Notes under the pieces: generated by a model | Seen by the model: only the letters and a program-made list of their open reading frames with translations | Databases searched by the model: none | What the model was told of the DNA's origin: nothing | Sequence record: MK573636 | Origin: Escherichia phage vB_EcoM_PHB13 | DNA: 64,000 nucleotides | Direction: 5' to 3' (one strand) | Program-made: the position numbers and the translations under genes | In this document: positions 1-64,000 of the stretch, piece by piece | Position numbering within the stretch: the first letter of the stretch is position 1 | How the letters are laid out: each line of letters begins with the position of its first letter

Positions 1-84
1 TCCGCGTTGGGAATTTATGCTTCTTCCGTGTGACCGCATTCTGTTTCGTGCTGTTCAATTAGTGAAATGATAGAGGATTATATT

Positions 85-645
85 ATGGTACAGAAAACGT
101 ATAAATTGTATCCGGCTAAGTCTTCAACTGATGCTGTTTTTGAACGAGGTCGTTATTACACTTTCCGTAATGCTGAGTCCGCAGAGGAATTTATCAAACG
201 ATGTCCGCAACATAATAAGTTCTTGTATGACGTGCTTTGTAACGGCTTTAAAGTTCTCACTGTTGATGCGATGGGGCGTGTGTATCTGGTAGAAACTCAT
301 GAGTATGAAGGTGCATCTGTTCTGATTGCTGCAAACGAGCGCAAATACTTTAAACGCATCACTAAAAAGCAGTTTGAAGAAATGAAACCAGTTAAGAAAG
401 AAGAATCTCTGGGAGATCTGATTAACTTGTTTGGTAAAGTTCGCTCGATCTCCTTTGCGATTGAAGATGACATTACTGACAATAAAATCTTTATCAAGAG
501 CGCGGAAGACCTGAAAGAGTTTCTTATTGAAAATAGATTTCGGCTGGAAACCTTTCTTGAAAGTGAAATTATTCGACATGATACTTACGCTAAATTCAGC
601 GCCGATAAAGTAGCTGAACTGAAAGAGATCCAAAAGTCACTTTAA
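85..645 (+). CDS. hypothetical protein, member of repeat-domain paralogous family (one beta-rich domain ending ...ERKYFKRI... plus helical C-terminal tail)
   Basis: ORF track 67..645; start moved to ATG at 85 after SD GAGGATTATATT; shares ERKYFKR motif with 709..1887. Confidence 0.5.
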   Translation: MVQKTYKLYPAKSSTDAVFERGRYYTFRNAESAEEFIKRCPQHNKFLYDVLCNGFKVLTVDAMGRVYLVETHEYEGASVLIAANERKYFKRITKKQFEEMKPVKKEESLGDLINLFGKVRSISFAIEDDITDNKIFIKSAEDLKEFLIENRFRLETFLESEIIRHDTYAKFSADKVAELKEIQKSL

Positions 646-648
646 CAC

Positions 649-683
649 TTGACATGATGAAACGGGAGTAGTAAGATACTCCC
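649..683 (+). promoter_or_regulatory. sigma70-like early promoter (TTGACA / TAAGAT) with inverted repeat GGGAGTA-gtaaga-TACTCCC in spacer/-10 (promoter-early stem-loop type)
   Basis: read directly; identical 27-nt core recurs near 44181 and 44462. Confidence 0.5.
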
Positions 684-708
684 ATTTAAACAACTAGAGG
701 ATTATATT

Positions 709-1887
709 ATGGCTAAATTCTTTGAAGGTCATTACTATGCATTCCGTGAAGGTGGTAAAGATGAGTTTCTAGACTTTTCTCGCTATTCAATTATTCTGAC
801 CGATGCTTCGCGCCGTGGTCATATTCGGGTTGCTGAAATCGTCGAAAAGGGCTTTAAAGTATTAGAAAAAGATGACAACGGTCATGTTATTACTATTGAA
901 GCTGGAGATGTAGTTTATTCCGCTGAGGATATCGTTTATTATTGGGCTACTATGATTATGCACGATGAGCGTAAATACTTTAAACGCATCTCAAAAGAGG
1001 CATACGAAGCGATGAACAAGAAAGAGGATGCAATGCCGACTTACTTTGAAAAAGGTAAATGTTATTCGTTTACACCAGAAGGTTTGCAAGAATTTAAGCG
1101 ATTCTGGGGAGAGCATGATCCAGATCACAAAGAAGCTATGAAACTTGTTGATTTTGTCGAATATGGCTTTTTAGTTGAAGAAGAATTGCACGGATCAGCT
1201 ACCATGATCACCGCGAAAGGTGAAACTGTTAAGGCAGATCGTTTTTGTGATCAATGGGCTTGTGTGTTTGATGGTGGCGAATTTGAATACTTCGCGGAAA
1301 TCACGAAACAACAATTTCATTCTATGCAAGCGGATGGTCAGAGATTTAAAGTAGGTGAACGCTACAAGCCAAATCAGCATAATTTGCCATATTGGTTTAC
1401 CGCTGAAACTGTATCAAGTCATGTTGTTGAAATTGTTCAAAAGCTGGGACAAGGATTTAAGGTGACTAAAGTAGATGATTATGGAAGTGTTGACGCGGTT
1501 GAAATTGATGGTGTAGAATATACACCGAAATCTTTCGGGCTTTGCTGGTATCACTTGATCAGCAATGATGAACGTTATAACTTTGTTGAACTGCCATCTG
1601 AACCGGAAGAAGCACTAGAAGATCATGATCATCTGTCTGAACTGGTTAAACTGTTTGGTGATCTGCCGGATGGTGTAGGCGTGGCGGTAATGGGTGAAGG
1701 TACTGTTATTCGCAACCTGAAAGACCTTAAAAAGTTCTTGATTGACATGCTGCCTAAACTTGATGATAATCTCGATAAAGATATTCAGAATCGCAAAGAA
1801 ATTGTTAAAGATACTGAAAAAGAGATCGAAGAGATTCGAGCAATTCGCCAGAAGGTGAAAGCAGTAAAGAAAAAAGTTAGTGCTTGA
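709..1887 (+). CDS. hypothetical protein, three tandem copies of the family beta-domain plus helical C-terminus
   Basis: ORF track; internal repeats ending DERKYFKRIS / EFEYFAEIT / ERYNFVEL. Confidence 0.6.
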   Translation: MAKFFEGHYYAFREGGKDEFLDFSRYSIILTDASRRGHIRVAEIVEKGFKVLEKDDNGHVITIEAGDVVYSAEDIVYYWATMIMHDERKYFKRISKEAYEAMNKKEDAMPTYFEKGKCYSFTPEGLQEFKRFWGEHDPDHKEAMKLVDFVEYGFLVEEELHGSATMITAKGETVKADRFCDQWACVFDGGEFEYFAEITKQQFHSMQADGQRFKVGERYKPNQHNLPYWFTAETVSSHVVEIVQKLGQGFKVTKVDDYGSVDAVEIDGVEYTPKSFGLCWYHLISNDERYNFVELPSEPEEALEDHDHLSELVKLFGDLPDGVGVAVMGEGTVIRNLKDLKKFLIDMLPKLDDNLDKDIQNRKEIVKDTEKEIEEIRAIRQKVKAVKKKVSA

Positions 1888-1917
1888 CATGCGAAGGGAG
1901 TATGCTATAATACTCCC
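1884..1917 (+). promoter_or_regulatory. early promoter TTGACA-16bp-TATAAT with stem-loop GGGAGTA...TACTCCC
   Basis: read directly. Confidence 0.5.
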
Positions 1918-1941
1918 ACTTAACAACGAGAGGATTATATT

Positions 1942-2436
1942 ATGTGGGTACAAGATGTTTGGTATACTGTAACTAAAGAAAACCTTGACGCATTCAGCGA
2001 CCAATCTTGCGCTAATAGCTCAATTGCTGGTATACTTACTGATGTGTTTGGTGGTGTAGATAAAATTCGTTTTAAAGTTGTTGTTAGTTCGCTGGGTCAG
2101 GTGAAAGATCTTTACACCGAAGATAAAGACCTTGATCTTGAACTTCGTCTTCGTATTGATAATGCAAGTCTAGGTTATTGGTTTGAAGATAACGAATATG
2201 AATACTTCACACCAGCAATTAAAGTTTTTGCGACTAAACTGGAAGCTGTACTGAATCTACGACCAATTAATGTTGACGGCTACATTATCAAAAATATTCA
2301 GGATTGGGAGTTGTATCTAGATCAGGTTATCCGAAATAGTAAGCAGGAAGCCGCTAATAAGAAGCGACAAGAGATTAAACAGCTTAAAGCTGAACTGGAA
2401 GCGGCGGAAAAAGAATTAGCAGAACTGGTAAAATAA
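1942..2436 (+). CDS. hypothetical protein with family-like motif (EYEYFTPAIK) and coiled-coil C-terminus
   Basis: ORF track; SD GAGGATTATATT. Confidence 0.5.
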   Translation: MWVQDVWYTVTKENLDAFSDQSCANSSIAGILTDVFGGVDKIRFKVVVSSLGQVKDLYTEDKDLDLELRLRIDNASLGYWFEDNEYEYFTPAIKVFATKLEAVLNLRPINVDGYIIKNIQDWELYLDQVIRNSKQEAANKKRQEIKQLKAELEAAEKELAELVK

Positions 2437-2444
2437 CTATCAAC

Positions 2445-2468
2445 GAGCGGGAGAAATCCCGCTTTTTC
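2445..2468 (+). terminator. intrinsic terminator-like hairpin AGCGGGA-gaaa-TCCCGCT plus T-run
   Basis: read directly. Confidence 0.45.
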
Positions 2469-2480
2469 ATAGGTGATACA

Positions 2481-4343
2481 ATGGAAAAACTAATCAAAGA
2501 CATTACAGAGATCGCAACGGGTAAAGAAAACGAAGTAAGCAAAGAGAACGCGAACAAAGACGCGCGAACATTCCCGACACGTCGAGATCTGATTGCTGGT
2601 GCTGTGTCTAAACAGATTGCTAAAACCGTGTTACCTGAGCACATCTATAAAGCGCATGTAGACGGTGACATTCATTATCATGATATGGATTATGCACCCG
2701 CTATGCCGTTTACTAACTGCTGTCTTGTTAATCTCAAAGACATGTTAGAGAATGGTTTTAAATTGGGTAGCGCACAAATCGAAAGTCCGAAATCAATCGG
2801 CGTTGCTTGTGCTGTAACCGCTCAAATTATCGCACAGGTGGCAAGTCATCAATATGGCGGGACCACAATCGCAAACATCGACCAGGTGTTAGCGCCGTAT
2901 GTTAAGAAAACATATCATAAACACCTTGCTGATGCCGAAGCCTACGGAATCAAAGCTGATACTCTCTATGCACAAGAGAAAACAGAAAAAGAAACGTTAG
3001 ACGGATATCAGGCGTTGGAATATGAGATCAACACTTTGTTCTCTACCAACGGTCAAACACCTTTTGTGACTTTAACCTTTGGTATGGGTACTAGCTGGGA
3101 AGAAAAACTGATTCAGAAAGCGATCCTGAAAGTTCGAACTAAAGGTTTAGGTAAAGACGGTATAACTCCGGTGTTTCCTAAGCTGGTGATGTTCTTAGAA
3201 GAAGGATTAAACCTTAAACCGGAAGATCCGAACTACGACATTAAGCAACTTGCATTGGAATGTTCTAGTAAGCGTCTTTACCCTGATTATATCTCTGCGA
3301 AGAATAACCGTAGCATCACTGGATCTAGTGTTCCGGTTAGCCCGATGGGTTGTCGTAGCTTCCTGGGTGTGTGGCATAATGATAAAGGCGAGGAAGTATT
3401 AGACGGACGTAATAACTTAGGTGTTGTGACTCTGAATCTTCCGCGTATTGCCCTTATTGCCGCTCGTCGTGCTGGTAAAGCGTCTGTAATGCGCAGAATT
3501 GAGCTATTCGAACAAGAGCTAGCTAATCGTATGCCTATTTGCTTTGATGCGCTCATGAGTCGCGTAGACGCTTTAAAAGGGGCTAAAGCCAATGTTGCTC
3601 CGGTGCTGTATACAGAAGGTGCATTTTTCCGTATTCATCAAAACGATGAAATTTTGGAAGTGTTGAAAGATGGTCGCGCTAGTATCTCTCTTGGGTATAT
3701 TGGTTTACATGAGGTATTGAGCGTCCTGTTTGGTGTTCATCCGTTTGATTCGGAAGATGCGCAGCGATACGGTAAACATATTCTTAAGATCTTGCGTCAT
3801 TATACTGAAAAATGGAAGGATGAAACCGGACTTGGGTTTAGTCTTTACGGTACGCCAGCCGAGAGCCTTTGCTATCGATTTAATCGACTGGATCGAGAGC
3901 AATTTGGTATTGTTAAGGGTGCTACCGATAAAGACTGGTACACCAACTCATTCCACCTTGACGTAGACCGGAAAGTCACACCATTTGAGAAAATCGACTT
4001 TGAGAAAGATTATCACTGGCTGGCGTCCGGTGGCATGATCTCTTATGTTGAGTTCCCAGACATGAAAAACAACCTGAAAGGTCTTGAAACTGTAGTAGAC
4101 TATGCAATGGATAAATTGCACTACTTCGGTGTTAATACTCCTTCTGATGTATGTCATGTATGCGGATCTAATAAGGAAATGAGAGCGACCGAGTCTGGTT
4201 TTGTTTGCCCTGATTGCGGCAATGACAATCTGGAAAAGATGAATGTTATCCGTCGCGTTAGTGGATATCTTGGATCTGTTGATCTGCGTCCATTCAACCA
4301 CGGGAAACACTCCGAGATGGTAAACCGCGTTAAGCACATGTAA
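2481..4343 (+). CDS. nrdD: anaerobic ribonucleoside-triphosphate reductase
   Basis: 620 aa; C-terminal Zn ribbon CHVCG...CPDCG and glycyl-radical motif RRVSGY; T4 NrdD-like. Confidence 0.9.
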   Translation: MEKLIKDITEIATGKENEVSKENANKDARTFPTRRDLIAGAVSKQIAKTVLPEHIYKAHVDGDIHYHDMDYAPAMPFTNCCLVNLKDMLENGFKLGSAQIESPKSIGVACAVTAQIIAQVASHQYGGTTIANIDQVLAPYVKKTYHKHLADAEAYGIKADTLYAQEKTEKETLDGYQALEYEINTLFSTNGQTPFVTLTFGMGTSWEEKLIQKAILKVRTKGLGKDGITPVFPKLVMFLEEGLNLKPEDPNYDIKQLALECSSKRLYPDYISAKNNRSITGSSVPVSPMGCRSFLGVWHNDKGEEVLDGRNNLGVVTLNLPRIALIAARRAGKASVMRRIELFEQELANRMPICFDALMSRVDALKGAKANVAPVLYTEGAFFRIHQNDEILEVLKDGRASISLGYIGLHEVLSVLFGVHPFDSEDAQRYGKHILKILRHYTEKWKDETGLGFSLYGTPAESLCYRFNRLDREQFGIVKGATDKDWYTNSFHLDVDRKVTPFEKIDFEKDYHWLASGGMISYVEFPDMKNNLKGLETVVDYAMDKLHYFGVNTPSDVCHVCGSNKEMRATESGFVCPDCGNDNLEKMNVIRRVSGYLGSVDLRPFNHGKHSEMVNRVKHM

Positions 4344-4348
4344 TTTTC

Positions 4349-4381
4349 AGCCGATCCGAAAGGGTCGGCTTTTTCGTTTTT
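4349..4381 (+). terminator. intrinsic terminator AGCCGATCC-gaaa-GGGTCGGCT plus T-run
   Basis: read directly. Confidence 0.55.
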
Positions 4382-4386
4382 GGGTG

Positions 4387-4414
4387 TTGACAACCTGATT
4401 AGCTAATGTATAAT
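4387..4414 (+). promoter_or_regulatory. sigma70-like promoter TTGACA-16/17bp-TATAAT
   Basis: read directly. Confidence 0.45.
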
Positions 4415-4443
4415 GCTCACATCGAAAACAACGAGAGGACAAC

Positions 4444-4986
4444 ATGATGATGATGTTTTGTGTACTGAGCAAAGAAGTTAAACTTCGTAAACTGGAAATT
4501 GGCGATGGTGTTGTTGTTAAAATGCACGCTAGCACATTGGCTAGTTTTAATTTAAAGGAAAGTTTTTTTATTAGAGGAACGGTGGTTAATGTCTGCTGGA
4601 GTCAAGGCGAAGGAATCCGTAGCTTTTGCGTAATTGACGATGATAATAACCTGTATGTGATTCGCTATCATAATAATTCTGTATTGGTCTATACCGACAA
4701 TTCACGAGAATTATATACTCTTGAATTTGTTAAGCGTACTGATTGCGACCGATTTGTTCGTGCTTATGAAGAAGATGGCTGTTTTGCGACTGAAACAGAA
4801 ACAAATGAATATGTTCCTATGGAAGTAGGAGCAGAAATTAAACACAAGATCACGGATCGTATTTTTAAGGTTGTGGCGGTTGCTCATACTCAATTTGTAG
4901 CGCAAGCGCCGGATGAAGAATTTATTATCTACAATATTGGTAATGCAAGTTCTCATTTTCATAATGTACTATATCGCGACCTTTGA
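4444..4986 (+). CDS. hypothetical protein
   Basis: ORF track, 180 aa, no recognised motif. Confidence 0.45.
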   Translation: MMMMFCVLSKEVKLRKLEIGDGVVVKMHASTLASFNLKESFFIRGTVVNVCWSQGEGIRSFCVIDDDNNLYVIRYHNNSVLVYTDNSRELYTLEFVKRTDCDRFVRAYEEDGCFATETETNEYVPMEVGAEIKHKITDRIFKVVAVAHTQFVAQAPDEEFIIYNIGNASSHFHNVLYRDL

Positions 4987-5003
4987 TAATGTGTGAGGTG
5001 AAT

Positions 5004-5531
5004 ATGAAATCATTAAACCGTAAGCGTAAAGCACAACGACACAAAGAACTAGCTAAAAAGATTGCTATTGAACTGGTTGAGCGTGAGGATAGCTATTTGT
5101 CTACGGGTCGTTTGTATACATTCCATGCATTGATTGATGGTAAGCCAGTGTTGCATAATCATGATTGTTTGGCACTGTTTCACGAAATCAAACCAATTCA
5201 TCGTGAATGGGATGACAACAAAGCAAAAGGTCAATATTTCCTTACTTGTTCGTGTGGTCATGCTGGATGTGCTGGATATTGGGAACCTGTTACTATCCGT
5301 GAGAAAAATGATACCATTCAATGGGTCGCCCGTACCCGCGATGGTTATGATAAAGGTGCTGATGGTACTGGAGATAACGTAGTTTACTTTAATCGTGATT
5401 GGTATTATATGGCGCGATGTATGATCCTGTTTTATCTTGACTCGATGCCGTATGAATATTTCAGTTTCCAGAATGGGACCGAACTGACAGGGAAGGAATG
5501 GTCTGACTACATTCGAAAAAATTTAAAATAA
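5004..5531 (+). CDS. hypothetical protein (Cys/His-rich: CSCGHAGCAGY)
   Basis: ORF track 4983..5531; start moved to ATG after SD GAGGTGA. Confidence 0.45.
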   Translation: MKSLNRKRKAQRHKELAKKIAIELVEREDSYLSTGRLYTFHALIDGKPVLHNHDCLALFHEIKPIHREWDDNKAKGQYFLTCSCGHAGCAGYWEPVTIREKNDTIQWVARTRDGYDKGADGTGDNVVYFNRDWYYMARCMILFYLDSMPYEYFSFQNGTELTGKEWSDYIRKNLK

Positions 5532-5535
5532 ATGC

Positions 5536-5564
5536 TTGACGGGGATCGCGAGATCCCCTATACT
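5536..5564 (+). promoter_or_regulatory. early promoter TTGACG / TATACT with stem-loop GGGGATC-gcga-GATCCCC in spacer
   Basis: read directly. Confidence 0.45.
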
Positions 5565-5606
5565 ATATTCATCAAGACGAGATACAACTTTACAGGAGAA
5601 TCAAAT

Positions 5607-5759
5607 ATGTGGACTTTACTGATTTGGGAAACTGAAAACGCACAAGTAGAAATCCGTGAATACGAATACCTAAGCCCAGCTTATCTATTAGCATCTCGCG
5701 GTGGTTACTATAAAGCGCAGATTGTAAACGAGTTCGGGGTAATTGAATATGAGTTCTGA
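5607..5759 (+). CDS. hypothetical small protein (50 aa)
   Basis: in-frame ATG within track ORF 5532..5759 after SD AGGAGAATCA. Confidence 0.3.
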   Translation: MWTLLIWETENAQVEIREYEYLSPAYLLASRGGYYKAQIVNEFGVIEYEF

Positions 5760-6252
5760 TACATACGGCAAACTACGCTATGCCGATATTAAAGATTGTG
5801 ATATGGTTAACGGTGAGGGAGTGAGAGTCTCCCTTTACGTTACCGGATGTTCACACGCATGTGATGGTTGCTTTAATGCTAGCCTACTCAATCCTAAGAA
5901 CGGGGAACCATTCACCGATGATACAATGGGATTGATTCTGGATCTGCTTAGACCTGATTTTATTCAGGGGCTAACATTCTTAGGTGGCGATCCACTGTAT
6001 AAACGCAATTTAAAGGGTGTACAGCGGATCATCGATGAAGTAAAATCATGGATGCCAAATAAAGATATTTGGCTATGGTCTGGTTATACCCTTGACCAAT
6101 TGAATGATGAGCAAAGAAAAATTGTAGAATCAGTTGACATGTTCATCGATGGGCGTTATATTAAAGATATGCCAACGAAGAAGCCGTGGCGGGGGTCTGA
6201 CAATCAAGTACAATACAAGATTGTTAATAGTATTCCAGTGAAAATTATTTGA
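5749..6252 (+). CDS. nrdG: anaerobic ribonucleotide reductase activating protein (radical SAM)
   Basis: Cys cluster GCSHACDGC (C-x3-C-x2-C); position next to nrdD. Confidence 0.8.
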   Translation: MSSDTYGKLRYADIKDCDMVNGEGVRVSLYVTGCSHACDGCFNASLLNPKNGEPFTDDTMGLILDLLRPDFIQGLTFLGGDPLYKRNLKGVQRIIDEVKSWMPNKDIWLWSGYTLDQLNDEQRKIVESVDMFIDGRYIKDMPTKKPWRGSDNQVQYKIVNSIPVKII

Positions 6253-6262
6253 GGTGATTATT

Positions 6263-6790
6263 ATGGAATGGGAAGTTGGTAAAACTTACAAGATTGAATG
6301 CGAAGCGTCGAAAGCCGAACTGACTAAATTTTCGTCGTCTATTAACAGATGTATTGTTGACTTGTTGGCTGGTCGCCCGTTTAGGGTAGAAGACCTTGAC
6401 GATGATGGTGATGTTAGAGAAATTACTATTATTGGTAGTAATTTCGACTCTATGACGTTAAAAGAATCCCCTATTGGCTGTTCCGGTGTGTGGTTTTGGT
6501 CGGGTGAGCGTCGTTTCTTTACCGAAGTTACTATTGAACCTAAGATTCCAGATTCGGAAGAAAAAGAAGAAGACCTAACTTTAGAACGCCTGGGTCTGCT
6601 TATGGAAGCCTACGACATTCAGTTGATCGATAAGATGGGGTTACATAATAGCATTGCCAAAATTACTACCCTAGAAGGTATTAAGAGCGTGCTTGATGGT
6701 ATGCCTAGCCGGATCGGTGCTATCCGAGAATACAAGCAAACGCGCGACCGTATGATCCAATTAGAATCACGTATCAAAAATGAGAGATGA
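6263..6790 (+). CDS. hypothetical protein, repeat-domain family (MEWEVGKTY... / ERRFFTEV)
   Basis: ORF track 6254..6790, start moved to ATG. Confidence 0.55.
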   Translation: MEWEVGKTYKIECEASKAELTKFSSSINRCIVDLLAGRPFRVEDLDDDGDVREITIIGSNFDSMTLKESPIGCSGVWFWSGERRFFTEVTIEPKIPDSEEKEEDLTLERLGLLMEAYDIQLIDKMGLHNSIAKITTLEGIKSVLDGMPSRIGAIREYKQTRDRMIQLESRIKNER

Positions 6791-6794
6791 TATT

Positions 6795-7259
6795 ATGAAA
6801 TGGGAAGCTGGTAAGACCTATGCGTGGAAAGATGTAAAAGATGCAAACCAATTTTTTAAATGGTATGATGTTGATTATTTGAAATATCTGAGATTACCGT
6901 TTAAAGTTGCGTCGGTTGATGCGAAAAAAGGATACGTGCGGTCTGTTTATCTTCATGATGGAACTTATATGAGTTCAACCGATGTAGGTCTATCTTGTTG
7001 GTTTCTGGATCATGACCGTAGCAGATTTGAAGAAATTATTATTCCAGAAGAATCTAAATTAATTGATCTTCTCAAGTTGGCGATGGATAATTATAAAATC
7101 CGCTTTGAATGCAAATCACATGCGGCTATCGGTGCTAACGCCTTGCGTCATATCTCCAGTTTTGAAGAGTTGAAAGATTTTCTTGACAAAATGCCGGAAA
7201 GGGTGCAAGCTATACAGGAAGCAGAGAAAGCATTAAACGAACTTGATAAAATCGGTTAA
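6795..7259 (+). CDS. hypothetical protein, repeat-domain family (MKWEAGKTYAWKD...)
   Basis: ORF track 6780..7259, start moved to ATG after SD. Confidence 0.55.
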   Translation: MKWEAGKTYAWKDVKDANQFFKWYDVDYLKYLRLPFKVASVDAKKGYVRSVYLHDGTYMSSTDVGLSCWFLDHDRSRFEEIIIPEESKLIDLLKLAMDNYKIRFECKSHAAIGANALRHISSFEELKDFLDKMPERVQAIQEAEKALNELDKIG

Positions 7260-7271
7260 GGGGAATATATT

Positions 7272-8096
7272 ATGAAATGGGAAATTGGTAAAACTTACAC
7301 CTGGAAAGACGAAAACGCTAAAACTGAGTTTATTACTAACGGAGAAGGTGTTCTTTCTCCACTTAACAGCGATATTAGTGCAGCTATTGGTGACAAGCCA
7401 TTTACCATCATCGAGATCGAGGGTAACGGTTGGATTGATGCAATAGAGCTAGACGGTGTTTATCATACGGCGAAAACTGCTACAGGAAAAGACATTTGGA
7501 AGTCAACATATTTGTTTAGTCCATTTGATAGAAAATTCTTTCGTGAAGTTGAAGAAGTTCCCCAGAAATGGGAAGTTGGTAAAACTTATACTTGGAAAGA
7601 TATTAAGGCTATGACCGACTTCTGTCATTATGCCGAAAACGTATCTAACCTTAATTATGTTATTGCACGAGCAATAAATTATAGACCTTTTACTGTTAAA
7701 AATGTTCGTCCATGTGGGCAAATTGATGTAATTGAAATTGATGGTAAAGACCATACTCTAATGAGCGCAACCGAAGATAGAGACCATAAAGGAACTAGCT
7801 GGTTTATTGATTCTGATAGAAAATTCTTTCGTGAAGTAGAAGAATTGGAAGTTATAACCACTGATTCTAAGATCGTTGGACAGTTGAAACGTCTGTTTAG
7901 TAGTCGTTACGGCCTGACAATGGTTAAATTTGGCGAAGCAAATGAAGGTAAAACCTTTGAACGTTTCGATGATTTCATTTCGGCACTTGACAAGATGGAT
8001 GAAATCATGCAAGATCGCCAGAAGATTAAAGACCTTCAAGAAGACATTAAACGTCGTGAAGTTGAATTTTTGATTGGTAAAGAGCGAGGATGGTAA
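7272..8096 (+). CDS. hypothetical protein, repeat-domain family with two tandem domain copies (WEIGKTYTWKD ... DRKFFREVEE, twice)
   Basis: ORF track; about 23-nt identical DNA repeat near 7528 and 7812. Confidence 0.6.
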   Translation: MKWEIGKTYTWKDENAKTEFITNGEGVLSPLNSDISAAIGDKPFTIIEIEGNGWIDAIELDGVYHTAKTATGKDIWKSTYLFSPFDRKFFREVEEVPQKWEVGKTYTWKDIKAMTDFCHYAENVSNLNYVIARAINYRPFTVKNVRPCGQIDVIEIDGKDHTLMSATEDRDHKGTSWFIDSDRKFFREVEELEVITTDSKIVGQLKRLFSSRYGLTMVKFGEANEGKTFERFDDFISALDKMDEIMQDRQKIKDLQEDIKRREVEFLIGKERGW

Positions 8097-8097
8097 T

Positions 8098-8583
8098 ATG
8101 TTTGTTGCTGGCGTGACCTATCAGTGGAAAGATAAGAAAACGAGAGAAGATTTTGCAAACTTTAGCGTTGCAAATGATGCAATAGCAGAGTTTATCGGCG
8201 ACCGTCCATTTAAAGTTATTGCATTTGATCACCACCATGCATCGGATGTGAATTATGTTTCTGTGATTGAAATTGATGGCACGGTATACACCTGCTGCAA
8301 TGTTGATGATGTACGGGAATACGCGCACAACTGGTTTTTGCAATCAGAAGAACGTCATTTTAAAGTGGTATCGGCAGAGCTATCATCCGAAGCAATGTTG
8401 GAACAATTTTTCAACAACTACGAAGTTTCTGTACGTCGCTATGGCGAAGAAGAAGTGTTTAAAATCGATGATTACAATCAGTTTAAACGAGTATTCGCCA
8501 CTAAGTTACAGCGTGATTTTGAACGCGAGAAGCGCATCAAGGAACTGGAAGAAGAATTGGAAAGATTAAAGGCTGAGAAATGA
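8098..8583 (+). CDS. hypothetical protein, repeat-domain family (GVTYQWKDKK ... ERHFKVV), coiled-coil C-terminus
   Basis: ORF track 8074..8583, start moved to ATG after SD GAGGATGG. Confidence 0.55.
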   Translation: MFVAGVTYQWKDKKTREDFANFSVANDAIAEFIGDRPFKVIAFDHHHASDVNYVSVIEIDGTVYTCCNVDDVREYAHNWFLQSEERHFKVVSAELSSEAMLEQFFNNYEVSVRRYGEEEVFKIDDYNQFKRVFATKLQRDFEREKRIKELEEELERLKAEK

Positions 8584-8849
8584 TCGAGATATACGGTATA
8601 CCGAAAGAGGCTTATCATTGTTATGGTTGTATTAGTGCAATGAAGCTACTGGATGATCTGGGTATTCCGTATACACTTAAACCAGTATTCAAGCAGGTCG
8701 GGGTTGACATTATTCCCGACCGTGATATGATTGAAGAACTGGCGGGGAGGCTAAACTCAAAGAGCCTCCGGTTTGTATACCCCCAGATATTCATTGACAA
8801 CGAGCACATTGGAGGCTATAAAGAACTGAGGGCGATTTATGATTATTGA
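8580..8849 (+). CDS. nrdC: glutaredoxin/thioredoxin-like protein (NrdC/NrdH-like)
   Basis: 89 aa, CxxC motif CYGC near N-terminus, ...HIGGY...L motif; resembles T4 NrdC. Confidence 0.6.
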   Translation: MIEIYGIPKEAYHCYGCISAMKLLDDLGIPYTLKPVFKQVGVDIIPDRDMIEELAGRLNSKSLRFVYPQIFIDNEHIGGYKELRAIYDY

Positions 8850-8997
8850 GAATTTAGTTTCGGTGTTCATTATTGCTTTATTTGCTATAATGACTTTACC
8901 GTTGAAGAAGTGTAAACACTGTAACGGAACAGGATTGCGTGGTGATGGGTGTTGCGCTCATTGTCATGGATCTGGTAAAGTAAGTATCATTAAGTAA
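8839..8997 (+). CDS. small membrane-anchored peptide with two DnaJ-type CxxCxGxG zinc-finger motifs (52 aa)
   Basis: not in track (<60 aa); N-terminal hydrophobic helix then CKHCNGTG...CAHCHGSG. Confidence 0.3.
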   Translation: MIIENLVSVFIIALFAIMTLPLKKCKHCNGTGLRGDGCCAHCHGSGKVSIIK

Positions 8998-9018
8998 TTC
9001 TTGAGTGAGGAATATATT

Positions 9019-9306
9019 ATGTTAGTACACAATGCAATCGCACACATGGTTTATTCTCGATTTGGGCGCAGGGAAGAAATCAATATTACCGACGCAGATT
9101 TAGATCTGATGCAAGTAGAAGGTCAGACATATCTGAAAAATAACGGCGTGAATATCGGTAAAGCGCGTGTGCGTGAATTGTTGGTTGAATATATTCTCTC
9201 TGAATTTGGCATTAGTGCTTTCGGTGTGAAAGAGCTTGCACCTAAGCGCGAAATTTCTGATAAAATGATCAAGAAATGCCAGAAAGCACGACGTAAGGGT
9301 TTCTAA
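9019..9306 (+). CDS. hypothetical protein
   Basis: ORF track 9001..9306; ATG after SD GAGGAATATATT. Confidence 0.45.
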   Translation: MLVHNAIAHMVYSRFGRREEINITDADLDLMQVEGQTYLKNNGVNIGKARVRELLVEYILSEFGISAFGVKELAPKREISDKMIKKCQKARRKGF

Positions 9307-10775
9307 TGAAGATTGAAACATTAATCGCATTGCCAGCGGCGGGGAAAACTGATGCTATACTTTCCCACGTCCTAGAGACAAAAGAAAAAGCGGTTATTGC
9401 TTCGCCATCTCGTGTTTTAAGTGAACAATCTTACAATAAGTTTAAAAGAATGGGCGGTCGTGCTGTCTTGATCGATAGCACAAGACTAAGAAGCCTTAAG
9501 ACAGTGCAAGCGTCGATAATGCAATCAGTTAAAGACGGTGCTGATGTGATATTCATTACACATACAGCGTTATCTAATATGGAACGTTCAAAAATGTTTG
9601 GTGAATATGCTCTTTACATTGATGAAGTTCCTCAACTGGTTGAATTTAATGAGTATCCGTTTAAGTCTAATCTTGAACTTATCACGAAGCATTGCGAACC
9701 AATCGCCGACGAATCGGAATGCCTACAGAACTTAGTTCTAAAAGACTCTGAGAAGGCCGCTATCAAAGAAAAGATAGAAAGTGCAAAGGATGGTACTGAT
9801 ATGATCGATTCTTCTCTTAGAGGGCTTTATGAGGCGTTATTAGAGAAGAAAATCAACGTTATGGTAAAACATAACGAAGGACACCGGAAGAATGGGTCGA
9901 AAATTGTTTTCTTGAACGATAACAAACACGGTACGTGGGGAGACTTTAAAAAGGTTACGATAGCATGTGCAAATCTCTTTGATACATATAGCGGGAAGTA
10001 TCTACGATACTATGCAAATTGCGATTTTGTTCCGAGTGCGCTAGAATCCAGACTATATTTCAAAGAGTATAAAAATACAGATAGAGTTAATATCATCCTT
10101 ATGACGGACTCCGAACGATGGTCGCGTCACCAGTCAGAAACAAACAATACCTTTGAACGTCTTGTTGATATGGTTAAAAATGAATGTGGTGATGACTTCA
10201 TTTATACCGTGAATCGGGACCGTGAAGCGTGCACAAATGGTATTGGCGAGCGGATACCTTACGGATCTTATGGTCTTAACTCTTACATTCATCATAAAAA
10301 TGTTGCTGTGATGTTCAGCTTTAACCCTCAACGATGGGAGATTGATATTTTAAAAGGTCTTGCTAATAGTTGTGATCTCCCGACAAATGAGTTTTTGAAA
10401 GCGCGTCATGTGTCTGATTATCTGGAACCAGCATTTCAATTATGTTTGCGTTGTAACCTGAGAGACAACGAGAGCAAGGAGAATGTTAATCTATATGTTC
10501 CTGATTGGGCGTTGGTAGATTATCTAAAAACGTTTCTACCTAATGCCAATGTAATAACAGACAGAATGATTCCGCTAGAATGTGGTGAGCGTAAAGGGCG
10601 AAAATCATTTAAAAAGATGTTCGATTTTAACGAGCAAGAGAATGCAAGATTTAACGGATTTAAGTACCGCATGAAGAAAAAGGGAAAAACTCTTGATCCG
10701 TCTGACGGTGAATCAGTAGAGATGGTTAGAGTGTGGATAACTAAGCAAAGAAAGTATAATGGCAATGGGGAATAG
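9306..10775 (+). CDS. P-loop NTPase of unknown function (Walker A ALPAAGKT, Walker B LYIDEV)
   Basis: ORF track 489 aa; Walker motifs read directly; AGA/AGG-rich codon usage unlike neighbours. Confidence 0.55.
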   Translation: MKIETLIALPAAGKTDAILSHVLETKEKAVIASPSRVLSEQSYNKFKRMGGRAVLIDSTRLRSLKTVQASIMQSVKDGADVIFITHTALSNMERSKMFGEYALYIDEVPQLVEFNEYPFKSNLELITKHCEPIADESECLQNLVLKDSEKAAIKEKIESAKDGTDMIDSSLRGLYEALLEKKINVMVKHNEGHRKNGSKIVFLNDNKHGTWGDFKKVTIACANLFDTYSGKYLRYYANCDFVPSALESRLYFKEYKNTDRVNIILMTDSERWSRHQSETNNTFERLVDMVKNECGDDFIYTVNRDREACTNGIGERIPYGSYGLNSYIHHKNVAVMFSFNPQRWEIDILKGLANSCDLPTNEFLKARHVSDYLEPAFQLCLRCNLRDNESKENVNLYVPDWALVDYLKTFLPNANVITDRMIPLECGERKGRKSFKKMFDFNEQENARFNGFKYRMKKKGKTLDPSDGESVEMVRVWITKQRKYNGNGE

Positions 10776-10815
10776 CCCGAAAGGGTTATTTCCTAAATAA
10801 TAGCGAGGGTGCGAA

Positions 10816-11349
10816 GTGTCTGATTATGTAAACAATAAAGAGCTTTACGAAGAAATTTGCCGTTGGAAACAACAAATTGCAGCAGAAGGTCGGCAAGTTC
10901 CAATGAGCGATCAAATCGGCCTAGCAATTATGCAAATCTCTAAAAATCTATCACGTCGTTTTAACTTTTCTGGTTATAGTCAAACATGGCGCGAAGAAAT
11001 GATCGACGACGGAATCGAAGCGGCGGTCAAGGGTTTGATTAATTTTGACGAGACAAAGTATAAAAATCCTCATGCTTACATCACGCAAGCGTGCTTTAAT
11101 GCTTTTGTACAGCGCATTAAAAAAGAGAGAACAGCGACAGCCGCAAAATACAAATATTTTGTGCATCATGTATATGACGAACGCGACGCTGATATGTGCC
11201 AGATTGCTGATGAGGCATTCATACAGGACATTTACGATAAAATCAACAACTACGAGGAATCGGTCAATAAACCGAAAGCGCCAAAGGTTGAAGATGTATT
11301 GACTGAGGAATTGCCTAGCCTGGACCAATTTTATGAGATTGAAAATTAA
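10816..11349 (+). CDS. 55: late-transcription sigma factor gp55
   Basis: strong similarity to T4 gp55 ([22 protein letters not shown]; C-terminal clamp-binding tail [10 protein letters not shown]); GTG start. Confidence 0.85.
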
Positions 11350-11566
11350 CATTTCCCGTTTGCTGGAAGAAGCAGAGTTTGAAACTGACCTCGTGCCGTA
11401 TTTCGCCAAATTATTTTTGAGAGATTGCGGCGTTCCGGTGATTATCGATCCGTGCAATATCAAATCACCGGATCTTGAGGTCTTGACGGGTACAATCTCA
11501 CATAGCTATAATGTATCAGAAGATGAATTTTCTTTAATAATTGATTATATCCCAGAGGTAAAATAA
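11333..11566 (+). CDS. hypothetical protein
   Basis: ORF track, 77 aa. Confidence 0.35.
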
Positions 11567-11567
11567 C

Positions 11568-11855
11568 ATGACTTACGATGAACAGCATGACAAGATTGCA
11601 GTGAATGAAGTAGACAAAGTACAAGCAGAACTAGAGGCTAAAGCCGCTAAGAAAGCGGAAAAGATCTTGCGTAAGAACTCGCGAGAGATTGCACGACTTA
11701 AGCGGTGGGCTGAACAAGCTATCATCGATGATAACCGTGATGCGTATATCTACGCTATCGGAAAGTTACGTGATATCTACAAACAGCCACACACGCCAGA
11801 ACTGCTTTCTGCTATGTGGATTAGTACACGGCAAACGGTATTAAGTATGCTGTAA
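11568..11855 (+). CDS. hypothetical protein
   Basis: ORF track, 95 aa. Confidence 0.4.
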   Translation: MTYDEQHDKIAVNEVDKVQAELEAKAAKKAEKILRKNSREIARLKRWAEQAIIDDNRDAYIYAIGKLRDIYKQPHTPELLSAMWISTRQTVLSML

Positions 11856-11945
11856 TGGCTTTATAAGGGAGACTCCGAAAGGGGTTTCCCTTTTTATTTT
11901 TCTGTGATATAGTGAGAGCATCGAAAACGAAGAGAGGAAGAGACT

Positions 11946-12971
11946 ATGAAAATTTTGCTTTTAGGTGATCTGCATACTGGCATCGGTGGCGATGATCCGT
12001 GGGTGCATGAGTATATTTTAGACACGATCAAGAAAGCTGTTGATTATTCTAAAGAAAATGGTATTAAGATATGGATTCAAACAGGGGATTGGTTTGATTG
12101 TCGCAAGGCTATCACACATGAAACCATGAAATTTAACCGTACTAAGGTCATCCCATTACTGGAAGAGGCAGGAATCACCTGTTATATCACGGTCGGGAAT
12201 CATGATATGTTTAAACGCAATAAGATCCAGCCTAACGCGCCGCGTGAAGTGTTAAGCCAGTATGATTGCATTAAGGTTATTGATAAGCCAGAAACAGTTA
12301 CCTTTGATGGGGTATCATTCGACCTGTTCCCGTGGTTTTGTGATGACAATAAATCCGAGGTTTTAGAGTTTATTCAAAATTCATTCAGCGAATATTGTGT
12401 AGGCCATTGGGAATTGTCCGGCTACTATTTCTATAAAGGGTTAAAATCCGAAGGTTATAGCGCGGACTTCCTCAAGAAATACCGTGAAGTGTTTTCCGGT
12501 CACTTTCATACTATCAGTGATGGCGGTAACGTAACGTATATTGGCACACCATACACACTAACGGCTGGCGACGAAAATGATCCGCGTGGTTTTTGGGTAT
12601 TCGATACAGATACACACAAAAAGGAGTTTATCCAGAATGACAAAACTTATCATGTGCGTATCACTTACCCGTCAGATGATAAAATCGATGTAGAACGCTT
12701 TAAAGGGCTTAGTGTGCGCCTAATTGCAACGGTCGCTGATAATGGGTTAACTAAGTTAGAAAGCGCGTTAGAAGCCGTTGTGCATAAGCTAAAAGTTGTC
12801 CATAAGCTGGAGAGTAGCGCATCACAGGAAACAGGTGTTATTGAAGTTAAAAGCACTATTCAGATGGTCTATGAATATCTGGAAGAACAAAACCTAGAAC
12901 CGGAAGAACTTGCGGCGGTCAAGCGTATTTCTGATGAACTTTTAGCCGAAGTAAATAACGCAAAAAGTTAG
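11946..12971 (+). CDS. 47: recombination endonuclease subunit gp47 (Mre11-like)
   Basis: phosphoesterase motifs LLLGDLHTG, GDWFD, GNHD; synteny 55-47-46. Confidence 0.85.
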   Translation: MKILLLGDLHTGIGGDDPWVHEYILDTIKKAVDYSKENGIKIWIQTGDWFDCRKAITHETMKFNRTKVIPLLEEAGITCYITVGNHDMFKRNKIQPNAPREVLSQYDCIKVIDKPETVTFDGVSFDLFPWFCDDNKSEVLEFIQNSFSEYCVGHWELSGYYFYKGLKSEGYSADFLKKYREVFSGHFHTISDGGNVTYIGTPYTLTAGDENDPRGFWVFDTDTHKKEFIQNDKTYHVRITYPSDDKIDVERFKGLSVRLIATVADNGLTKLESALEAVVHKLKVVHKLESSASQETGVIEVKSTIQMVYEYLEEQNLEPEELAAVKRISDELLAEVNNAKS

Positions 12972-13000
12972 TTGACGCGGGGAGAAATCCCCGTTATACT
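12972..13000 (+). promoter_or_regulatory. early promoter TTGACG / TATACT with stem-loop CGGGGA-gaaa-TCCCCG in spacer
   Basis: read directly. Confidence 0.45.
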
Positions 13001-13025
13001 CTCTAAAAATTGATTGGAGGTTGTT

Positions 13026-13271
13026 ATGGTTACTAATGCACTGAAAGAAATCAACGAAGGTTTGTCGAAATTCACTAAGATCCATGTATTTGAGGTTGTG
13101 CGAGATGGTCAGTATATGCTATCATTTCGGTCTAACTATGGTTTATGGACTCATGACGAAATCCCATTTGATCGTGAAAATATCACCAAAGAGTGGCTAA
13201 CAAACATCGTATCCCGTAAGGTTGCTGATATTACCCAGAATGTTATTGCTCGTGAATCGTGGAGTATGTAA
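13026..13271 (+). CDS. hypothetical protein
   Basis: ORF track 13014..13271, ATG start. Confidence 0.4.
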   Translation: MVTNALKEINEGLSKFTKIHVFEVVRDGQYMLSFRSNYGLWTHDEIPFDRENITKEWLTNIVSRKVADITQNVIARESWSM

Positions 13272-13272
13272 A

Positions 13273-13590
13273 ATGAAAACACTTGCACAAAAAGTAGTAG
13301 AATTTAATGCAGCTTTGCCTATGTTTGCTCGACGTAAGGGGATCTCCGTTGATGTATGGTATTCTAAAGAGCATGAAGAAGTTCGGATGATGGTCGAAAA
13401 GCGACTCACCGATACTACTGTTAAGTGTAAGATTCGCTCTATTCCTCGCGCGGAAATAGAATTTGATGAAAGCTATTACTTTACGCTGCGTCATGTGCTG
13501 AAACAAGCAGTGGATGAACTTTTAGAAGACCTGAAACAATATGAGATTGAACGAGGAACATATTATGAATACGACTATGGTCGCGGCTGA
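13273..13590 (+). CDS. hypothetical protein
   Basis: in-frame ATG within track ORF 13222..13590. Confidence 0.4.
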   Translation: MKTLAQKVVEFNAALPMFARRKGISVDVWYSKEHEEVRMMVEKRLTDTTVKCKIRSIPRAEIEFDESYYFTLRHVLKQAVDELLEDLKQYEIERGTYYEYDYGRG

Positions 13591-14137
13591 TTCTGATTGG
13601 TTGGTAATGGAACATTTTATTAAATTGGTGCACACATACACACTAAAACAATCACATTGCAAGAATCCGATCTATGGCTATCTGAAAGCGCGTATTGCTA
13701 AAATGTGGGGTCAGCCAGTGGTTAAGATGTGGTATGATGACGGTTATCGTCGTTACCTTAAAGTGATTCATCCACAGGATTTGATGGTAACTATGGACAT
13801 TGGCGACTTTGTAAAAGACAAAGTAGAATCCATTATTAAGAGTGTGGTTGGTGAATATAATCCGATTGTATATGGTGCTTTCGTACAGTGGAAACAATCC
13901 AGCAAGTATTATTTTCCGAATACTCCATTGACGTTAACAGGTTGGATCTCTGTCATGCATAGTGGGGTATTCCTGGAAGCGTCAGAGACAATGTATAAAG
14001 GGTATATTCTCCCGCATCGACTGGTGAAATGTGATTACCGCTTGACTGTAGGTGAATTTCGCGATATTCTGGAACAGCAAGCGGAAGACCTGCAAGGTGA
14101 AATTGAAGAATTTTTAGAGGAACATAAACTAAAATGA
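13565..14137 (+). CDS. hypothetical protein
   Basis: ORF track 13541..14137, start at ATG after SD. Confidence 0.45.
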   Translation: MNTTMVAADSDWLVMEHFIKLVHTYTLKQSHCKNPIYGYLKARIAKMWGQPVVKMWYDDGYRRYLKVIHPQDLMVTMDIGDFVKDKVESIIKSVVGEYNPIVYGAFVQWKQSSKYYFPNTPLTLTGWISVMHSGVFLEASETMYKGYILPHRLVKCDYRLTVGEFRDILEQQAEDLQGEIEEFLEEHKLK

Positions 14138-14397
14138 TTCTATCGATGACCTACCTTAGACACAGGGTTATAGAAGGTCTTCGCGAATATCTGGCATTGA
14201 ATAAAGGGATTTATGTTGATCCCTTTATGACATATGATCCTGCGACACTGGATTATGTGATCATGTTGCCAGATCGCAGAGACACATTAGTTAAAGTGAA
14301 GGCGGCAAGTGTTTACAACATTGATGAAGATGTGTTAGCATTTAATATTATGGAATGTGTGATTGCGGAGTGGCTTAATGGCAAAGTTAAATTTTAA
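14134..14397 (+). CDS. hypothetical protein
   Basis: ORF track, 87 aa. Confidence 0.4.
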   Translation: MILSMTYLRHRVIEGLREYLALNKGIYVDPFMTYDPATLDYVIMLPDRRDTLVKVKAASVYNIDEDVLAFNIMECVIAEWLNGKVKF

Positions 14398-16060
14398 AAC
14401 CTTGCGCTATCAAAATATAATGAGCGTGGGTGCTGAACCTGTTGAGATTCAGCTAGACGGATTCAAAAAGACACTAATCACTGGTGTCAACGGTGCTGGT
14501 AAATCGACCATGATCGAGGCGCTTTGCTTTGTGTTGTTCGGTAAACCGTTTCGTAGTATCAAGAAAGGCCAATTGATTAACAGCGTCAACAAAAAGAAAC
14601 TGTTAGTCGAAGTCTGGTTTGAACTGGACGGGAAAGAGTTTTATATCAAACGTGGTCAAAAACCGGAAGTATTCGAAGTGCATCGAGACGGTCAAAAGAT
14701 CGACGAGAGCGCAAGCACCAAAGACTTTCAGGAATATTTTGAAGGTATCATAGGAATGAACCTAGCCAGCTTTAAACAGATCGTTGTTTTAGGCACTGCT
14801 GGTTATGTTCCGTTTATGAGTCTTCCGGCAGCGGGTCGCCGTAAACTGGTCGAGGATTTGCTTGATATTGCTACGCTAGGCGAAATGGATAAACTGAATA
14901 AAGCGTATGTGCGCGAGATAACCCAGAATATCCAAATGCAGGAAATGAAAGCTAATCACGTTCAGCAACAAATCAACACTCATAAAAAGTACATAGAGGA
15001 CGCGAGCAAGGCTAGTGCCGAGAATCTACAGCGTTTGCAGAATATGTATGATAAAGAGGTAGAATCGGCTAAAGCATTTAAAGCCGAAGAAACGCGCTTG
15101 ACCGATGAGCTATTGGCTGTTGTTATGCCGGAAGATCCTAGCGCGGCATTGGCTAAAATTAATACGGCTATCGCACAGATTGGTGCGCAGATCCAGAACT
15201 TTGACCGTGTTATCCATATGCACGAGAAAGGCGGGATCTGTCCTACGTGCACACAACCGATCATTCAAGGTAATGATCAAGCTGTACGCGAACAAAAAGC
15301 ACAAGCAGAACATAAACTGTCTCTGATTGACGAGAAACGCGTAGAATACGCAGAGAAGGCCAATTCTTTCCAGACAGCACAAACTAAGGTCTTGGAAATT
15401 AAACGCGCTATAGAGTCACAGAGAGCGAATTTAACAGCATCTGTAGGTCGGGCTAAACAGATCCAGAAAGAAATTCAGGAATTACAAAAAGAAAGGGTTG
15501 ACAATTCCGAAGAACTTGCTAAACTGGAACACGAACTGGTAGAGATTACTAATGAAAAATCAAAGCTAGTTCTTGAAAAATATCACCGTGGATTTGTAAC
15601 AGAAATGTTGAAGGATTCCGGTGTTAAGGCGTCTATCGTCAAGAAATATATTCCATATTTCAATGATCGGATTGCGTATTATCTTGATATCATGGAAGCG
15701 GATTATATCTTTACGCTAGATGAAGAGTTTAACGAAACAATCAAATCACGGGGGCGTGAATCGTTTTCGTATACATCGTTCAGTCAAGGCGAAAAGGCAC
15801 GTATTGACCTTGCGATGCTCTTTACATGGCGTGATGTTGCTGGTAAAGTATCTGGTACTAATATTTCTTTGTTGGTGCTCGACGAAATTTATGATGGGGC
15901 TACGGACGTTCAAGGCGTAAAAGCACTTGATTCCATCATTGACAAATTAGATGATAACGTGTATATTATCAGCCATCGTGACCATAACCCTGATGATTTT
16001 AGCCGTCATCTCAAGATGGTTAAACGTGGGCGATTCACTGAAATGAATGTTAACATTTGA
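14378..16060 (+). CDS. 46: recombination endonuclease subunit gp46 (Rad50/SbcC-like ATPase)
   Basis: Walker A GVNGAGKST, zinc hook CPTC, signature FSQGEKARIDLA, Walker B LVLDEI; T4 gp46-like. Confidence 0.85.
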   Translation: MAKLNFKTLRYQNIMSVGAEPVEIQLDGFKKTLITGVNGAGKSTMIEALCFVLFGKPFRSIKKGQLINSVNKKKLLVEVWFELDGKEFYIKRGQKPEVFEVHRDGQKIDESASTKDFQEYFEGIIGMNLASFKQIVVLGTAGYVPFMSLPAAGRRKLVEDLLDIATLGEMDKLNKAYVREITQNIQMQEMKANHVQQQINTHKKYIEDASKASAENLQRLQNMYDKEVESAKAFKAEETRLTDELLAVVMPEDPSAALAKINTAIAQIGAQIQNFDRVIHMHEKGGICPTCTQPIIQGNDQAVREQKAQAEHKLSLIDEKRVEYAEKANSFQTAQTKVLEIKRAIESQRANLTASVGRAKQIQKEIQELQKERVDNSEELAKLEHELVEITNEKSKLVLEKYHRGFVTEMLKDSGVKASIVKKYIPYFNDRIAYYLDIMEADYIFTLDEEFNETIKSRGRESFSYTSFSQGEKARIDLAMLFTWRDVAGKVSGTNISLLVLDEIYDGATDVQGVKALDSIIDKLDDNVYIISHRDHNPDDFSRHLKMVKRGRFTEMNVNI

Positions 16061-16277
16061 CAGAGTAACGCAGCCGGAGTTAGAATTGTATACCTTAATC
16101 AATCTATATTCCGGTGAAGAATATGTAGTTAGTATGGGGGATATGAAAAACAGCATATACAGCGATGCAGACATAACAAAAATGTTGTCTTGTCGTCATC
16201 ATGAGTTTATGCTGGTCCCCAACTTTGATAAACTTGATTACCCTGATGCTGGGGTTGCAACAAACTTTAGAACGTGA
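16047..16277 (+). CDS. hypothetical protein
   Basis: ORF track, 76 aa. Confidence 0.3.
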   Translation: MLTFDRVTQPELELYTLINLYSGEEYVVSMGDMKNSIYSDADITKMLSCRHHEFMLVPNFDKLDYPDAGVATNFRT

Positions 16278-16307
16278 TATACTGATTTTATTTTGGAGAT
16301 TAATATT

Positions 16308-16685
16308 ATGACTACTTCCGCAAACCTGGCTAAAATTACTGTAGCAGACATTCAGAACAAGAAAACCAGTCTCGAATTTGACCGAGCAATGAACAAGATC
16401 CGTAAAGCGTGGGTACTACAAATGCCAGAAAGCGAGAAAGCTAAAATGAAGGTTATCCCGCAGCAAGCACGCTTTGAACTGTACGCGCATATTGATGATA
16501 TGGTGCAAAAAGAATGGATCGCGGCAATGCGCAAGTATTACGATGATTCAATTGCTAAAGGCGCTAAAACTATTCGAGGTAAAGATATTCTCGAAAAGGG
16601 TTATCAGATTGACACCGATGAACTGCTGATTGAAGCCGCTAGCGTAGTAGTAACTCGTCTGATCGCAATTGCTGATGGGAAGTGA
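16308..16685 (+). CDS. hypothetical protein (occupies the T4 rpbA/45.2 position)
   Basis: ORF track 16293..16685; position only. Confidence 0.4.
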   Translation: MTTSANLAKITVADIQNKKTSLEFDRAMNKIRKAWVLQMPESEKAKMKVIPQQARFELYAHIDDMVQKEWIAAMRKYYDDSIAKGAKTIRGKDILEKGYQIDTDELLIEAASVVVTRLIAIADGK

Positions 16686-16689
16686 TAGA

Positions 16690-17067
16690 ATGAAACGTAT
16701 GAGCTTAAAAGAACAATTAATGTTTATCGACCTTGACTATAAACTATTCCCGATACCGTTTGATTATGTCAAACGTGGCTGTGTGGTTAATTTTGATATT
16801 GGAACCGATAGCAACATTTGGCATTTTGTTGTTGATGAGTTTGTTGATAATGTGATTCGTCGTAAACTTGCGTTTGATGTTCGTGGTGATCTGGTATATC
16901 TCGAAGGTAAGAAGACCGCAAAGAATCCTGTTACTGTCTATGCTCTGCAACAATACTTGACAGCATACATTGGATTTAAGTATACTCATGCTATTGATGA
17001 GCAAGCTGCGGAAAACTTCCAAAACAAAATGCTCAAGATTCGTAACGAACACGCAGTAAACCCATAA
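16690..17067 (+). CDS. hypothetical protein
   Basis: ORF track 16669..17067, ATG start. Confidence 0.4.
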   Translation: MKRMSLKEQLMFIDLDYKLFPIPFDYVKRGCVVNFDIGTDSNIWHFVVDEFVDNVIRRKLAFDVRGDLVYLEGKKTAKNPVTVYALQQYLTAYIGFKYTHAIDEQAAENFQNKMLKIRNEHAVNP

Positions 17068-17099
17068 TTAATTGATTAACATGATAAGGTGATTTGAAT

Positions 17100-17786
17100 A
17101 TGAAACTAACTAAAGAAACTGTTGCGATCCTGAAAAACTTTTCCGCTATTAACCCAGGTATCATCCTGAAAAAAGGAAACGTCCTGATCACCAAAAACAT
17201 GACAAACGTTGTATATGGTGAAGCGACTCTGAATCAAGAACTGGAACACGAAATCGGGATCTATGATCTTAACTCTTTCCTGGGCATTCTGAATCTGGTG
17301 GGCGATGAAGCAGATATTACGGTTGATAACCGCACCGGAAACATTCGTGTGTCTAATGATCGTCTGAAAATTAATTATCCTGGTGCTAGTGCTGCTGCTA
17401 TCGTATCACCGAAAGGCCGAGTTACTCCACCTGCAAGCGATGTAGATTACGAACTGAGCAACGACGATCTGAAACAGCTTATGAAAATGAGCAATCAGCT
17501 TAAAGTGGATCGCCTTGAATTTCTTCCGATTGATGGTCGTCTGATGATCAAAGGTTGGGAAGAGATTGACAAAAATAATCCTAATGAGATGTTTTGTCTT
17601 GATATGGGCGAATATACCGGAACCGCAGACTTCCATTTCTTTATTCGTAAAGATAACATGAAACTGGTTGCTACTGACTTCGGCGATTACAAACTTAGCT
17701 TCACTCGCCGTAAGGCTGTATGGCTGGCAAGTGAAACCGTATCTTATATGATCGCGTGTGACCTTGACTCAAGCTACACCGACTAA
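17100..17786 (+). CDS. 45: sliding clamp gp45
   Basis: N-terminus MKLTKETVAILKNFSAINPGIILKKG resembles T4 gp45. Confidence 0.9.
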   Translation: MKLTKETVAILKNFSAINPGIILKKGNVLITKNMTNVVYGEATLNQELEHEIGIYDLNSFLGILNLVGDEADITVDNRTGNIRVSNDRLKINYPGASAAAIVSPKGRVTPPASDVDYELSNDDLKQLMKMSNQLKVDRLEFLPIDGRLMIKGWEEIDKNNPNEMFCLDMGEYTGTADFHFFIRKDNMKLVATDFGDYKLSFTRRKAVWLASETVSYMIACDLDSSYTD

Positions 17787-17793
17787 TATAATA

Positions 17794-17822
17794 TTTGTGG
17801 GGAGTGTAAATACTCCCCGTTT
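17794..17822 (+). terminator. hairpin GGGGAGT-gtaaat-ACTCCCC plus T-run after gene 45 (terminator or promoter stem-loop)
   Basis: read directly. Confidence 0.4.
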
Positions 17823-17851
17823 TAATGATGTAATTTGTGAGAGGTGATTAT

Positions 17852-18826
17852 ATGCTGAGTGTTAATGAAAATGAGTTTCAGTGGGAACAGAAATACCGTC
17901 CGAAATCAATTTCTGAATGTATTCTGCCGGAAGCAGATAAAAAGATCTTCGCGCAGATTGTTAAGCAAGGCCGAATCCCTTCTATGATCCTGCATAGCCC
18001 ATCGCCAGGTACTGGTAAAACAACCGTTGCTAAGGCGCTTTGCGAAGATGTGGGTGTTGATTATCTGTTTGTTAACGGCGCAGATTGTAAGATTGATTTT
18101 ATCCGCGATGAGATTACACGCTTTGCGCAGAGTGTATCACTCGATGAAGAAAAACGAGAAAAAGGCAAAGTTGTTATTATCGATGAGTATGACCGAGCGG
18201 GGTTGGCTGACGCTCAAAGACACTTGCGTAGTTTCTCTGAGGCATACTCAAACAACGTGACATTCATTATCACAGCAAACGATCTAGAAGGTATTATCCC
18301 GGCATTACGATCTCGATTTGATCCCATCACGTTTGGATCTCCGACTAAAGATGATCAGCTTCGCATGATGAAAGAAATGATCGTCCGGTGTAAAGCAATT
18401 CTTGATAAAGAAGGTGTACCAGTAGAAGAAATGCGCGTATTAGCGGAATTGGTTAAGCAGAACTTCCCAGACTTCCGGCGCGTAATGAAACTTTTGGACC
18501 GCTACGCTAAACATGGTAAAATTGATGCTGGCGTATTGAGCATGGTTATCGAAAGTAGCAATACCGAAGTAACCGATGTGGTGGAAGCACTTAAAACTAA
18601 ACAGTTTGCTAATGTGCGTAAACTCGCACCACGCTATACCAATACATACGCTCAATTTGTCAAGAAACTTTATAATGAGTTGTATACTCAAGTTAAGCCA
18701 GCTTCTATTATTCGTCTCACTGAGATTATCGGTGAAAATAATCAGATGTTTGCGCACGCGGCTGATAAAGAGATTCACATTGTCTTTTTGTTAATGCAAT
18801 TAATGGTTGAATTGGAGTTCGTATAA
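17852..18826 (+). CDS. 44: clamp loader large subunit gp44 (AAA+)
   Basis: Walker A SPSPGTGKTT, Walker B IIDEYD; T4 gp44-like. Confidence 0.9.
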   Translation: MLSVNENEFQWEQKYRPKSISECILPEADKKIFAQIVKQGRIPSMILHSPSPGTGKTTVAKALCEDVGVDYLFVNGADCKIDFIRDEITRFAQSVSLDEEKREKGKVVIIDEYDRAGLADAQRHLRSFSEAYSNNVTFIITANDLEGIIPALRSRFDPITFGSPTKDDQLRMMKEMIVRCKAILDKEGVPVEEMRVLAELVKQNFPDFRRVMKLLDRYAKHGKIDAGVLSMVIESSNTEVTDVVEALKTKQFANVRKLAPRYTNTYAQFVKKLYNELYTQVKPASIIRLTEIIGENNQMFAHAADKEIHIVFLLMQLMVELEFV

Positions 18827-19404
18827 TGTTAGGTCAATTTTTCGGTGAAGATGATACACAATTAAACGAGCATGAAATTGCATGGCGCTCTCGTGATTGG
18901 GAAAAGGTGTCTGAATTAGCTGACACATTCACCGAGAAAACCGACAATGCATTGTTTGCTCTGATGGATCATATCACCTTAGATAAACAGCGTGTTAATG
19001 TGGGAAACAATTCTGCATATAACCAGAGATGGATTAATACCGCTCTTTCCCAGCACGCAGATTGCCTATATAGCGCGTATGTGATGAATTTAATCGGTCA
19101 TGGCCTCCCAGATCAAATGCATTTTGATTATCTCTTACAGAGTATTTCTAAGGGGAAACGATACGGTAAATGGGCTAAACTAACAGAAGAATTGGACCAA
19201 AAATTGGTTTTAATGGCAGTGGCGAAAGCATATTGTGTAAATATGGATGACGCCCGGTTTTATCTCGATTTGGCTAATGAAAAGGGATATATGGACAAGT
19301 TATTGAAGCACATTAAACCGTATGCGACCGATGAACTTTTGGCGGGTGTTACTAAGAATCAGACAGAAAGGAAACGACTTAAAAAGATTATAGAAAGGTG
19401 GTAA
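18826..19404 (+). CDS. 62: clamp loader small subunit gp62
   Basis: size and position between 44 and regA. Confidence 0.7.
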   Translation: MLGQFFGEDDTQLNEHEIAWRSRDWEKVSELADTFTEKTDNALFALMDHITLDKQRVNVGNNSAYNQRWINTALSQHADCLYSAYVMNLIGHGLPDQMHFDYLLQSISKGKRYGKWAKLTEELDQKLVLMAVAKAYCVNMDDARFYLDLANEKGYMDKLLKHIKPYATDELLAGVTKNQTERKRLKKIIERW

Positions 19405-19405
19405 A

Positions 19406-19768
19406 ATGATTGAAATTAATTTGATTAGTCCTGAAAACTTCCTTAAAATTAAGGAGACTTTAACCCGCTGCGGCATTGCCAACAATCGTGACAAGACCCT
19501 GTATCAGTCTTGTCATATTCTCCAGAAGAAAGGGCGCTATTACATCGTTCATTTCAAGGAGTTGTTGAAATTAGATGGTCGTAGTGTTAAAATGACGTGG
19601 GAAGATGAATTACGCCGTAATAACATTGCAAAACTTCTTGCGCAGTGGAATCTGTGTACCCTGATTGATAGTGATTTTGAAACTACCGAAGTTAATAATT
19701 TCCGTGTACTGTCTTTCAAACAGAAAGAAGAGTGGACGCTGATCGAGAAATATCAGATCGGACGCTAA
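19406..19768 (+). CDS. regA: translational repressor RegA
   Basis: near-identical to T4 RegA over N-terminus (KETLTRCGIANNRDKTLYQSCHILQKKG). Confidence 0.9.
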   Translation: MIEINLISPENFLKIKETLTRCGIANNRDKTLYQSCHILQKKGRYYIVHFKELLKLDGRSVKMTWEDELRRNNIAKLLAQWNLCTLIDSDFETTEVNNFRVLSFKQKEEWTLIEKYQIGR

Positions 19769-19780
19769 GATACTGATGGG

Positions 19781-19818
19781 ATAGGGGTATTGACAAACTA
19801 AGTCGATTCCCCTATAAT
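19781..19818 (+). promoter_or_regulatory. early promoter TTGACA-18bp-TATAAT flanked by inverted repeat ATAGGGG ... CCCCTAT
   Basis: read directly. Confidence 0.45.
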
Positions 19819-19850
19819 GAGTGTCTTTCGTAAGTGAAGGAGTTTATATT

Positions 19851-22529
19851 ATGTATTTTCTGTCATGTGAGCGAGTAGGTGATAAGATCTACGAGCGTTA
19901 TATTGATGATGCTGGACAAGAACAAGAGCGTTACGTTGAATATACGCCAACTTTATTTCATCATGCCGCGCCTGGTATGGTTACGAATTATAAAGATATC
20001 TATGGCAAGCCTTGCATTGCTAAAAAATTCCCCTCTATGAACGAGGCCAACAAATGGCGTAAAAAGATGGGGGAGATGGGGCAAGAGGCACTAGGGATGG
20101 ATGATTTTATCATCTCCTATCTGTCTGATACGTATAAAGGCGAGATTCGATATGACCGAAATAAAATCCGTGTAGCATGGGTTGATATCGAGGTCACTGC
20201 CCCAGAATTTCCTAAACCAGAAGAAGCGAAATATCCTATCGATGCAATTACGCATTATGATTCCGTACATGATCGTTTCTTTGTATTTGATTTGAAAGGA
20301 AAAAACGGTGAATCTTGGGAAGCAAGCAAGTCTATTCTTCGCCCAGATATTGTAGAACGTGTTGTTTATAACGTCTATGACACAGAAGATGAATTGCTGT
20401 TAGAATACATCCGATTCTTTGAGGAAAACCGACCCGTTGGTTTCACTGGCTGGAACACAGAAACATTCGATATTCCATATATCATTAAACGTATCAGTAA
20501 TAAGTTCGGAAGTAGAACCGCTAACCGTCTAAGCCCGTGCGGTAAGATTAAATCCCGAATCTCACAGGATGATTTTGGCAACGAGCGTGAAGCATTTACG
20601 ATCATGGGGATCGAAAGCCTTGATTATATTGACCTGTACAAGAAATTTAGCTTTACGACTCAACCAACATATGCATTAGATTATGTTGCTGAATACGAGA
20701 CAGGAATCGGTAAGGTTGATTATGATGGTCCGTTAAAGAAATTGCGTGATGACAACCATCAACTTTACATCGATTATAACATCGGCGACGTTGATCGTGT
20801 GCTGGCGATTGATAAAAAGCGTGGATTTATCGATCTGGTGTATAGCCTATGTTTCTATGCAAAGATTAAATTTAACCATGTTTATAACCCGATGAAAGTA
20901 TGGGATGCTATTATCTTCGGATCTCTGAAAGCTGAGGGTAAAGTAGTACCGGAAAATAAGATACAACCTAAGCAGACGTATCCAGGCGCATTTGTAAAAG
21001 AACCTGTGCCAAATGCTTACCGTTGGATGATGAGCTTTGACTTAACAAGTTTGTACCCATCTATTATTCGACAGGTTAATATTTCGCCTGAAACAATCGC
21101 TGGATCTTTTGATGCTGCACCGATGCACGAGTATATCAATAAAACTGCACCACGTCCTAGTGATGAGTATTCTTGCTCGCCTAACGGATGGATGTATCGA
21201 AAAGATATTCATGGTATCGTACCGATTGAGATTAAAAAGGTATTCGATCAGCGTAAGCAGTACAAAAACATGATGTTGGCATGTGATCGCAATGCTGAAC
21301 TATGTAAAGCGATTCTACACGATGAAAATCATGTTTATGGGGGAACCATTAGCTATAGCGTTGAAGTGCGTCACGACTTCGATGAAGCGTTTAAATCGAT
21401 GCTTTCTGAATTAAGTAAAGACGCCTTAGAGAAATTGCTGGAAGAATGTAAAGACGAGTCGATCTTGTGCAATACAAACCAGCTTTCTCGAAAAGTTTTG
21501 ATCAACTCCCTTTATGGTGCGTTGGGGAATCCTAAATTCCGTTTTTATGATCTCCGTAACGCTAGTGCGATCACACTGTTCGGTCAGCTTGCAATTCAGT
21601 GGATTGAGCGTAAGATTAACGAATACTTAAACGAGCTTTGCGGAACAACCGATTTTGCATATGTTCGTTATTGTGATACTGACTCCGTTTATGTGCTGGT
21701 TAACAATGTTGTTGATAAGGTTGGCGGGGAAGACCGTTTCGACGATACCGAAAAACTTGTTGACTTCCTTGATAATTTCGGTAAACATCGAATGGAACCT
21801 ATTATCGACAAGGGATATCGCGAGTTATGCGAGTACATGAACAACTATGAGCACTTGATGTTTATGGACCGCGAGGCAATTGCTGGTCCTCCGTTGAAAT
21901 CTGCGGGTATCGGTGGATTCTGGACTGGTAAAAAGCGTTATGCTCTTAATGTTTGGGATATGGAAGGAACGCGCTTTGCTGAACCTAAGCTAAAAATCAT
22001 GGGCTTGGAAACGCAACGTAGCTCCACCCCGAAAGCATGTCAGAAATCACTGAAAGAATGTATTCGCCGTATGTTGCAGGAAGGTGAAGAGTCATTGCAG
22101 GAATACTACGGTATTTTTGAGCAAGAATTTAGAAAACTTGACTATCTTGATGTTGCTGCGGTATCATCTGCAAACAACCTACAGAAATACAGCGATTCAA
22201 ACGGGTATCCGATTAAGGGTTGTCCGTATGCGGTTAAGAGTGTATTGTGTTATAATCGTAATGCTCGAAAATTCGGACTAGATCCGATTCGTGAAGGCGA
22301 GAAGGTTATGATTGTACCGCTGAAAGATCGAAATCCGTTTGGAGAAATCTGTTTTGGTTGGTTGTCCGGTACTCGTATTCCTCCAGAGATTGAAAGCGAG
22401 GTGTTAAAGTGGTTAGACTGGTCTTTGTTGTTTAATAAGACTTTCGTCAAACCACTGGAGAACATTACAACGGCTGCAAAGCTGCAATATGAAAAAGTGG
22501 CATCTCTTACAGACCTGTTTGACATTTAA
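19851..22529 (+). CDS. 43: DNA polymerase gp43 (family B)
   Basis: exo motif VDIEV, SLYPSIIRQVNISPET, polymerase motif CDTDSVYV; T4 gp43-like; start at ATG 19851. Confidence 0.95.
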   Translation: MYFLSCERVGDKIYERYIDDAGQEQERYVEYTPTLFHHAAPGMVTNYKDIYGKPCIAKKFPSMNEANKWRKKMGEMGQEALGMDDFIISYLSDTYKGEIRYDRNKIRVAWVDIEVTAPEFPKPEEAKYPIDAITHYDSVHDRFFVFDLKGKNGESWEASKSILRPDIVERVVYNVYDTEDELLLEYIRFFEENRPVGFTGWNTETFDIPYIIKRISNKFGSRTANRLSPCGKIKSRISQDDFGNEREAFTIMGIESLDYIDLYKKFSFTTQPTYALDYVAEYETGIGKVDYDGPLKKLRDDNHQLYIDYNIGDVDRVLAIDKKRGFIDLVYSLCFYAKIKFNHVYNPMKVWDAIIFGSLKAEGKVVPENKIQPKQTYPGAFVKEPVPNAYRWMMSFDLTSLYPSIIRQVNISPETIAGSFDAAPMHEYINKTAPRPSDEYSCSPNGWMYRKDIHGIVPIEIKKVFDQRKQYKNMMLACDRNAELCKAILHDENHVYGGTISYSVEVRHDFDEAFKSMLSELSKDALEKLLEECKDESILCNTNQLSRKVLINSLYGALGNPKFRFYDLRNASAITLFGQLAIQWIERKINEYLNELCGTTDFAYVRYCDTDSVYVLVNNVVDKVGGEDRFDDTEKLVDFLDNFGKHRMEPIIDKGYRELCEYMNNYEHLMFMDREAIAGPPLKSAGIGGFWTGKKRYALNVWDMEGTRFAEPKLKIMGLETQRSSTPKACQKSLKECIRRMLQEGEESLQEYYGIFEQEFRKLDYLDVAAVSSANNLQKYSDSNGYPIKGCPYAVKSVLCYNRNARKFGLDPIREGEKVMIVPLKDRNPFGEICFGWLSGTRIPPEIESEVLKWLDWSLLFNKTFVKPLENITTAAKLQYEKVASLTDLFDI

Positions 22530-22572
22530 GATAAAGTGTGTATAATGGCGGGTGTTGGGTGACGATACCCGC
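22519..22572 (+). promoter_or_regulatory. promoter TTGACA-16bp-TATAAT followed by hairpin GGCGGGT...ACCCGCC
   Basis: read directly; overlaps gene 43 stop. Confidence 0.4.
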
Positions 22573-22590
22573 CAATGTGAGAAATATATT

Positions 22591-22779
22591 ATGAGAGACA
22601 TTGAAAAGATTAAACGTGAACGTGAGGAAGGCATAGAGCATTTCAAGAAAGTTCACGGAAATCACAGTAACGAAGTATTTGTGACGATCAATGTTGATGC
22701 GATGAAAAAGTTAATTCAAGAGCACTACAAAGATCGAATAACAATGAAGCAATTAAAGTATTACGGATTAACTGAATAG
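22591..22779 (+). CDS. hypothetical small protein
   Basis: in-frame ATG within track ORF 22552..22779 after SD GAGAAATATATT. Confidence 0.35.
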   Translation: MRDIEKIKREREEGIEHFKKVHGNHSNEVFVTINVDAMKKLIQEHYKDRITMKQLKYYGLTE

Positions 22780-22790
22780 AGGTATTAATA

Positions 22791-23861
22791 ATGTCTGTAC
22801 TGGAAAAACTGAAAAAGAACTCTACCCTGAAAACTACTGCGGTACTGTCTAAATCCAGCTTCTTTAACGAAAAAACAAATACTCGCACTAAGATCCCGAT
22901 GCTGAATATTGCGTTTTCCGGTGATCTTAAAAAAGGCTTTCAATCTGGTCTGATTTTCTTTGCTGGTCCGTCTAAGCACTTTAAATCAAACATGGGATTA
23001 ACCTGTGTTAGTGCATACATGAAACAGAATCCTGATGCGGCTTGTTTGTTCTTTGATTCTGAGTTCGGTATTACTCCCGCTTATCTGGAATCTATGGGCG
23101 TAGATCCTGATCGCGTAGTGCATGTTCCAATCAAGAACATCGAAGAACTTAAATTTGAAATCATGAACCAGCTTGAGCAAATTACCCGTGAAGATAAAGT
23201 GATCATCTTTATTGACTCAATTGGTAACTTAGCAAGTAAAAAAGAAGTTGAAGACGCGATTAATGAGAAATCCGCACAGGATATGACGCGAGCGAAAGCA
23301 CTTAAAGGCTTGTTCCGTATGGTTACGCCGTATCTGACTATGAATGATATCCCGTGCATCGCTATTAACCACACTTACGAAACGCAAGAAATGTTTAGTA
23401 AGACCGTTATGTCCGGCGGTACGGGCGCGATGTACAGCGCGAATGAAGTTTTTATTATCGGTCGTCGCCAGCAGAAAGAAGGTACAGAGTTGACTGGTTA
23501 TGAGTTTATATTGAAGGCCGATAAGTCACGAACTGTTAAAGAAGGGTCGAAGTTCCCGATTGATGTAACGTTTAGCGGTGGTATTAACCCATATTCCGGT
23601 TTACTGGATCTCGCAATCGAGCTTGGGTGGGTCGTCAGCCCGTCGAAAGGTTGGTATTCTCGTTCCATTCTGAATACTGAAACAGGAGAAATGGAAACAG
23701 AAGAACGCAAGTTCCGTGCTAAAGAAACTAATAGTGTTGATTTTTGGAGACCGCTTCTGACTAATGATAAGTTTAACGAAGCGATTAACGAACACTATCA
23801 GCTGGGTCAAGTTATAAGCGATGAGGCAGTTGACAAAGAAGTCGAAGATATGTTAGCATAA
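22791..23861 (+). CDS. uvsX: recombinase UvsX (RecA-like)
   Basis: strong similarity to T4 UvsX (GPSKHFKSN, IAINHTYETQEMFSKTVM). Confidence 0.9.
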   Translation: MSVLEKLKKNSTLKTTAVLSKSSFFNEKTNTRTKIPMLNIAFSGDLKKGFQSGLIFFAGPSKHFKSNMGLTCVSAYMKQNPDAACLFFDSEFGITPAYLESMGVDPDRVVHVPIKNIEELKFEIMNQLEQITREDKVIIFIDSIGNLASKKEVEDAINEKSAQDMTRAKALKGLFRMVTPYLTMNDIPCIAINHTYETQEMFSKTVMSGGTGAMYSANEVFIIGRRQQKEGTELTGYEFILKADKSRTVKEGSKFPIDVTFSGGINPYSGLLDLAIELGWVVSPSKGWYSRSILNTETGEMETEERKFRAKETNSVDFWRPLLTNDKFNEAINEHYQLGQVISDEAVDKEVEDMLA

Positions 23862-23871
23862 CAATGGTAGT

Positions 23872-23896
23872 AAAGGGGCTACGTGCCCCTTTTTCA
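23872..23896 (+). terminator. intrinsic terminator AGGGGC-tacgt-GCCCCT plus T5
   Basis: read directly. Confidence 0.5.
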
Positions 23897-23916
23897 TATC
23901 TAGAGAGGATTATATT

Positions 23917-24234
23917 ATGGATAAGAAACCAACAAGTTTAGAAGAAGCACACAGCTTGATTCAAGAAGCAATGAAGACAGTTATCCAGGAACTGATAATT
24001 GTTGATGAAGAGGGAGAACATCATATTGTCTATATTCATAATGTTGAATACGATCCAGACACTAAAGGTATTGTGGTCGACTACTCCACGCCGTCAGATC
24101 GTGATGTGGTATATCCACACGTCATTAAGGCGTTAACCGCGCAGATCAAAGAAGCAGAAGAAAAGTTGAAAAAAGAAACTTTCTGGTATAAACTCAAGAC
24201 CTTTGTTATGCGTGTAGTTGGGGGCTATGTATGA
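23917..24234 (+). CDS. hypothetical protein (occupies the T4 gene 40 position)
   Basis: ORF track; position only. Confidence 0.35.
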   Translation: MDKKPTSLEEAHSLIQEAMKTVIQELIIVDEEGEHHIVYIHNVEYDPDTKGIVVDYSTPSDRDVVYPHVIKALTAQIKEAEEKLKKETFWYKLKTFVMRVVGGYV

Positions 24235-25643
24235 TTAAAACTATCTTTTCACAGTTGATTTACAATGGCGCATTCTTTACGAATGTATGGCCTCACCTTA
24301 AAGCGGACTACTTCACCGAAGACGAAGAAAAACTGATTTATAAGCTGATTAAAAAGCACGTAGACGAATATTCCAATATTCCTACGCCAACAGCATTACA
24401 GATTGCTTTAGACAAGGAGAGAGGCAATCAGACAACATATGAAGGGGCTAAAACTCTTCTTGATTCGCTTGAGAATACACCGGAAGACCTTGATTGGTTA
24501 ATGAAGGAAACCGAAAAATTTATTCGTGACCGTGCCATGTATAATGCAATGTCACGGGCGCTAGAGATTCAGGCGAACGCACAACTACCAAAAGAGAAAC
24601 AGAATAAGAAATTGCCGAGTGAGGGTGCTATTCCTGAGATCATGCAGGAAGCACTATCCATTACGTTTGATTCTGATGTAGGTCATGACTGGTTTAATGA
24701 CTTTGAAAAACGATTCTTGCTATATCAGACTAAGGCGAATAAGATCCCGTTTAAGCTGCCGATGTTGAATAAAATCACGAAAGGAGGTGCGGAAAGAAAA
24801 ACGCTAAATGTGTTGCTTGCTGGTGTAAACGTTGGTAAATCGCTTGGCTTGTGTTCTCTTGCTGCGGATTATATGGAATGTGGTTATGATGTATTGTATA
24901 TATCAATGGAGATGGCAGAGCATGTCGTAGCAAAACGTATCGACGCAAACTTGCTTGACATTACATTAGATGAATTGGATAATGGTAATGTTTCTTTTGC
25001 GGAATATTCCGCACGCATGAAGCGTGTTAAGAATAAGAAGATCGGAGATCGTCCGGTTGGAAAATTGATGATCAAGCAGTATCCGACTGGTGGCGCAAAC
25101 TCCAATCACTTTGAGGCGTTAATGAATGAATTGCGACTCAAGAAACAGTTTAAACCTGATGTTGTGATTGTTGACTATCTGGGGATTTGCGCATCGTCTC
25201 GCTTGCGTGTATACTCTGAAAATAGTTACACACTAGTTAAGGCGATTGCGGAAGAACTGCGAGGATTTTTTGTTAAGTGGGATGTTGTTGGTTGGACTGC
25301 GGCACAGACTACCCGCGCGGGTTGGGATGCTTCCGACCTTAACATGAGTGATACCGCTGAATCAGCAGGTCTTCCGGCTACTGCCGACTTTATGTTGGGT
25401 GTTATCGAAACCGAAGACCTGGCTAAAATGGGCGTCCAACTCATGAAGCAGATCAAGTCTCGTTACGGTGATAAGAACTATTATTCACGGTTTAACGTTG
25501 GTGTGAAGAAAGGCAATCAGCGTTGGTATGAAGTACCAAACCAGATCGCAGATCAGGAGAATACACAAGTTAAACCACAAAGCGCACAGCAAGCCGAGAA
25601 ACGCGAAAAACTCGACGAGCTAGCAAATACCATGACTTTCTAA
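24231..25643 (+). CDS. 41: replicative DNA helicase gp41 (DnaB-like)
   Basis: Walker A AGVNVGKS, RecA-like core; synteny. Confidence 0.85.
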   Translation: MIKTIFSQLIYNGAFFTNVWPHLKADYFTEDEEKLIYKLIKKHVDEYSNIPTPTALQIALDKERGNQTTYEGAKTLLDSLENTPEDLDWLMKETEKFIRDRAMYNAMSRALEIQANAQLPKEKQNKKLPSEGAIPEIMQEALSITFDSDVGHDWFNDFEKRFLLYQTKANKIPFKLPMLNKITKGGAERKTLNVLLAGVNVGKSLGLCSLAADYMECGYDVLYISMEMAEHVVAKRIDANLLDITLDELDNGNVSFAEYSARMKRVKNKKIGDRPVGKLMIKQYPTGGANSNHFEALMNELRLKKQFKPDVVIVDYLGICASSRLRVYSENSYTLVKAIAEELRGFFVKWDVVGWTAAQTTRAGWDASDLNMSDTAESAGLPATADFMLGVIETEDLAKMGVQLMKQIKSRYGDKNYYSRFNVGVKKGNQRWYEVPNQIADQENTQVKPQSAQQAEKREKLDELANTMTF

Positions 25644-25649
25644 TAAAAT

Positions 25650-25666
25650 GCGCCCTACGGGGCGCT
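25650..25666 (+). other. GC-rich hairpin GCGCCC-tac-GGGGCGC downstream of gene 41 (no T-run)
   Basis: read directly. Confidence 0.3.
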
Positions 25667-25693
25667 GGTGAATGATTTGATAGGAGATATAAC

Positions 25694-26329
25694 ATGATCG
25701 CTAATGCTTTACCGCCAAAATGGATCGTAAGTCGCTTTTATACTCTCAAGGAAGGTAACGCACCTGATGGTCGTCCGATCCGAGATCTGTTTCTGGAGAT
25801 GACTACCGCCGAAGCACAATTTTATAATGATCTGACAGACGATAAGCCGTTTCTTGTAAATTCTGTGGATCTTGATGGTAATGTTACGTCAATTATCGCA
25901 CATGGTGGGGAAGTGAAAAATATTACTTCTCTGCGTGAACACGGTTGGGAAATTGCTTGTGTATTTCCTGCGGATGTACGCGGATTCTTTGATGAGGTAT
26001 CTGATATTAAAGTAAATGCACTAGAACCATATGACGAGATCCCACCACTGAAAGAAGAAAAAGAGTTGACACCGGAAGATGTAGATAGTACACTACACCC
26101 AGACCTATTTAAGAAGATTAGCGGTTTATGGACTGTTACCCTGCATCCAACCGCATTAGGTCTAGAATTGGGTATGCCAACTTATTCTGATATTGATAAT
26201 TGGACTAAGCATATTGATAAAGATGTTGAAAAACAGCGAAATAATGCTAAAATGCAACTTAAAGAGAAACGAAAAGATCTTGAACGACAACTGAAAGAAA
26301 CCAAACATTTGCTTTCTACGTTCGCTTGA
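25694..26329 (+). CDS. hypothetical protein, likely distant member of the repeat-domain family (VDLDGNV...ADVRGFFDEV)
   Basis: ORF track; motif similarity to the 6263..8583 cluster. Confidence 0.45.
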   Translation: MIANALPPKWIVSRFYTLKEGNAPDGRPIRDLFLEMTTAEAQFYNDLTDDKPFLVNSVDLDGNVTSIIAHGGEVKNITSLREHGWEIACVFPADVRGFFDEVSDIKVNALEPYDEIPPLKEEKELTPEDVDSTLHPDLFKKISGLWTVTLHPTALGLELGMPTYSDIDNWTKHIDKDVEKQRNNAKMQLKEKRKDLERQLKETKHLLSTFA

Positions 26330-26359
26330 TCTATAATGAAACTCTAAGGAGACTATATT

Positions 26360-26734
26360 ATGAAAAATATGATTACGCCGGAAGATGTAGCATTTAAAAC
26401 CGCAAATAACGGAGACATTCTTATTTTTATCGACGGTAAACATGCTGGTATGGTTGAACCGGAAGGACGCTGGGGAGTCGCCGAACTTTATGATGTGGCT
26501 GGTGTAGATCCGAAAACTGCAATTGTTTTTCTGGCGGATAAAGATCAAATGCGTCGAAAAATTGCTGCGCTCTATAATGAAGCATTGTATTTCTACGAAC
26601 CGTTTCATCGTATTAAAACGATCTCCCGCGTGACTCGAAAAGATGTTAATGCTTGTGTTATCAAGATTGTAGAGAATCAGGATAAACTGACGAAAGACCA
26701 GATTGTTGACTTACTGAAAGAGATTATTCTATGA
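26360..26734 (+). CDS. hypothetical protein
   Basis: ORF track; SD GGAGACTATATT. Confidence 0.45.
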   Translation: MKNMITPEDVAFKTANNGDILIFIDGKHAGMVEPEGRWGVAELYDVAGVDPKTAIVFLADKDQMRRKIAALYNEALYFYEPFHRIKTISRVTRKDVNACVIKIVENQDKLTKDQIVDLLKEIIL

Positions 26735-26906
26735 TTGGCTTTAAACAGTTTGTTGAAGAAAATAAACTCAAAGAAGATATGACCGCTGGCGATGCTGGCG
26801 GCAATCCTGAGAAGATCGCAGCAGGTGAAACGAGCGGATCTATTACCAATCGTGGACCTAGTGTAGCGGGTAAAGAAAAACGCAAAAAGGAGAAAGACGG
26901 TGCTTA
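26730..26906 (+). CDS. hypothetical small protein (58 aa, Gly/Lys-rich)
   Basis: not in track; ATGA overlap with upstream stop. Confidence 0.2.
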
Positions 26907-26914
26907 GTATCATC

Positions 26915-27058
26915 ATGTTTATCGTTGGCTTGCTGTCCGCTATTATCGGTGTTGTTGTTTTCGGATTATCTGGACACAAAACAAAAACAGAAAAGTTATC
27001 CGAGATCACAATGTATGTTGGTGTAGTTCTCATTCTGTTGTCGGTGGCGCTTAAATGA
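26915..27058 (+). CDS. hypothetical small membrane peptide (2 predicted TM helices)
   Basis: not in track; hydrophobic sequence read directly. Confidence 0.2.
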   Translation: MFIVGLLSAIIGVVVFGLSGHKTKTEKLSEITMYVGVVLILLSVALK

Positions 27059-27258
27059 TTACGATGAAATGTCTTAAAAGCACATATGCACTTTTTGAAG
27101 CCGGAAAAGAATATGAATTTACAGAACTTGACCCGGTAGGACGTTTTCGTGTATTCTCTTACACATCGCCAGATGGTAGTGTCTACAAATTTGGCTTAGA
27201 TGAAAACGGAGAGAATGAAAATGAAAGTGTAGGAACTTTCATGAAATTTGAGCTATAA
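27055..27258 (+). CDS. hypothetical protein
   Basis: ORF track, 67 aa. Confidence 0.35.
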   Translation: MITMKCLKSTYALFEAGKEYEFTELDPVGRFRVFSYTSPDGSVYKFGLDENGENENESVGTFMKFEL

Positions 27259-27267
27259 GAGGTTATT

Positions 27268-28296
27268 ATGATTTACTACGCAGATTATGAAATAGCGGAA
27301 AAAGCCATATACGGCGAACGAAATTTTAAACGGTTGCATACTAGCTCATTTACGCTGGTCTGTAGTTGTCCGATCTGCGGTGACTCAAAGAAAAATCATA
27401 CTCAAGCGCGATTCCGTATCTATACCTATAAGGATAGTTTGCGTTGCGGCTGTTTCAACTGTAACTACAATCAGCCGTTAGGTGAATTTCTCAAACAGTA
27501 TAAGCCGGACCTATTCAGGGAATGGCTTATGGAACGACGGAAGGAACAAGGCGACCACAAGAACACCACGTTCAAGCCACTGAAAAAGGTAGAAAAGCCG
27601 GAGATTAAGAAAGTGCAAACATTGCCTTTCTGCGAGAGATTAGATACTCTTCCGGCTAATCATCCTATAATAAAGTATGTCAGTGATCGTTGCATCCCTC
27701 ACGATAAATGGGATCTTCTGTATTTCACGAGAGAATGGCAAAAGGTAGCAAATCACATTAAGGCTGATACTTTCAAGAATCCACAACCTGAACCGCGTTT
27801 AGTGATTCCTATCTTTAACCGCGAGAACAAGATAGAATCCATTCAGGGGCGAGCATTGAGAAAGGATTACGGAAAGACCAAATATATGACGATTAAAACT
27901 CACGAGTTAGCGAGTAAGGTCTATGGTCTTGAACGCGCCGATCCGAGTAAACCAGTGTATTTCTTAGAAGGTCCGATCGATTCATTGTTTATTGATAACG
28001 GGTGTGCAATTACTGGCGGTACGTTGGGATTAGATGAAATCCCTTTCCCAGACCAGCGAGTGTTTGTACTTGATGCGGAACCACGGTCTGCCGATACAAT
28101 GCACCGACTGGAAAAGTTTATCAACGCAGGGGAAAAGATTGTATTATGGGATCGTTGCCCGTGGCATTCTAAAGACGTTAACGCCATGATTCAGGATGAG
28201 GGTGCTACACGCGACCAGATCATGGAATATATCAAAGAGAACACCGTACAAGGTCTGATGGCTAAAATGCGGTTTATGAAATATTGTAAATTTTAA
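27268..28296 (+). CDS. 61: DNA primase gp61
   Basis: zinc ribbon CPICGDSK...CFNCNY and Toprim EGPIDSLF; T4 gp61-like. Confidence 0.85.
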   Translation: MIYYADYEIAEKAIYGERNFKRLHTSSFTLVCSCPICGDSKKNHTQARFRIYTYKDSLRCGCFNCNYNQPLGEFLKQYKPDLFREWLMERRKEQGDHKNTTFKPLKKVEKPEIKKVQTLPFCERLDTLPANHPIIKYVSDRCIPHDKWDLLYFTREWQKVANHIKADTFKNPQPEPRLVIPIFNRENKIESIQGRALRKDYGKTKYMTIKTHELASKVYGLERADPSKPVYFLEGPIDSLFIDNGCAITGGTLGLDEIPFPDQRVFVLDAEPRSADTMHRLEKFINAGEKIVLWDRCPWHSKDVNAMIQDEGATRDQIMEYIKENTVQGLMAKMRFMKYCKF

Positions 28297-28304
28297 TTAA
28301 TGAG

Positions 28305-28829
28305 GTGAATATGTCAGAATTTAATTCTTGTGCTGGTCTGGTTAACGAAAAAGATATTAACGCGGCTATCGCCGCATATCATCACGCTATTGCAGAAGGT
28401 AAAGATCCGTTTCAGGTGATGCTCGAAATGCAAACTGGTTTGCAGGTTGCATTATCCGAAAAATTTGATTGGGTCCCAAATCCAACTAAGCTAGAGACTT
28501 GCGGTGAAATGCTGGATTGGATGCAACGGATGGATGACGCTATCGCAGACGAAACACGAGAGCTTTACACATCGCTGGGTGGAATGTCCAATGGTAAAGA
28601 TGCAAGTGCAATCTGGAAAATGTGGAAAAAGAACCACGGAGAAGCGCGAGCGCGTAAATTCTCTGAACTGTCACCGGAAGATCAGCTTGAAGTGAAATTT
28701 GAATTTGTGGACGCGATCCACTTCATTCTGTCAAAGATGATCCCGCTGGGTATTGACGCTCAAGAACTCTTTATTCTGTACTATCTGAAAAATGCTGAAA
28801 ACTTCGCCCGTCAAGAACGCGGCTACTAA
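28305..28829 (+). CDS. 56: dCTP/dUTP pyrophosphatase-like protein (gp56-like, all-alpha NTP pyrophosphohydrolase)
   Basis: 174 aa, position between 61 and dda; assignment by size and position. Confidence 0.55.
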   Translation: MNMSEFNSCAGLVNEKDINAAIAAYHHAIAEGKDPFQVMLEMQTGLQVALSEKFDWVPNPTKLETCGEMLDWMQRMDDAIADETRELYTSLGGMSNGKDASAIWKMWKKNHGEARARKFSELSPEDQLEVKFEFVDAIHFILSKMIPLGIDAQELFILYYLKNAENFARQERGY

Positions 28830-28836
28830 AAATTAG

Positions 28837-28898
28837 TTGACACTACTCTATCATGGTTTTATTATGCCTCCCGTCGAAAGATTGGAGGCTTTTTTATT
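28837..28898 (+). promoter_or_regulatory. promoter TTGACA-17bp-TATTAT followed by hairpin GCCTCC...GGAGGC that contains the SD, then U-run and AUG
   Basis: read directly. Confidence 0.4.
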
Positions 28899-29402
28899 AT
28901 GCAATTTACACCAGAAGAACTTAACATCATTGATGAGGTGATGAACTCTAAAGAAAATATCGATATGTCGATCCTTAATGGATTGATTGAAAAGACTGAG
29001 CGGTTAGTGCATCATGAAGCCTTGTATCGCGGTGTGAGCAAAAGAGAAGGTCGTAAGCTGGATACCTTAATTGTAGGCGATTCTTTCGTTGTAGAGCGTC
29101 CTATGAGCTTTACGCCACTGCAATCAACAGCAGAGGACTTTGCAACCGATGTTTATGCAACAGGAAAGATTATTGCAATAAAACCTACCAAGCCTTGCAT
29201 GAATTATTACGAACATGCTATTGACCGAGTGGTGTCTAAAGAGTATGACAATCCGACTACTCGACTGTCTTTGTATGCTATGTTGGCAGATGAGCGCGAG
29301 TGCATATACAAGACAGGGACGACCATGATCCTTGACGAGATCGAGGAAGTTTACGCGTGTAATGGCGATCTGATAGAGATTTACAAATTTTCTTTAATTT
29401 AA
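28899..29402 (+). CDS. hypothetical protein, possible Mod-like mono-ADP-ribosyltransferase (candidate R / S-x-T / E-x-E motifs: YRG, SFT, ERE)
   Basis: ORF track; motif spacing only partly canonical; in the T4 modA/modB position. Confidence 0.3.
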   Translation: MQFTPEELNIIDEVMNSKENIDMSILNGLIEKTERLVHHEALYRGVSKREGRKLDTLIVGDSFVVERPMSFTPLQSTAEDFATDVYATGKIIAIKPTKPCMNYYEHAIDRVVSKEYDNPTTRLSLYAMLADERECIYKTGTTMILDEIEEVYACNGDLIEIYKFSLI

Positions 29403-29405
29403 GTG

Positions 29406-29434
29406 TTGACAGCACAAACCAGATAGACAATAAT
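29406..29434 (+). promoter_or_regulatory. sigma70-like promoter TTGACA-17bp-AATAAT
   Basis: read directly. Confidence 0.35.
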
Positions 29435-29463
29435 ACACACATACCAACTAAGGAGAATCAATT

Positions 29464-30219
29464 ATGAAACTGTTTGCTTTTAAATCTAACGAAGAATTGG
29501 CGCTGGTTGTTTTCCGTCTGAACTCTATCATGGCTGGTGCTTCACGTCGCAACAAAGACTTCTCTATGAGCTTAGTCACTGTGCGTAACATTTACCGACA
29601 GACTCATTGCGCCTATTCCGGTGAGGCTTTCGGTGAAGGTGATGATGGACTCTCCTTAGAGCGCATTGATTGCAATCTGGGATATGTTGATGGCAATGTA
29701 ATTCCGGTTAAACTGAAATACAATTCTTTCCGTGGCAATCACACTATCGAATCTCTTAAAGAGATCCAGGAACTAGGAACTAACGGTAAACTTTCTGATG
29801 ATGAAATTGCCCTACGTGCGAAGTACATCGAGTGGATCGAACTTAACGAGAATCGCATCAAAAATCAGGAAATGGCAATCGAAGAAAAGAAATTAGCAAT
29901 CGAGCGCCATAAAAAGCACAACGAACCGGAGAAAGCAGAGGCAGCCGAGCGAGCGATTAAAAATACTCTCTTCCGTATGGAAGAACGTTATCAGAAAATT
30001 GCAGATCTCAAGCAAGCCCTTAGCGAAATCAACAAGAAAGAAGAAAAACTTAAGGCTATTGCAAACAATACCGAAATCGTGCTAAAATATACCAGCGTTT
30101 TGATTGAATCTCTTTCTAAGTATGAGAACTTAACGCCAGCACAAAAAGAACGCGTGAAATACGGGCTTCCGATTGATGCGTCGTGGATTGAATTGATGAA
30201 AGCGAAGGTAGGTTTATAA
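29464..30219 (+). CDS. hypothetical protein (size and position compatible with T4 srd; not verified)
   Basis: ORF track, 251 aa. Confidence 0.4.
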   Translation: MKLFAFKSNEELALVVFRLNSIMAGASRRNKDFSMSLVTVRNIYRQTHCAYSGEAFGEGDDGLSLERIDCNLGYVDGNVIPVKLKYNSFRGNHTIESLKEIQELGTNGKLSDDEIALRAKYIEWIELNENRIKNQEMAIEEKKLAIERHKKHNEPEKAEAAERAIKNTLFRMEERYQKIADLKQALSEINKKEEKLKAIANNTEIVLKYTSVLIESLSKYENLTPAQKERVKYGLPIDASWIELMKAKVGL

Positions 30220-30533
30220 TGCATGTATTTGCTGTATGTTATCGTGATAAAGACGGATTCTTTCAATACTCAGTGGACGCGAAGGGTCGCGTCCTAACTT
30301 GCGAAACACATGATGCTGCGTTAGCGTCAATGTGTGATCAGATAGATTATTGTGAGAGTCTATTGGCGGGTGAACCGAAATACAAGGTTGTACCTAAACG
30401 AAAATTTGGCATAATCCGGTCTTCTGAAATTGTTCGGGATGGTATCGAATATAAAATTCCTGAATATGAAAAAGAACGGGTACGGCGAGAACTCAATACT
30501 ATCTGTGTTCGCAAGGTGAGGATTTTAGGATAA
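30219..30533 (+). CDS. hypothetical protein
   Basis: ORF track, 104 aa. Confidence 0.4.
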   Translation: MHVFAVCYRDKDGFFQYSVDAKGRVLTCETHDAALASMCDQIDYCESLLAGEPKYKVVPKRKFGIIRSSEIVRDGIEYKIPEYEKERVRRELNTICVRKVRILG

Positions 30534-31924
30534 TGAGCAGAGTATTAACTTTCGATATGTTAACAGACGGGCAAAAACATGCTTTTGATGTTCTAATGAA
30601 ACGCATTGAACAAAAGAAGCATACAACTGTCCGTGGTGCGGCGGGTACTGGTAAAACCGCAATGATGAAATTCATTGTTCAGGAAATGGTCCGTCGTGGT
30701 GTAACTGGTGTGGTTTTGGCAACGCCTACCCACCAGGCTAAAAAAGTTTTGAGTAAAGCGGTAGGTCGTCAAGCATTTACTTTACATGCTTTATTGCGTC
30801 TTAATCCGACCAACTATGAAGATACTCAAGTATTTGAACAAAAAGATACTCCTAAGCTAGATGATGTTCAGATCATCATTGTTGATGAAGCGAGTATGGT
30901 CGATAAGAAGTTATTTGATATTCTCATGAAGAGTATCAACGGTCGAATTGTTGTTATTGCAGTTGGCGATCCGCACCAGTTACGACCAGTTGATCCAAGC
31001 GGTGCAACGTCAATTTCTCCTTTCTTCACGGATGAAAATTTTCAAAACGTGGAGTTGACAGAAATTAAACGATCTAATGCACCGATCATTGATGTGGCGA
31101 CCGCTGTCCGTAACGGTAAATGGGTATTCGAAAAGCAGTGCGGTAACGAGGGTGTATTCCATAGCTCAACTCTGCCGGAGTTTATGAAGCATTATTTCGA
31201 AACCGTTAAAACGCCGGAAGACCTTCTAGAAAACCGTATTCTGGCTTACACTAACAAGAGCGTCGAAAAACTCAATGAAATTGTGCGTAAGCGCGTTTAT
31301 AACACCGATGAACCCGTGATTGTAGATGAAATTCTGGTTACTCAGGAACCGTTGATCGAATATCTGCGAGATGAACGCGGGAAGAAAATTCCCAATGTTA
31401 TTTTTAACAATGGTGAGATGATCCGGGTTAAAGAGGTTATACCGCGTGAATTTACATTACGTTGCACGGGGGTAGATCCGCAACCAGTTTTAGGCTATAC
31501 TCTGAAAGTGGAAAGCGTCGATGATGACGAAGACAAAGAAATCCTAAATCAGAAAGTCGGTTTAGATGCAGTCGGAATCACTACAGATAAACCAGATTTA
31601 GTAGAAATCAACATTCTGACAGAACAACGTCAGAAGAACATTTTCTCTATCTATCTGAATACGGTCGCCGGACAATATCGCGAAATGAAGAAAGAGAATC
31701 CAAAATTTAAACCAGATTGGGATTCCTTCTGGACGATGAAACGTATGTTCTTGAATGTAAAAGCATTACCAGCTTGCACCATTCATAAGTCACAAGGGAT
31801 CAGCGTAGACCGCGTGTTCCTGTATACTCCTTGTATGTGTACAGACAATGTTGACTTTGAATTGGCAATGCAGTTATTATATGTGGGTGTTACCCGTGCG
31901 CGGTATCGAGTAGACTATATTTGA
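30533..31924 (+). CDS. dda: SF1 DNA helicase Dda
   Basis: Walker A GAAGTGKT, IIVDEASM, LYVGVTRAR; strong similarity to T4 Dda. Confidence 0.9.
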   Translation: MSRVLTFDMLTDGQKHAFDVLMKRIEQKKHTTVRGAAGTGKTAMMKFIVQEMVRRGVTGVVLATPTHQAKKVLSKAVGRQAFTLHALLRLNPTNYEDTQVFEQKDTPKLDDVQIIIVDEASMVDKKLFDILMKSINGRIVVIAVGDPHQLRPVDPSGATSISPFFTDENFQNVELTEIKRSNAPIIDVATAVRNGKWVFEKQCGNEGVFHSSTLPEFMKHYFETVKTPEDLLENRILAYTNKSVEKLNEIVRKRVYNTDEPVIVDEILVTQEPLIEYLRDERGKKIPNVIFNNGEMIRVKEVIPREFTLRCTGVDPQPVLGYTLKVESVDDDEDKEILNQKVGLDAVGITTDKPDLVEINILTEQRQKNIFSIYLNTVAGQYREMKKENPKFKPDWDSFWTMKRMFLNVKALPACTIHKSQGISVDRVFLYTPCMCTDNVDFELAMQLLYVGVTRARYRVDYI

Positions 31925-31934
31925 GGAAATTATT

Positions 31935-32090
31935 ATGATTATGCGAAGTATCCCAGAATTTAATGATGTGACGGTAAGCCGTCACAATGGAACTGTTACC
32001 ATGTGCTTTAGATGGGGTCTATACGGCTGGAACGTGTCCGGCGATAGTGAAGCTGAATGTATCAATAAAAATGCCAGAACATTCCACTAA
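31935..32090 (+). CDS. hypothetical small protein (51 aa)
   Basis: not in track. Confidence 0.2.
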   Translation: MIMRSIPEFNDVTVSRHNGTVTMCFRWGLYGWNVSGDSEAECINKNARTFH

Positions 32091-32104
32091 GCGAGGTTTT
32101 TGAT

Positions 32105-32347
32105 ATGGTTGTTATTAATGATATGGCTAATGTAATACATCTACAATCAATTGTCGCGTGGAACCGTCAAAAGATTCATTGTGACTATGCACAACATGTA
32201 ATGAATTTTAACAACAAAGTACGCGCATACATGGCAACGGACCGACTGTTAACCGATAATTACGGTAAAGGAATTATTGATTGTAGCGGTTTCATTCTTG
32301 ATAAAAATGATCTGGAGTTATTCCGGCACATCGCGGAGGATATTTAA
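32105..32347 (+). CDS. hypothetical protein
   Basis: ORF track, 80 aa. Confidence 0.35.
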   Translation: MVVINDMANVIHLQSIVAWNRQKIHCDYAQHVMNFNNKVRAYMATDRLLTDNYGKGIIDCSGFILDKNDLELFRHIAEDI

Positions 32348-32348
32348 A

Positions 32349-33017
32349 ATGCTTCCAGTGGATTTAATGATTGACTTTGAAAGTTTAGGTTATCCGCCTG
32401 ATGGGGCGGTTATCAATATGGCGGCAATCGGATTTAAAGAAGATCCGCACAATCCACCTACATTTAAAGAACTGGTTGACAATTCCTTTCTGGTAAAATT
32501 TGATATTCCTTCCCAGAAAGGTGTAAGAGTGTTTGATCATGGTGTGGTTGAATGGTGGAAGAATACCGCCTCAGAAGGCATGAGAAAGCAATTAATCACA
32601 AATGGTACGGAAGTATCAACTAAAGAAGGTTTAGCGCGTTTTAACGCATTCTGTGAAGCCGTAGGAGTAGATCCGGTTAAATCCGTAATGTGGTCACGCG
32701 GTAATGCGTTTGATATTCCGTTACTAGTTGATATGATCCGCCGTGCACACAATACACGAGAGACGTTCAGTCTTGAACCTGTGCGATTCTGGAATATCCG
32801 AGATGTTCGCACCGCCATTGAGCGTACATTGATGCATCGCGGGATGTGTGAGTGTCCGTTACCAATGGGTACGCTAGATGGTTTTATCGCACATGATGCG
32901 ATTCATGATTGCGCTCGCGATATTCTTATGCTAATCTATGCACAACGTTATGCTATGGGTCTGGAAGACCTGCCAGAAAATCCAGATCCAAATTCAGTTA
33001 AGAAACAAAGGGGATAA
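32349..33017 (+). CDS. dexA: exonuclease A (DEDD-type 3'-5' exonuclease)
   Basis: strong similarity to T4 DexA (IDFE, PLPMGTLDGFIAHDAIHDCARDIL); start at internal ATG of track ORF 32277..33017. Confidence 0.8.
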   Translation: MLPVDLMIDFESLGYPPDGAVINMAAIGFKEDPHNPPTFKELVDNSFLVKFDIPSQKGVRVFDHGVVEWWKNTASEGMRKQLITNGTEVSTKEGLARFNAFCEAVGVDPVKSVMWSRGNAFDIPLLVDMIRRAHNTRETFSLEPVRFWNIRDVRTAIERTLMHRGMCECPLPMGTLDGFIAHDAIHDCARDILMLIYAQRYAMGLEDLPENPDPNSVKKQRG

Positions 33018-33018
33018 T

Positions 33019-33192
33019 ATGCCATTATATGATTATTCTTGTGAAGAACACGGTCAATTTCAGAAAATCCGCAAAATTTCAGAGCGTGAAAAAGCGGAAT
33101 GTCCTGAATGTGGTAAAGAATGCAAACAGGGATTAACTGCCCCGCGCGGGATTAATGGCGGGTACTATGATAAAAATGTGCGCGTGTCATGA
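33019..33192 (+). CDS. small zinc-ribbon protein (FmdB-like: YDYSCEEHG...CPECG)
   Basis: in-frame ATG within track ORF 32938..33192. Confidence 0.35.
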   Translation: MPLYDYSCEEHGQFQKIRKISEREKAECPECGKECKQGLTAPRGINGGYYDKNVRVS

Positions 33193-33280
33193 GTCATATA
33201 CTTGACAATCACTCAATTTTTAATATGATTGTTGCAGCCGTCTTTGTGGCGGTTGCAGTAAGTTATGGTTATGTTATGTA

Positions 33281-34024
33281 TTGGAGAGAGAAAAAGTGAA
33301 CATCAAAAAGTTTATTGTTGATGTTCTGGAGGCGAAAAGCGGAAATAGACTAAACTCAAATCTTTTTAAAGAAAATAAAATTCCAGAAATGGAAAAATTG
33401 TATCCTGCGGAATTTCAGATTATAAGGAATGAGTTTAAGTTCTGTAATGGAGGTCTCAGAAATCAACAACCATATAACGAGGCTGTTTATAGATTGCGCC
33501 ACGGAATAACAGGAATAGTTAAATGTGCAAGATGCCCAAATCCCGTAAATTATCATACATACTCTAGAGGCTATCATAAATTTTGCTGTTCTCGTTGCGC
33601 ATCGTTGGACCAGGCACAAAACATAAAGATTGAACGAGAATGCGCTAAATGTGGTAAACCATTTGTTGCAATAAACGCATCTCAAAAGTATTGTTCTGAT
33701 GCGTGTCGATTGTTTGAGAAGCGAGAGCGAGAACTAGATAGGCCATATCATCATGCAGAAAATGGTATAAAAATATCAAAAAGAGAAGCGTTGGAAATTT
33801 TAGGTAGAGTTGACAATTGCGAGATATGCGGTGTAAAATTCATAAATGAACGATGCGGCGAGAGAAAACGCCAAAAGTGGAAACATCTTGACCATAATCA
33901 TAAGACTGGTAAGATAAGAGGTGTTCTTTGTGGAAAATGTAATGCCGGATTAGGAATGTTCAAAGACGATCCTCAAATATTATATGCGGCATTGGAATAC
34001 CTGAAACGAACTGACGGAGAATGA
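33281..34024 (+). CDS. HNH / endonuclease VII-family nuclease with Cys-rich zinc fingers (probable homing endonuclease)
   Basis: C-terminal motif LDHNHKTGKIRGVLCGKCNAGLG; AT-rich relative to flanks. Confidence 0.6.
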   Translation: MEREKVNIKKFIVDVLEAKSGNRLNSNLFKENKIPEMEKLYPAEFQIIRNEFKFCNGGLRNQQPYNEAVYRLRHGITGIVKCARCPNPVNYHTYSRGYHKFCCSRCASLDQAQNIKIERECAKCGKPFVAINASQKYCSDACRLFEKRERELDRPYHHAENGIKISKREALEILGRVDNCEICGVKFINERCGERKRQKWKHLDHNHKTGKIRGVLCGKCNAGLGMFKDDPQILYAALEYLKRTDGE

Positions 34025-34030
34025 TATAAT

Positions 34031-35854
34031 ATGTCTGAATTTTTGCTGTTAGATGATCGCGCTCACTGTCTTAAGAGACCTTCAATGTACATCGGGTCAA
34101 CTACTTATGAATCACATAATCGTTTCCTATTTGGAAAATGGACCAAAGTTTCATACGTTCCCGGTCTAGTTAAAATTATTGATGAAATTATCGACAACTC
34201 TGTAGACGAGGCGATCCGCACTAATTTTGAGTACGCTAATGTTATTAGTGTGGATATAAAAGATAACATTGTGTCAGTAACAGATAATGGTCGCGGTATT
34301 CCGCAACATATTGTTACGACGCCAGAAGGGAAACAGATTCCACAACCAGTTGCTGCATGGACACGAGCTAAAGCAGGGTCTAACTTTGATGATACAAATC
34401 GTGTTACTATGGGTATGAATGGGATCGGAAGCGCGCTCACATCATTTTTCTCGTCCTGGTTTACTGGTGTGACGTGTGACGGAGAGAATGAACTGACCGT
34501 TCAATGTACCAATGGTGCAGAAAATATTAGCTGGTCATCCAAGCCGTCAAAACTGAAAGGAACTAAGGTTACGTTCTGCCCCGATTTCGATCATTTTGAA
34601 GGTATGATCATGTCACAAGAAATTTCAGATGTGATTTGCGACCGAATGTATTCATTGAGTGTAATCTTTCCTAAGATCACGTTTAAATTTAACGGCAAAA
34701 AGATAACCAGCAAGTTCAAGGATTATGCTAAACTATACAATGATGATCCGTTTGTCATCGAGGATAAAAACTTCTCACTTGCCCTAGTTCCTGCGGTCGA
34801 GGGAGAAGGTTTTAAATCAGTATCCTTTGCTAATGGTCTGTTTACCAAAAACGGGGGAACACACGTAGACTACGTGACAGATGATCTTTGTGAAGAGATT
34901 GTAAAACGAATCAAGAAAGAATATAAGGTTGATGTTACTAAAGCTGCGGTTAAGTCTGGATTGACCTGTATTCTTATTGTTCGTGAATTGCCAAACCTCC
35001 GTTTTGATTCACAGACAAAAGAACGATTGACTAATCCAACTGGTGATATCAAGCGTCATATTGATCTTGATTTTAAAAAGCTGGCTAAAGTCATTGCGAA
35101 GAAAGAAAACATTATCATGCCTATTATTGCTGTAGTCCTGGCACGCAAAGAGGCAGCAGATAAAGCGGCAGCGACTAAGGCAGCAAAGGCAGCAAAACGG
35201 GCTAAGGTAGCAAAACACGTTAAAGCTAACCTTATTGGAACTGACGCAGAAACTACCCTGTTTTTGACGGAAGGTGATTCCGCGATCAACTATCTGATCT
35301 CTGTACGTGATCAAGATTTACATGGCGGTTTCCCATTGCGAGGTAAAACTCTTACAACATGGGAACAACCGGAGGCAAAGATCGTTAAGAACGCCGAAAT
35401 TTTTAACATCATGGCTATCACTGGTTTGCAATTTGGTGTTGATGCATTGGAAGTTATGCAATACAAAAATATTGCGATTATGACTGACGCGGATACCGAC
35501 GGGATCGGGTCTATTAAACCTAGTCTGATCTCCTTCTTTGCACGTTGGCCTGAATTGTTCGAAGATGGACGAATCCGGTTTATCAAAACGCCTATTATCA
35601 TTGCTGAACCAAAGAAAGGTGATGATGTTCGATGGTATTATGACCTAGAAGATTTCGAGAACGACCGAGATAATATCAAAGGTTACAACATTCGATATAT
35701 CAAAGGTTTAGCATCGCTCACAGAATCAGACTATCATCGCGTGATCAACGATCCTGTCATGGAGATCATCACGTTACCGGAAAACTATAAAGAGCTATTC
35801 GATTTGCTCTATAGTGAAGATGCAGATCAGCGCAAAATTTGGATGCAATCATAA
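34031..35854 (+). CDS. 39: DNA topoisomerase II large subunit, contiguous gp39+gp60-equivalent (GHKL ATPase plus Toprim)
   Basis: DNSVDEA, DNGRGIP, TEGDSA, IMTDADTDG; 607 aa covers T4 gp39 and gp60 regions. Confidence 0.85.
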   Translation: MSEFLLLDDRAHCLKRPSMYIGSTTYESHNRFLFGKWTKVSYVPGLVKIIDEIIDNSVDEAIRTNFEYANVISVDIKDNIVSVTDNGRGIPQHIVTTPEGKQIPQPVAAWTRAKAGSNFDDTNRVTMGMNGIGSALTSFFSSWFTGVTCDGENELTVQCTNGAENISWSSKPSKLKGTKVTFCPDFDHFEGMIMSQEISDVICDRMYSLSVIFPKITFKFNGKKITSKFKDYAKLYNDDPFVIEDKNFSLALVPAVEGEGFKSVSFANGLFTKNGGTHVDYVTDDLCEEIVKRIKKEYKVDVTKAAVKSGLTCILIVRELPNLRFDSQTKERLTNPTGDIKRHIDLDFKKLAKVIAKKENIIMPIIAVVLARKEAADKAAATKAAKAAKRAKVAKHVKANLIGTDAETTLFLTEGDSAINYLISVRDQDLHGGFPLRGKTLTTWEQPEAKIVKNAEIFNIMAITGLQFGVDALEVMQYKNIAIMTDADTDGIGSIKPSLISFFARWPELFEDGRIRFIKTPIIIAEPKKGDDVRWYYDLEDFENDRDNIKGYNIRYIKGLASLTESDYHRVINDPVMEIITLPENYKELFDLLYSEDADQRKIWMQS

Positions 35855-35856
35855 CA

Positions 35857-35895
35857 CTTGACATACAAGGGAGATTCTCTATAATGGGAGTCTCC
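35857..35895 (+). promoter_or_regulatory. early promoter TTGACA / TATAAT inside inverted repeat AGGGAGA...TCTCCCT, followed by T-run
   Basis: read directly. Confidence 0.45.
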
Positions 35896-35919
35896 CTTTT
35901 CTTTTATGAGGATTTAATA

Positions 35920-36219
35920 ATGAGCAAAAAGAATAACATGATGATGAGTATGGCAAAGTTCATGGAAGCAGACCTGATCAAAAATACAGTACAGCATGAA
36001 CGCCAGCGCGAAGCCGCAGTGATTGCAGAACAAGGTTTTCAGGTTATCCACAATCCACCTAAAGACACGGTTAAATCGAAATACAGAGACGATCTGAAAG
36101 ACCATGAAGTACGGGAACTGGTTAATGATCTGCGTGACATTGCCATCAAATATCATGGTTATCAGTGCTTACGAGAACTGATCGCAGAGCGAGTAATGGA
36201 TGCATTGAAAAAAGATTAA
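35920..36219 (+). CDS. hypothetical protein
   Basis: in-frame ATG within track ORF 35839..36219. Confidence 0.4.
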   Translation: MSKKNNMMMSMAKFMEADLIKNTVQHERQREAAVIAEQGFQVIHNPPKDTVKSKYRDDLKDHEVRELVNDLRDIAIKYHGYQCLRELIAERVMDALKKD

Positions 36220-36226
36220 AAATCTG

Positions 36227-36262
36227 TTGACACTGGATCGGGGATATATCATAATGTCCCCA
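36227..36262 (+). promoter_or_regulatory. early promoter TTGACA ... CATAAT with short GGGGA / TCCCC inverted repeat
   Basis: read directly. Confidence 0.4.
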
Positions 36263-36276
36263 TCGAAAACAAAAGG

Positions 36277-36480
36277 TTGACTTATATGAAACCGTTTAAG
36301 AATGAAGAAACTCAAAAATTTTGTGAAAAAATTGCAGAAATCTACTTGACAGGGAATAAGGAAAAAGCTAATATTATGTTCAAAGAGTCGGTTTCCATGA
36401 TGAAAGTAGCACGCTGGGAACTGATCGCAATGCAAGACCAAATTCGTTATCTAGTAACAAAGGAGAATCAAAATGCGTAA
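36277..36480 (+). CDS. hypothetical protein
   Basis: ORF track, 67 aa. Confidence 0.35.
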   Translation: MTYMKPFKNEETQKFCEKIAEIYLTGNKEKANIMFKESVSMMKVARWELIAMQDQIRYLVTKENQNA

Positions 36481-36667
36481 CCATTACATCGAACTGGCAA
36501 GCCGTAAAGTTTCCGATCTGAAAGGCGTAATTGCTTACTATGAAGAAGTCTTGAAAAACGAAATAGCTGATTGGGAACGTAAAGAATACAGCAAGTGCTT
36601 AGAGAAAAGCCGCGCTGAACTGGTTGACGCAGAAGCCCATCTGCAATGGGTGATTGAAAATGTATAA
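36473..36667 (+). CDS. hypothetical protein
   Basis: ORF track, 64 aa. Confidence 0.35.
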   Translation: MRNHYIELASRKVSDLKGVIAYYEEVLKNEIADWERKEYSKCLEKSRAELVDAEAHLQWVIENV

Positions 36668-36677
36668 GGAGTAGAAA

Positions 36678-36935
36678 ATGAGTCGAAGTTTTGATTTTCT
36701 GATCGCCAAGTGTCATCGAGAAAAGAAATCGATGGACCTGTTTATGGAGTGTTTGAGGTATGAATATGCGCATCTTCATAAACACAAAATTGATCCGCAA
36801 GTTTCCTACGAAAACATCAAGAAATATGCGAAAGAAGTGATTGACAACGATTGCACCGTGACATATAATGCGTTTATTGATTTATGGGCGTGGGATGTAA
36901 TCTACGCAGAGATGGACAAAGAAGATTTTAATTAA
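36678..36935 (+). CDS. hypothetical protein
   Basis: ORF track, 85 aa. Confidence 0.4.
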   Translation: MSRSFDFLIAKCHREKKSMDLFMECLRYEYAHLHKHKIDPQVSYENIKKYAKEVIDNDCTVTYNAFIDLWAWDVIYAEMDKEDFN

Positions 36936-36949
36936 GTGAGGATTATATT

Positions 36950-39058
36950 ATGAAAATGCATATTGATAATGAAGAAGTATTTGGCAGTGACTTGAGCGGT
37001 GCGGTTGATTTTTCACTGAAAGCAAGTAGCAAGGCTTTTATGGTGCTTTCTAAGAACACTTATCAATATTGTGAGCGTGCTTGCGTCCGTGAGTATTCGT
37101 GCAATGCTACCGACACTCACAAAGAAGCCGGAACCTTAGATCGTCCGTTTGATATTCATTTACCGACTGCAATCGAACCGTATTTTTCTGTGCGTGATTA
37201 TGGTACTGGTATTCCGTCTAAGAAAGAATTAGAACAACTGTTTACGGTTTACTTTGAATCAACAAAAGACCAGACTAATGACTATATCGGGTCTTTTGGT
37301 TTGGGTGCGAAGTCTGCTTATAGCTATACCGACACCTTTACAATCGTAAACTATTACAATGGTCGCGCTTATGGCTTTACGGCATTTGTGCAAAACTCTA
37401 TGCCGAAAATGGTGCAGATTTTCGACGAACCGACCTATGAAGACAATGGTCTGAAAATCACTATTCCGGTGAAAGAAAAAGATATTAAAACATGGCATCG
37501 AGAAGCACAATTTGTACTGCGTCATTTTGGGGAACATAAACCGAATATCAACGCAATCGAAATTAACTATTTCCCTAGCTTTGATAATTATTATGTGTGT
37601 AATGGGCGTGATAACGATTCCTACGTGGTATATGCAATCATGGGTAAGATCCAGTATCCAATCCCGTATGAATATATTCGCGGAACATGGTTAGAAGCTG
37701 TAAACCGCCAGCACCAGACCATTTACATTAATTTTGAGTTGGGTGATCTGGACCTGATGCCATCGCGTGAAGAAGTTCACTTGTCAATTGAGACTAAAGC
37801 GAACATCGAAAAACGTATTGCAGAAATCAATGAAATGATGTTGGAAAAGGTTAAAGAAAAGATCGCCAGCATTGAAACAGAGCGTAAACTTGCTCAATTT
37901 ATGAGCGAGTATTCATCGACTCAACGCAATATTATTGGCAAGATGGGTAAGATCGGACAATGGGATGATCCGGTAGCAATCTATAATAAGTTTGTGAATG
38001 CTGGCAAAGATTCACCCAATGACGTAGAAGGACAGGTGTATACTCTGTATCATACTCGTCACACAATCAGTAAATTGCGCCCTGCTTTCGTTAGCAGTCA
38101 ATACAACATTACGCATTTTGTATGGATGCATAAAGAAGATATTACGTGTCTTATTGATGATACCGATAAACCGAAACTGCGTGCACTGACTCTTAACGGC
38201 ATGGTCCAGGAATACGGCATCAATAAAAAGGTGCTGGTGTTCCGTCAGAACAACGAAAAACATATGGAGACTTTCGAGTACATCAAACAGTATTATGATG
38301 ATTCTGAAATGACCGTGATTAAGGTATCAGAGGCCGATGATCTTCGTGCTAAAGCAATTAAGCCGGAGAAGACCGAGCGTACACAACGTGAATCAACTCC
38401 TAAGCTGCCTAACGTGTATATCATGGAAAAGATTGGTGACAGTTGGCATAAAACCAGCCATCATATGAAAGCGGCAGAGATTCGCGAGTTATCAGGCTTG
38501 CACATGTTCCGCGTGGGTGATGCATTCGAAAGCCGTAGCCGTCAATCGATCTATAATGAAAATACATTACACACGGCGCTTGACTACTTCGGGGTAACAA
38601 AGTATATTATTACCCGTAACGAGACACAAAAATATCTCGTTGACGAACAATTGGAATGTGCGCTAGAATTTGTTCGCGGTAAGCTGGCTGGTCTGGCTAA
38701 GAAGGTTAAGACCAATCATCTGGGGTATGGCGAATATCTGGGTGTGATCACTATGTTGTTTCATGACGATGAACTAGAACGCTGTGTTCCAGAATTTATT
38801 GACAGACTGTACGGTCGTCATTATAATAAAGAGGTTTCCAAGTTACTCCTTCGTACTCGTTGGATTATGGACGAAGAAACTAAAAAGATCTGTGATGAAA
38901 AATTCACGGCAGCAAACGAACGAATTAAAGCAGTTTGTGCGAAGTTTAAAGAGAATAGCCCGTTACTGTATGATATTGTAGATAACTGGTATCGTATTCT
39001 GCATAACGACAAACGCGCACAAGACTTTATGAAACTGGTTAAGAATGTTAAATTTTAA
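36950..39058 (+). CDS. rIIA: rIIA protein (GHKL ATPase-like N-terminus)
   Basis: 702 aa, motif DYGTGIP / GSFGLGAKSAY; synteny 39-rIIA-rIIB. Confidence 0.8.
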   Translation: MKMHIDNEEVFGSDLSGAVDFSLKASSKAFMVLSKNTYQYCERACVREYSCNATDTHKEAGTLDRPFDIHLPTAIEPYFSVRDYGTGIPSKKELEQLFTVYFESTKDQTNDYIGSFGLGAKSAYSYTDTFTIVNYYNGRAYGFTAFVQNSMPKMVQIFDEPTYEDNGLKITIPVKEKDIKTWHREAQFVLRHFGEHKPNINAIEINYFPSFDNYYVCNGRDNDSYVVYAIMGKIQYPIPYEYIRGTWLEAVNRQHQTIYINFELGDLDLMPSREEVHLSIETKANIEKRIAEINEMMLEKVKEKIASIETERKLAQFMSEYSSTQRNIIGKMGKIGQWDDPVAIYNKFVNAGKDSPNDVEGQVYTLYHTRHTISKLRPAFVSSQYNITHFVWMHKEDITCLIDDTDKPKLRALTLNGMVQEYGINKKVLVFRQNNEKHMETFEYIKQYYDDSEMTVIKVSEADDLRAKAIKPEKTERTQRESTPKLPNVYIMEKIGDSWHKTSHHMKAAEIRELSGLHMFRVGDAFESRSRQSIYNENTLHTALDYFGVTKYIITRNETQKYLVDEQLECALEFVRGKLAGLAKKVKTNHLGYGEYLGVITMLFHDDELERCVPEFIDRLYGRHYNKEVSKLLLRTRWIMDEETKKICDEKFTAANERIKAVCAKFKENSPLLYDIVDNWYRILHNDKRAQDFMKLVKNVKF

Positions 39059-39069
39059 GAGGTGATATT

Positions 39070-39201
39070 ATGACTAAACTGACCGCTATCCAGAAAGAAA
39101 CCATCCGTAAACAATACGCTCGCGGCTTGACTAAAGGCGAACTGGCACGAATCTATAATGTATCAGACCGCACAATCCGCAAGGTTGTAGAAGCAAAATA
39201 A
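39070..39201 (+). CDS. small helix-turn-helix protein (43 aa; ...GELARIYNVSDRTIRKV)
   Basis: not in track; SD AGGTGATATT then ATG. Confidence 0.3.
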   Translation: MTKLTAIQKETIRKQYARGLTKGELARIYNVSDRTIRKVVEAK

Positions 39202-39254
39202 TTCTGGTATAATGATGTGAATCGGGCGGCGATAGTCGCCCAACTAATAGAGGA

Positions 39255-40256
39255 ATGAATACTATGACTAAAGCAAAAATCACCGTCTCTGACCGTAACG
39301 TTCAATGCCTGGATTCTGCGAAACAAATCAAACTGGCTAAACAGTGGGGAGAAGGTAAGTTTACTACCCGCGAAGCACTTGCGGCAGCATTTGGGGTATC
39401 TCGTCGTACTGCCTCCCGTGTATTACTGATTCAGAAAGACGCAGTAGCGGAAGGTCGCAAGGCACTAGAAAAACGTAAAGCACGCCGTAAAACAAGTAAA
39501 GGAAAAGGCGGTGAACGCGCAAAAAAGCCCGTGACTACTACCTCAAAAATCGTAGCCATAGCCTCAACTAAGTTTATTACTATTACATGCGGTGACATTG
39601 TTTATACTGCTGATCCATCACATGTTAACTTTAAGGAAGCACTGGAAGCAGTTAAGCAGAATGATTTTATTAAAGCAATTACGCTGATTGACATTAAGAA
39701 AGCGGTTGAAGTATATTATCACGGCGCTTTCCGTATCGAAAATGGTATTGTGTATTATCATAATATTGTTCTTGATAATAATCTGACTCGTCGAGTTGTT
39801 GAGTCTATTAAAGAGAATAAGCCATATACGCACTATCTGAACTTCTTTGAGAAGTGCAAGAAAAACCCTAGCCGTAAGGCGGTAGATCGTCTGTTTGACT
39901 TCTTAGAACACAACGACATTGAGATCGGGGAAGATGGTTGTTTCTATGCATGGAAACGTGTTGATGTTGATTATAAAGATTTCTTTACTCATACGTTTGA
40001 TAATAGCCCAGGGCGCACGGTTAAAATGAAGCGTAAAGACGTTGACCCAGATGATGATCGCACTTGCTCTAATGGCCTCCACGTTGCAGCGAAACACTAT
40101 ATTCCACACTATAGCGGTGGACGAGGCCGAATCATTAAATGCAAAGTTGATCCTCGTCACGTTGTAAGTATTCCGAAAGATTATGCGAATGCCAAAATGC
40201 GCTGTCATCGTTACTATGTGGTTGAAGATGTAACCGAAGGTTTTAGCCATTACTAA
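39255..40256 (+). CDS. rIIB: rIIB protein
   Basis: size and position after rIIA. Confidence 0.7.
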   Translation: MNTMTKAKITVSDRNVQCLDSAKQIKLAKQWGEGKFTTREALAAAFGVSRRTASRVLLIQKDAVAEGRKALEKRKARRKTSKGKGGERAKKPVTTTSKIVAIASTKFITITCGDIVYTADPSHVNFKEALEAVKQNDFIKAITLIDIKKAVEVYYHGAFRIENGIVYYHNIVLDNNLTRRVVESIKENKPYTHYLNFFEKCKKNPSRKAVDRLFDFLEHNDIEIGEDGCFYAWKRVDVDYKDFFTHTFDNSPGRTVKMKRKDVDPDDDRTCSNGLHVAAKHYIPHYSGGRGRIIKCKVDPRHVVSIPKDYANAKMRCHRYYVVEDVTEGFSHY

Positions 40257-40270
40257 CAGAGGAATTAATT

Positions 40271-40597
40271 ATGGTTGATATGAAAGTTACTTGCGAAAGT
40301 GCACATGTTGAAGTTGAAAGTAGCCAATATTCATTGCGTCCGTCCGGTCGCGTTACTGTGACTATGGATGATGTTGATTTGGTTAATAATGTTAGTGTTG
40401 AAGATATCGTTAATGAGTATGATCATAGCGAACTGCTAGACGCAATTCCTGAACATGTTGTGATCCAGCACGTAGTAAGCAATAATGATCCATCGACTTT
40501 CATTAAAGAATACGGCGCTGATGAAATGCTCGATGAAATTGGCGAAAAGATTGTTATTGCATGGCTTGAAAACAACGGTTATACTGTAGAACAATAA
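40271..40597 (+). CDS. hypothetical highly acidic protein (about 23 D/E in 108 aa)
   Basis: ORF track; composition counted by eye. Confidence 0.45.
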   Translation: MVDMKVTCESAHVEVESSQYSLRPSGRVTVTMDDVDLVNNVSVEDIVNEYDHSELLDAIPEHVVIQHVVSNNDPSTFIKEYGADEMLDEIGEKIVIAWLENNGYTVEQ

Positions 40598-40642
40598 TCA
40601 ACATAGGCCGCTTTGCGCGGCCTTTCTTAGAGGGAATACATT

Positions 40643-40936
40643 ATGACGGTCACGGTTATTACCAAATACGACGACGAAAATATGATTTACGGTGACGTGG
40701 TTGTTGTTCACGGTCGTAGCATGAAAGTTACTGGTAATTGTAAAGATGGTGCTATTATTTGTGGTGAATTGGTGAGAACAGTCAATCCTATCACCGACGA
40801 ACAAAAGCGAGTCATTATCAGAAAACTTAAAGACAGTGGATATTGTAACGTCGTGGTGATTCAAGAAAAAATTGAAGTAGGCCACTTATACACAAATCAG
40901 AAAACAATTCCGGTATCAATGGTTAAAGGCGGTTAA
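40643..40936 (+). CDS. hypothetical protein
   Basis: ORF track, 97 aa. Confidence 0.4.
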   Translation: MTVTVITKYDDENMIYGDVVVVHGRSMKVTGNCKDGAIICGELVRTVNPITDEQKRVIIRKLKDSGYCNVVVIQEKIEVGHLYTNQKTIPVSMVKGG

Positions 40937-40938
40937 TA

Positions 40939-41301
40939 ATGCTAGGTCATTCTAAAATAGAAGATTGCTCATTCAGAGCAATGAAAGATGATTTTTCGGT
41001 CCTGTACGCGTCTATCCGAGAGTTGTTTGTAGATTTTAAGCAATTCAGAGAATACAAAGGCGTTAAGATGCGGGAGTGGGTATTCTGGCCTTTCTATATC
41101 ATTACTCTGTTTTCTATGGTATTTTGTTTTGTCGGGATCACTATCGCTAGTTTTGTCACTTGCGTTTTCCTGATTATCAGGTGTATCATGTTTGCTTTGA
41201 TTGCTGCCCCGTTTATTGTTTCAATCCTTCCGTTAAAATGGCTATTGGATTGGGCTGATAAATCTGATAAAGTAAAGAATGTGATTTGTAAGCGTGTATG
41301 A
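40939..41301 (+). CDS. hypothetical integral membrane protein (2-3 TM helices)
   Basis: ORF track; long hydrophobic stretches. Confidence 0.45.
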   Translation: MLGHSKIEDCSFRAMKDDFSVLYASIRELFVDFKQFREYKGVKMREWVFWPFYIITLFSMVFCFVGITIASFVTCVFLIIRCIMFALIAAPFIVSILPLKWLLDWADKSDKVKNVICKRV

Positions 41302-41308
41302 GGTGAAG

Positions 41309-42673
41309 ATGGATAAAATTAGTCAAATTGTAAACACATTTACTTACCGCAGCCTTGAAAGCATTGTACATAATGAAGCTAAGGAATATGCGATCTATTC
41401 TGCCGAGGAACGCGGGATTCCTCAATTAGTGGATGGGCTTAAACCAGTGCAACGCTTTGTTATGGAGTGCGCACTTCAAAAGAGTAAAGGCGACCGTAAG
41501 AAATTCCGTAAGATGGCAGATATTGGATCTGGTGTTGCTGAGTTGGGTTATCACCACGGGGAAACTAATGCCGTAGAAGCCGGATCACTCATGGCGAATA
41601 CATGGAGCAATAATACTCCACTGCTTGACGGTCAAGGTAACTTCGGATCGCGTTTAGTCCAGAAAGCAGGTGCGGCACGTTATATCTTTGCTCGTGTGCA
41701 TGAAAACTTCTTTAAAATCTATAAAGATATGAATTGCGCACCTAAGCACGAAGATCTGGAACACATCCCGCCAGCATTCTACTTGCCAGTTGTGCCAATG
41801 GTATTGGCTAATGGTATTAGTGGTATTGCTACAGGGTATAAAACTGACATTTTACCGCATTCACTGGAAAGCCTTATTGAATGCACAGAGCTAGCACTTG
41901 CCGGAAAACTGGATAAAGAACCTAGTGTTCAATTCCCAAAATTCACGGGTAAAGTTATCCCGCGAGATGATCGCGATGGTGTGATTCTTGAGGGTACATA
42001 TGAACTAAACGGCAAGACTAAACTGACAATATCAGAAGTTCCTTATAAGTTCGACCGTGAAGAATATGTGGCGGTACTGGATGCGCTGGAAGAAAAAGAT
42101 CTGATTGTATCGTATAATGACCGTTGCTCTAAGGACGGATTCAGATTTGAAGTAACACTGAAACGCGATTATTTCAAAAGCGAAGATGAATCCGCTCGAC
42201 ATGAGCAAATCATGAAGGATTTTAAACTAACGCAGTTAGTAGCCCAGAATATCGTGGTAGTTAATGAACGTGGCTTAGTTGAAGTATTCGAGAAAGCGAG
42301 CGATCTGATCCGTCGATTCGTCGAAATCCGATTAGGGTATGTCGATAAACGCATTGAATTGATGCAAGCGGAAACGCTGGAAGCATACAATTATGCAATG
42401 GCTAAAGCCAAATTTATCGACCTTGTAATTAAGGGCGAAATCGAGCTACAGGGAAAGAAAAAGGCCGAGGTAATGCAATCCATCAATGGACATGAAAAAC
42501 TGCGTCCATACGCCGATAAGCTAGTTTCTATGCCATTGTATAGCGTTACTCAAGAAGAGTATGATCGACTGGTCAAAGATGCCGAGAAACATCATAGTGA
42601 ATATGAGTATTGGACAAAGACGACCGCAATGAAGGAATATAAGAAAGATCTTAAAGAACTTAAGAAGGGTTGA
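41309..42673 (+). CDS. 52: DNA topoisomerase II medium subunit gp52 (GyrA-like)
   Basis: strong similarity to T4 gp52 (GLKPVQRFV, LLDGQGNFGSR, RYIFARV); start at ATG after SD GAGGTGA. Confidence 0.9.
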   Translation: MDKISQIVNTFTYRSLESIVHNEAKEYAIYSAEERGIPQLVDGLKPVQRFVMECALQKSKGDRKKFRKMADIGSGVAELGYHHGETNAVEAGSLMANTWSNNTPLLDGQGNFGSRLVQKAGAARYIFARVHENFFKIYKDMNCAPKHEDLEHIPPAFYLPVVPMVLANGISGIATGYKTDILPHSLESLIECTELALAGKLDKEPSVQFPKFTGKVIPRDDRDGVILEGTYELNGKTKLTISEVPYKFDREEYVAVLDALEEKDLIVSYNDRCSKDGFRFEVTLKRDYFKSEDESARHEQIMKDFKLTQLVAQNIVVVNERGLVEVFEKASDLIRRFVEIRLGYVDKRIELMQAETLEAYNYAMAKAKFIDLVIKGEIELQGKKKAEVMQSINGHEKLRPYADKLVSMPLYSVTQEEYDRLVKDAEKHHSEYEYWTKTTAMKEYKKDLKELKKG

Positions 42674-42873
42674 TTATGAAAGAATATCCAGAAGGCGGTT
42701 ATATTGCATTTCTGTACAACAATAAAAAGATTGTGCCAATTGTCGTTGAAACACTGGAAGAATCCAACCGGATCACCAGTGAATCTCTGAGCAAATTAGC
42801 AGAGATGACAAACACGCCAGAACACAGAGCAAAGATCGACAGCTTGATGAAAGAATTATCAGAGAGGAAATAA
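42670..42873 (+). CDS. hypothetical protein
   Basis: ORF track. Confidence 0.35.
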   Translation: MIMKEYPEGGYIAFLYNNKKIVPIVVETLEESNRITSESLSKLAEMTNTPEHRAKIDSLMKELSERK

Positions 42874-42876
42874 ATT

Positions 42877-43272
42877 ATGACTGAACGACGCATCACTTCA
42901 AATGGTTTGGGTACTCATCATGCATGGATGGTTGACCCAGACAAAAATCCTTATAAACTTTACGATACAACGATTAAACCGTGGAATAATGGCGTATGGA
43001 AAACACCACACACAACAGCACCTATTATGACTGATCCGAAACCGATTAGCCCGATGGCGGAACCAGTACAGATTAAGCCGTTACCTTACCAGATAACAAC
43101 GAATAGCATCGCCAACAAACAAGAAAATGATATTGATATGATCTACGAGATGATTAAACTTTGGCGTGATGTTTATCTGGGTGTTCTCTGCAACACAGAT
43201 AAAAGTGCACATGCGGCAGCGGTACTGGCATCTCATGCAGTAGACGAAGCCAAAAAGAAATTTAGTAAGTAA
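42877..43272 (+). CDS. hypothetical protein
   Basis: ORF track, 131 aa. Confidence 0.4.
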   Translation: MTERRITSNGLGTHHAWMVDPDKNPYKLYDTTIKPWNNGVWKTPHTTAPIMTDPKPISPMAEPVQIKPLPYQITTNSIANKQENDIDMIYEMIKLWRDVYLGVLCNTDKSAHAAAVLASHAVDEAKKKFSK

Positions 43273-43281
43273 CTGATTATT

Positions 43282-43310
43282 AAGCCGATCCTTGTGGTCG
43301 GCTTTTTTAT
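43282..43310 (+). terminator. intrinsic terminator AAGCCGATCC-ttgt-GGTCGGCTT plus T-run
   Basis: read directly; same hairpin inverted near 53208. Confidence 0.55.
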
Positions 43311-43322
43311 TTTAAAAAGTTG

Positions 43323-43351
43323 TTGACTTACAGAATCCAACATTGCATAAT
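43323..43351 (+). promoter_or_regulatory. sigma70-like promoter TTGACT-17bp-CATAAT
   Basis: read directly. Confidence 0.4.
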
Positions 43352-43382
43352 ACACCCATACCAAACAAAAGGAGAATCAAAG

Positions 43383-43655
43383 ATGTGCAACGAAAACAGC
43401 AAAGTGTTGGCAATTGCAGATAAAGTAGGTTACTGGAAATGCTGGGATGATATGGAGAAATTAGGCGGTCGCTATCTCGATAACTTAGAGTTGCATTATT
43501 GCCAAGCGCGTAATGCAGAAGTTGCGGGAGTAGCAATCGAAGATATTCCGTCTAAAGTCTTCGGATTCTCTAAAGATGATACTCTAGAGTATGTTTTTAA
43601 GGCTGTAATGGATCAAGCATGGGAAGACGCAGAGACACGCGCTCTTGATTGGTGA
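43383..43655 (+). CDS. hypothetical protein
   Basis: in-frame ATG within track ORF 43320..43655 after SD AGGAGAATCA. Confidence 0.4.
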   Translation: MCNENSKVLAIADKVGYWKCWDDMEKLGGRYLDNLELHYCQARNAEVAGVAIEDIPSKVFGFSKDDTLEYVFKAVMDQAWEDAETRALDW

Positions 43656-43659
43656 TAAT

Positions 43660-43878
43660 ATGAACTGGTATAAAATTTGGAAAAATCAGGTGGAGGCTTA
43701 TCTAGGGTATAAGCCCACCGACGAAGAATTACTCGATGCAATGTACGAAGACGGACTAAATCCGAAAGTAGCCGCGCGAGAATACGCGGAATGGATGAAG
43801 GTCGAAGATAACCTAGAGGCAACGAAAAATTTTCACGAAAATAATAAAAAAGCAGTTGACGCCAAAGGTCATCGATAG
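43660..43878 (+). CDS. hypothetical protein
   Basis: in-frame ATG within track ORF 43645..43878. Confidence 0.35.
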   Translation: MNWYKIWKNQVEAYLGYKPTDEELLDAMYEDGLNPKVAAREYAEWMKVEDNLEATKNFHENNKKAVDAKGHR

Positions 43879-43918
43879 TATTATACTCCCATACCGAAAC
43901 GAACTGGAGGAAATAAAA

Positions 43919-44161
43919 ATGGTTAAAGTTAATGTTATCGAAGTTGCACTGTACGACGCTGGAATCTTCCTGAATGAAAAAGAAGCTGCCGTGCTCGATG
44001 AACTGAAAACTGTTTTTGTTCCTGTAGTAGAAGACGTTGAAGCAATTAAAATCGCTTCTCGTAAACTGTCTCGCGAAGCATTCGACATGATTGATCCGGT
44101 TTTCAAAGTTATGCACGAATGCGCGGTTATGATGACCGAAGAAGAAGCGAAAAATTTCTAA
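43919..44161 (+). CDS. hypothetical acidic protein
   Basis: in-frame ATG within track ORF 43856..44161 after SD GGAGG. Confidence 0.4.
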   Translation: MVKVNVIEVALYDAGIFLNEKEAAVLDELKTVFVPVVEDVEAIKIASRKLSREAFDMIDPVFKVMHECAVMMTEEEAKNF

Positions 44162-44168
44162 AAACCAG

Positions 44169-44203
44169 TTGACGTAAAGAAACGGGAGTAGTAAGATACT
44201 CCC
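44169..44203 (+). promoter_or_regulatory. early promoter TTGACG with stem-loop GGGAGTA-gtaaga-TACTCCC (same core as 649..683)
   Basis: read directly. Confidence 0.5.
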
Positions 44204-44226
44204 ATACCAAACGAAAGGAGAATCAC

Positions 44227-44439
44227 ATGAAATCTATCGAGCAAGTAGTAACAGAGTTTATGAGCTACGAAGGAAACCGCATCTTTGGACGTTCTCAAGT
44301 TCGCGAGATCGTGGAAGAGGTCTCTGGAGAGTTTGCGGAATCTGGTCACGTTATCACGCAAGAACGTAAAGAAGAAGCAGTAAACCAGATCATGGCTATG
44401 CAGAAAATGCGTATTAATGCACGAGCGGGTAAAAATTAA
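44227..44439 (+). CDS. hypothetical protein
   Basis: ORF track, 70 aa. Confidence 0.4.
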   Translation: MKSIEQVVTEFMSYEGNRIFGRSQVREIVEEVSGEFAESGHVITQERKEEAVNQIMAMQKMRINARAGKN

Positions 44440-44446
44440 AAAGTAG

Positions 44447-44481
44447 TTGACACCGGATTAAGGGAGTAGTAAGATACTCCC
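44447..44481 (+). promoter_or_regulatory. early promoter TTGACA with stem-loop GGGAGTA-gtaaga-TACTCCC (third copy)
   Basis: read directly. Confidence 0.5.
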
Positions 44482-44508
44482 ATCAAGAAAAACATTGAGG
44501 AATATATT

Positions 44509-45309
44509 ATGAAAAACATTATCGCTGCGATCGTTCTTTCTACTACGGCTTTCGGTGCTAATGCTGCGTCCTTTGATTGCGCTAAAGCTACTACCAAACC
44601 AGAGAAGTTTATTTGTGCTAATGAGTCAATCTCCGCACTGGATTCTAAACTTAATGAAGTATATGTTAAGGCTGTTAAGATTGATCCATCTCTTAAACAA
44701 GAGCAACGCAACTGGAATAAAACTGTTCGTGATACAATGATCAACATCGGGCAAATACAGCCACTGGAGGCTGTATATAACGCTCAAATCCAAAACTTGA
44801 TGAACGTATTACCTAAAGAAGAAACAGCGTCAGAAAGCGATTCAGAGACTTCTGCGAAGGTTGAAGAAGAACAACCGAAACAAGAAGAAAAAGTGGTAGA
44901 GCAACCGAAGAAAGAAGAGAAAATCTATGGATCTATCACTTACCAGTGCATTGCAAAATTTACATGGAAAATCATTGATGGTATTGAGACAGACAGCCGC
45001 AAAGATCCATTGTATGGAAACTCTACTTATGGCAACAAGGGCGGAAAGCTGAAAATGACCATGACCGAAGGTGAATTGTCTTCTTTCGTATATGTTGATG
45101 AGCGCGAAGTGTTTAAATCAAATCTGACACGCAGCAAACAATATAAAAATATGGTTGTTGGTATGAGCAAACCGGATGTAGCAGGATACTTCAACGAGTA
45201 CAAAATGTGGGTAGGGGAAAACGATGAAATCCGCTTTGAAGTCATCGAGAAAGGTCGCATTAGCTATGATTATGGTACTCAATATGTTTGCGAATATAAG
45301 AAGGGTTAA
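44509..45309 (+). CDS. secreted/periplasmic protein with N-terminal signal peptide and DUF1311 (LprI lysozyme-inhibitor-like) domain
   Basis: signal peptide ...AFGANA/AS; motif FDCAKATTKPEKFICANESISALDSKLNEVY...EQRNW. Confidence 0.55.
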   Translation: MKNIIAAIVLSTTAFGANAASFDCAKATTKPEKFICANESISALDSKLNEVYVKAVKIDPSLKQEQRNWNKTVRDTMINIGQIQPLEAVYNAQIQNLMNVLPKEETASESDSETSAKVEEEQPKQEEKVVEQPKKEEKIYGSITYQCIAKFTWKIIDGIETDSRKDPLYGNSTYGNKGGKLKMTMTEGELSSFVYVDEREVFKSNLTRSKQYKNMVVGMSKPDVAGYFNEYKMWVGENDEIRFEVIEKGRISYDYGTQYVCEYKKG

Positions 45310-45591
45310 ATGATGAAATTTAACAACATGAAGTTTAAAAAAGATTGGTGGGATGCTATGAGAGCTAACGACCGGATCGGAATTGGAAAGGCAGAAAAGA
45401 CAGTTGTTATTGTCAAGTATAAAGCGACGCAAGATCTTTTGATTAAGGAACTCATTCGAGCGGGTAACTATCAAACACCGGAAGGTCTTATTGACATGAT
45501 GGTTGATAACATGTATAGTGACGAACCACCAAACATTAAACAATATTACAAGCAGTATTACCGAAAGTGGCAGAATTACAACCGAAAATAA
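45310..45591 (+). CDS. hypothetical protein
   Basis: ORF track. Confidence 0.35.
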   Translation: MMKFNNMKFKKDWWDAMRANDRIGIGKAEKTVVIVKYKATQDLLIKELIRAGNYQTPEGLIDMMVDNMYSDEPPNIKQYYKQYYRKWQNYNRK

Positions 45592-45614
45592 GTTGTTGAC
45601 GTGAGGATTATATT

Positions 45615-45806
45615 ATGGTAATTTTTAATCGCGATGGTATCATAGTTCGGCAACACCCATTCCTTGAATACTATCAGGTTGAACAATGGGGATATGGGGA
45701 TTGTTCTCGATCATACGGTCAAAGCTGGGGATACCGTACAGTTTTTGAATCAACCGATATTGACAAAGTACGACAGAAAGTTTTAGAACTTCTTAACGAT
45801 AAGTGA
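45615..45806 (+). CDS. hypothetical protein
   Basis: ORF track; SD GAGGATTATATT. Confidence 0.4.
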   Translation: MVIFNRDGIIVRQHPFLEYYQVEQWGYGDCSRSYGQSWGYRTVFESTDIDKVRQKVLELLNDK

Positions 45807-45816
45807 GGATTAAATC

Positions 45817-46185
45817 ATGGAAATTCAAAACAATTACGAAAAATGTGTTATTATCAATGATTTGCAACGTCAATTGCATCATTACGAAACCGATTATAAA
45901 ACAGCAACCAAAACCGGAAAGTTGAAAGTGTGGGAAGTCTGGTATAACCGAAACTATCTGGGAAGCATCCACAAACTTGATCGCAGTGATGTTTATACAA
46001 TGCATGTGGGCGCGTGTGGCGAATCGGATGTAGCATCTAATTTCATGGAAGCACTTGCATTCTATGTAGAATATCTGGTAGACTATATCGAGTTGGAAGA
46101 GGAAGTGGTAGAATTGCTTCCTCCACCGGAAGAAGCGCCGGAAGCAACGATCCTGAAAGCATTAAAGAAAATCTTTGTTAAGTGA
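45817..46185 (+). CDS. hypothetical protein
   Basis: ORF track. Confidence 0.4.
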   Translation: MEIQNNYEKCVIINDLQRQLHHYETDYKTATKTGKLKVWEVWYNRNYLGSIHKLDRSDVYTMHVGACGESDVASNFMEALAFYVEYLVDYIELEEEVVELLPPPEEAPEATILKALKKIFVK

Positions 46186-46193
46186 GGTGAACT

Positions 46194-46526
46194 ATGAAAA
46201 ATGTACTGATTGTGTGGGAACTGATTCCAGAAACTACTGAATTATACATGGTACAGGTTGATAATAAAGAATTTGAAATTCTGAAACGCGTCAACTGCAA
46301 ATATATTAACATTGATGACATGACCCCAGAAATGGACTATGTAAACTATGCTCTCATGCAGCCTAGTTGGATTATGGATGAAACTAAAGCCGACGCCGAA
46401 TCGCTGGGTGTACCGGAAGAAGTATTAGCGAAATGGCATCAATTCAAAGTTGAAATAAAAGAGGGCGAACCGTTTATTCCTAGTGGTATGATCGATGCGG
46501 TGATCGTAACAGGTTTTCATCTGTAA
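46194..46526 (+). CDS. hypothetical protein
   Basis: ORF track. Confidence 0.4.
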   Translation: MKNVLIVWELIPETTELYMVQVDNKEFEILKRVNCKYINIDDMTPEMDYVNYALMQPSWIMDETKADAESLGVPEEVLAKWHQFKVEIKEGEPFIPSGMIDAVIVTGFHL

Positions 46527-46538
46527 GGAGATTATACA

Positions 46539-46871
46539 ATGTTTAACTATGACAAATATGAATCATGGAAAGCGACCGAACTGAAAGAGGCAGCGCGGTT
46601 AATCACACCGCGTCTTTATCCGGTGTTGTTTAGCGCCGATAAAGTAACAAGGGAAGTAAACGAGGCGCTATCGGTTTTAGGCTATCTGATCGATAAAGTA
46701 GAGAAGACATCGGTATTCACAAATAGCGTAGAATATACCAGATATCGAGTGTTTTTAGATTCCTTGCTCGTTGTCATTAAAGCACTAAATGATCATAACT
46801 ACACCATGAACATGACGAAAATAATCGACGAAGCAAGAATTATGACAGAGAATATTTTCGGTAAATTTTGA
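46539..46871 (+). CDS. hypothetical protein, paralogue of 46980..47309 (shared C-terminus ...ENIFGKF)
   Basis: ORF track. Confidence 0.4.
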   Translation: MFNYDKYESWKATELKEAARLITPRLYPVLFSADKVTREVNEALSVLGYLIDKVEKTSVFTNSVEYTRYRVFLDSLLVVIKALNDHNYTMNMTKIIDEARIMTENIFGKF

Positions 46872-46979
46872 TTATGAAAGATGATGAATCATTGAAAATT
46901 GCACTGGTTATGCTATTACAAGGTATAGAATTAGCAAACCACGAAAAAATGTTGAAACAACAGCGTGAAATTATGAGAG

Positions 46980-47309
46980 GTGATTATGATCGAGTTTGAA
47001 ATTGACAACTTTCACGAAAAAGCAGAAGACCTAACCAAAATTTTGATTAGTCGAGGTGCATATAATACGAAAGATATTATAAAAGAAGTTAATGTAGCGA
47101 TGGACGCGATCCGAAAGGAATTTAAACATATTTCAGAGATTGGAGAAAATGGTCATCTTGAAGATGTTGAGCTGGTAGCACTGCGACGCTATTACTTCTT
47201 TGTTGATTGCATCATTGATCTATCTAAAAATTATAGTCATTACATGAAAGATATTGTAAAAGATGCACGTAAGCTGGCAGAGAATGTTTACGGGAAGTTT
47301 CCAGAATGA
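46980..47309 (+). CDS. hypothetical protein, paralogue of 46539..46871 (C-terminus ...ENVYGKF)
   Basis: ORF track. Confidence 0.4.
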   Translation: MIMIEFEIDNFHEKAEDLTKILISRGAYNTKDIIKEVNVAMDAIRKEFKHISEIGENGHLEDVELVALRRYYFFVDCIIDLSKNYSHYMKDIVKDARKLAENVYGKFPE

Positions 47310-47554
47310 AATTAGAACAAGCGATTGTATACTTTGAGATGGGCTATGATATTGCTCGTGTAGAGTGGGAAGATGGTGATTTTGTCCGATTGATTAATCT
47401 TCCAGAAACAGCTATTGCACTGGTCAAAGTAGAAAACGGTATACAACGAAATTACGCGTTCTCTGACGAAGACAAACAAGCCGATGACTGGTACGCTACA
47501 TGTTTTCATCATACAGCGTCAAAATGTGATTCAGGGGCTTCTATGCGCCAATAA
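47306..47554 (+). CDS. hypothetical protein, possible DUF2829/Tad2-like small protein
   Basis: N-terminal pattern L-x-QAI-x5-G-x2-IARVEW and C-terminal DKQADDW; motif-level only. Confidence 0.35.
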   Translation: MKLEQAIVYFEMGYDIARVEWEDGDFVRLINLPETAIALVKVENGIQRNYAFSDEDKQADDWYATCFHHTASKCDSGASMRQ

Positions 47555-47557
47555 AAA

Positions 47558-47584
47558 GAAGGGGAGGCCGAAAGGCTTCCCCTT
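47558..47584. terminator. bidirectional intrinsic terminator (hairpin AAGGGGAGGCC-gaaa-GGCTTCCCCTT, A-run upstream, T-run downstream) between convergent modules
   Basis: read directly. Confidence 0.6.
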
Positions 47585-47588
47585 TAAG

Positions 47589-48245
47589 TTATCTAATCCT
47601 TCCGAGGATTCTGGCAGATTGATTGCAAAGAGTATCTAAATTCTCAATGTCAATATCCGGTTTATTCTTCCATGAAATGGCGATACTACCAGAATAGACA
47701 TTATCGAGATTGAATATAGGACAAGAATACATGAAACCTATATCGATATTCTCTAATTTCTTTTCTCTTGATGGAATATACTGGAAATCTTTATCGGTAA
47801 AATATGATTTACCTAAAAGATGCCTACGATATTCTTCACTCGTTTTATTGATAGGGAATCCGCCTAAATTTTTTTCATCGATTGTGTGTGGTAGCTTTCC
47901 TTCATATGCCACCAAATCAACAAAATAGTTTAGGTTTTTCGGACGAAAACTAAAAACAGCAGAAAAATCGGCATCAGCCGACACATGAACTATCTGTAAC
48001 TGCTCCTGTGCTGCATTATCAAAATTGCGGTCTTTCTCTACCTGGAGAATGTGAGCATAAGTCTCATAACGAGTCTCTTTATAAAGCGCAAATAACTCGT
48101 TTTTACTATAAACGACAAATGCCAATATGGACAACACGACGGCAGCAAAAACACGAAGTACGAGCAACTCCGTGCTTTTAGTTGTGAAAATAGCGCGCAG
48201 GACATTTGAGATAGCAAAGTCTTTCCCTTTTTCAGAAACTTGCAT
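47589..48245 (-). CDS. t: holin
   Basis: 218 aa; strong similarity to T4 holin T (LEQLQIVHVSADADFSAVFSFRPKNLNYFVDLVAYEGKLP), one N-terminal TM. Confidence 0.85.
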   Translation of the reverse strand: MQVSEKGKDFAISNVLRAIFTTKSTELLVLRVFAAVVLSILAFVVYSKNELFALYKETRYETYAHILQVEKDRNFDNAAQEQLQIVHVSADADFSAVFSFRPKNLNYFVDLVAYEGKLPHTIDEKNLGGFPINKTSEEYRRHLLGKSYFTDKDFQYIPSREKKLENIDIGFMYSCPIFNLDNVYSGSIAISWKNKPDIDIENLDTLCNQSARILGRIR

Positions 48246-48278
48246 ATAATGCCCTAAGATAACTATGACAGTGTACTC

Positions 48279-48518
48279 TTATTTAGGTAGTTGACTATCA
48301 CTAGGTTTATCTTGCTCGTTACTATCTTCTGACTGATCTTTATTAAACTCCTTATAAAGTTCTTCCACAAAACGATCATCAATTGGCGTATTGGTATAAG
48401 CCGCAAGACGACGAGCGCAATAGAAGAAAATTTTAGTGAGCATCTTTTCACTAATTAACTTTGACAATAATTTCATTCCGAAATTAGACAAAGCACCAAT
48501 GACGATATTATAGACCAT
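48279..48518 (-). CDS. hypothetical protein between gene 37 and holin (the T4 gp38 position; not gp38-like)
   Basis: ORF track; SD AAGGAGA. Confidence 0.4.
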   Translation of the reverse strand: MVYNIVIGALSNFGMKLLSKLISEKMLTKIFFYCARRLAAYTNTPIDDRFVEELYKEFNKDQSEDSNEQDKPSDSQLPK

Positions 48519-48558
48519 AGCCGTTTCTCCTTAGTAGTTCCCTTCCCTGGGATTTTCC

Positions 48559-51477
48559 TTAATTCTTTTTAAGTTCCGCTAGTTCAGCTTTAACGGCTTT
48601 CAATTCTTCGCTCATTTCCTGAAACGCCTTAATTAAAAGAGCGTTGACAGCAGAGTTAGAAATTGTTAAGATCTCTTCTGGTTTATCTGGATCGCCGATC
48701 TTAGAAGTTGTTACTGCTTCCGGCAATTCTTTTTCAAGATCCTGAGCAATAATACCAACTTCATGAGCGATAACAGTGCGGTCCGTCAAAGACTTAACCT
48801 TATCGTAGGTGTACACAGTCAAGCGATTAACTTTATCGGTGGCATTCTCCTTATACTCTTCCTTGTTGATTTTCAGACGAGCATCAGAACGAATATACAC
48901 ATCGTTAAACGAACCGTTACGTCCTGCCGACATGTCACCGGTGGCGCTAAAGTCAAAGTTGGCGTCATTAACGTTTAGGCGTGCTATAGCATTACCTATA
49001 GTGCCGCCAGGAACGTGTACACCCATTGCCGCAATATGATATTTTCCCCAATGAGTCGCTTTCCAGATGTTATGAGCGGAATCGGTTGATTGAGGACAGT
49101 CTACGAGGATTCCGGCAGAACGATCACGCCAGCTAGCCCAGCTACCACCAGCAACACTACCACGAATCAAACCTTTATCAGATCCGCCGACGCTACCAGA
49201 TTCCAACTGGATCATTTTATCTGCAAATTTCCACACCTGGGCTTGTTTCTGACCACGGAAGCGAATAACACCAGCATCATCGCAGTACATCAAGCCTAAC
49301 TCTAAACCGTTCGGATCTCTAAACCAGATGTGCTTATTGCCAGTACGACGAAAATCAATATCAGAACCGCCCAAAATAATATTACCGCCAGTGGTAATTG
49401 CTTGCGGCCTAAGAGTACCGTTGATGGCAAACTCGATTAATTCAGTACCCGGACCGCCAGGTCGGTGGGTATACCAATGCCACCCGCTTTCATCACCGCA
49501 TTCAAATATTTGTTTACGACTATCGTTACCCCATACACGTAGAGTAAACGTAGATGCGGCGGTCCCTTTACCCCATTTAATTTGACCAGCAGATTCCAAA
49601 TCACCGAAGAATTTAGTTTTAATCGCACCAGTTGATAAAGTACGTTCAGTGGTGAAGTGTGCACCCATGCTATCGTCAAGCTGTAAGATGTTATCACGCG
49701 CGTTATTGCTATCGCCCCAATGGTTAAACCGGAAGTAGTCGCGGGAATTTAATCGCCCAGCGTCGAAAGTCAAATGCCCTTTCTTAATGTAAACGTCATT
49801 ACTAAAGCGAGCGGCACGAGAAGCACGTTCTAACGTTAATGCTTCTTCGTTACCATCACCGCCTAATTGAACGTTACCGGAAGTTAAATCATAAATGAAT
49901 GGACGATAGCTATTCCATCCACCAAAACGATCATTTTCGGCAGTAGAAAGAAGATAAACTTTAGTGCCGTCATTACGCCAGAATGCACCGTAATTACCAA
50001 AGATCATACGGTATGCATTAGAGTTAGCGGAATAATATTGTCCGTTGGTATATACAATTTTTGTTTTTCCTACCGACAGCGTAACCTGACCAGTATCATC
50101 CAGTCTTAATGAGTTAGTACCTTCCGTTAATTCATTTACTAACTGTACGGTGTTAGTAGTAGCGTCACCATACCCTAGATAACCTTGACGGCGGTTAGCA
50201 CCGGAACGATAATCATAAAATTCTAGGTAATTACTTTGTCCGTCTCTACGCTCCATTCTGATAGCGTTATTTCCCTTAACGAAAAGACGATTTACAGTAA
50301 CCCCATTAAAATCAATTTTTAGTTGGTCTGACTGATCAGTAACGCCAGTAGCTAAACGATATACGCCACCCTCGACAACCTCATGCCATATTGTTTCTGC
50401 GGATTTGCTACGAAACTTACGAAGATATTTTTTATTGCTATCAGTCGAGTTATTCAAGCTGATAATATCATACGTTCCTTGACCGTTATTATCAAACATC
50501 AACGTTCCGGCTTTGTTTTCGGTGTTGAACATGGTAATAACACGAGCATCAAATTTAGTTCCGGTTTCTGGTTTAGTCGCCGAAAATTCAGGAACATCGT
50601 GAACAGTCAATGCAACATCAACAGTTTTTCCAAACTCTACAATAACGTTATCAGTGAAGCGACCATAGTTAACATAAATGTCATAGTTATCACCGGAAGT
50701 ATTAATTGCAAATACTTCATGGACGTTCAAAGAATTTCGACGATATGCAGCAATACTAACGCCTTTAGGGTTATTATTACCACTACGAATCACAATTTCA
50801 AGGAAATCCACCTGATCGTAGGAGTTAACATTAAATCCGTTCCCACCATAGATTCGCAGAAACGCCATCCGACCACTCTGCGGGATCATTGCGGATGCAA
50901 TTTTAAAATAACCACGGGTTGCTCCACCAGAAGGAGTAGACATTTTAACGTTCTTAACAAACATACGGTCAATTTCTTGTTTGCTATAGACGTTCAATTC
51001 TGAGGGAGTAGGTTTATCACCTTCGTGATACATGCGAAAGCTGAATCTCTTGTTACCATCCTTATCAAAGCCATAGGTTTTAACCTGAGAGGAACTAGAA
51101 CCATATTGAAATTCGAACCCGCGACCGTGTGCTTTACCGCTGGGATGAGGAATGTTCAGAATCAAGTTAGACCAATCATCAGCATTATTCGGTCGAAACG
51201 CACCAAAATAATTAAGATCTCGCGCGGTTTGGTCTTCAAAATAATTAGCGGTTTTACTTAAAATATAATTATTTCCTTTAACCTTACCCGCCATTGTAAC
51301 ATCGCTGTCATAAACCGGAGGACAACTTAAATTGATAATAGCACCGGAATCATTTTTAGTAAGAAGATATTGATCCGCAAGGTTGATTGCCAATTCCCCC
51401 GGATTCATCGTACTAGCATCCGGTCGACGACCTTTAGTGCTAGTGCGTTTAAATTGGATTCTGCTTAAATCTGCCAT
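48559..51477 (-). CDS. 37: long tail fibre distal subunit gp37 with C-terminal intramolecular chaperone-like domain
   Basis: N-terminus MADLSRIQFKRTSTKGRRPDAS...GELAINLAD resembles T4 gp37; C-terminal coiled-coil tail ...AVKAELAELKKN. Confidence 0.8.
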   Translation of the reverse strand: MADLSRIQFKRTSTKGRRPDASTMNPGELAINLADQYLLTKNDSGAIINLSCPPVYDSDVTMAGKVKGNNYILSKTANYFEDQTARDLNYFGAFRPNNADDWSNLILNIPHPSGKAHGRGFEFQYGSSSSQVKTYGFDKDGNKRFSFRMYHEGDKPTPSELNVYSKQEIDRMFVKNVKMSTPSGGATRGYFKIASAMIPQSGRMAFLRIYGGNGFNVNSYDQVDFLEIVIRSGNNNPKGVSIAAYRRNSLNVHEVFAINTSGDNYDIYVNYGRFTDNVIVEFGKTVDVALTVHDVPEFSATKPETGTKFDARVITMFNTENKAGTLMFDNNGQGTYDIISLNNSTDSNKKYLRKFRSKSAETIWHEVVEGGVYRLATGVTDQSDQLKIDFNGVTVNRLFVKGNNAIRMERRDGQSNYLEFYDYRSGANRRQGYLGYGDATTNTVQLVNELTEGTNSLRLDDTGQVTLSVGKTKIVYTNGQYYSANSNAYRMIFGNYGAFWRNDGTKVYLLSTAENDRFGGWNSYRPFIYDLTSGNVQLGGDGNEEALTLERASRAARFSNDVYIKKGHLTFDAGRLNSRDYFRFNHWGDSNNARDNILQLDDSMGAHFTTERTLSTGAIKTKFFGDLESAGQIKWGKGTAASTFTLRVWGNDSRKQIFECGDESGWHWYTHRPGGPGTELIEFAINGTLRPQAITTGGNIILGGSDIDFRRTGNKHIWFRDPNGLELGLMYCDDAGVIRFRGQKQAQVWKFADKMIQLESGSVGGSDKGLIRGSVAGGSWASWRDRSAGILVDCPQSTDSAHNIWKATHWGKYHIAAMGVHVPGGTIGNAIARLNVNDANFDFSATGDMSAGRNGSFNDVYIRSDARLKINKEEYKENATDKVNRLTVYTYDKVKSLTDRTVIAHEVGIIAQDLEKELPEAVTTSKIGDPDKPEEILTISNSAVNALLIKAFQEMSEELKAVKAELAELKKN

Positions 51478-51522
51478 TTTATAAAATCCTTAAACGGTTA
51501 TTAGAATAATATTATTTAGAAA

Positions 51523-51543
51523 AGCGGGGAGATAATCCCCGCT
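51523..51543 (-). terminator. terminator hairpin AGCGGGGA-ttatc-TCCCCGCT downstream of gene 36 (minus-strand sense)
   Basis: read directly. Confidence 0.4.
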
Positions 51544-51547
51544 AAAA

Positions 51548-53038
51548 TTAGAAAGTACCAAAATCAATCACCGCATTAAGTGGAACTGCGCCAACATCAG
51601 CCGGAGTAGGTTTATTGCCTTCATGATAAAGCTGATAGCGGTCCACGGTTTGAGTATTGTTTCTAGAACGGAAAAACACGACCTTTGAGTCGTGGGTGAT
51701 CCCCAGCTTTTCGGTCCCTTTAATATCACTAATACGGTGAATCATAGCAGTACCATCAGCACCGCTTAACGCCGCATAACAGTTATCCCCGTTATAGTTA
51801 GTTTTAGCTGTTCTAACACCGTTTGCAGCCGGAACAGTTAACGGTCCTGTCATGGTATCGCCAGTTACGTTAACATAGCGAATATCGGCTAATTTACGGT
51901 GATCTACATAGTTCCATGCAGTCCATGATTCATTAGAACACGAACGCCAGCACATCGGATGATCAATAGATTCAGGATAATACACCTGAACAATTCGACG
52001 AGTACCGACCGCATCTTCTGGGCGATATACCATCAAAACGCCGTTATAATAACTATCAGACGGTTTATTAGTACCCGACCCAGCATTTTCCACACGATAG
52101 ATACCGCGATTAATAAGAGTGTTCCAATCAACGTTTCCAATGATGGTTGGATTTGCTACCATTGATTTTCTCTCAAAGTAGCTCAAACGAACCAATTCAT
52201 TAGGACCAGCAGGATCGTTTGTCGCCAACATTCTAGGCGCTTGCAAGTTACCTTCCATAATATCACCAGCACGTTTAACCTGTGCATCATTGGTGACATT
52301 GCCTAGCCCAACATCGGCTTTAGTTGGTTTATTGTTGGTGTGATAAAAACGACCTTCTCTGCCATTAACAAAAATGGTAGGCTCATCTTTACTTCGGAAT
52401 ACCAACGTATCAAGAACGTTACCATAATAGATCTTAGTCGCATCAAAATTAATTAAATCACGTTCCCTTGCAATTAATTTCGAATCAACCGATAGTTTAA
52501 CAGTGACAGTGTTTAAATTATATGTTCCTGTGAGAGTATCACCGCGACGAGACACCAAATCTAAATCATTATTCGTTGGTTTATTAACAGGGCTATAGAC
52601 GCGTTGACCTGTGTCTTTAATGGTTGTCCCTTCGATAGTCCCTTTAGACTTAAATTCGCCCGTTGTGGTGTCAATATACGCCATAATAACGCCATCACGG
52701 GCATTAACAAAGCCGATTGACTTCCATGAATGCAAACCCCAGCTTACGCCGTCAAAATTAGCGGCATCACTCTGGCCTTTAAAGATACCATTCTTTTTGG
52801 TTTCTCCAGCCGATGCGCTACCTACGCTTAAACCTTCCTCGAAATGAACTTGCTTTTGAAATGTGCCACCTTCGGATGCACTAACAGCATCAAAATCGGT
52901 AGCCGAAGGTCTATCAAAAGCGGTATAGATTTTATGACCTTTGTAGAAAAGCTGGTCCCCCGCTGGCTGGATCGTCAAGTTTCCTTGCGTCCAAATGGGA
53001 GATCCGCCTACAGTAGATCCATATTTCAAATCTGCCAT
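51548..53038 (-). CDS. 36: long tail fibre subunit gp36
   Basis: N-terminus MADLKYGSTVGGSPIWTQGN resembles T4 gp36; candidate late promoter TATAAATA upstream. Confidence 0.6.
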   Translation of the reverse strand: MADLKYGSTVGGSPIWTQGNLTIQPAGDQLFYKGHKIYTAFDRPSATDFDAVSASEGGTFQKQVHFEEGLSVGSASAGETKKNGIFKGQSDAANFDGVSWGLHSWKSIGFVNARDGVIMAYIDTTTGEFKSKGTIEGTTIKDTGQRVYSPVNKPTNNDLDLVSRRGDTLTGTYNLNTVTVKLSVDSKLIARERDLINFDATKIYYGNVLDTLVFRSKDEPTIFVNGREGRFYHTNNKPTKADVGLGNVTNDAQVKRAGDIMEGNLQAPRMLATNDPAGPNELVRLSYFERKSMVANPTIIGNVDWNTLINRGIYRVENAGSGTNKPSDSYYNGVLMVYRPEDAVGTRRIVQVYYPESIDHPMCWRSCSNESWTAWNYVDHRKLADIRYVNVTGDTMTGPLTVPAANGVRTAKTNYNGDNCYAALSGADGTAMIHRISDIKGTEKLGITHDSKVVFFRSRNNTQTVDRYQLYHEGNKPTPADVGAVPLNAVIDFGTF

Positions 53039-53207
53039 AAAGTAACCTCAAAAATTAGTTATAGTTCCGAGTATTTATAGAATGTTAACAAAATATCGCT
53101 TCGCGACGTGCCGTAGGCACTGACTAATTTTTAACCGAAACAAACTTTTCTATATTCTAAAGATCTTTCTTCGTTTTGGTTACATTTTAACCAACTGTAT
53201 AAAAATA

Positions 53208-53230
53208 AAGCCGACCACATGGATCGGCTT
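53208..53230 (-). terminator. terminator hairpin downstream of gene 35 (inverted copy of the 43282 hairpin)
   Basis: read directly. Confidence 0.4.
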
Positions 53231-53240
53231 GTAAAAAATG

Positions 53241-54380
53241 TTAATCAACATCGAACTCTTTAAAGTTGTTGGATGTGATGTGTTTATTATCTCTGGGTAG
53301 TTTAAGAAGACTCATTACAGGGTTAGTAAAATCACCGTTATCCTGAATATGAGTTGTTCTAACACCATTAACACCAAATGAAGTAGGACCAGTAGTTTTG
53401 ACGACTCCACTGATCGGCGTTATTAGTATGTTTCTAATTTTAACAATACCTTCATTGGAGTTGGTTGGATATCTGATACAACCAGTTACTACACTATCGA
53501 CACCTTCCGGTACTGTATAGACTGCTTCAAACTTTTCCCATTGGTCTTTTTTGCTGGCATTGTATCTAACACCAGTTTTATATTGTCCATCGGTGAAGTA
53601 GTTGTGATAGAAACGCGCTGTTACGTTGGCTGCGGCTGCGGCACTATCACGGAACAATTCAAAGGATATTGATAGTTTGTCACCTGCCTTTATGTTAAAA
53701 TCTTCAAGTGGTGCGCTGATCTCATCGTGAGGCCATTGTATTAGCTCGAAATGTTCGGCATCTTCGCTAACATACTCAACCGGATAATCTAAAAATCGTT
53801 GTGGTGTTCCTGTTATAGCAAGATCATCTATAGTATCATAGACTTTCTCAATTTGTATAGATGAATCTTGTCCTTCCCCGTGAGTTGCTTGCATCCCTTC
53901 GCACACAATTTTACCCATTTTAGTAGAATAAATTGCTGCATATGATACACGAGGCATTTGCTGTAACAAAATGTGATTCGGGAATGATACCGATCCCATC
54001 TTAGAAAATACAACATCACTTATCGGATCTGCAAACAATTCTCCATGAGTTGCCATCGCAATGATATAATCACCTTTCAGCAAAGAAAGATAATCACGCA
54101 TTGCCAAAACAGCACCGCGACCATAGAATACCTTTTCTTCGTGTAGTTGTCCAGTTGGAGTAAGAACTTTAAAATTTAGGCCATTTTCATAGCCAGTGCC
54201 AACGATATCCACTCCATTAAATCTAATCCTTGCTGGTTTGGTAGAATCCGCATTAGATCCGCGCACTTCCAGCTTATACATCACAGAGTTATTTTCTGAA
54301 ATGCTGGTAAATGTCGCAGAGTCTTCGTCGAAATGCGCAAACCTAATTCCAGTGTTGCGTAATTCTATATCTTGTGTCAT
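53241..54380 (-). CDS. 35: long tail fibre hinge subunit gp35
   Basis: size and position between 34 and 36. Confidence 0.6.
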   Translation of the reverse strand: MTQDIELRNTGIRFAHFDEDSATFTSISENNSVMYKLEVRGSNADSTKPARIRFNGVDIVGTGYENGLNFKVLTPTGQLHEEKVFYGRGAVLAMRDYLSLLKGDYIIAMATHGELFADPISDVVFSKMGSVSFPNHILLQQMPRVSYAAIYSTKMGKIVCEGMQATHGEGQDSSIQIEKVYDTIDDLAITGTPQRFLDYPVEYVSEDAEHFELIQWPHDEISAPLEDFNIKAGDKLSISFELFRDSAAAAANVTARFYHNYFTDGQYKTGVRYNASKKDQWEKFEAVYTVPEGVDSVVTGCIRYPTNSNEGIVKIRNILITPISGVVKTTGPTSFGVNGVRTTHIQDNGDFTNPVMSLLKLPRDNKHITSNNFKEFDVD

Positions 54381-54391
54381 AATAACCCCAT

Positions 54392-54414
54392 AGGGGGGCT
54401 TTCGCCCCCCCCTT
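54392..54414 (-). other. G/C-rich intercistronic hairpin (GGGGGGG-cgaaag-CCCCCC) between gene 34 stop and gene 35 start
   Basis: read directly. Confidence 0.35.
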
Positions 54415-54417
54415 TAA

Positions 54418-57400
54418 TTAGTCTTCCCAGATAAAGTCTACGGTACGAGTCAGATTATTGGCGATGATTTTAACATTACCAACTTTGATCCAATCACGAA
54501 CCGTCATAGAGTTCATTAAACCACCTTCTGCAACTACTGCCCCGATTTCCTGAGCTGTAGGCTTATTCTGTTTGGTGTAAATTTCACCCCATGCGGTCCA
54601 TTGACCACCAGTACCGGAACGGATATAATGTTTATGAGTACCATCAGGGGACCAAAGCTGGGTAAGCCCGTCCGCGTCAGTACCCCATTGCATCAGAGTA
54701 CCGTTTTTCTTCTCTGGATAAGTTTCTTTGATGTTCTGGGTAGTAACTCGCATATTCCAGAAACCGATGTTACCGATTGCTGGAGCGGTTGCCGCGCTAG
54801 CTTCATGCTTAACAGAAACAATAGGCGCATTATCCATAGTCAGCTTACCGACCATTGTATCGCCAGCATTCTTAACAAACTGACGGTTAAGAACTTCGTC
54901 AGCGTTTCCTGCGTGTACGATCTGATATTTCTGTCCGGCGATCTCTGTAGTTAACGTTTGATGACCTGCCTTGATGTTAACACTTCCACCGTGCCCGATA
55001 TTCAGCATACCATCTGGGGAACGAGTCATTGCCGGATTAGACTGGTCAACAATGTATAAACCGCCTTGTTTCGCATACAGGTTACGACCTGCAATAAAGT
55101 CTCTATATGCTGTCGCGTCGCCATTGTGTTTCATAGCAAAGGCGTAATGCTCGACGACTCCACCATCATTGATTTTACCGAAAGCGATAGCATCACTATC
55201 AACAACTTGCGCTGTTCCAGTACCACCAACGATAATAGACCATGAGTTTTTCATGCCTTCCGATGCGGTTGTGCCATGCAGAGTAATTCCGGTGTGTCCG
55301 TCAACTCCACGCTCACCCAACACCAGATGACCATTACTCGGATCATCAGTAGAGTTCTTAGTCACAGACAGAGTTTCAAAGGAACCAGATTTTAAGCACT
55401 CTAAATCGCCCTTCACGTTAACGTTTTTATTAAACGTGTAATTGCTCTCTATGGTCTGGTCAATGTCTCTACGCGCCCATTTAGCGGCCTCTACGTTACC
55501 CAATTTCAAACTATTCTGAGCGGTTGCCATCTTAGGTAAGAAATTAGCAAGTGCGTAGTTTAATCCTTTAGGGGTAACAGCAATTCCGTCATGCTGGTAG
55601 TTTCCTAGTTCTTGAGTAGAACCTTGCAGATTATCACCAACAAAACAGTTTTCCTGAGTAGCAACTTTCAAGAATCCACGACGCGCTTCTGTTGCTTTCC
55701 ATGTATCCTCTGTCTGAACAACATATTTGAAGTTCTTCGGAGAAATTGCTACATTAGCCAGTGTACCAGCCACGGTTTCGGCTTGAGTACCAACTCGGAT
55801 AATACCTTCTTTACCTTCGGTGGCTTTTTTGCCTTGTAGCTTTTTAGGCGTGATGATTGTAGTATCATCTTGACCAGCATCCGTAAGCTGAGTAGTAGCA
55901 ACTTTAGCGACACCTTTTGTGTCTTCGGTTGCATCCAGACCGCTGATCATGATACCTTGCCACAAATCACCAGTAAGGTTAAGCCCCTGAGTCGGATCTA
56001 CTTTCAAACGCTGTGCATTCTCAAAGAAGGTTTTAATCTTCAATGGGGTAGAAATGCGAGCATCGTCAAGACCTGCGTCAAACTCCGGTTGAGTTGCAAT
56101 TTCTGCTAAACCATGTAAAGTTTCCGTTGCGCGGCGAGTATGCAGCTTTTTAGGCGTGATGATATGGTTATCACTTTGACCTAAGTTTGTTTCTTCCTGA
56201 GTTGCAATTTCAGCGATACCAGTGCGCGATTCTGTAGCAGTACGTTTCGTTAGCGTGCGAGTCGTGATTAGTAAAGCATCTTGCGGGGTTGATTCTGTAG
56301 CCCCTTGCACTTCCGCGTCAGTTGCCAGATAGCCAACACCACGGGAAGTTTCGGTCGCCTTGACTTCGTTGATGTTTTGTGGCGTAACAATTTTAGCATG
56401 GTCGTTGATGTTATAGATCCCTGTACCAGCTTCGCCACGTCGAGCGGCAGCACTACCGCCAACCTGAACAATTTCAGCAATACCAGCGAGATCTTCGGAA
56501 GCGCGACGTTCTTCTAATTTCTTAGGAGTTATTGCGCGAGTATCGTCTAAACCTTCGTTGGTTTCATGTTGAGTTGCAATTTCCATCACACCACGACGGG
56601 CTTCGGTAGCAACACAATCATTTAACTTTTTAGGCGTAACGATAACATCATCCAGGAAGCTGGAACCAGTATCTTGATGCGTTTCCGCTTGAGTCGCAAT
56701 GCGAGCAATACCGCGTCGAGTTTCGTTGGCGGTTTTATTAGCCAGCATTTTTGGTGTTACCGCAACTTCGTCGCTAGGATTCTCTTCATGATTTTTATTC
56801 GTTTCAGTCTGGGTAGCCAGTGCAATTACACCAACACGATCTTTACGAGTCGGATCTACTCGTTCTACAATCGGGTGAGCATGTGCCACCAACCAGTATT
56901 TCTTACCATCATCAACTTCTGAATAAGAGAACTCCAGATAAGGTACATAATCATTTGCAGCGTTGAAAGACAATTCAGACACTCCCGTCCATGTATCGGT
57001 CCCATTGAATGGGTACTCGCTACGCTTAGGAAACTGAACCATGTTTTTCTGAATAAGGATTTTTGTATCCTCTGTGGCGGTGATAATACGGCAATTCTGG
57101 TTTCCTTGCATATACTGCATAGAAACTTGAATACGATCACCCTGCTCGACATTGGTCGGCAGCGTCAGAGTAACATCACGATCACCAAATACAGCAACAT
57201 AGCTATTAGGTTGCAAGCGAGTGTCATCGATGATCGGTTTAAGACGAACAGACTGATCACCATCCCACAAACGCCATAAGTTTTCCGTCTTGTCAAAGAT
57301 GAATACACCATGACCGCTACGCTTACCGATAATCTCTTTTAGACCGGACGTGCCAATTGATTGTTCTTCTGCGTGCTCATGAACTTTAACCGTAACGTGG

Positions 57401-58158
57401 TTGGTTGCGGTTAATCCGTCAAGGTCTGTAGTCTGGATCATGTCGCCATTGTTGGCAAACTTAGGAAGCACTAAGGTAATATTACCCAACGAACTACGAC
57501 GAAATACCTGATCACCATTCTGCATTTGAATAGCATCAATCGCTGGCTGTGCGTACACACCGCGCGGCTCTGTTCCCGTCTGATAAACATGCCAACGATT
57601 CCGAACAAAGATGAAATAGTTCATTGCATACGGGGTAGTGCAATACCATTTTCGGTTATACACATTACCGTTATGGTAAAACTCATGTCCTGAACTCAAG
57701 AACGATAATTCGTTAACACCACACTTGCCACCGATATCTTTTACTGTTATAGTGTCTCCCTCTGCTGGTTTAGTTGGCATAGAGAAAGTCAAGTTTGCAA
57801 ATTGACCATCTGCTGCGATATAATCACCAGACTTTAAAGGAGTATCACCGGAAGTTGCTGCAATATAATCCCAACGTGGGTCAGTGCGCAGTGCTTGCCA
57901 TTTAGTCGGGTCAAAATCACCTGCTGGCTTTGTGATATCTTCTTTTGCATAATACGGACGGTTTTGATAGATTGTAGTTCCGTATTGATCATAACCGCGA
58001 GTTGTGTCATACTGAGTAATACCATTATGGTAATTGAAAAATTCAACGTTGACCGCATCCGTTGATGTGTTTTTATCTGCGTATGCTACATTGACGACCT
58101 TTTCATTACCAGCGTCAAAGCCAAATGTGGCCTTGAAATGTTGAGAAAAATCTGCCAT
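54418..58158 (-). CDS. 34: long tail fibre proximal subunit gp34
   Basis: 1246 aa; extensive similarity to T4 gp34 (RGIARIATQAET..., GLAEIATQPEFDAGLDDARISTPLKIKT, C-terminus VGNVKIIANNLTRTVDFIWED). Confidence 0.9.
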   Translation of the reverse strand: MADFSQHFKATFGFDAGNEKVVNVAYADKNTSTDAVNVEFFNYHNGITQYDTTRGYDQYGTTIYQNRPYYAKEDITKPAGDFDPTKWQALRTDPRWDYIAATSGDTPLKSGDYIAADGQFANLTFSMPTKPAEGDTITVKDIGGKCGVNELSFLSSGHEFYHNGNVYNRKWYCTTPYAMNYFIFVRNRWHVYQTGTEPRGVYAQPAIDAIQMQNGDQVFRRSSLGNITLVLPKFANNGDMIQTTDLDGLTATNHVTVKVHEHAEEQSIGTSGLKEIIGKRSGHGVFIFDKTENLWRLWDGDQSVRLKPIIDDTRLQPNSYVAVFGDRDVTLTLPTNVEQGDRIQVSMQYMQGNQNCRIITATEDTKILIQKNMVQFPKRSEYPFNGTDTWTGVSELSFNAANDYVPYLEFSYSEVDDGKKYWLVAHAHPIVERVDPTRKDRVGVIALATQTETNKNHEENPSDEVAVTPKMLANKTANETRRGIARIATQAETHQDTGSSFLDDVIVTPKKLNDCVATEARRGVMEIATQHETNEGLDDTRAITPKKLEERRASEDLAGIAEIVQVGGSAAARRGEAGTGIYNINDHAKIVTPQNINEVKATETSRGVGYLATDAEVQGATESTPQDALLITTRTLTKRTATESRTGIAEIATQEETNLGQSDNHIITPKKLHTRRATETLHGLAEIATQPEFDAGLDDARISTPLKIKTFFENAQRLKVDPTQGLNLTGDLWQGIMISGLDATEDTKGVAKVATTQLTDAGQDDTTIITPKKLQGKKATEGKEGIIRVGTQAETVAGTLANVAISPKNFKYVVQTEDTWKATEARRGFLKVATQENCFVGDNLQGSTQELGNYQHDGIAVTPKGLNYALANFLPKMATAQNSLKLGNVEAAKWARRDIDQTIESNYTFNKNVNVKGDLECLKSGSFETLSVTKNSTDDPSNGHLVLGERGVDGHTGITLHGTTASEGMKNSWSIIVGGTGTAQVVDSDAIAFGKINDGGVVEHYAFAMKHNGDATAYRDFIAGRNLYAKQGGLYIVDQSNPAMTRSPDGMLNIGHGGSVNIKAGHQTLTTEIAGQKYQIVHAGNADEVLNRQFVKNAGDTMVGKLTMDNAPIVSVKHEASAATAPAIGNIGFWNMRVTTQNIKETYPEKKNGTLMQWGTDADGLTQLWSPDGTHKHYIRSGTGGQWTAWGEIYTKQNKPTAQEIGAVVAEGGLMNSMTVRDWIKVGNVKIIANNLTRTVDFIWED

Positions 58159-58209
58159 TATTGGGTCTCCTGTTATAATATGAAATTATTTATTATGTGA
58201 GGTGTTGTT

Positions 58210-58774
58210 GTGGCAAAAACAAAATTTTGGGATATCGAGACACAGAAAGCGATAAAAGGTAGATTTTATCATGTTGATGGAATATTATACCATTTAAAGG
58301 ATTCTGTATCTGCTGGATTCCGAAAAGAAGGGTCCAGATACAAAAAAAGGTGATGTGGTAAGGGTACGTCTCCATAAAGAAGGATATTTATACTTTACAT
58401 TTTATAACAATGGTCATAAACTTAATCTGTTTGTACATAGAGTTGTCTGGTTTTTAGAGTATGGTACTCAGGTTGAACTAATAGATCACATAGACCAAGA
58501 CAAAACTAACAATAGACCGTCAAACATGAGAGAAGCAACAGAACAGCAAAATCAGTTTAACGTCTCAAAGAAAAAGGCTTGCCATAGCAAATATAAAGGT
58601 GTATCATTATCAACAAGCAAGAAAAAGCCGTGGAAGGCGTATATTGTTATCAATCGAAAGAATATACATCTAGGATACTTTGAGACAGAAGTTGAGGCGG
58701 CTAAGGCTTATGACCGTGCAGCACATGAAAGAGTTGGCGAGTATGCTTATTTAAATTTTCCAAAAAGAGGATGA
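58210..58774 (+). pseudogene. HNH-AP2 homing endonuclease split by frameshift at an A7 tract (N-terminal fragment about 58210..58353, HNH+AP2 portion 58355..58774)
   Basis: HNH motif HRVVWFL...IDHIDQDKTNNRPSNMRE and AP2-like YKGVS...WKAYI...GYFETEVEAAKAYD; removing one A near 58342-58348 joins the frames. Confidence 0.5.
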
Positions 58775-58780
58775 TATATT

Positions 58781-58966
58781 ATGGTTAAAGTTGATTTGTC
58801 AGAAGGTGCAAAATGGGTAGTTGACAGAATCCCTGATAAGGATTATAATTATTTCCGTGCCGAATTAAACAATGCAATTCTGCGAGTTATGGAAAAGTAC
58901 GGGTATGACCGTGAAGTATCTAACTCGTTTGGTGAATATGTTGTTGTGAGAGTGGAGAGAACTTAA
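58781..58966 (+). CDS. hypothetical protein
   Basis: ORF track, 61 aa. Confidence 0.35.
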   Translation: MVKVDLSEGAKWVVDRIPDKDYNYFRAELNNAILRVMEKYGYDREVSNSFGEYVVVRVERT

Positions 58967-58968
58967 TT

Positions 58969-59916
58969 ATGACGTATAACCCGTTTACAAAAACTACCGC
59001 TACACTTAATGATTTCTTCGATGATCCAGAAGATAAACTGCCGGAAGGTGTGCATTTGATTGATATGTCGCAGCTTATGATTGCTACTATCTCGCATACC
59101 TTTAAACCGGAAGATCCTATTAGTGAAGGTATGATCCGTCATCTTATTCTTGACACCATGCGTTATAATATGACAAAATTCAAAGAGCAATACCCAATTA
59201 CGGTACTTGCCTTTGATTCAAGCAAAGGTTACTGGCGACGTGATATCGCACCTTACTATAAACGCAACCGTAAGGAAAAACGAGACGCAGATCCGCGTGA
59301 TTGGGAGATGATCTTTGCTGCGATCAATAAGATCACCGAAGAGTTTAAAGAGAACATGCCTTATCACGTTATTAAGGTTGACAAAGTTGAAGCAGATGAT
59401 ATAATCGCTGTGTTAACTAAAAAGTTTTCTGTAGAAGGTCGCCAGGTGCTAATCAACTCCGGTGATGGTGACTACACACAGTTGCACAAATACAAAAACG
59501 TGAAACAGTGGGCACCAGTACAGAAAACATGGAAGAAGTGCAAATATGGTAGCCCATACAAAGACCTTATGGTAAAATGTGTTAAGGGTGACGCAAAAGA
59601 CGGTGTAGCTTCTATCAAGTGCCGTAGTGATTTCATTATCTCACGACTGGAAGGGGAACGAGCTAAACCAATTGCAACCAAATGGTTAGAGCAAATTTTC
59701 GATGCCGAAGATCCAAAGTCTTTGATGACAGAGGAAGAAGCACGACGCTTTGACGAAAACCGCGAACTTATTGATTTTGAATTTATTCCTGATAACATCG
59801 AATATGAAATTTTGTTAGCATGGGAGAAATCTAAACCAGCACCACGCGGTAAAATTTATAACTATTTTGTAACAAATGCGTTAGTTAAAATGTTGCAGAA
59901 AATTGGTGAGTTCTAA
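58969..59916 (+). CDS. rnh: RNase H (5'-3' exonuclease, FEN family)
   Basis: strong similarity to T4 RNase H (GYWRRD, EADDIIAVLTKKFS, GDGDYTQLHKY, PRGKIYNYFV). Confidence 0.85.
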   Translation: MTYNPFTKTTATLNDFFDDPEDKLPEGVHLIDMSQLMIATISHTFKPEDPISEGMIRHLILDTMRYNMTKFKEQYPITVLAFDSSKGYWRRDIAPYYKRNRKEKRDADPRDWEMIFAAINKITEEFKENMPYHVIKVDKVEADDIIAVLTKKFSVEGRQVLINSGDGDYTQLHKYKNVKQWAPVQKTWKKCKYGSPYKDLMVKCVKGDAKDGVASIKCRSDFIISRLEGERAKPIATKWLEQIFDAEDPKSLMTEEEARRFDENRELIDFEFIPDNIEYEILLAWEKSKPAPRGKIYNYFVTNALVKMLQKIGEF

Positions 59917-59926
59917 GGGTTGACAT

Positions 59927-60523
59927 ATGAAAGAACTTGAATTAAAATACTATGCACACTCACAAATTGGCGTCGAAACAATCTGTGATTTGTGGGTAGC
60001 AATGTATGACGGGTACAATCTAGTAGATCGTGCTAACACTCTAAAACACGAATTTTATTATGATACCGAAGATCATGCACTGCGTCGAAAAGGAATTTAT
60101 GCTAGACTTGACGTTAATAGATCATTGATCATGGTCAAAATAGGTGATAGTGAATCTGGACTCTTCAACCGAGAAGAAATTACTTTTTCAACAACGGATG
60201 ATTTCTATCACTATGTTGATAGTCTAGGCGTAAACTCCGACCTTATCATTCCTTTACTTCAAGTAATGACATACCGCAAGTCATTGACACTTGACCTTGA
60301 GGGTGCTATAGTGGAAATGTGCAAAGACACTTTCTATTATTGCAAAGTCGGCGAAGTAATGGGAGATGCTCACTATGAACTTGAGTTCGAGTTAAAATCA
60401 GGTGATGAAAAAGCACTTGACATTATCCGAGAAATGATGCTAGAATATGTTGGTGACGATTTAAGTCCTAGCGAAATTTCAAAAGCTGAACGTGGTTTTC
60501 AATTAATGACGAAAGAGGGTTAA
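59927..60523 (+). CDS. CYTH-domain protein (triphosphate tunnel metalloenzyme; class IV adenylate cyclase / thiamine-triphosphatase-like)
   Basis: N-terminal ExExK (MKELELK), YYDTEDHALRRKG, C-terminal YELEFEL; motif-level match to the CYTH family. Confidence 0.6.
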   Translation: MKELELKYYAHSQIGVETICDLWVAMYDGYNLVDRANTLKHEFYYDTEDHALRRKGIYARLDVNRSLIMVKIGDSESGLFNREEITFSTTDDFYHYVDSLGVNSDLIIPLLQVMTYRKSLTLDLEGAIVEMCKDTFYYCKVGEVMGDAHYELEFELKSGDEKALDIIREMMLEYVGDDLSPSEISKAERGFQLMTKEG

Positions 60524-60528
60524 ATATT

Positions 60529-60804
60529 ATGACTGAACAGAAAAAAGAAAAAGTAGTATTCGATGAAAATGTACACGGAAATACCCTGGCACAACTGATT
60601 AAAGAAGCCAGCGATCAGAAAACCATTCAAGAAGCATACGGCGATAAGATCAAAGAGATCAAACAGCGTGCTAAAGAAGAATTAGGCGTAGACGGTAAAA
60701 TGTGGGGCATTCTGTTTAAACTGTATCACCAGCAACAGCGCGAAACCTTCGAAGCAGAACGCGATGAAGCGGTAGAACTCTATGATCGGGTGTTCAATGC
60801 TTAA
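60529..60804 (+). CDS. hypothetical protein (size and position compatible with T4 dsbA)
   Basis: ORF track, 91 aa. Confidence 0.3.
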   Translation: MTEQKKEKVVFDENVHGNTLAQLIKEASDQKTIQEAYGDKIKEIKQRAKEELGVDGKMWGILFKLYHQQQRETFEAERDEAVELYDRVFNA

Positions 60805-61051
60805 TGAACATGCGGTAAAAGCCGCGAATAAAACAGCAAACGGTCTTGCAATCGAAAAACTGGTTGTTGAAGAGGGATTGACCTATCTTGAAGCAACAAC
60901 TCAGTTTGTAGAGGAAAACTCTATCGAATATGGTCACTATCAGAAGTATATTCCGGTGTCCATTATTGACAAGATCACACAAGAATGTATAGTAAATAGA
61001 ACGCTCAGGAAGGGAGTGATCGACGAACCGACCAACACTCTCGATATTTAA
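60782..61051 (+). CDS. hypothetical protein (position compatible with late-transcription co-activator gp33)
   Basis: ORF track, 89 aa; position only. Confidence 0.3.
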   Translation: MIGCSMLNEHAVKAANKTANGLAIEKLVVEEGLTYLEATTQFVEENSIEYGHYQKYIPVSIIDKITQECIVNRTLRKGVIDEPTNTLDI

Positions 61052-61060
61052 GGGGTATGT

Positions 61061-61741
61061 ATGATCAGAAACCGTCTTCCTCCAGATCCAGATATGCGAA
61101 TTAATGCTAAATCTGTGTATATGTTATATTGCATGATGAAAGCTCATATGAACGGGCGTTATGATTGCGTAAAATACAATTGGAGGATGCGGTTGTCTGA
61201 TGCCGCATTCAATAAACGCAGAGATAAGTATTATTTCGCAAAATTAGCGGAAAAGTACAATCTAAGAGAACTATACTTCCTATTCCTAAGCAATCTGGTG
61301 GCTAATACCGATGCATGGGTAGGTGAAATCACTGATGTTGACGCATACGGCTTTTATATGGAATACATAGGAAAGATAACCGATGCAGCAACAAGATTTG
61401 ACGATGACATTAAAAGTCTGGTATACTTCTCCGAGAAACGCGGGGTTACTCTTAAAGAGCTAATTACATACAATCCCGCAACCGAAACAAGCGGTATCTT
61501 TAAACTACTGCAAAATCGGATTATATCGTTTGAGTCGTTTATGTTGTTAGATAGCTTTCTAAATATAATCGACGAACACGACAAGGTAGCCAAAGACTTG
61601 ATTTGGCAAACTTATAGTGTTAAAATGAAGGCGTACAAGAAACTACTTGTTATTGACGCCGCAAAAGCAAGAGCATTATTTGTTAAAGTAGTTAAAGAGT
61701 GTAAAGAAATATCTCAATTAAAAACCGAAACAAATAGTTGA
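61061..61741 (+). CDS. 59: helicase loader gp59
   Basis: strong similarity to T4 gp59 (NGRYDCVKYNWRMRLSDAAFNKRRDKYYF, ISFESFMLLDSFLNIIDEHD). Confidence 0.85.
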   Translation: MIRNRLPPDPDMRINAKSVYMLYCMMKAHMNGRYDCVKYNWRMRLSDAAFNKRRDKYYFAKLAEKYNLRELYFLFLSNLVANTDAWVGEITDVDAYGFYMEYIGKITDAATRFDDDIKSLVYFSEKRGVTLKELITYNPATETSGIFKLLQNRIISFESFMLLDSFLNIIDEHDKVAKDLIWQTYSVKMKAYKKLLVIDAAKARALFVKVVKECKEISQLKTETNS

Positions 61742-61766
61742 CAAGTAAATTTAAATCTGTATAATA
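61738..61766 (+). promoter_or_regulatory. sigma70-like promoter TTGACA-16bp-TATAAT upstream of gene 32, followed by AU-rich leader
   Basis: read directly. Confidence 0.4.
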
Positions 61767-61801
61767 ATCTAGTAAATTAATCAAAAGAAGGAATAGTGAA
61801 T

Positions 61802-62770
61802 ATGTTTAAACGCCAAGATTCTTCCAAACTGCAAGCTCAACTGGCCGCACTGAAAGGTGGCAACGGTTTCTCCAAAGAAGATCCGAAAGAGTGGAAGATT
61901 AAGACTGATGCAGCAGGTAACGGTGAAGCCCTGATTCGCTTCCTGCCGTCTAAGACAGAAGACGGTCTGCCGATTGTGAAACTGGTAAACCATTCCTTCA
62001 AAGTTAATGGCAAATGGTATTGGGAAAACTGCTCCAGCACCCACGGTGATTTTGATTCTTGCCCTGTGTGCAAATATATTAACGAAAAAGACCTGTACAA
62101 TACCGATAAAACAGAATGGCAACTGATTAAGCGTAAAGCGTCTTACTACGCAAATATTCTGGTACTGAAAGATCCTCAAGCACCAGAAAATGAAGGTAAG
62201 GTATTCAAATTCCGCTTCGGTCAGAAAATTTATGATAAGATCGTTGCAATGGTGAACGTGAATACCGATATGGGCGAAGTTCCGGTCGATGTAACTTGTG
62301 TGTTCTCTGGTGCTAACTTCCTCCTGAAAGCTAAGAAGGTTGATAAACACCAGAACTATGATGATTCTCGTTTCATGCAGCAATCACAGCTTCCGAAAAT
62401 TGAAGACGAAGCATATCAGAAATATCTGATGGAAAACATGGTTGATCTGAGTGAGATTGTAGCGCCTAGCCAGTTTAAACCGTTCGATGAACTGGAAACC
62501 AAATTTAAGAAAACTATGGGCGTTTCTATGGTAGCTGGTGCTGCGGCTTCCAGTGCTGCGGCAGCGATTAACAGCCAGCTTGACGATTTTGACGCACAGA
62601 TGAATGCATTCGATTCTGGTATGACCGCAGCTAGCACTGTAGTTGGTATTAACGCAGCTAGCACGGCGTTAGATTCTTCCGCTGATGACCTGATGGCATC
62701 GCTGGATCTGGGTGGCGGTACTTCCTCCGCTTCTGATCTGGATGATCTCGACGCTCTGTTAGGGATGTAA
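61802..62770 (+). CDS. 32: single-stranded DNA-binding protein gp32
   Basis: strong similarity to T4 gp32 (VIRFLPSK, zinc site [24 protein letters not shown]); start at ATG 61802. Confidence 0.9.
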
Positions 62771-62780
62771 TGAATTTTAA

Positions 62781-62808
62781 AGCCTTCCTTCGGGGAGGCT
62801 TTTTTATT
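62781..62808 (+). terminator. intrinsic terminator AGCCTTCC-ttcg-GGGAGGCT plus T6
   Basis: read directly. Confidence 0.5.
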
Positions 62809-62834
62809 ACCTAAATTTTTATGAAAAAATATAT

Positions 62835-62862
62835 TGACATGCTGGCGCGGTAATGTATAATA
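62835..62862 (+). promoter_or_regulatory. sigma70-like promoter TTGACA-17bp-TATAAT
   Basis: read directly. Confidence 0.45.
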
Positions 62863-62896
62863 CACACATCGAAACAACGGAGGATAATATTATATT

Positions 62897-63226
62897 ATGT
62901 GGACTGTAGAACAAATCGTAGATGAAAAAGTAAGTATTATCTCGTGCGGCACTATTGAAGAATGCCTTAAAGCCGCTAATCGTGAATGTATTACGGTTTA
63001 TGAAGCCCGTCGCGGGGATGGTACTGTGTTAACCAGCGACTATCGATATGAACCAAAAATGATTACCTTTCGTTTTTGGGAAAATGGTGTTAATGTTGGG
63101 GTATCTCACTTAAAACGTTTTCGTGATTATTCTGACCGTTATTTCATCACACCGGATAACGGTCAAGAATTTAAGACAGCAATCACAGAAGAAAATGTAA
63201 ACGAAAACTATTTCAAACTGATTTGA
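62897..63226 (+). CDS. hypothetical protein
   Basis: ORF track, 109 aa. Confidence 0.4.
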   Translation: MWTVEQIVDEKVSIISCGTIEECLKAANRECITVYEARRGDGTVLTSDYRYEPKMITFRFWENGVNVGVSHLKRFRDYSDRYFITPDNGQEFKTAITEENVNENYFKLI

Positions 63227-63241
63227 TGGGAGATTTATATT

Positions 63242-63811
63242 ATGATTCAATGTGTATTTGCGATTGGTGACACTAAAATGTCAGATGAAAATTGGGCTTT
63301 TGGTTTTAAAGGCGGTTTACCGTGGGGTCGTCCAATCAAAAAGGACATGGAAAACTTTAAAATGCGCACTATGGGAGATGTTGACCTTGCGGCGGTGGTA
63401 ATGGGACGTAATACCTTTGAAAGTCTCCCTAAAGCACTGGAAGGACGTCTTAATGTGGTTATTAGCACCGATGCCAGTAAGCCGACACCAAAAGCTAAAA
63501 ACGGCGACCAGCCTAATGTGTATACTGGAATTGAATTAAAGGATCTGTTAAAAGTCCTGGAGAAAACGCAAGGTTTGGTAAGCGTTATCGGTGGACCTTC
63601 CCTAATTGAAAAAGCAGTTGACTTTGCGGACCGTATTGTGTTAACGTATGTTCAACGTTCAGGGACCAACGATCCATTGGAATATGATGTTGGAATCTCT
63701 AAGGATATGATTCAGGAATTATTTTTTGACTTTGCAACAAAAGAAGAACATAATTACTTCCTTGATGATTACCTGATCAGCGAACAAATTTTAGAACGTA
63801 AGAAGGCGTAA
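63242..63811 (+). CDS. frd: dihydrofolate reductase
   Basis: DHFR motifs GGLPW and VMGRNTFESLP. Confidence 0.8.
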   Translation: MIQCVFAIGDTKMSDENWAFGFKGGLPWGRPIKKDMENFKMRTMGDVDLAAVVMGRNTFESLPKALEGRLNVVISTDASKPTPKAKNGDQPNVYTGIELKDLLKVLEKTQGLVSVIGGPSLIEKAVDFADRIVLTYVQRSGTNDPLEYDVGISKDMIQELFFDFATKEEHNYFLDDYLISEQILERKKA

Positions 63812-63812
63812 C

Positions 63813-63904
63813 ATGAAAATTCTGACAGATTATGAGTGCAAACATTGTGGTGAATCTTTGATGTTTGCTGGTAGTCGGTGCTTACATTGCGGACGGGAAC
63901 AATA
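63813..63904 (+). CDS. tiny zinc-ribbon peptide (about 30 aa; CKHCG...CLHCG)
   Basis: not in track. Confidence 0.2.
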
Positions 63905-64000
63905 ATGAAAGTCGGTATTATTCAATTATGGACGGCTACCAGTGAAAACTACGCAGTAGCCGTAGATTATTACGGTTTACAATATCTCTATGATGAAGCG
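63905..64000 (+). CDS. 5' end of an ORF truncated by the window edge (MKVGIIQLWTATSENYAVAVDYYG...); not thymidylate-synthase-like
   Basis: read directly; incomplete. Confidence 0.2.
   Translation, partial: MKVGIIQLWTATSENYAVAVDYYGLQYLYDEA

Follow-up and report, generated by a model that had tools for sequence, protein, structure and literature searches.

The open reading frame on the minus strand at positions 48,559-51,477 of the DNA analysed here (the window: 64,000 nucleotides, or 64 kb, of Escherichia phage vB_EcoM_PHB13, record MK573636) is, judged by the ORF list and its translation, a real gene for a gp37 precursor of 972 aa plus stop. Very probably it is gene 37 of an RB49-type Krischvirus, encoding a distal tail fibre that carries a self-cleaving chaperone and works with an adhesin, gp38, encoded far away on the genome. 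We propose that the 972-aa precursor would trimerise with the aid of the S74 chaperone at its C-terminus (aa 864-972); in a correctly folded trimer, Ser864, activated by Lys869, would cut the Arg863-Ser864 bond and the 109-aa chaperone would leave. The distal end thereby exposed on the 863-aa mature fibre would then receive one copy of gp38, a polyglycine-sandwich protein with hypervariable loops, which would bind the receptor (OmpA or certain O-antigens). Gene 38 would be encoded about 54 kb from gene 37, between the rI/tk block and dam and to the left of window position 1, and the 79-aa ORF between genes 37 and t (ORF79) would be a small gene in its own right, linked to the lysis cassette.

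Gene 37 and its neighbours

By megablast the window falls in the genus Krischvirus (RB49-like coliphages), and its fibre locus is 92-96% identical to those of AV108, FL37, W115, RB49 and GoldenSnicker. The fibre and holin genes form a minus-strand block, the surrounding region being plus-strand, and the GC skew is reversed at 48-58 kb. Genes for the proximal half-fibre were assigned from their ORFs and from synteny with RB49: gene 34 (1246 aa, 54,418-58,158, minus strand; RB49p248) and gene 35 (379 aa, 53,241-54,380, minus strand; RB49p249). They are followed by a gene 36 homologue of 496 aa, the distal connector (51,548-53,038, minus strand), which matches phrog_16472 and phrog_1425, has a weak sub-threshold match to PF03903 and is syntenic with RB49p250. 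The T4 protein has 221 aa; the distal connector is much enlarged in the genus Krischvirus. Beyond gene 37 lie ORF79 and the T-type holin gene t (218 aa, 47,589-48,245, minus strand; Pfam PF11031, E 4.5e-61). The order in the window, 34-35-36-37-ORF79-t, is thus that of RB49 (34, 35, 36, 37, RB49p252/dc5, t).

A pattern search for the T4-type late-promoter box TATAAATA found only two in the window, one upstream of gene 34 and the other upstream of gene 36 (53,072-53,079, minus strand). The latter likely marks the start of a late transcript covering 36-37-ORF79-t. A scan of the fibre locus for sigma-70 promoters and terminators gave nothing above shuffled expectation.

The gene 37 product (48,559-51,477, minus strand) matches phrog_1699, 'long tail fiber protein distal subunit' (E 1e-184), and is 82% identical to RB49 gp37. 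The initial annotation had matched its N-terminus to T4 gp37, and this is borne out by BLASTP, in which aa 1-71 (51,265-51,477, minus strand) are 48% identical to the T4 protein (E 2e-13), as well as by the position of the gene after 34-35-36. This N-terminal region, presumed to be the end that joins gp36, is 94-99% identical among the Krischvirus relatives; the shaft has a weaker similarity to T4 gp37 (25% by BLASTP). Within the shaft, aa 454-539 (49,861-50,118, minus strand) form a gp34-like trimerisation segment (Pfam PF21446, E 1.7e-28) with phmmer matches to the T4 gp34 structures 4uxe and 5nxf, and a weaker second copy is found at aa 640-705. Residues 474-539 and 640-705 (within 49,363-50,058, minus strand) are homologous both to the C-terminal region of T4 gp34 (4uxe, 5nxf) and to tail fibre protein S of phage Mu (5yvq); these segments are fibre building blocks held in common with the two proteins. 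Full-length gp37 searched against the PDB with phmmer returned the gp34-like segments only, and a search of NCBIfam gave nothing useful.

The C-terminal chaperone and its predicted cleavage

The extreme C-terminus of gp37 (aa 864-972 of 972, 109 aa; 48,562-48,888, minus strand) is an intramolecular chaperone domain of the Peptidase_S74 family, predicted to be released after trimerisation. A profile search identified PF13884 ('chaperone of endosialidase') at aa 864-923 with 44.9 bits (E 1.4e-11; curated cut-off 22), a match that spans the whole 58-position profile. The domain ends in a helix: an AlphaFold2 model of aa 760-972 (pLDDT 74.7) places a terminal helix of about 30 residues at aa 941-971, and the fold resembles that of solved chaperone domains. 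The chaperone-like helical tail described in the initial annotation is therefore real, and the C-terminal sequence quoted there is present in gp37, inside the S74 region.

When the C-terminal fragment alone was used as the phmmer query, it matched chain A of PDB 6f45 (E 6e-5), which is gp37 of Salmonella phage S16 crystallised with its gp38 adhesin. The first six residues of the domain, S864-D-A-R-L-K869 (48,871-48,888, minus strand), form an autocleavage motif with a predicted scissile bond at Arg863|Ser864. An alignment of 24 homologues, each containing PF13884, shows no substitution at Ser864 or Lys869. The full motif in the window, DVYIR^SDARLKI, resembles those of fibres that bear gp38: the T2-like fPS phages have DVYIR^SDGRLKI, which has been aligned with the S16 cut site DLNVS^SDRRIKK, and in S16 cleavage of the chaperone exposes the dock for gp38 (PMC7917993). 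In T5 pb1 the catalytic pair, Ser1264/Lys1269, has the same spacing, and the cut falls at Thr1263|Ser1264 (PMC4690869). RB49 gp37 has itself been described as having a self-cleaving chaperone, alongside a gp38 adhesin (PMC9569957). The window protein is predicted to be processed into a mature fibre of 863 aa and a chaperone of 109 aa. One database protein of 303 aa (P0019) has a Gp38 N-terminus and GP38 domain fused to an S74 domain; a chimeric gene call, or an assembly error spanning a g37-g38 junction, is the probable cause.

gp38 and the fibre tip among Krischvirus phages

No g38 stands immediately downstream of gene 37 in the window, where 40 nt separate the gene 37 stop from ORF79. Searches of the 64-kb window by tblastn with RB49, MIZ4, T2-type and T4 gp38, and of its six-frame segments with a gp38 HMM, found no gp38 at all. 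The initial annotation was thus correct that the gp38 slot holds only an unrelated 79-aa ORF, which has no Pfam match. The absence of gp38, however, holds for the 64-kb window alone and not for this type of genome. In RB49 the gene annotated as g38 is RB49p079 (45,367-46,143, 258 aa), which matches Pfam GP38 (E 7e-72) and Gp38_N, the domain pair PF05268 + PF21721 of this adhesin family, and displacement of RB49-type g38 to the locus between rI/tk and dam was reported in 2011 (PMC3157838). The displaced locus is about 54 kb from gene 37. Window base 1 aligns to RB49 position 38,867, with the plus strand of the window corresponding to the minus strand of RB49, which places the expected g38 locus 6.5-7.3 kb beyond the left edge of the window; a comparison with AV108 gave the same position. 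Because this locus is outside the window, g38 could not have been seen when the initial annotation was made.

Over aa 771-972 the window gp37 is 98% identical to that of RB49, and no g38 adjoins it; the RB49-type C-terminus together with the lack of an adjacent g38 identifies the arrangement in the window as that of RB49. A displaced g38 was found in all 30 distinct phages that share at least 70% identity with the window in the C-terminus of gp37 (25 by tblastn, four by annotation under a match to the rI/tk region, and Brandy49 from PMC9569957). In a 2025 study of Krischvirus phages, gp38 was likewise away from the holin in FL37 and FL38, and adjoined it in FL04, FL15 and FL20 (PMC12032242). 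Judged from these relatives, the genome behind the window almost certainly carries a displaced g38.

The initial annotation had reasoned from the chaperone and the empty slot that receptor-binding determinants were therefore probably in gp37 itself. This part does not stand, and the annotation as a whole is partly supported, being right about the chaperone and wrong about receptor binding. Fibres of the S16/T2 type have both a gp37 chaperone and gp38, so the two are partners in a standard architecture (T2, T6, S16) and not the alternatives for which they were taken. A gp37 tip that acts as the receptor binder, as a local reading would have it, has against it the displaced g38 in 30 of 30 relatives and the spontaneous host-range mutants of RB49, whose changes are only in gp38, E230K and Y231S (Efimov et al. 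2022, PMC9569957).

The distribution of sequence differences in the two proteins was compared among RB49-type phages. In gp37 the most conserved parts are the chaperone domain (96-99%) and the N-terminal 90 aa (94-99%). Residues 771-863 (48,889-49,167, minus strand), which form the distal tip of the mature fibre up to the predicted cleavage site, are 98% identical to RB49 and 66-90% identical to other RB49-type phages; by analogy with S16 (PMC7917993), we infer that this would be the end on which gp38 docks. The shaft is mosaic, with aa 91-150, 361-470 and 661-720 only 40-75% identical among phages that are otherwise 92-96% identical. In gp38 the first 105 or so aa, the attachment domain with Trp7 and Trp20, are essentially invariant, and the differences are concentrated in the stretch between the glycine-rich motifs (alignment columns 140-240). 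This is the classical pattern of an adhesin.

The mosaic shaft leaves some room, though little, for dual recognition, in which gp38 would be the main adhesin and variable shaft or tip segments of gp37 would also touch surface polysaccharide and add to the host range. Efimov et al. found it counter-intuitive that so small a protein as gp38 should recognise several O-antigens plus OmpA (PMC9569957). However, the RB49 host-range changes reported in the same study are confined to gp38, mosaicism of fibre shafts is common and is usually ascribed to recombination between repeats (PMC3157838), and profile searches of gp37 with Pfam and PHROG detected no lectin or enzymatic domain. We consider this reading improbable.

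A separate observation concerns the origin of the adhesin. The displaced Krischvirus gp38 (RB49, L003 45,367-46,143) is up to 90% identical to gp38 of the Tequatrovirus PaulHMueller (L004 4,480-5,262), although gp37 of PaulHMueller is only about 40% identical to that of the window, and this in the chaperone domain only. Such likeness of gp38 despite the difference in gp37 suggests a recent transfer of the adhesin between genera.

Not every Krischvirus has g38 at the displaced locus. A 165.6-kb metagenome contig (L007, 1-3119; ENA ERZ28636940 scaffold_36) is 99% identical to window positions 1-6,282 and lacks the segment corresponding to RB49 45,005-46,456 (p080-g38-p078), and with it the displaced g38; about a dozen Krischvirus phages in the databases have the same deletion. 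The flank alone, therefore, does not predict g38, and flanks and fibre-tip module assort independently within this mosaic genus. In MIZ4 the order is gp37, gp38 (Pfam GP38, E 4e-71), ORF79, t, and the gp37 tail departs from that of the window at the very end. In G37-3 the order is gp37, three tandem paralogous ORFs of about 100 aa, ORF79, t; gp37 of G37-3 and of phiS is about 55% identical to that of the window over the last 272 aa. Krischvirus thus has three or more tip arrangements, which correlate with the type of gp37 C-terminus. The three small ORFs of G37-3 (L009 4,326-5,232) share a motif, FDIPNGW, and replace gp38, the displaced g38 being absent from that phage too. They have no Pfam or gp38 match, matched nothing in the 64-kb window when used as queries, and may belong to a different fibre-tip or adhesin system.

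Taken by itself, the L007 contig would favour the model of the initial annotation, that gp38 is absent from the phage altogether and that the gp37 tip (aa 771-863), once unmasked by the chaperone, binds the receptor directly. In T5 pb1, chaperone cleavage does unmask a self-contained receptor-binding domain (PMC4690869), and the window has an S74 chaperone, no gp38 in its 64 kb and a left flank nearly identical to one that lacks the displaced gene. But no T5 pb1-like receptor-binding 'bullet' domain was found directly upstream of the chaperone, and since the tip arrangement tracks the type of gp37 C-terminus, the complication raised by L007 is resolved. We regard this model as very unlikely. 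With respect to the proposed fibre carrying a distantly encoded gp38, the points that weigh against it are the position of the g38 locus outside the window, the lack of the displaced g38 in L007, the moderate variability of the gp37 tip (66-98%) and the existence of other Krischvirus phages that place g38 beside g37 (MIZ4) or have three small ORFs there (G37-3).

ORF79 (48,279-48,518, minus strand), the homologue of RB49p252/dc5, belongs to phrog_402 (E 5e-20), a family of unknown function, and has no match to GP38 or any other Pfam family. That it is a new fibre chaperone or adhesin standing in for gp38, as might be supposed from its strong Shine-Dalgarno sequence, its place immediately downstream of gene 37 and the homologues found behind the tail-fibre gene of Suspvirus and Felixounavirus phages, is the least credible reading of all: it occurs beside an adjacent gp38 in MIZ4 and so does not replace that protein, its conservation across Krischvirus phages is 96-100% whatever their tip arrangement, it is always directly upstream of the T-holin gene in these phages, and in Vibrio phage 1.036.O a GH108 endolysin gene immediately precedes its homologue, and that strand has no fibre gene in the vicinity. 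The Suspvirus and Felixounavirus homologues also lie next to an annotated holin, whose start is overlapped by 4 nt in Suspvirus mistaenkt. Members of phrog_402 thus adjoin lysis genes in three unrelated phage groups (window 48,279-48,518, minus strand; L005 2,992-3,189; L006 3,004-3,213), and they share the motif T-x-T-[PK]-x-DD. The N-terminus of ORF79 is moderately hydrophobic, with Kyte-Doolittle maxima of 1.3-1.6 that are borderline for a transmembrane protein. Tentatively, and from gene context, ORF79 may be an independent small gene associated with lysis, an uncharacterised lysis accessory.

Comparison with known systems

The locus is a typical RB49-type long-tail-fibre module of a kind already described: papers from 2011 to 2025 cover both the S74 chaperone with its docking of gp38 and the displacement of g38 in RB49, and the locus is otherwise textbook. 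Its practical significance is that in RB49-like therapeutic phages the host-range determinant to read or to swap is gp38 at the displaced locus and not the C-terminus of gp37; the fibre locus read in isolation misleads. RB49 itself has the same gene order with the same 79-aa ORF after g37, and its gp37 is 82% identical overall to that of the window and 98% identical in tip and chaperone. The two differ in the mosaic shaft (aa 361-470, for example, are only 42% identical), and the g38 locus of the window's genome would lie outside the window.

The relationship to T4 is more distant. T4 gp37 has a homologous N-terminus and homologous shaft segments and occupies the same position in the locus, but the window protein has no T4-type needle or His-rich tip, no BLASTP alignment to the C-terminal third of T4 gp37 and no PDB match to the T4 gp37 tip. 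The window likewise has no T4-type gp38, which is a Tfa-like chaperone. T4 gp37 uses the chaperones gp38 and gp57A, whereas folding of the window gp37 is predicted to be helped in cis by the S74 domain.

Fibres of the S16 and T2/T6 type resemble that of the window in having an S74 chaperone at the C-terminus of gp37, with the cleavage motif x-x-x-x^SD-x-R-[IL]-K. In these phages, however, g38 adjoins g37, and ahead of the cut their gp37 is for the most part unrelated to that of the window, no more than about 15-20 aa being alignable. In the T2-type PaulHMueller, for instance, the 40% identity to the window protein extends across the chaperone domain and gp38 is the next gene, while the RB49-type gp38 is close to Tequatrovirus gp38, as noted above. 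T5 pb1 and the K1F protein have a chaperone of the same family, the same Ser/Lys(i+5) pair and the same logic of release after trimerisation; in those two, the receptor-binding or enzymatic domain is part of the mature protein, whereas the mature end of the fibre encoded in the window is expected to carry a separate adhesin.

Follow-up and report, generated by a model that had tools for sequence, protein, structure and literature searches.

A homing endonuclease gene split at a seven-A tract in Escherichia phage vB_EcoM_PHB13: a probable recent mutation in a decaying mobile element

Next to the long tail fibre gene 34 of Escherichia phage vB_EcoM_PHB13 lie two short open reading frames (ORFs) that join into a single homing endonuclease gene (HEG) when one adenine is removed from the run between them. 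Is the additional adenine a sequencing error, a mutation in a decaying HEG, or a site at which slippage permits expression of the full-length protein? A first-pass annotation, made from the sequence alone, named these three causes without choosing between them. The locus was analyzed here within 64,000 nt of sequence record MK573636 (the window), which belongs to an RB49-like T4-type coliphage of the genus Krischvirus.

The split gene and its product

The two ORFs are pieces of one gene, split at an A7 tract and offset by +1 in the ORF list of the window. The first-pass annotation had placed the ORF starting at GTG 58210 and the ORF 58355..58774 in different frames, and both ORFs are indeed present with that offset. 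The run between them, anticipated near 58342-58348, is exactly A7 there and is the sole A7 of the 64-kb window by homopolymer count. The features of the gene are:

58199..58212, plus strand: Shine-Dalgarno sequence GAGGTG (58199-58204), 5-nt spacer and GTG start codon (58210-58212), read from the sequence
58210..58353, plus strand: 5' fragment of the HEG with GTG start, 47 aa, ending in TGA (58351-58353) and holding codons 1-46 of the intact protein
58342..58348, plus strand: A7 homopolymer, the frameshift site; A6 (TAC AAA AAA GGT, Y-K-K-G) in 23 of 25 other copies
58355..58774, plus strand: 3' fragment of the HEG with internal GTG start, 139 codons, carrying HNH_3 and AP2
58430..58555, plus strand: HNH_3 nuclease motif (VHRVV ... 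IDHID ... N ... N), residues 74-115 of the intact protein (Pfam PF13392; I-HmuI, 1U3E)
58586..58738, plus strand: AP2-type DNA-binding domain, residues 126-176 of the intact protein (Pfam, PDB search, Foldseek)

The 5' fragment ends with AAA AAA AGG TGA, of which AGG TGA is a product of the frameshift. Removal of one A gives an ORF of 564 nt; the fusion predicted earlier thus holds, with a length of 187 aa in place of the roughly 185 aa proposed. The repaired protein equals P0129 residue for residue, a protein that is intact in four other datasets. The product of the 3' fragment matches exactly the GenBank entry QBQ74273.1, annotated as 'homing endonuclease' of phage vB_EcoM_PHB13. The deposited CDS of 139 aa represents no more than the 3' part of a 187-aa gene with a frameshift; its annotation calls for a pseudogene flag or a new check against reads. 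An antisense ORF of 60 aa (58193..58375, hypothetical in phage FL20) lies within the conserved coding sequence of the HEG without independent support, and was rejected.

Both domains assigned to the downstream frame by the first-pass annotation were recovered. On the 139-aa ORF, Pfam HNH_3 (PF13392) scores 46.9 bits (E = 2e-12) against a cut-off of 24.8, and the residues H76, D92, H93, N101, N105, and N114/N117 are invariant or nearly so in the alignment of homologues. The Pfam AP2 model stays just under its cut-off of 33.3 (29.7 bits, E = 8e-7). A phmmer search of the PDB matched plant AP2/ERF domains (E = 6e-8 to 6e-5), and in Foldseek the C-terminal domain aligns with the AP2 domains of TEM1 and AtERF1 with an rmsd of 1.2-1.7 Å (1.2 Å for TEM1). 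The plant proteins (AtERF1, 1GCC; TEM1, 7ET4; WRI1, 7WQ5) are 37-43% identical to the C-terminal domain of the HEG; they are, however, transcription factors, whereas the AP2 domain of the HEG is joined to a nuclease and belongs to a mobile element of a phage.

The upstream frame is part of the HEG as well, as intact orthologues, conservation in homologues and a structural model indicate. A lack of conservation in this frame, which the first-pass annotation had named as evidence against a split gene, did not occur. Homologues with 47-55% identity (P0002-P0007, RB49p040) align from residue 3 on and retain the N-terminal motif K-x-W-D...Q..I+.R..H.DG.LYH...S......G..YK.GD. Over the N-terminal 47 residues identity is about 50%, and Gly47, the first residue after the A tract, is invariant in an alignment of 15 sequences. 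An AlphaFold2 model built from 61 homologues has a mean pLDDT of 94.3 (91-98 for residues 11-50) and predicts a helix (9-18) and a hairpin (19-28), followed by the beta-beta-alpha core. In Foldseek the model has its top PDB fold match in I-HmuI (1U3E), an HNH homing endonuclease, and its C-terminus is matched by AP2 domains. As the N-terminus is conserved and modeled within the I-HmuI-like nuclease fold, the frameshift falls within the nuclease domain. Missense variants also occur as singletons, such as G47C at the otherwise invariant glycine (P0130).

The locus is therefore a free-standing HNH-AP2 HEG, in which an AP2 DNA-binding domain follows an HNH nuclease domain similar to that of I-HmuI. 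This class is known from T4-related phages, with one member in RB49, two in JSE, three in RB43, and six in RB16 (PMC1524935; PMC2993671 Table 5, citing Magnani et al., 2004). The HEG shares the HNH_3 and AP2 architecture, a length of about 185 aa and the phage group with RB49ORF040c, the 'HNH(AP2)' genes of RB43 and RB16 and the HEGs of JSE, and the window copy differs from the class in being frameshifted. RB49p040 (RB49ORF040c) is 49% identical to the intact protein over its full length, but occupies the site between gene 47 and a-gt.4, whereas the present HEG is found at the gene 34/rnh site, where RB49 has no copy.

The resemblance to I-HmuI of phage SPO1 is one of fold (Foldseek E = 4e-4, 109 columns, rmsd 2.7 Å), with a sequence match over residues 44-159 and a D-H...N catalytic motif common to both. 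In contrast to the HEG, I-HmuI is intron-encoded and carries helical, HTH-type DNA-binding modules at its C-terminus instead of AP2, and the two are only 23% identical. By analogy, the HEG is expected to work, or to have worked, like HNH enzymes of the I-HmuI type, tethered by an AP2 domain that reads the sequence. Its family membership suggests that the intact protein would cleave HEG-less alleles site-specifically and thereby home, and it would presumably cut HEG-less genomes near the gene 34/rnh locus.

Genomic context of the insertion

The HEG is located in an intergenic spacer between divergent neighbors:

54418..58158, minus strand: gene 34 (long tail fibre proximal subunit), left neighbor, divergent from the HEG
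58152..58179, plus strand: candidate sigma-70-like promoter (CTGCCA, 16 nt, TG-n-TATAAT), matching the consensus at 10 of 12 positions with an extended -10 TG
58194..58760, plus strand: approximate extent of the HEG insertion, judged against Krischvirus genomes that lack the HEG (RB49, MIZ6, and others)
58781..59916, plus strand: right neighbors, a conserved 61-aa ORF (orf61, 58781..58966) and rnh (58969..59916), intact here and in all related loci

The insertion takes the place of approximately 21 nt of the spacer between gene 34 and orf61. In the alignment with MIZ6, homology on the left stops after ...TATTTAT and resumes on the right at AAAAGAGGATGATATATTATGG, and the HEG ends in K-R-G-stop, codons that overlap the Shine-Dalgarno sequence conserved ahead of the next ORF. 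The element of about 565 bp is present in only 8 of 58 related Krischvirus phages in GenBank; the other 50, RB49 included, match the flanks only. An intergenic insertion that some close relatives carry and others lack is the hallmark of a free-standing HEG. Across genomes the HEG is 98.8-99.8% identical, while the gene 34 flank is only 88-93% identical, and this higher conservation of the HEG compared to its flank fits a recent horizontal spread. The candidate promoter directly upstream may drive the HEG.

The insertion also borders on a predicted late promoter of gene 34. In HEG-less genomes (MIZ6) a perfect TATAAATA precedes the gene 34 ATG by 28 nt. In the HEG carriers homology ends exactly at this motif (58159-58200, minus strand), which reads AATAAATA in the window, or CAATAAATA. 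Judged from these motifs, the insertion may slightly alter late transcription of the tail fibre gene.

Alleles of the HEG and recurrent disruption

The comparison of orthologues that the first-pass annotation had suggested reveals an intact ancestral state. Besides the window, 25 copies were collected: 18 Logan/ENA loci, retrieved by exact-protein look-ups, and seven copies from GenBank. The tract is A6 in 23 of these and A5 in the remaining two (L016/L017, from DRR831796 and DRR831793), which leaves A7 to the window only. Six GenBank orthologues (PTE-Eco09, ELT4, KFS-EC, FL15, pEJ01, and G37-3) combine A6 with an uninterrupted frame of 187 codons, annotated as a single CDS in five of the six. 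The haplotype of the window, recognizable by a private Ser34 codon and an A at 58195, is intact with A6 in DRR770853, ERZ27297797, and ERZ28635246. With A6 in most copies and the window haplotype intact elsewhere, A7 is derived, recent and unconserved.

The 47-aa peptide specific to A7 was absent from a collection of 15 billion proteins. A scan of IMG/VR with a pattern spanning the A tract gave no matches, and a scan of JGI metagenomes with an 18-mer beside the tract gave 29, all by chance and none with the HEG according to blastn. The element was thus seen only in GenBank phages and Logan/ENA assemblies.

Two allele types can be distinguished among the copies: the I-type, represented by the six intact GenBank orthologues, and the R-type, to which the window belongs. 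R-type alleles, including that of the window, have one T fewer than the I-type in the spacer between Shine-Dalgarno sequence and start codon. The types also differ by five non-synonymous changes (R43I, R53C, L90R, T135P, and R174I, at window positions 58337, 58367, 58479, 58613, and 58731) and about four synonymous ones; L90R adjoins the catalytic IDH motif. Within the R-type we counted 11 synonymous and 2 non-synonymous point substitutions, the nonsense change described below excluded, which indicates that the HEG was under purifying selection until recently.

The R-type has been disrupted repeatedly. At least five independent lesions, that of the window included, occur on five haplotype backgrounds:

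A7, a +1-nt change in the A tract: window
A5 in the same tract: L016/L017, counted as one event on account of their common haplotype
TAC to TAA at Tyr27: L015 (SRR23253384), on the background of the intact L026
one additional A in GGGTAACG, some 20 nt 3' of the tract: phage FL20
an 11-nt deletion (58428-58438) with loss of His76: L032 (ERR11478199)

This census of truncated copies is biased by ascertainment, as it rests on 15 listed members of a protein cluster of 27. None of the 8 I-type sequences is broken. That all five knock-outs are found in the R-type may reflect a difference in activity or cost between the types, or merely sampling. The neighboring genes (gene 34, orf61, rnh, those for a CYTH protein and DsbA, and those for gp33 and gp59) are full length in every locus. 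Two of the five lesions are length changes of the A6 tract, the longest homopolymer in the HEG, suggesting that the tract is a hot spot of replication slippage. We also considered whether lesions cluster at the N-terminus in a way that saves the 139-aa ORF, and discarded the idea: two of the five destroy this ORF, and the sample, restricted to the members listed, is biased by ascertainment.

Origin of the seventh adenine

A real and recent slippage mutation in a decaying HEG is, in our assessment, the probable explanation for the split gene, and confidence that the A7 is a genuine mutation is, if anything, slightly higher. Of the three causes put forward in the first-pass annotation, decay of a homing endonuclease has the best support: the HEG is disrupted in four further independent ways, and the window is otherwise without a broken gene. 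The locus shows what is expected of a degenerating HEG, namely a lesion set against constrained intact orthologues, independent lesions in sister lineages and intact neighbors. The intact reading frame of a functional HNH-AP2 HEG is missing from the window copy, of which the product is 47 aa. The window copy is a pseudogene member of the free-standing HNH-AP2 class.

In the proposed course of events, the HEG would have spread horizontally through these phages, to which it is dispensable, and would now be subject to loss by random knock-outs in several lineages. This would correspond to the degeneration phase of the homing-endonuclease life cycle, in which invasion is followed by relaxed constraint and then by random knock-outs; the Goddard-Burt model reportedly describes a cycle of invasion, degeneration and loss. 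In the window, A6 would have become A7 by a +1 insertion in the longest homopolymer of the HEG, most likely through replication slippage. With A7 the frame is lost after codon 46, with a stop two codons on, so that standard decoding does not yield the full-length 187-aa nuclease. This would make the window HEG a very young pseudogene. Some residual expression is possible but would be incidental, through a +1 ribosomal slip of tRNA-Lys on AAA-AAA-AGG ahead of the rare codon AGG, through loss of one A in transcription or, for the 139-aa truncated protein, through re-initiation at GTG 58355. The truncated products are presumably non-functional as nucleases.

The strongest competing explanation is that the phage truly carries A6 and an intact 187-aa gene, and that the deposited genome owes its extra A to a miscalled homopolymer. 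We consider this unlikely, though it has the better part of the remaining probability. Homopolymers are the classic site of indel errors, and the window stands alone with A7 among 26 copies. Three other datasets contain, with A6, a haplotype that equals that of the window at all remaining variable positions, and the A7-specific 47-aa product was not found elsewhere in the 15-billion-protein collection. A literature search on vB_EcoM_PHB13 yielded no paper giving the sequencing platform. Against a miscall, no other window-specific indel breaks a gene in the 64 kb despite 34 other A/T runs of at least 6 nt, which argues that the assembly is not prone to indels. Moreover, the same HEG is broken in four other independent ways in sister genomes, including lesions outside homopolymers (the nonsense codon and the 11-nt deletion), so that a real knock-out is likely here a priori. 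Taken together, the evidence points to a biological origin of the A7 rather than a base-calling error.

The statement on indels derives from an alignment of the whole window to PTE-Eco09, RB49, and MIZ6. The other long runs of the window comprise 22 A6, 9 T6, 2 T7, and one C8, and none is linked to a broken gene. Relative to the three reference genomes, only ten window-specific indels are not a multiple of three. Seven of the ten are intergenic, among them an adjacent compensating pair (53145/53154), and two further indels of non-3n length, in a G6...C8 hairpin at 54393-54412, are intergenic as well. One lies in a divergent coding stretch amid neighboring indels, another is placed between genes or at the end of one, and the tenth (13259) alters nothing but the final few codons of a small ORF. 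This nucleotide census was used because a tblastn frame-switch screen of reference ORFs missed the HEG, tblastn having read through in one frame; the frame switches which that screen did flag were spurious antisense ORFs or variants of ORF ends, and were dismissed.

Several of these sites deserve a brief description. The change at 13259, unlikely to be disabling, is a window-specific 1-nt deletion in ORF 13014..13271, a homologue of RB49p038 from a small conserved family of ORFs, which ends ...IARESWSM* in the window and ...IARGSMGSVR* in PTE-Eco09 and RB49. The hairpin at 54393-54412 (G6-CTTTCG-C8) is terminator-like and lies just downstream of the gene 34 stop (minus strand), between tail-fibre genes. 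It reads G5...C5 in PTE-Eco09, RB49, and MIZ6 and is thus polymorphic in length on both arms; its C8 is the longest homopolymer of the window. A frameshift in a reference genome was also encountered: PTE-Eco09 (at about 10222, window position 7790) is one A short (CATAA-GGAAC) compared to the window, RB49, and MIZ6, which truncates the PTE-Eco09 homologue of RB49p049 (window ORF 7272..8096).

Much less probable than a miscall is that the A6 tract serves as a contingency (phase-variable) site, a reversible on/off switch rather than a step in one-way decay. Replication slippage would then produce subpopulations with A5, A6, and A7, of which the out-of-frame alleles would be leaky (+1 at AAA-AGG in A7, -1 at AAA-AAG in A5), and the phage population could tune the expression of a costly or self-toxic nuclease. 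The R-type would, on that assumption, have been silenced repeatedly as the more active form.

Nor do we favor the idea, to which we assign a still smaller chance, that the 139-aa product, with HNH motif and AP2 domain and made by re-initiation at GTG 58355, is itself the selected form, for example as a DNA-binding or regulatory protein or an altered nuclease. In a census biased by ascertainment, three of the five lesions (A7, A5, and the Tyr27 stop) precede GTG 58355, and the 139-aa ORF that they spare is identical. The GTG follows the TGA at 58351-58353 by one nucleotide with AAGGTG just upstream, a geometry that suits termination-reinitiation. However, the lesions of FL20 and L032 destroy the 139-aa ORF too, the spacing between Shine-Dalgarno sequence and GTG 58355 is only 2 nt, and residues 1-48, which are absent from this form, are conserved and predicted to be integral to a confidently folded nuclease domain. 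The 139-aa protein, which may bind DNA, is in our opinion a by-product rather than a selected function.

Least credible is programmed recoding, in which the tract would allow a low, regulated level of full-length nuclease through slippage or frameshifting and so limit toxicity. The sequence would lend itself to this: in A7, tRNA-Lys could re-pair by +1 from AAA (58345-58347) to AAA (58346-58348) before the rare AGG, giving the wild-type Y-K-K-G-D, and loss of one A in transcription would likewise restore it, whereas in A5 a -1 slip at AAA-AAG would do so. Two of the five disruptions alter the length of this one tract, and Baranov et al. (PMC1088944) mention that some 'authentic frameshifts' are rescued by slippage. 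The A-rich slippery run joining two frames is also reminiscent of E. coli dnaX (A-AAA-AAG, -1), prfB (+1), IS3/IS911, and the A9 of Thermus dnaX. In contrast to these frameshift-dependent genes, the site is unconserved among the orthologues of the HEG, 23 of the 25 other copies being in frame with A6, and a +1 shift is needed without a prfB-like stimulator; no Shine-Dalgarno-like element is present at the prfB-type distance (3 nt upstream) of A7. A classical -1 frameshift at an A-AAA-AAG heptamer gives the wrong frame for A7, which requires +1 (or -2), and was rejected. With its 7 nt, A7 falls short of the 9 nt typical of slippage sites and of the approximately 9 nt at which, in most bacterial genomes, selection against transcriptional slippage becomes evident (PMC1088944). 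The three other knock-outs (the stop codon, the extra A outside the run and the 11-nt deletion) are beyond rescue by slippage, which implies that loss of function itself is tolerated. With A7 in 1 of 26 copies and a run below that length, the slippage-dependent expression envisaged in the first-pass annotation is left without support.

The decay of the HEG has precedents, such as the I-TevIII ORF, truncated in T4 and intact in RB3. 'Relic' HEGs are tabulated in PMC2993671 (Table 5). These precedents resemble the present case as dispensable selfish nucleases hit by random lesions, with intact copies in sister genomes. The window lesion differs in being a single nucleotide and evidently very recent, as an identical haplotype exists intact. 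The turnover of HNH-AP2 HEGs seen here is of an ordinary, already known kind, without departure from known kinds, and it changes no concept. With a near-identical element, empty sites and at least five knock-outs, the locus offers a compact snapshot of the homing-endonuclease life cycle in Krischvirus, and would be suitable for work on what HNH-AP2 elements cost and how they turn over.

A 247-aa ORF (33281..34024, plus strand) directly upstream of the topoisomerase gene 39 has a C-terminal Endonuclease_7 domain of HNH type (Pfam E = 5e-16). The segment of about 800 bp that contains it is present in MIZ6, where it is annotated as 'endonuclease VII', and missing in both PTE-Eco09 and RB49. The ORF is intact and probably represents another free-standing mobile nuclease gene of the window, besides the HEG. 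In PTE-Eco09 (23497-24674) the annotation divides the DNA polymerase gene 43 into two CDSs, with an insertion of about 1.1 kb containing small ORFs between them; the gene is uninterrupted in the window (ORF 19821..22529, 902 aa; site at 21041-21053), RB49, and MIZ6. Several related contigs (L015, L016, L024, and L026, at about 6370-6564) have an extra HNH_3 gene of 198 aa right after the gene 59 homologue, which the window and PTE-Eco09 lack. This is a further presence/absence polymorphism of a HEG in the same neighborhood.

Follow-up and report, generated by a model that had tools for sequence, protein, structure and literature searches.

The DNA analyzed here (the window) is a stretch of 64,000 nucleotides from Escherichia phage vB_EcoM_PHB13 (sequence record MK573636), a Krischvirus and thus an RB49-like T-even coliphage; the region under study is 98.5% identical in DNA to vB_EcoM_011D4 and to the Krischvirus RB49 record OZ035808.1. 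An open reading frame (ORF) of 198 codons was found exactly where the original prediction had placed it, and its neighbors, rnh on one side and the dsbA/33/59/32 block on the other, likewise agreed by coordinates. The genes and the translation start of this locus are:

58969-59916, rnh, 5' neighbor of the CYTH gene
59915-59919, plus strand, AAGGG, Shine-Dalgarno-like, 8-12 nt 5' of the CYTH ATG (read from the sequence)
59927-60523, plus strand, CYTH/triphosphate tunnel metalloenzyme (TTM) gene, ortholog of RB49ORF244c (ATG, 198 aa plus stop)
60529-60804, dsbA, 3' neighbor of the CYTH gene
60782-61051, gene 33
61061-61741, gene 59
61796-62770, gene 32

An in-frame TGA (59921-23) is read just 5' of the CYTH ATG, so that the N-terminus is fixed and an N-terminal extension is prevented. 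The ORF is a genuine gene and not a chance reading frame, since its alleles differ with a dN/dS of 0.2-0.26, all 58 related phage records contain it, and it matches PHROG 14893, a family labelled 'unknown function', over its full length (E 1e-131).

The window was scanned for exact matches to an early-promoter pattern (TTGACA-N16-18-TANAAT). By this approach, 15 matches were detected, all on the plus strand, compared to 0.30 expected; they span positions 1884-62861 and include those at 58821, 59378, 59920, 60417, 61738 and 62834. The match at 61738-61765 falls on the early promoter that gene 32 is assigned in the RB49 record, and the 15 sites look like the phage set of near-consensus sigma-70 early promoters. 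Four of the matches concern the CYTH gene:

58821-58849, plus strand, predicted sigma-70-type early promoter 5' of rnh (12 of 12 match), the probable source of an rnh-CYTH transcript
59378-59405, plus strand, predicted early promoter within rnh, 5' of the CYTH gene (consensus match)
59920-59948, plus strand, early-promoter match with the -35 element immediately 5' of the CYTH ATG and the -10 element in codons 6-8
60417-60446, plus strand, early-promoter match in the constant 3' block of the CYTH gene (defined below), placed such that it would drive dsbA/33/59

Because the CYTH gene is preceded by the sites at 58821 and 59378, early co-transcription of rnh and CYTH appears likely, and the site at 59920-59948 would start transcripts within the CYTH gene. 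The 58821 match is contained in a conserved 61-aa ORF (58781-58966, plus strand; ortholog of RB49ORF246c) located between gene 34 and rnh, for which no family was assigned (best Pfam E 0.2).

Within the phage collection searched, the CYTH gene was confined to the 58 Krischvirus records. A search of 5.8 billion proteins returned 43 clusters with identity down to 45%, and an exhaustive HMM search of 1.84 billion representatives gave E values of about 1e-30 or lower for only three clusters (P0040, 2.5e-103; P0043, 4.1e-74; P0044, 2.0e-30), followed by P0045 at 1.7e-15. The other matches, about 200, were ordinary CYTH proteins of about 200 aa and proteins of about 500 aa; P0049, the sole one scanned, was a CYTH-CHAD protein. 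Only two close loci were detected in IMG/VR. In Skers and in P0042, P0043, P0044 and P0045, the gene was directly 5' of dsbA-33 in all members with readable context, and it was also 3' of rnh in those family members whose contig extends far enough. In T2, one Dhakavirus and one Jiaodavirus, rnh is followed by dsbA at a distance of 8-10 nt with no gene between, in agreement with the original remark that no counterpart is known at this position in T4. Based on the shared slot and the empty rnh|dsbA junction of these other phages, the CYTH gene is an old lineage-specific insertion into the replication/late-transcription block. No donor can be named because the nearest cellular relatives are scattered and include an archaeal MAG. 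This scatter, together with an identity of 22-23% to the E. coli protein, rules out a recent capture of the host ygiF gene.

Profile comparison, predicted fold and motifs identify the encoded protein as a CYTH/TTM protein. Pfam CYTH (PF01928) aligned with residues 41-190 only, at a marginal score of 26.6 bits (E 6e-6) that exceeded the GA of 23.2; scores to PDB sequences were marginal as well, and an NCBIfam search gave no match. When a profile of the phage family was compared by hhalign to a profile of outgroup YgiF-like CYTH proteins, the probability was 99.9% (E 6.5e-36, 184 columns). An AlphaFold2 model built with 18 family members as input had a mean pLDDT of 90.1 and a pTM of 0.83; it contains helices and eight long strands and is predicted to form the eight-stranded antiparallel beta-tunnel of the CYTH/TTM superfamily. 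Profile search and structure prediction, two of the checks proposed with the original prediction, are both in agreement with CYTH membership.

Residue conservation was examined in three alignments: one of 18 family members spanning 48-97% identity, a MAFFT L-INS-i alignment of 74 sequences that included 62 outgroup proteins, and a second alignment (A2) of 68 sequences that also included outgroup CYTH proteins. The index along PDB chains corresponds to residue numbering with an offset of +2. The motifs considered are:

59933-59947, plus strand, codons of E3-L-E5-L-K7 (ExExK), corresponding to YgiF E4/E6/K8
60098-60112, plus strand, codons of Y58-A-R60-L-D62, with R60 placed at YgiF R56 (by MAFFT, hhalign and A2) and D62 at YgiF R58
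60377-60391, plus strand, codons of E151-L-E153-F-E155, with E153 corresponding to YgiF E160 (metal 1) and E155 to YgiF E162 (metal 2)
60479-60508, plus strand, codons of the plug-helix motif S185-K-A-E-R-G-F-Q-L-M194 (YgiF counterpart SKAARGYHLA)

The ExExK, YYDT and ELEFEL motifs from which CYTH membership had been proposed proved to be real, as E3-x-E5-x-K7, Y44/D46 (of YYDT) and E151-x-E153-x-E155 (of ELEFEL) were invariant in the 18 family members. On alignment with outgroup CYTH proteins the acidic motifs were retained, and E3, E5, K7, Y44, D46, E153 and E155 were invariant in all 68 sequences of A2. The LRRKG segment, named as a further hallmark, was not conserved. In the MAFFT alignment, E3, E5 and K7 were found throughout the family and in all but one of the 62 outgroup proteins, the exception being a gap; ExExK functions in metal site 2 and in phosphate binding (Martinez et al. 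2015, PMC4641920). The basic tunnel residues K71, R82, R117 and K186 were invariant, and R189 was at least 90% conserved. In the plug helix (residues 186-194 of the model), S185 and G190 also reached at least 90% in A2.

The tunnel strand that carries the catalytic arginine differs from that of the relatives. It reads Y58-x-R60-x-D62 in the phage protein and small-x-R-x-R in YgiF-like proteins, and the form with both arginines was not found in the phage protein. At phage position 58, 55 of 62 outgroup proteins have Ala, Ser or Gly; at position 62, Arg is present in 59 of 62, such that D62 removes a phosphate-binding arginine. By MAFFT and hhalign, position 58 coincides with the small-residue position that is Trp (W53) in thiamine triphosphatase (ThTPase), where the Trp stacks the thiazole ring (Vogt et al. 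2021, PMC8233210). The remote members P0044 and P0045 have Val or Ile at this position instead of Tyr. Further family-specific residues of the lining in the 74-sequence alignment are Y9, K40, F80, T115, F136, Y138 and H149.

Assignment of the catalytic arginine depended on the alignment register. In YgiF this residue is R56 (AtTTM3 R52), and the R56A variant is strongly inhibited in activity (Martinez et al. 2015, PMC4641920). R60 was opposite YgiF R56 by MAFFT (74 sequences), hhalign and A2 (68 sequences). By contrast, HMMER sequence and profile-to-sequence alignments placed Y58 opposite R56, a shift of 2 compared to the other methods. The HMMER register was set aside for the following reasons. 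R60 is invariant family-wide, in contrast to position 58, where Tyr, Val and Ile all occur; this register matches R60 to an Arg in 60 of 62 outgroup proteins, the corresponding column of A2 being at least 90% Arg; and the 2-residue indel lands in a hairpin loop (63-66) that is variable in length within the family and that the model shows as 4 residues between strands 57-62 and 67-76. Thus, R60 is the probable equivalent of the catalytic arginine, with a small but appreciable doubt left over; if the HMMER register were correct, hydrolysis could be impaired or altered.

Comparison to named relatives placed the phage protein closest to E. coli YgiF (P30871; PDB 5a60/5a61), a CYTH-CHAD inorganic triphosphatase to which it is 22-23% identical. 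YgiF is 433 aa with a CHAD domain, whereas the phage protein is 198 aa without one: it ends 4 residues past the plug helix and has no CHAD match, compared to outgroup P0049, which has CYTH plus CHAD. In the tunnel strand, the phage protein has Tyr for Gly54 and Asp for Arg58, and its hairpin is 2 residues shorter; the lining also differs at K40, F80, T115, F136 and H149, while the plug-helix motif SKAxRG of YgiF is kept. Overall similarity to the 25-kDa ThTPase (mouse 5A64, human 3bhd) is lower than to YgiF, and the complete W/Y-x-R-x-R motif of that enzyme is not present, as its second Arg is Asp in the phage protein; P0044 and P0045 also lack the aromatic residue. Other viral TTMs, including Aeh1ORF004c, the CYTH triphosphatases of jumbo phages and the Cet1-like capping triphosphatases of giant viruses, are not close to the phage family; the best BFVD match outside of the family had 16% identity and a TM of 0.52.

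We infer from these results that the gene rather probably encodes a stand-alone YgiF-like tunnel enzyme without CHAD, a two-metal phosphohydrolase that is probably made early and that would be expected to act on PPPi in vitro. Since the mechanism of the TTM family is established, its steps can be proposed for the phage protein. The eight-stranded tunnel would hold the substrate's triphosphate at its center through K7, R60, K71, R82, R117, K186 and R189. One metal ion (metal 1) would link E153 to the substrate; the other (metal 2), coordinated by E3, E5 and E155, would activate a water molecule for removal of the terminal phosphate, and R60 would facilitate departure of the leaving group. PPPi would be hydrolyzed in vitro, as it is by relatives such as YgiF. 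The lining by Y58, D62 and K40 suggests that bare PPPi may not be the natural substrate and that an organic or nucleotide-like triphosphate may take its place; Y58 and D62 are suggestive of an organic triphosphate, although Y58 is lost in the two most remote members. YgiF is specific for PPPi and contributes a marginal share of PPPi hydrolysis in E. coli, where PPPi is undetectable and is cleared mainly by pyrophosphatase (Kohn et al. 2012). Plain PPPi scavenging by the phage thus looks redundant. During infection, PPPi could conceivably arise from the dNTP triphosphohydrolases of defense systems.

The gene was found to be a mosaic of two parts:

59940-60371, plus strand, variable allelic cassette, about codons 5-148 (about 440 nt), defined by sliding-window identity and the identities of neighboring genes
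60372-60523, plus strand, constant 3' block, codons 149-198 (strand 8 and plug helix), with an early-promoter match inside

Compared to Skers DNA, rnh, dsbA and gene 33 were 97-100% identical, the cassette was 45-65% identical, and the sequence from 60372 to the stop codon was 98-100% identical (sliding window). Compared to Phi1, ECD7 and JK32, the cassette was 75-90% and the flanking genes 95-100% identical in DNA. The same contrast was evident from protein identities:

Skers: rnh 97%, CYTH 58%, dsbA 100%, gene 33 94%, gene 59 98%, gene 32 99%
P0042: rnh 99%, CYTH 58%, dsbA 96%, gene 33 93%, gene 59 100%, gene 32 94%
P0043: rnh 79%, CYTH 45%, dsbA 78%, gene 33 80%
P0044: CYTH 36%, dsbA 75%, gene 33 74%

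The divergence of the cassette between near-identical flanks reveals that at least 4-5 deep allele lineages circulate among nearly identical genomes. The dN/dS given above is that of the cassette, where dS is 0.47-0.64 compared to 0.11-0.23 in the constant 3' part; codons 1-148 are synonymously saturated between alleles whose last 50 codons are near-identical in DNA. When codons were split by strand parity, omega was 0.07-0.17 for tunnel-facing positions and 0.27-0.39 for all others. Of the 39 tunnel-facing positions in the cassette, 23 were invariant, compared to 2 of the 41 that face outward (Mann-Whitney p 1e-5). Positive or diversifying selection on the surface was looked for and not found, omega being below 0.4 everywhere. 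As judged from these substitution patterns, all CYTH alleles are functional and under purifying selection, and we read the cassette as a set of old alleles that share one active site and are exchanged by recombination. The constant block may be constrained as a combined regulatory and coding region, with the 60417-60446 promoter as one reason for its conservation at the DNA level.

Exchange of alleles in this pattern, which is frequent among host-interaction genes, is compatible with the CYTH gene being one of them, and the original prediction had favored a host-interaction or counter-defense function. An enzyme of counter-defense or of the nucleotide pool that hydrolyzes a specific triphosphate nucleotide, with Y58 stacking the base, is in our estimate unlikely; its candidate substrates would be the ddhNTP chain terminators of viperin, the alarmones pppGpp and pppApp, or a different nucleotide that is toxic or serves immunity. 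The aromatic Y58 at the position equivalent to ThTPase W53, which stacks the organic moiety, speaks for such an enzyme, as do the accessory, lineage-specific nature of the gene and the swapping of its deep allele lineages between near-identical genomes; NTP-degrading roles have also been proposed for phage CYTH and MazG enzymes (Iyer et al. 2021). By contrast, positive selection is absent even at exterior positions, the tunnel lining that would be expected to set specificity is the conserved part of the protein, and Tyr58 is not retained in the remote members. Furthermore, PADLOC-DB HMMs gave no match to the phage protein at E <= 10, the literature searched held no relevant paper linking CYTH/TTM proteins to phage defense or counter-defense or to Krischvirus, and no defense system is known that Krischvirus overcomes by means of this gene. 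The narrower proposal of a dedicated counter-measure against a triphosphate nucleotide of host immunity (e.g., viperin ddhNTPs or an alarmone), in which Y-x-R-x-D would fit the nucleobase and alleles would be traded under variable hosts, is distinctly unlikely, and a counter-defense role of the gene is speculative. The Clover signal p3diT was dropped as a candidate substrate because it is inhibitory, so that its destruction would be of no help to the phage.

An RNA 5'-triphosphatase that takes the gamma-phosphate off ppp-RNA, and so changes RNA decay or primer processing, is quite improbable. Its targets would be host or phage transcripts, or primers later removed by the RNase H encoded next to it. 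The Cet1/viral capping triphosphatase branch was not the closest match by fold or by profile.

A class IV adenylate cyclase, or another nucleotidyl cyclase that makes cAMP or a different cNMP in the infected cell, is very improbable, although a few GenBank records already carry the cyclase label. Class IV cyclases (CyaB; Y. pestis 2fjt/3n0y) are distinguished by HF four residues before ExExK, by an Ala that strictly replaces the second Glu of the ExE motif in strand 8, and by a small neutral residue in place of the first Arg of RxR (Vogt et al. 2021, PMC8233210). The phage protein does not have HFxxxxExExK, which is made impossible by the presence of just M1-K2 before E3 and a stop codon upstream. 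It retains the second Glu, as E155 is invariant and corresponds to YgiF E162 of the hydrolases, and it retains the first Arg, as R60 aligns with the catalytic Arg by MAFFT, hhalign and A2, this residue being lost only in the HMMER register that differs by 2. Its best matches are, moreover, hydrolases. With all three motifs failing, the adenylate cyclase was rejected, the possibility first raised that the enzyme might make a nucleotide signal is disfavored, and the protein appears by its motifs to be a hydrolase-type TTM.

Equally improbable is a non-catalytic binder that sequesters a phosphate-rich ligand, or a decaying remnant, since the loss of a phosphate-binding Arg (D62) and the marginal Pfam and PDB sequence scores are outweighed by invariant metal ligands and catalytic Arg, strong purifying selection on the tunnel and an intact gene in all 58 phage records.

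The CYTH assignment as such, presented as an observation from the sequence, has precedents from 2003-2006: the GenBank record of RB49 describes ORF244c as 'similar to P45267, P30871, HI1598, ygiF', and RB49ORF244c was listed as a CYTH domain with E=0.0026 (Nolan et al. 2006, PMC1524935). Among the 58 records the product is mostly named 'hypothetical protein', with 'inorganic triphosphatase' in the Makalu phages and 'adenylate cyclase' in AV108 and KMB43. CYTH and MazG triphosphatases are scattered in jumbo phages and have been suggested to degrade unmodified NTPs (Iyer et al. 2021); no functional study of any phage CYTH/TTM enzyme was found in the literature searched. New here are the hydrolase-type assignment, the Y-x-R-x-D form of the tunnel strand, which is non-canonical, the finding that the family occurs strictly in the rnh|dsbA slot, and the recombining allelic cassette. 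The annotation is corrected accordingly, with hydrolase-type TTM, as suggested by the motifs, in place of adenylate cyclase or hypothetical protein. The protein is a tractable target, as it is small, confidently predicted and present in the easily handled RB49, Phi1 and JSE. Its substrate would tell whether, during replication, phages act on PPPi, on polyphosphate or on a nucleotide triphosphate, and the Y-x-R-x-D strand would add to the rules by which substrates are assigned from TTM motifs.

This block often carries mobile nucleases, which could favor local recombination around the CYTH gene. In Skers (L002), genes 59 and 32 are separated by an HNH homing endonuclease (6802-7398), and gene 32 is followed by a GIY-YIG nuclease (8554-9732); the window has neither at these positions. 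The window has an ORF for an HNH_3 plus AP2 homing endonuclease of 139 aa (58355-58774, plus strand), preceded in another frame by a 47-aa ORF (58210-58353) that may be the N-terminal part of the endonuclease, the gene being frameshifted or split. This insertion was detected in 8 of 58 Krischvirus records and is missing in RB49, Phi1, ECD7, JK32 and Skers. A second mosaic patch was observed at the 3' end of rnh (59746-59806), with 67-78% DNA identity to RB49, Skers and Phi1 and about 100% to ECD7 and JK32; outside of this patch rnh is 95-100% identical.
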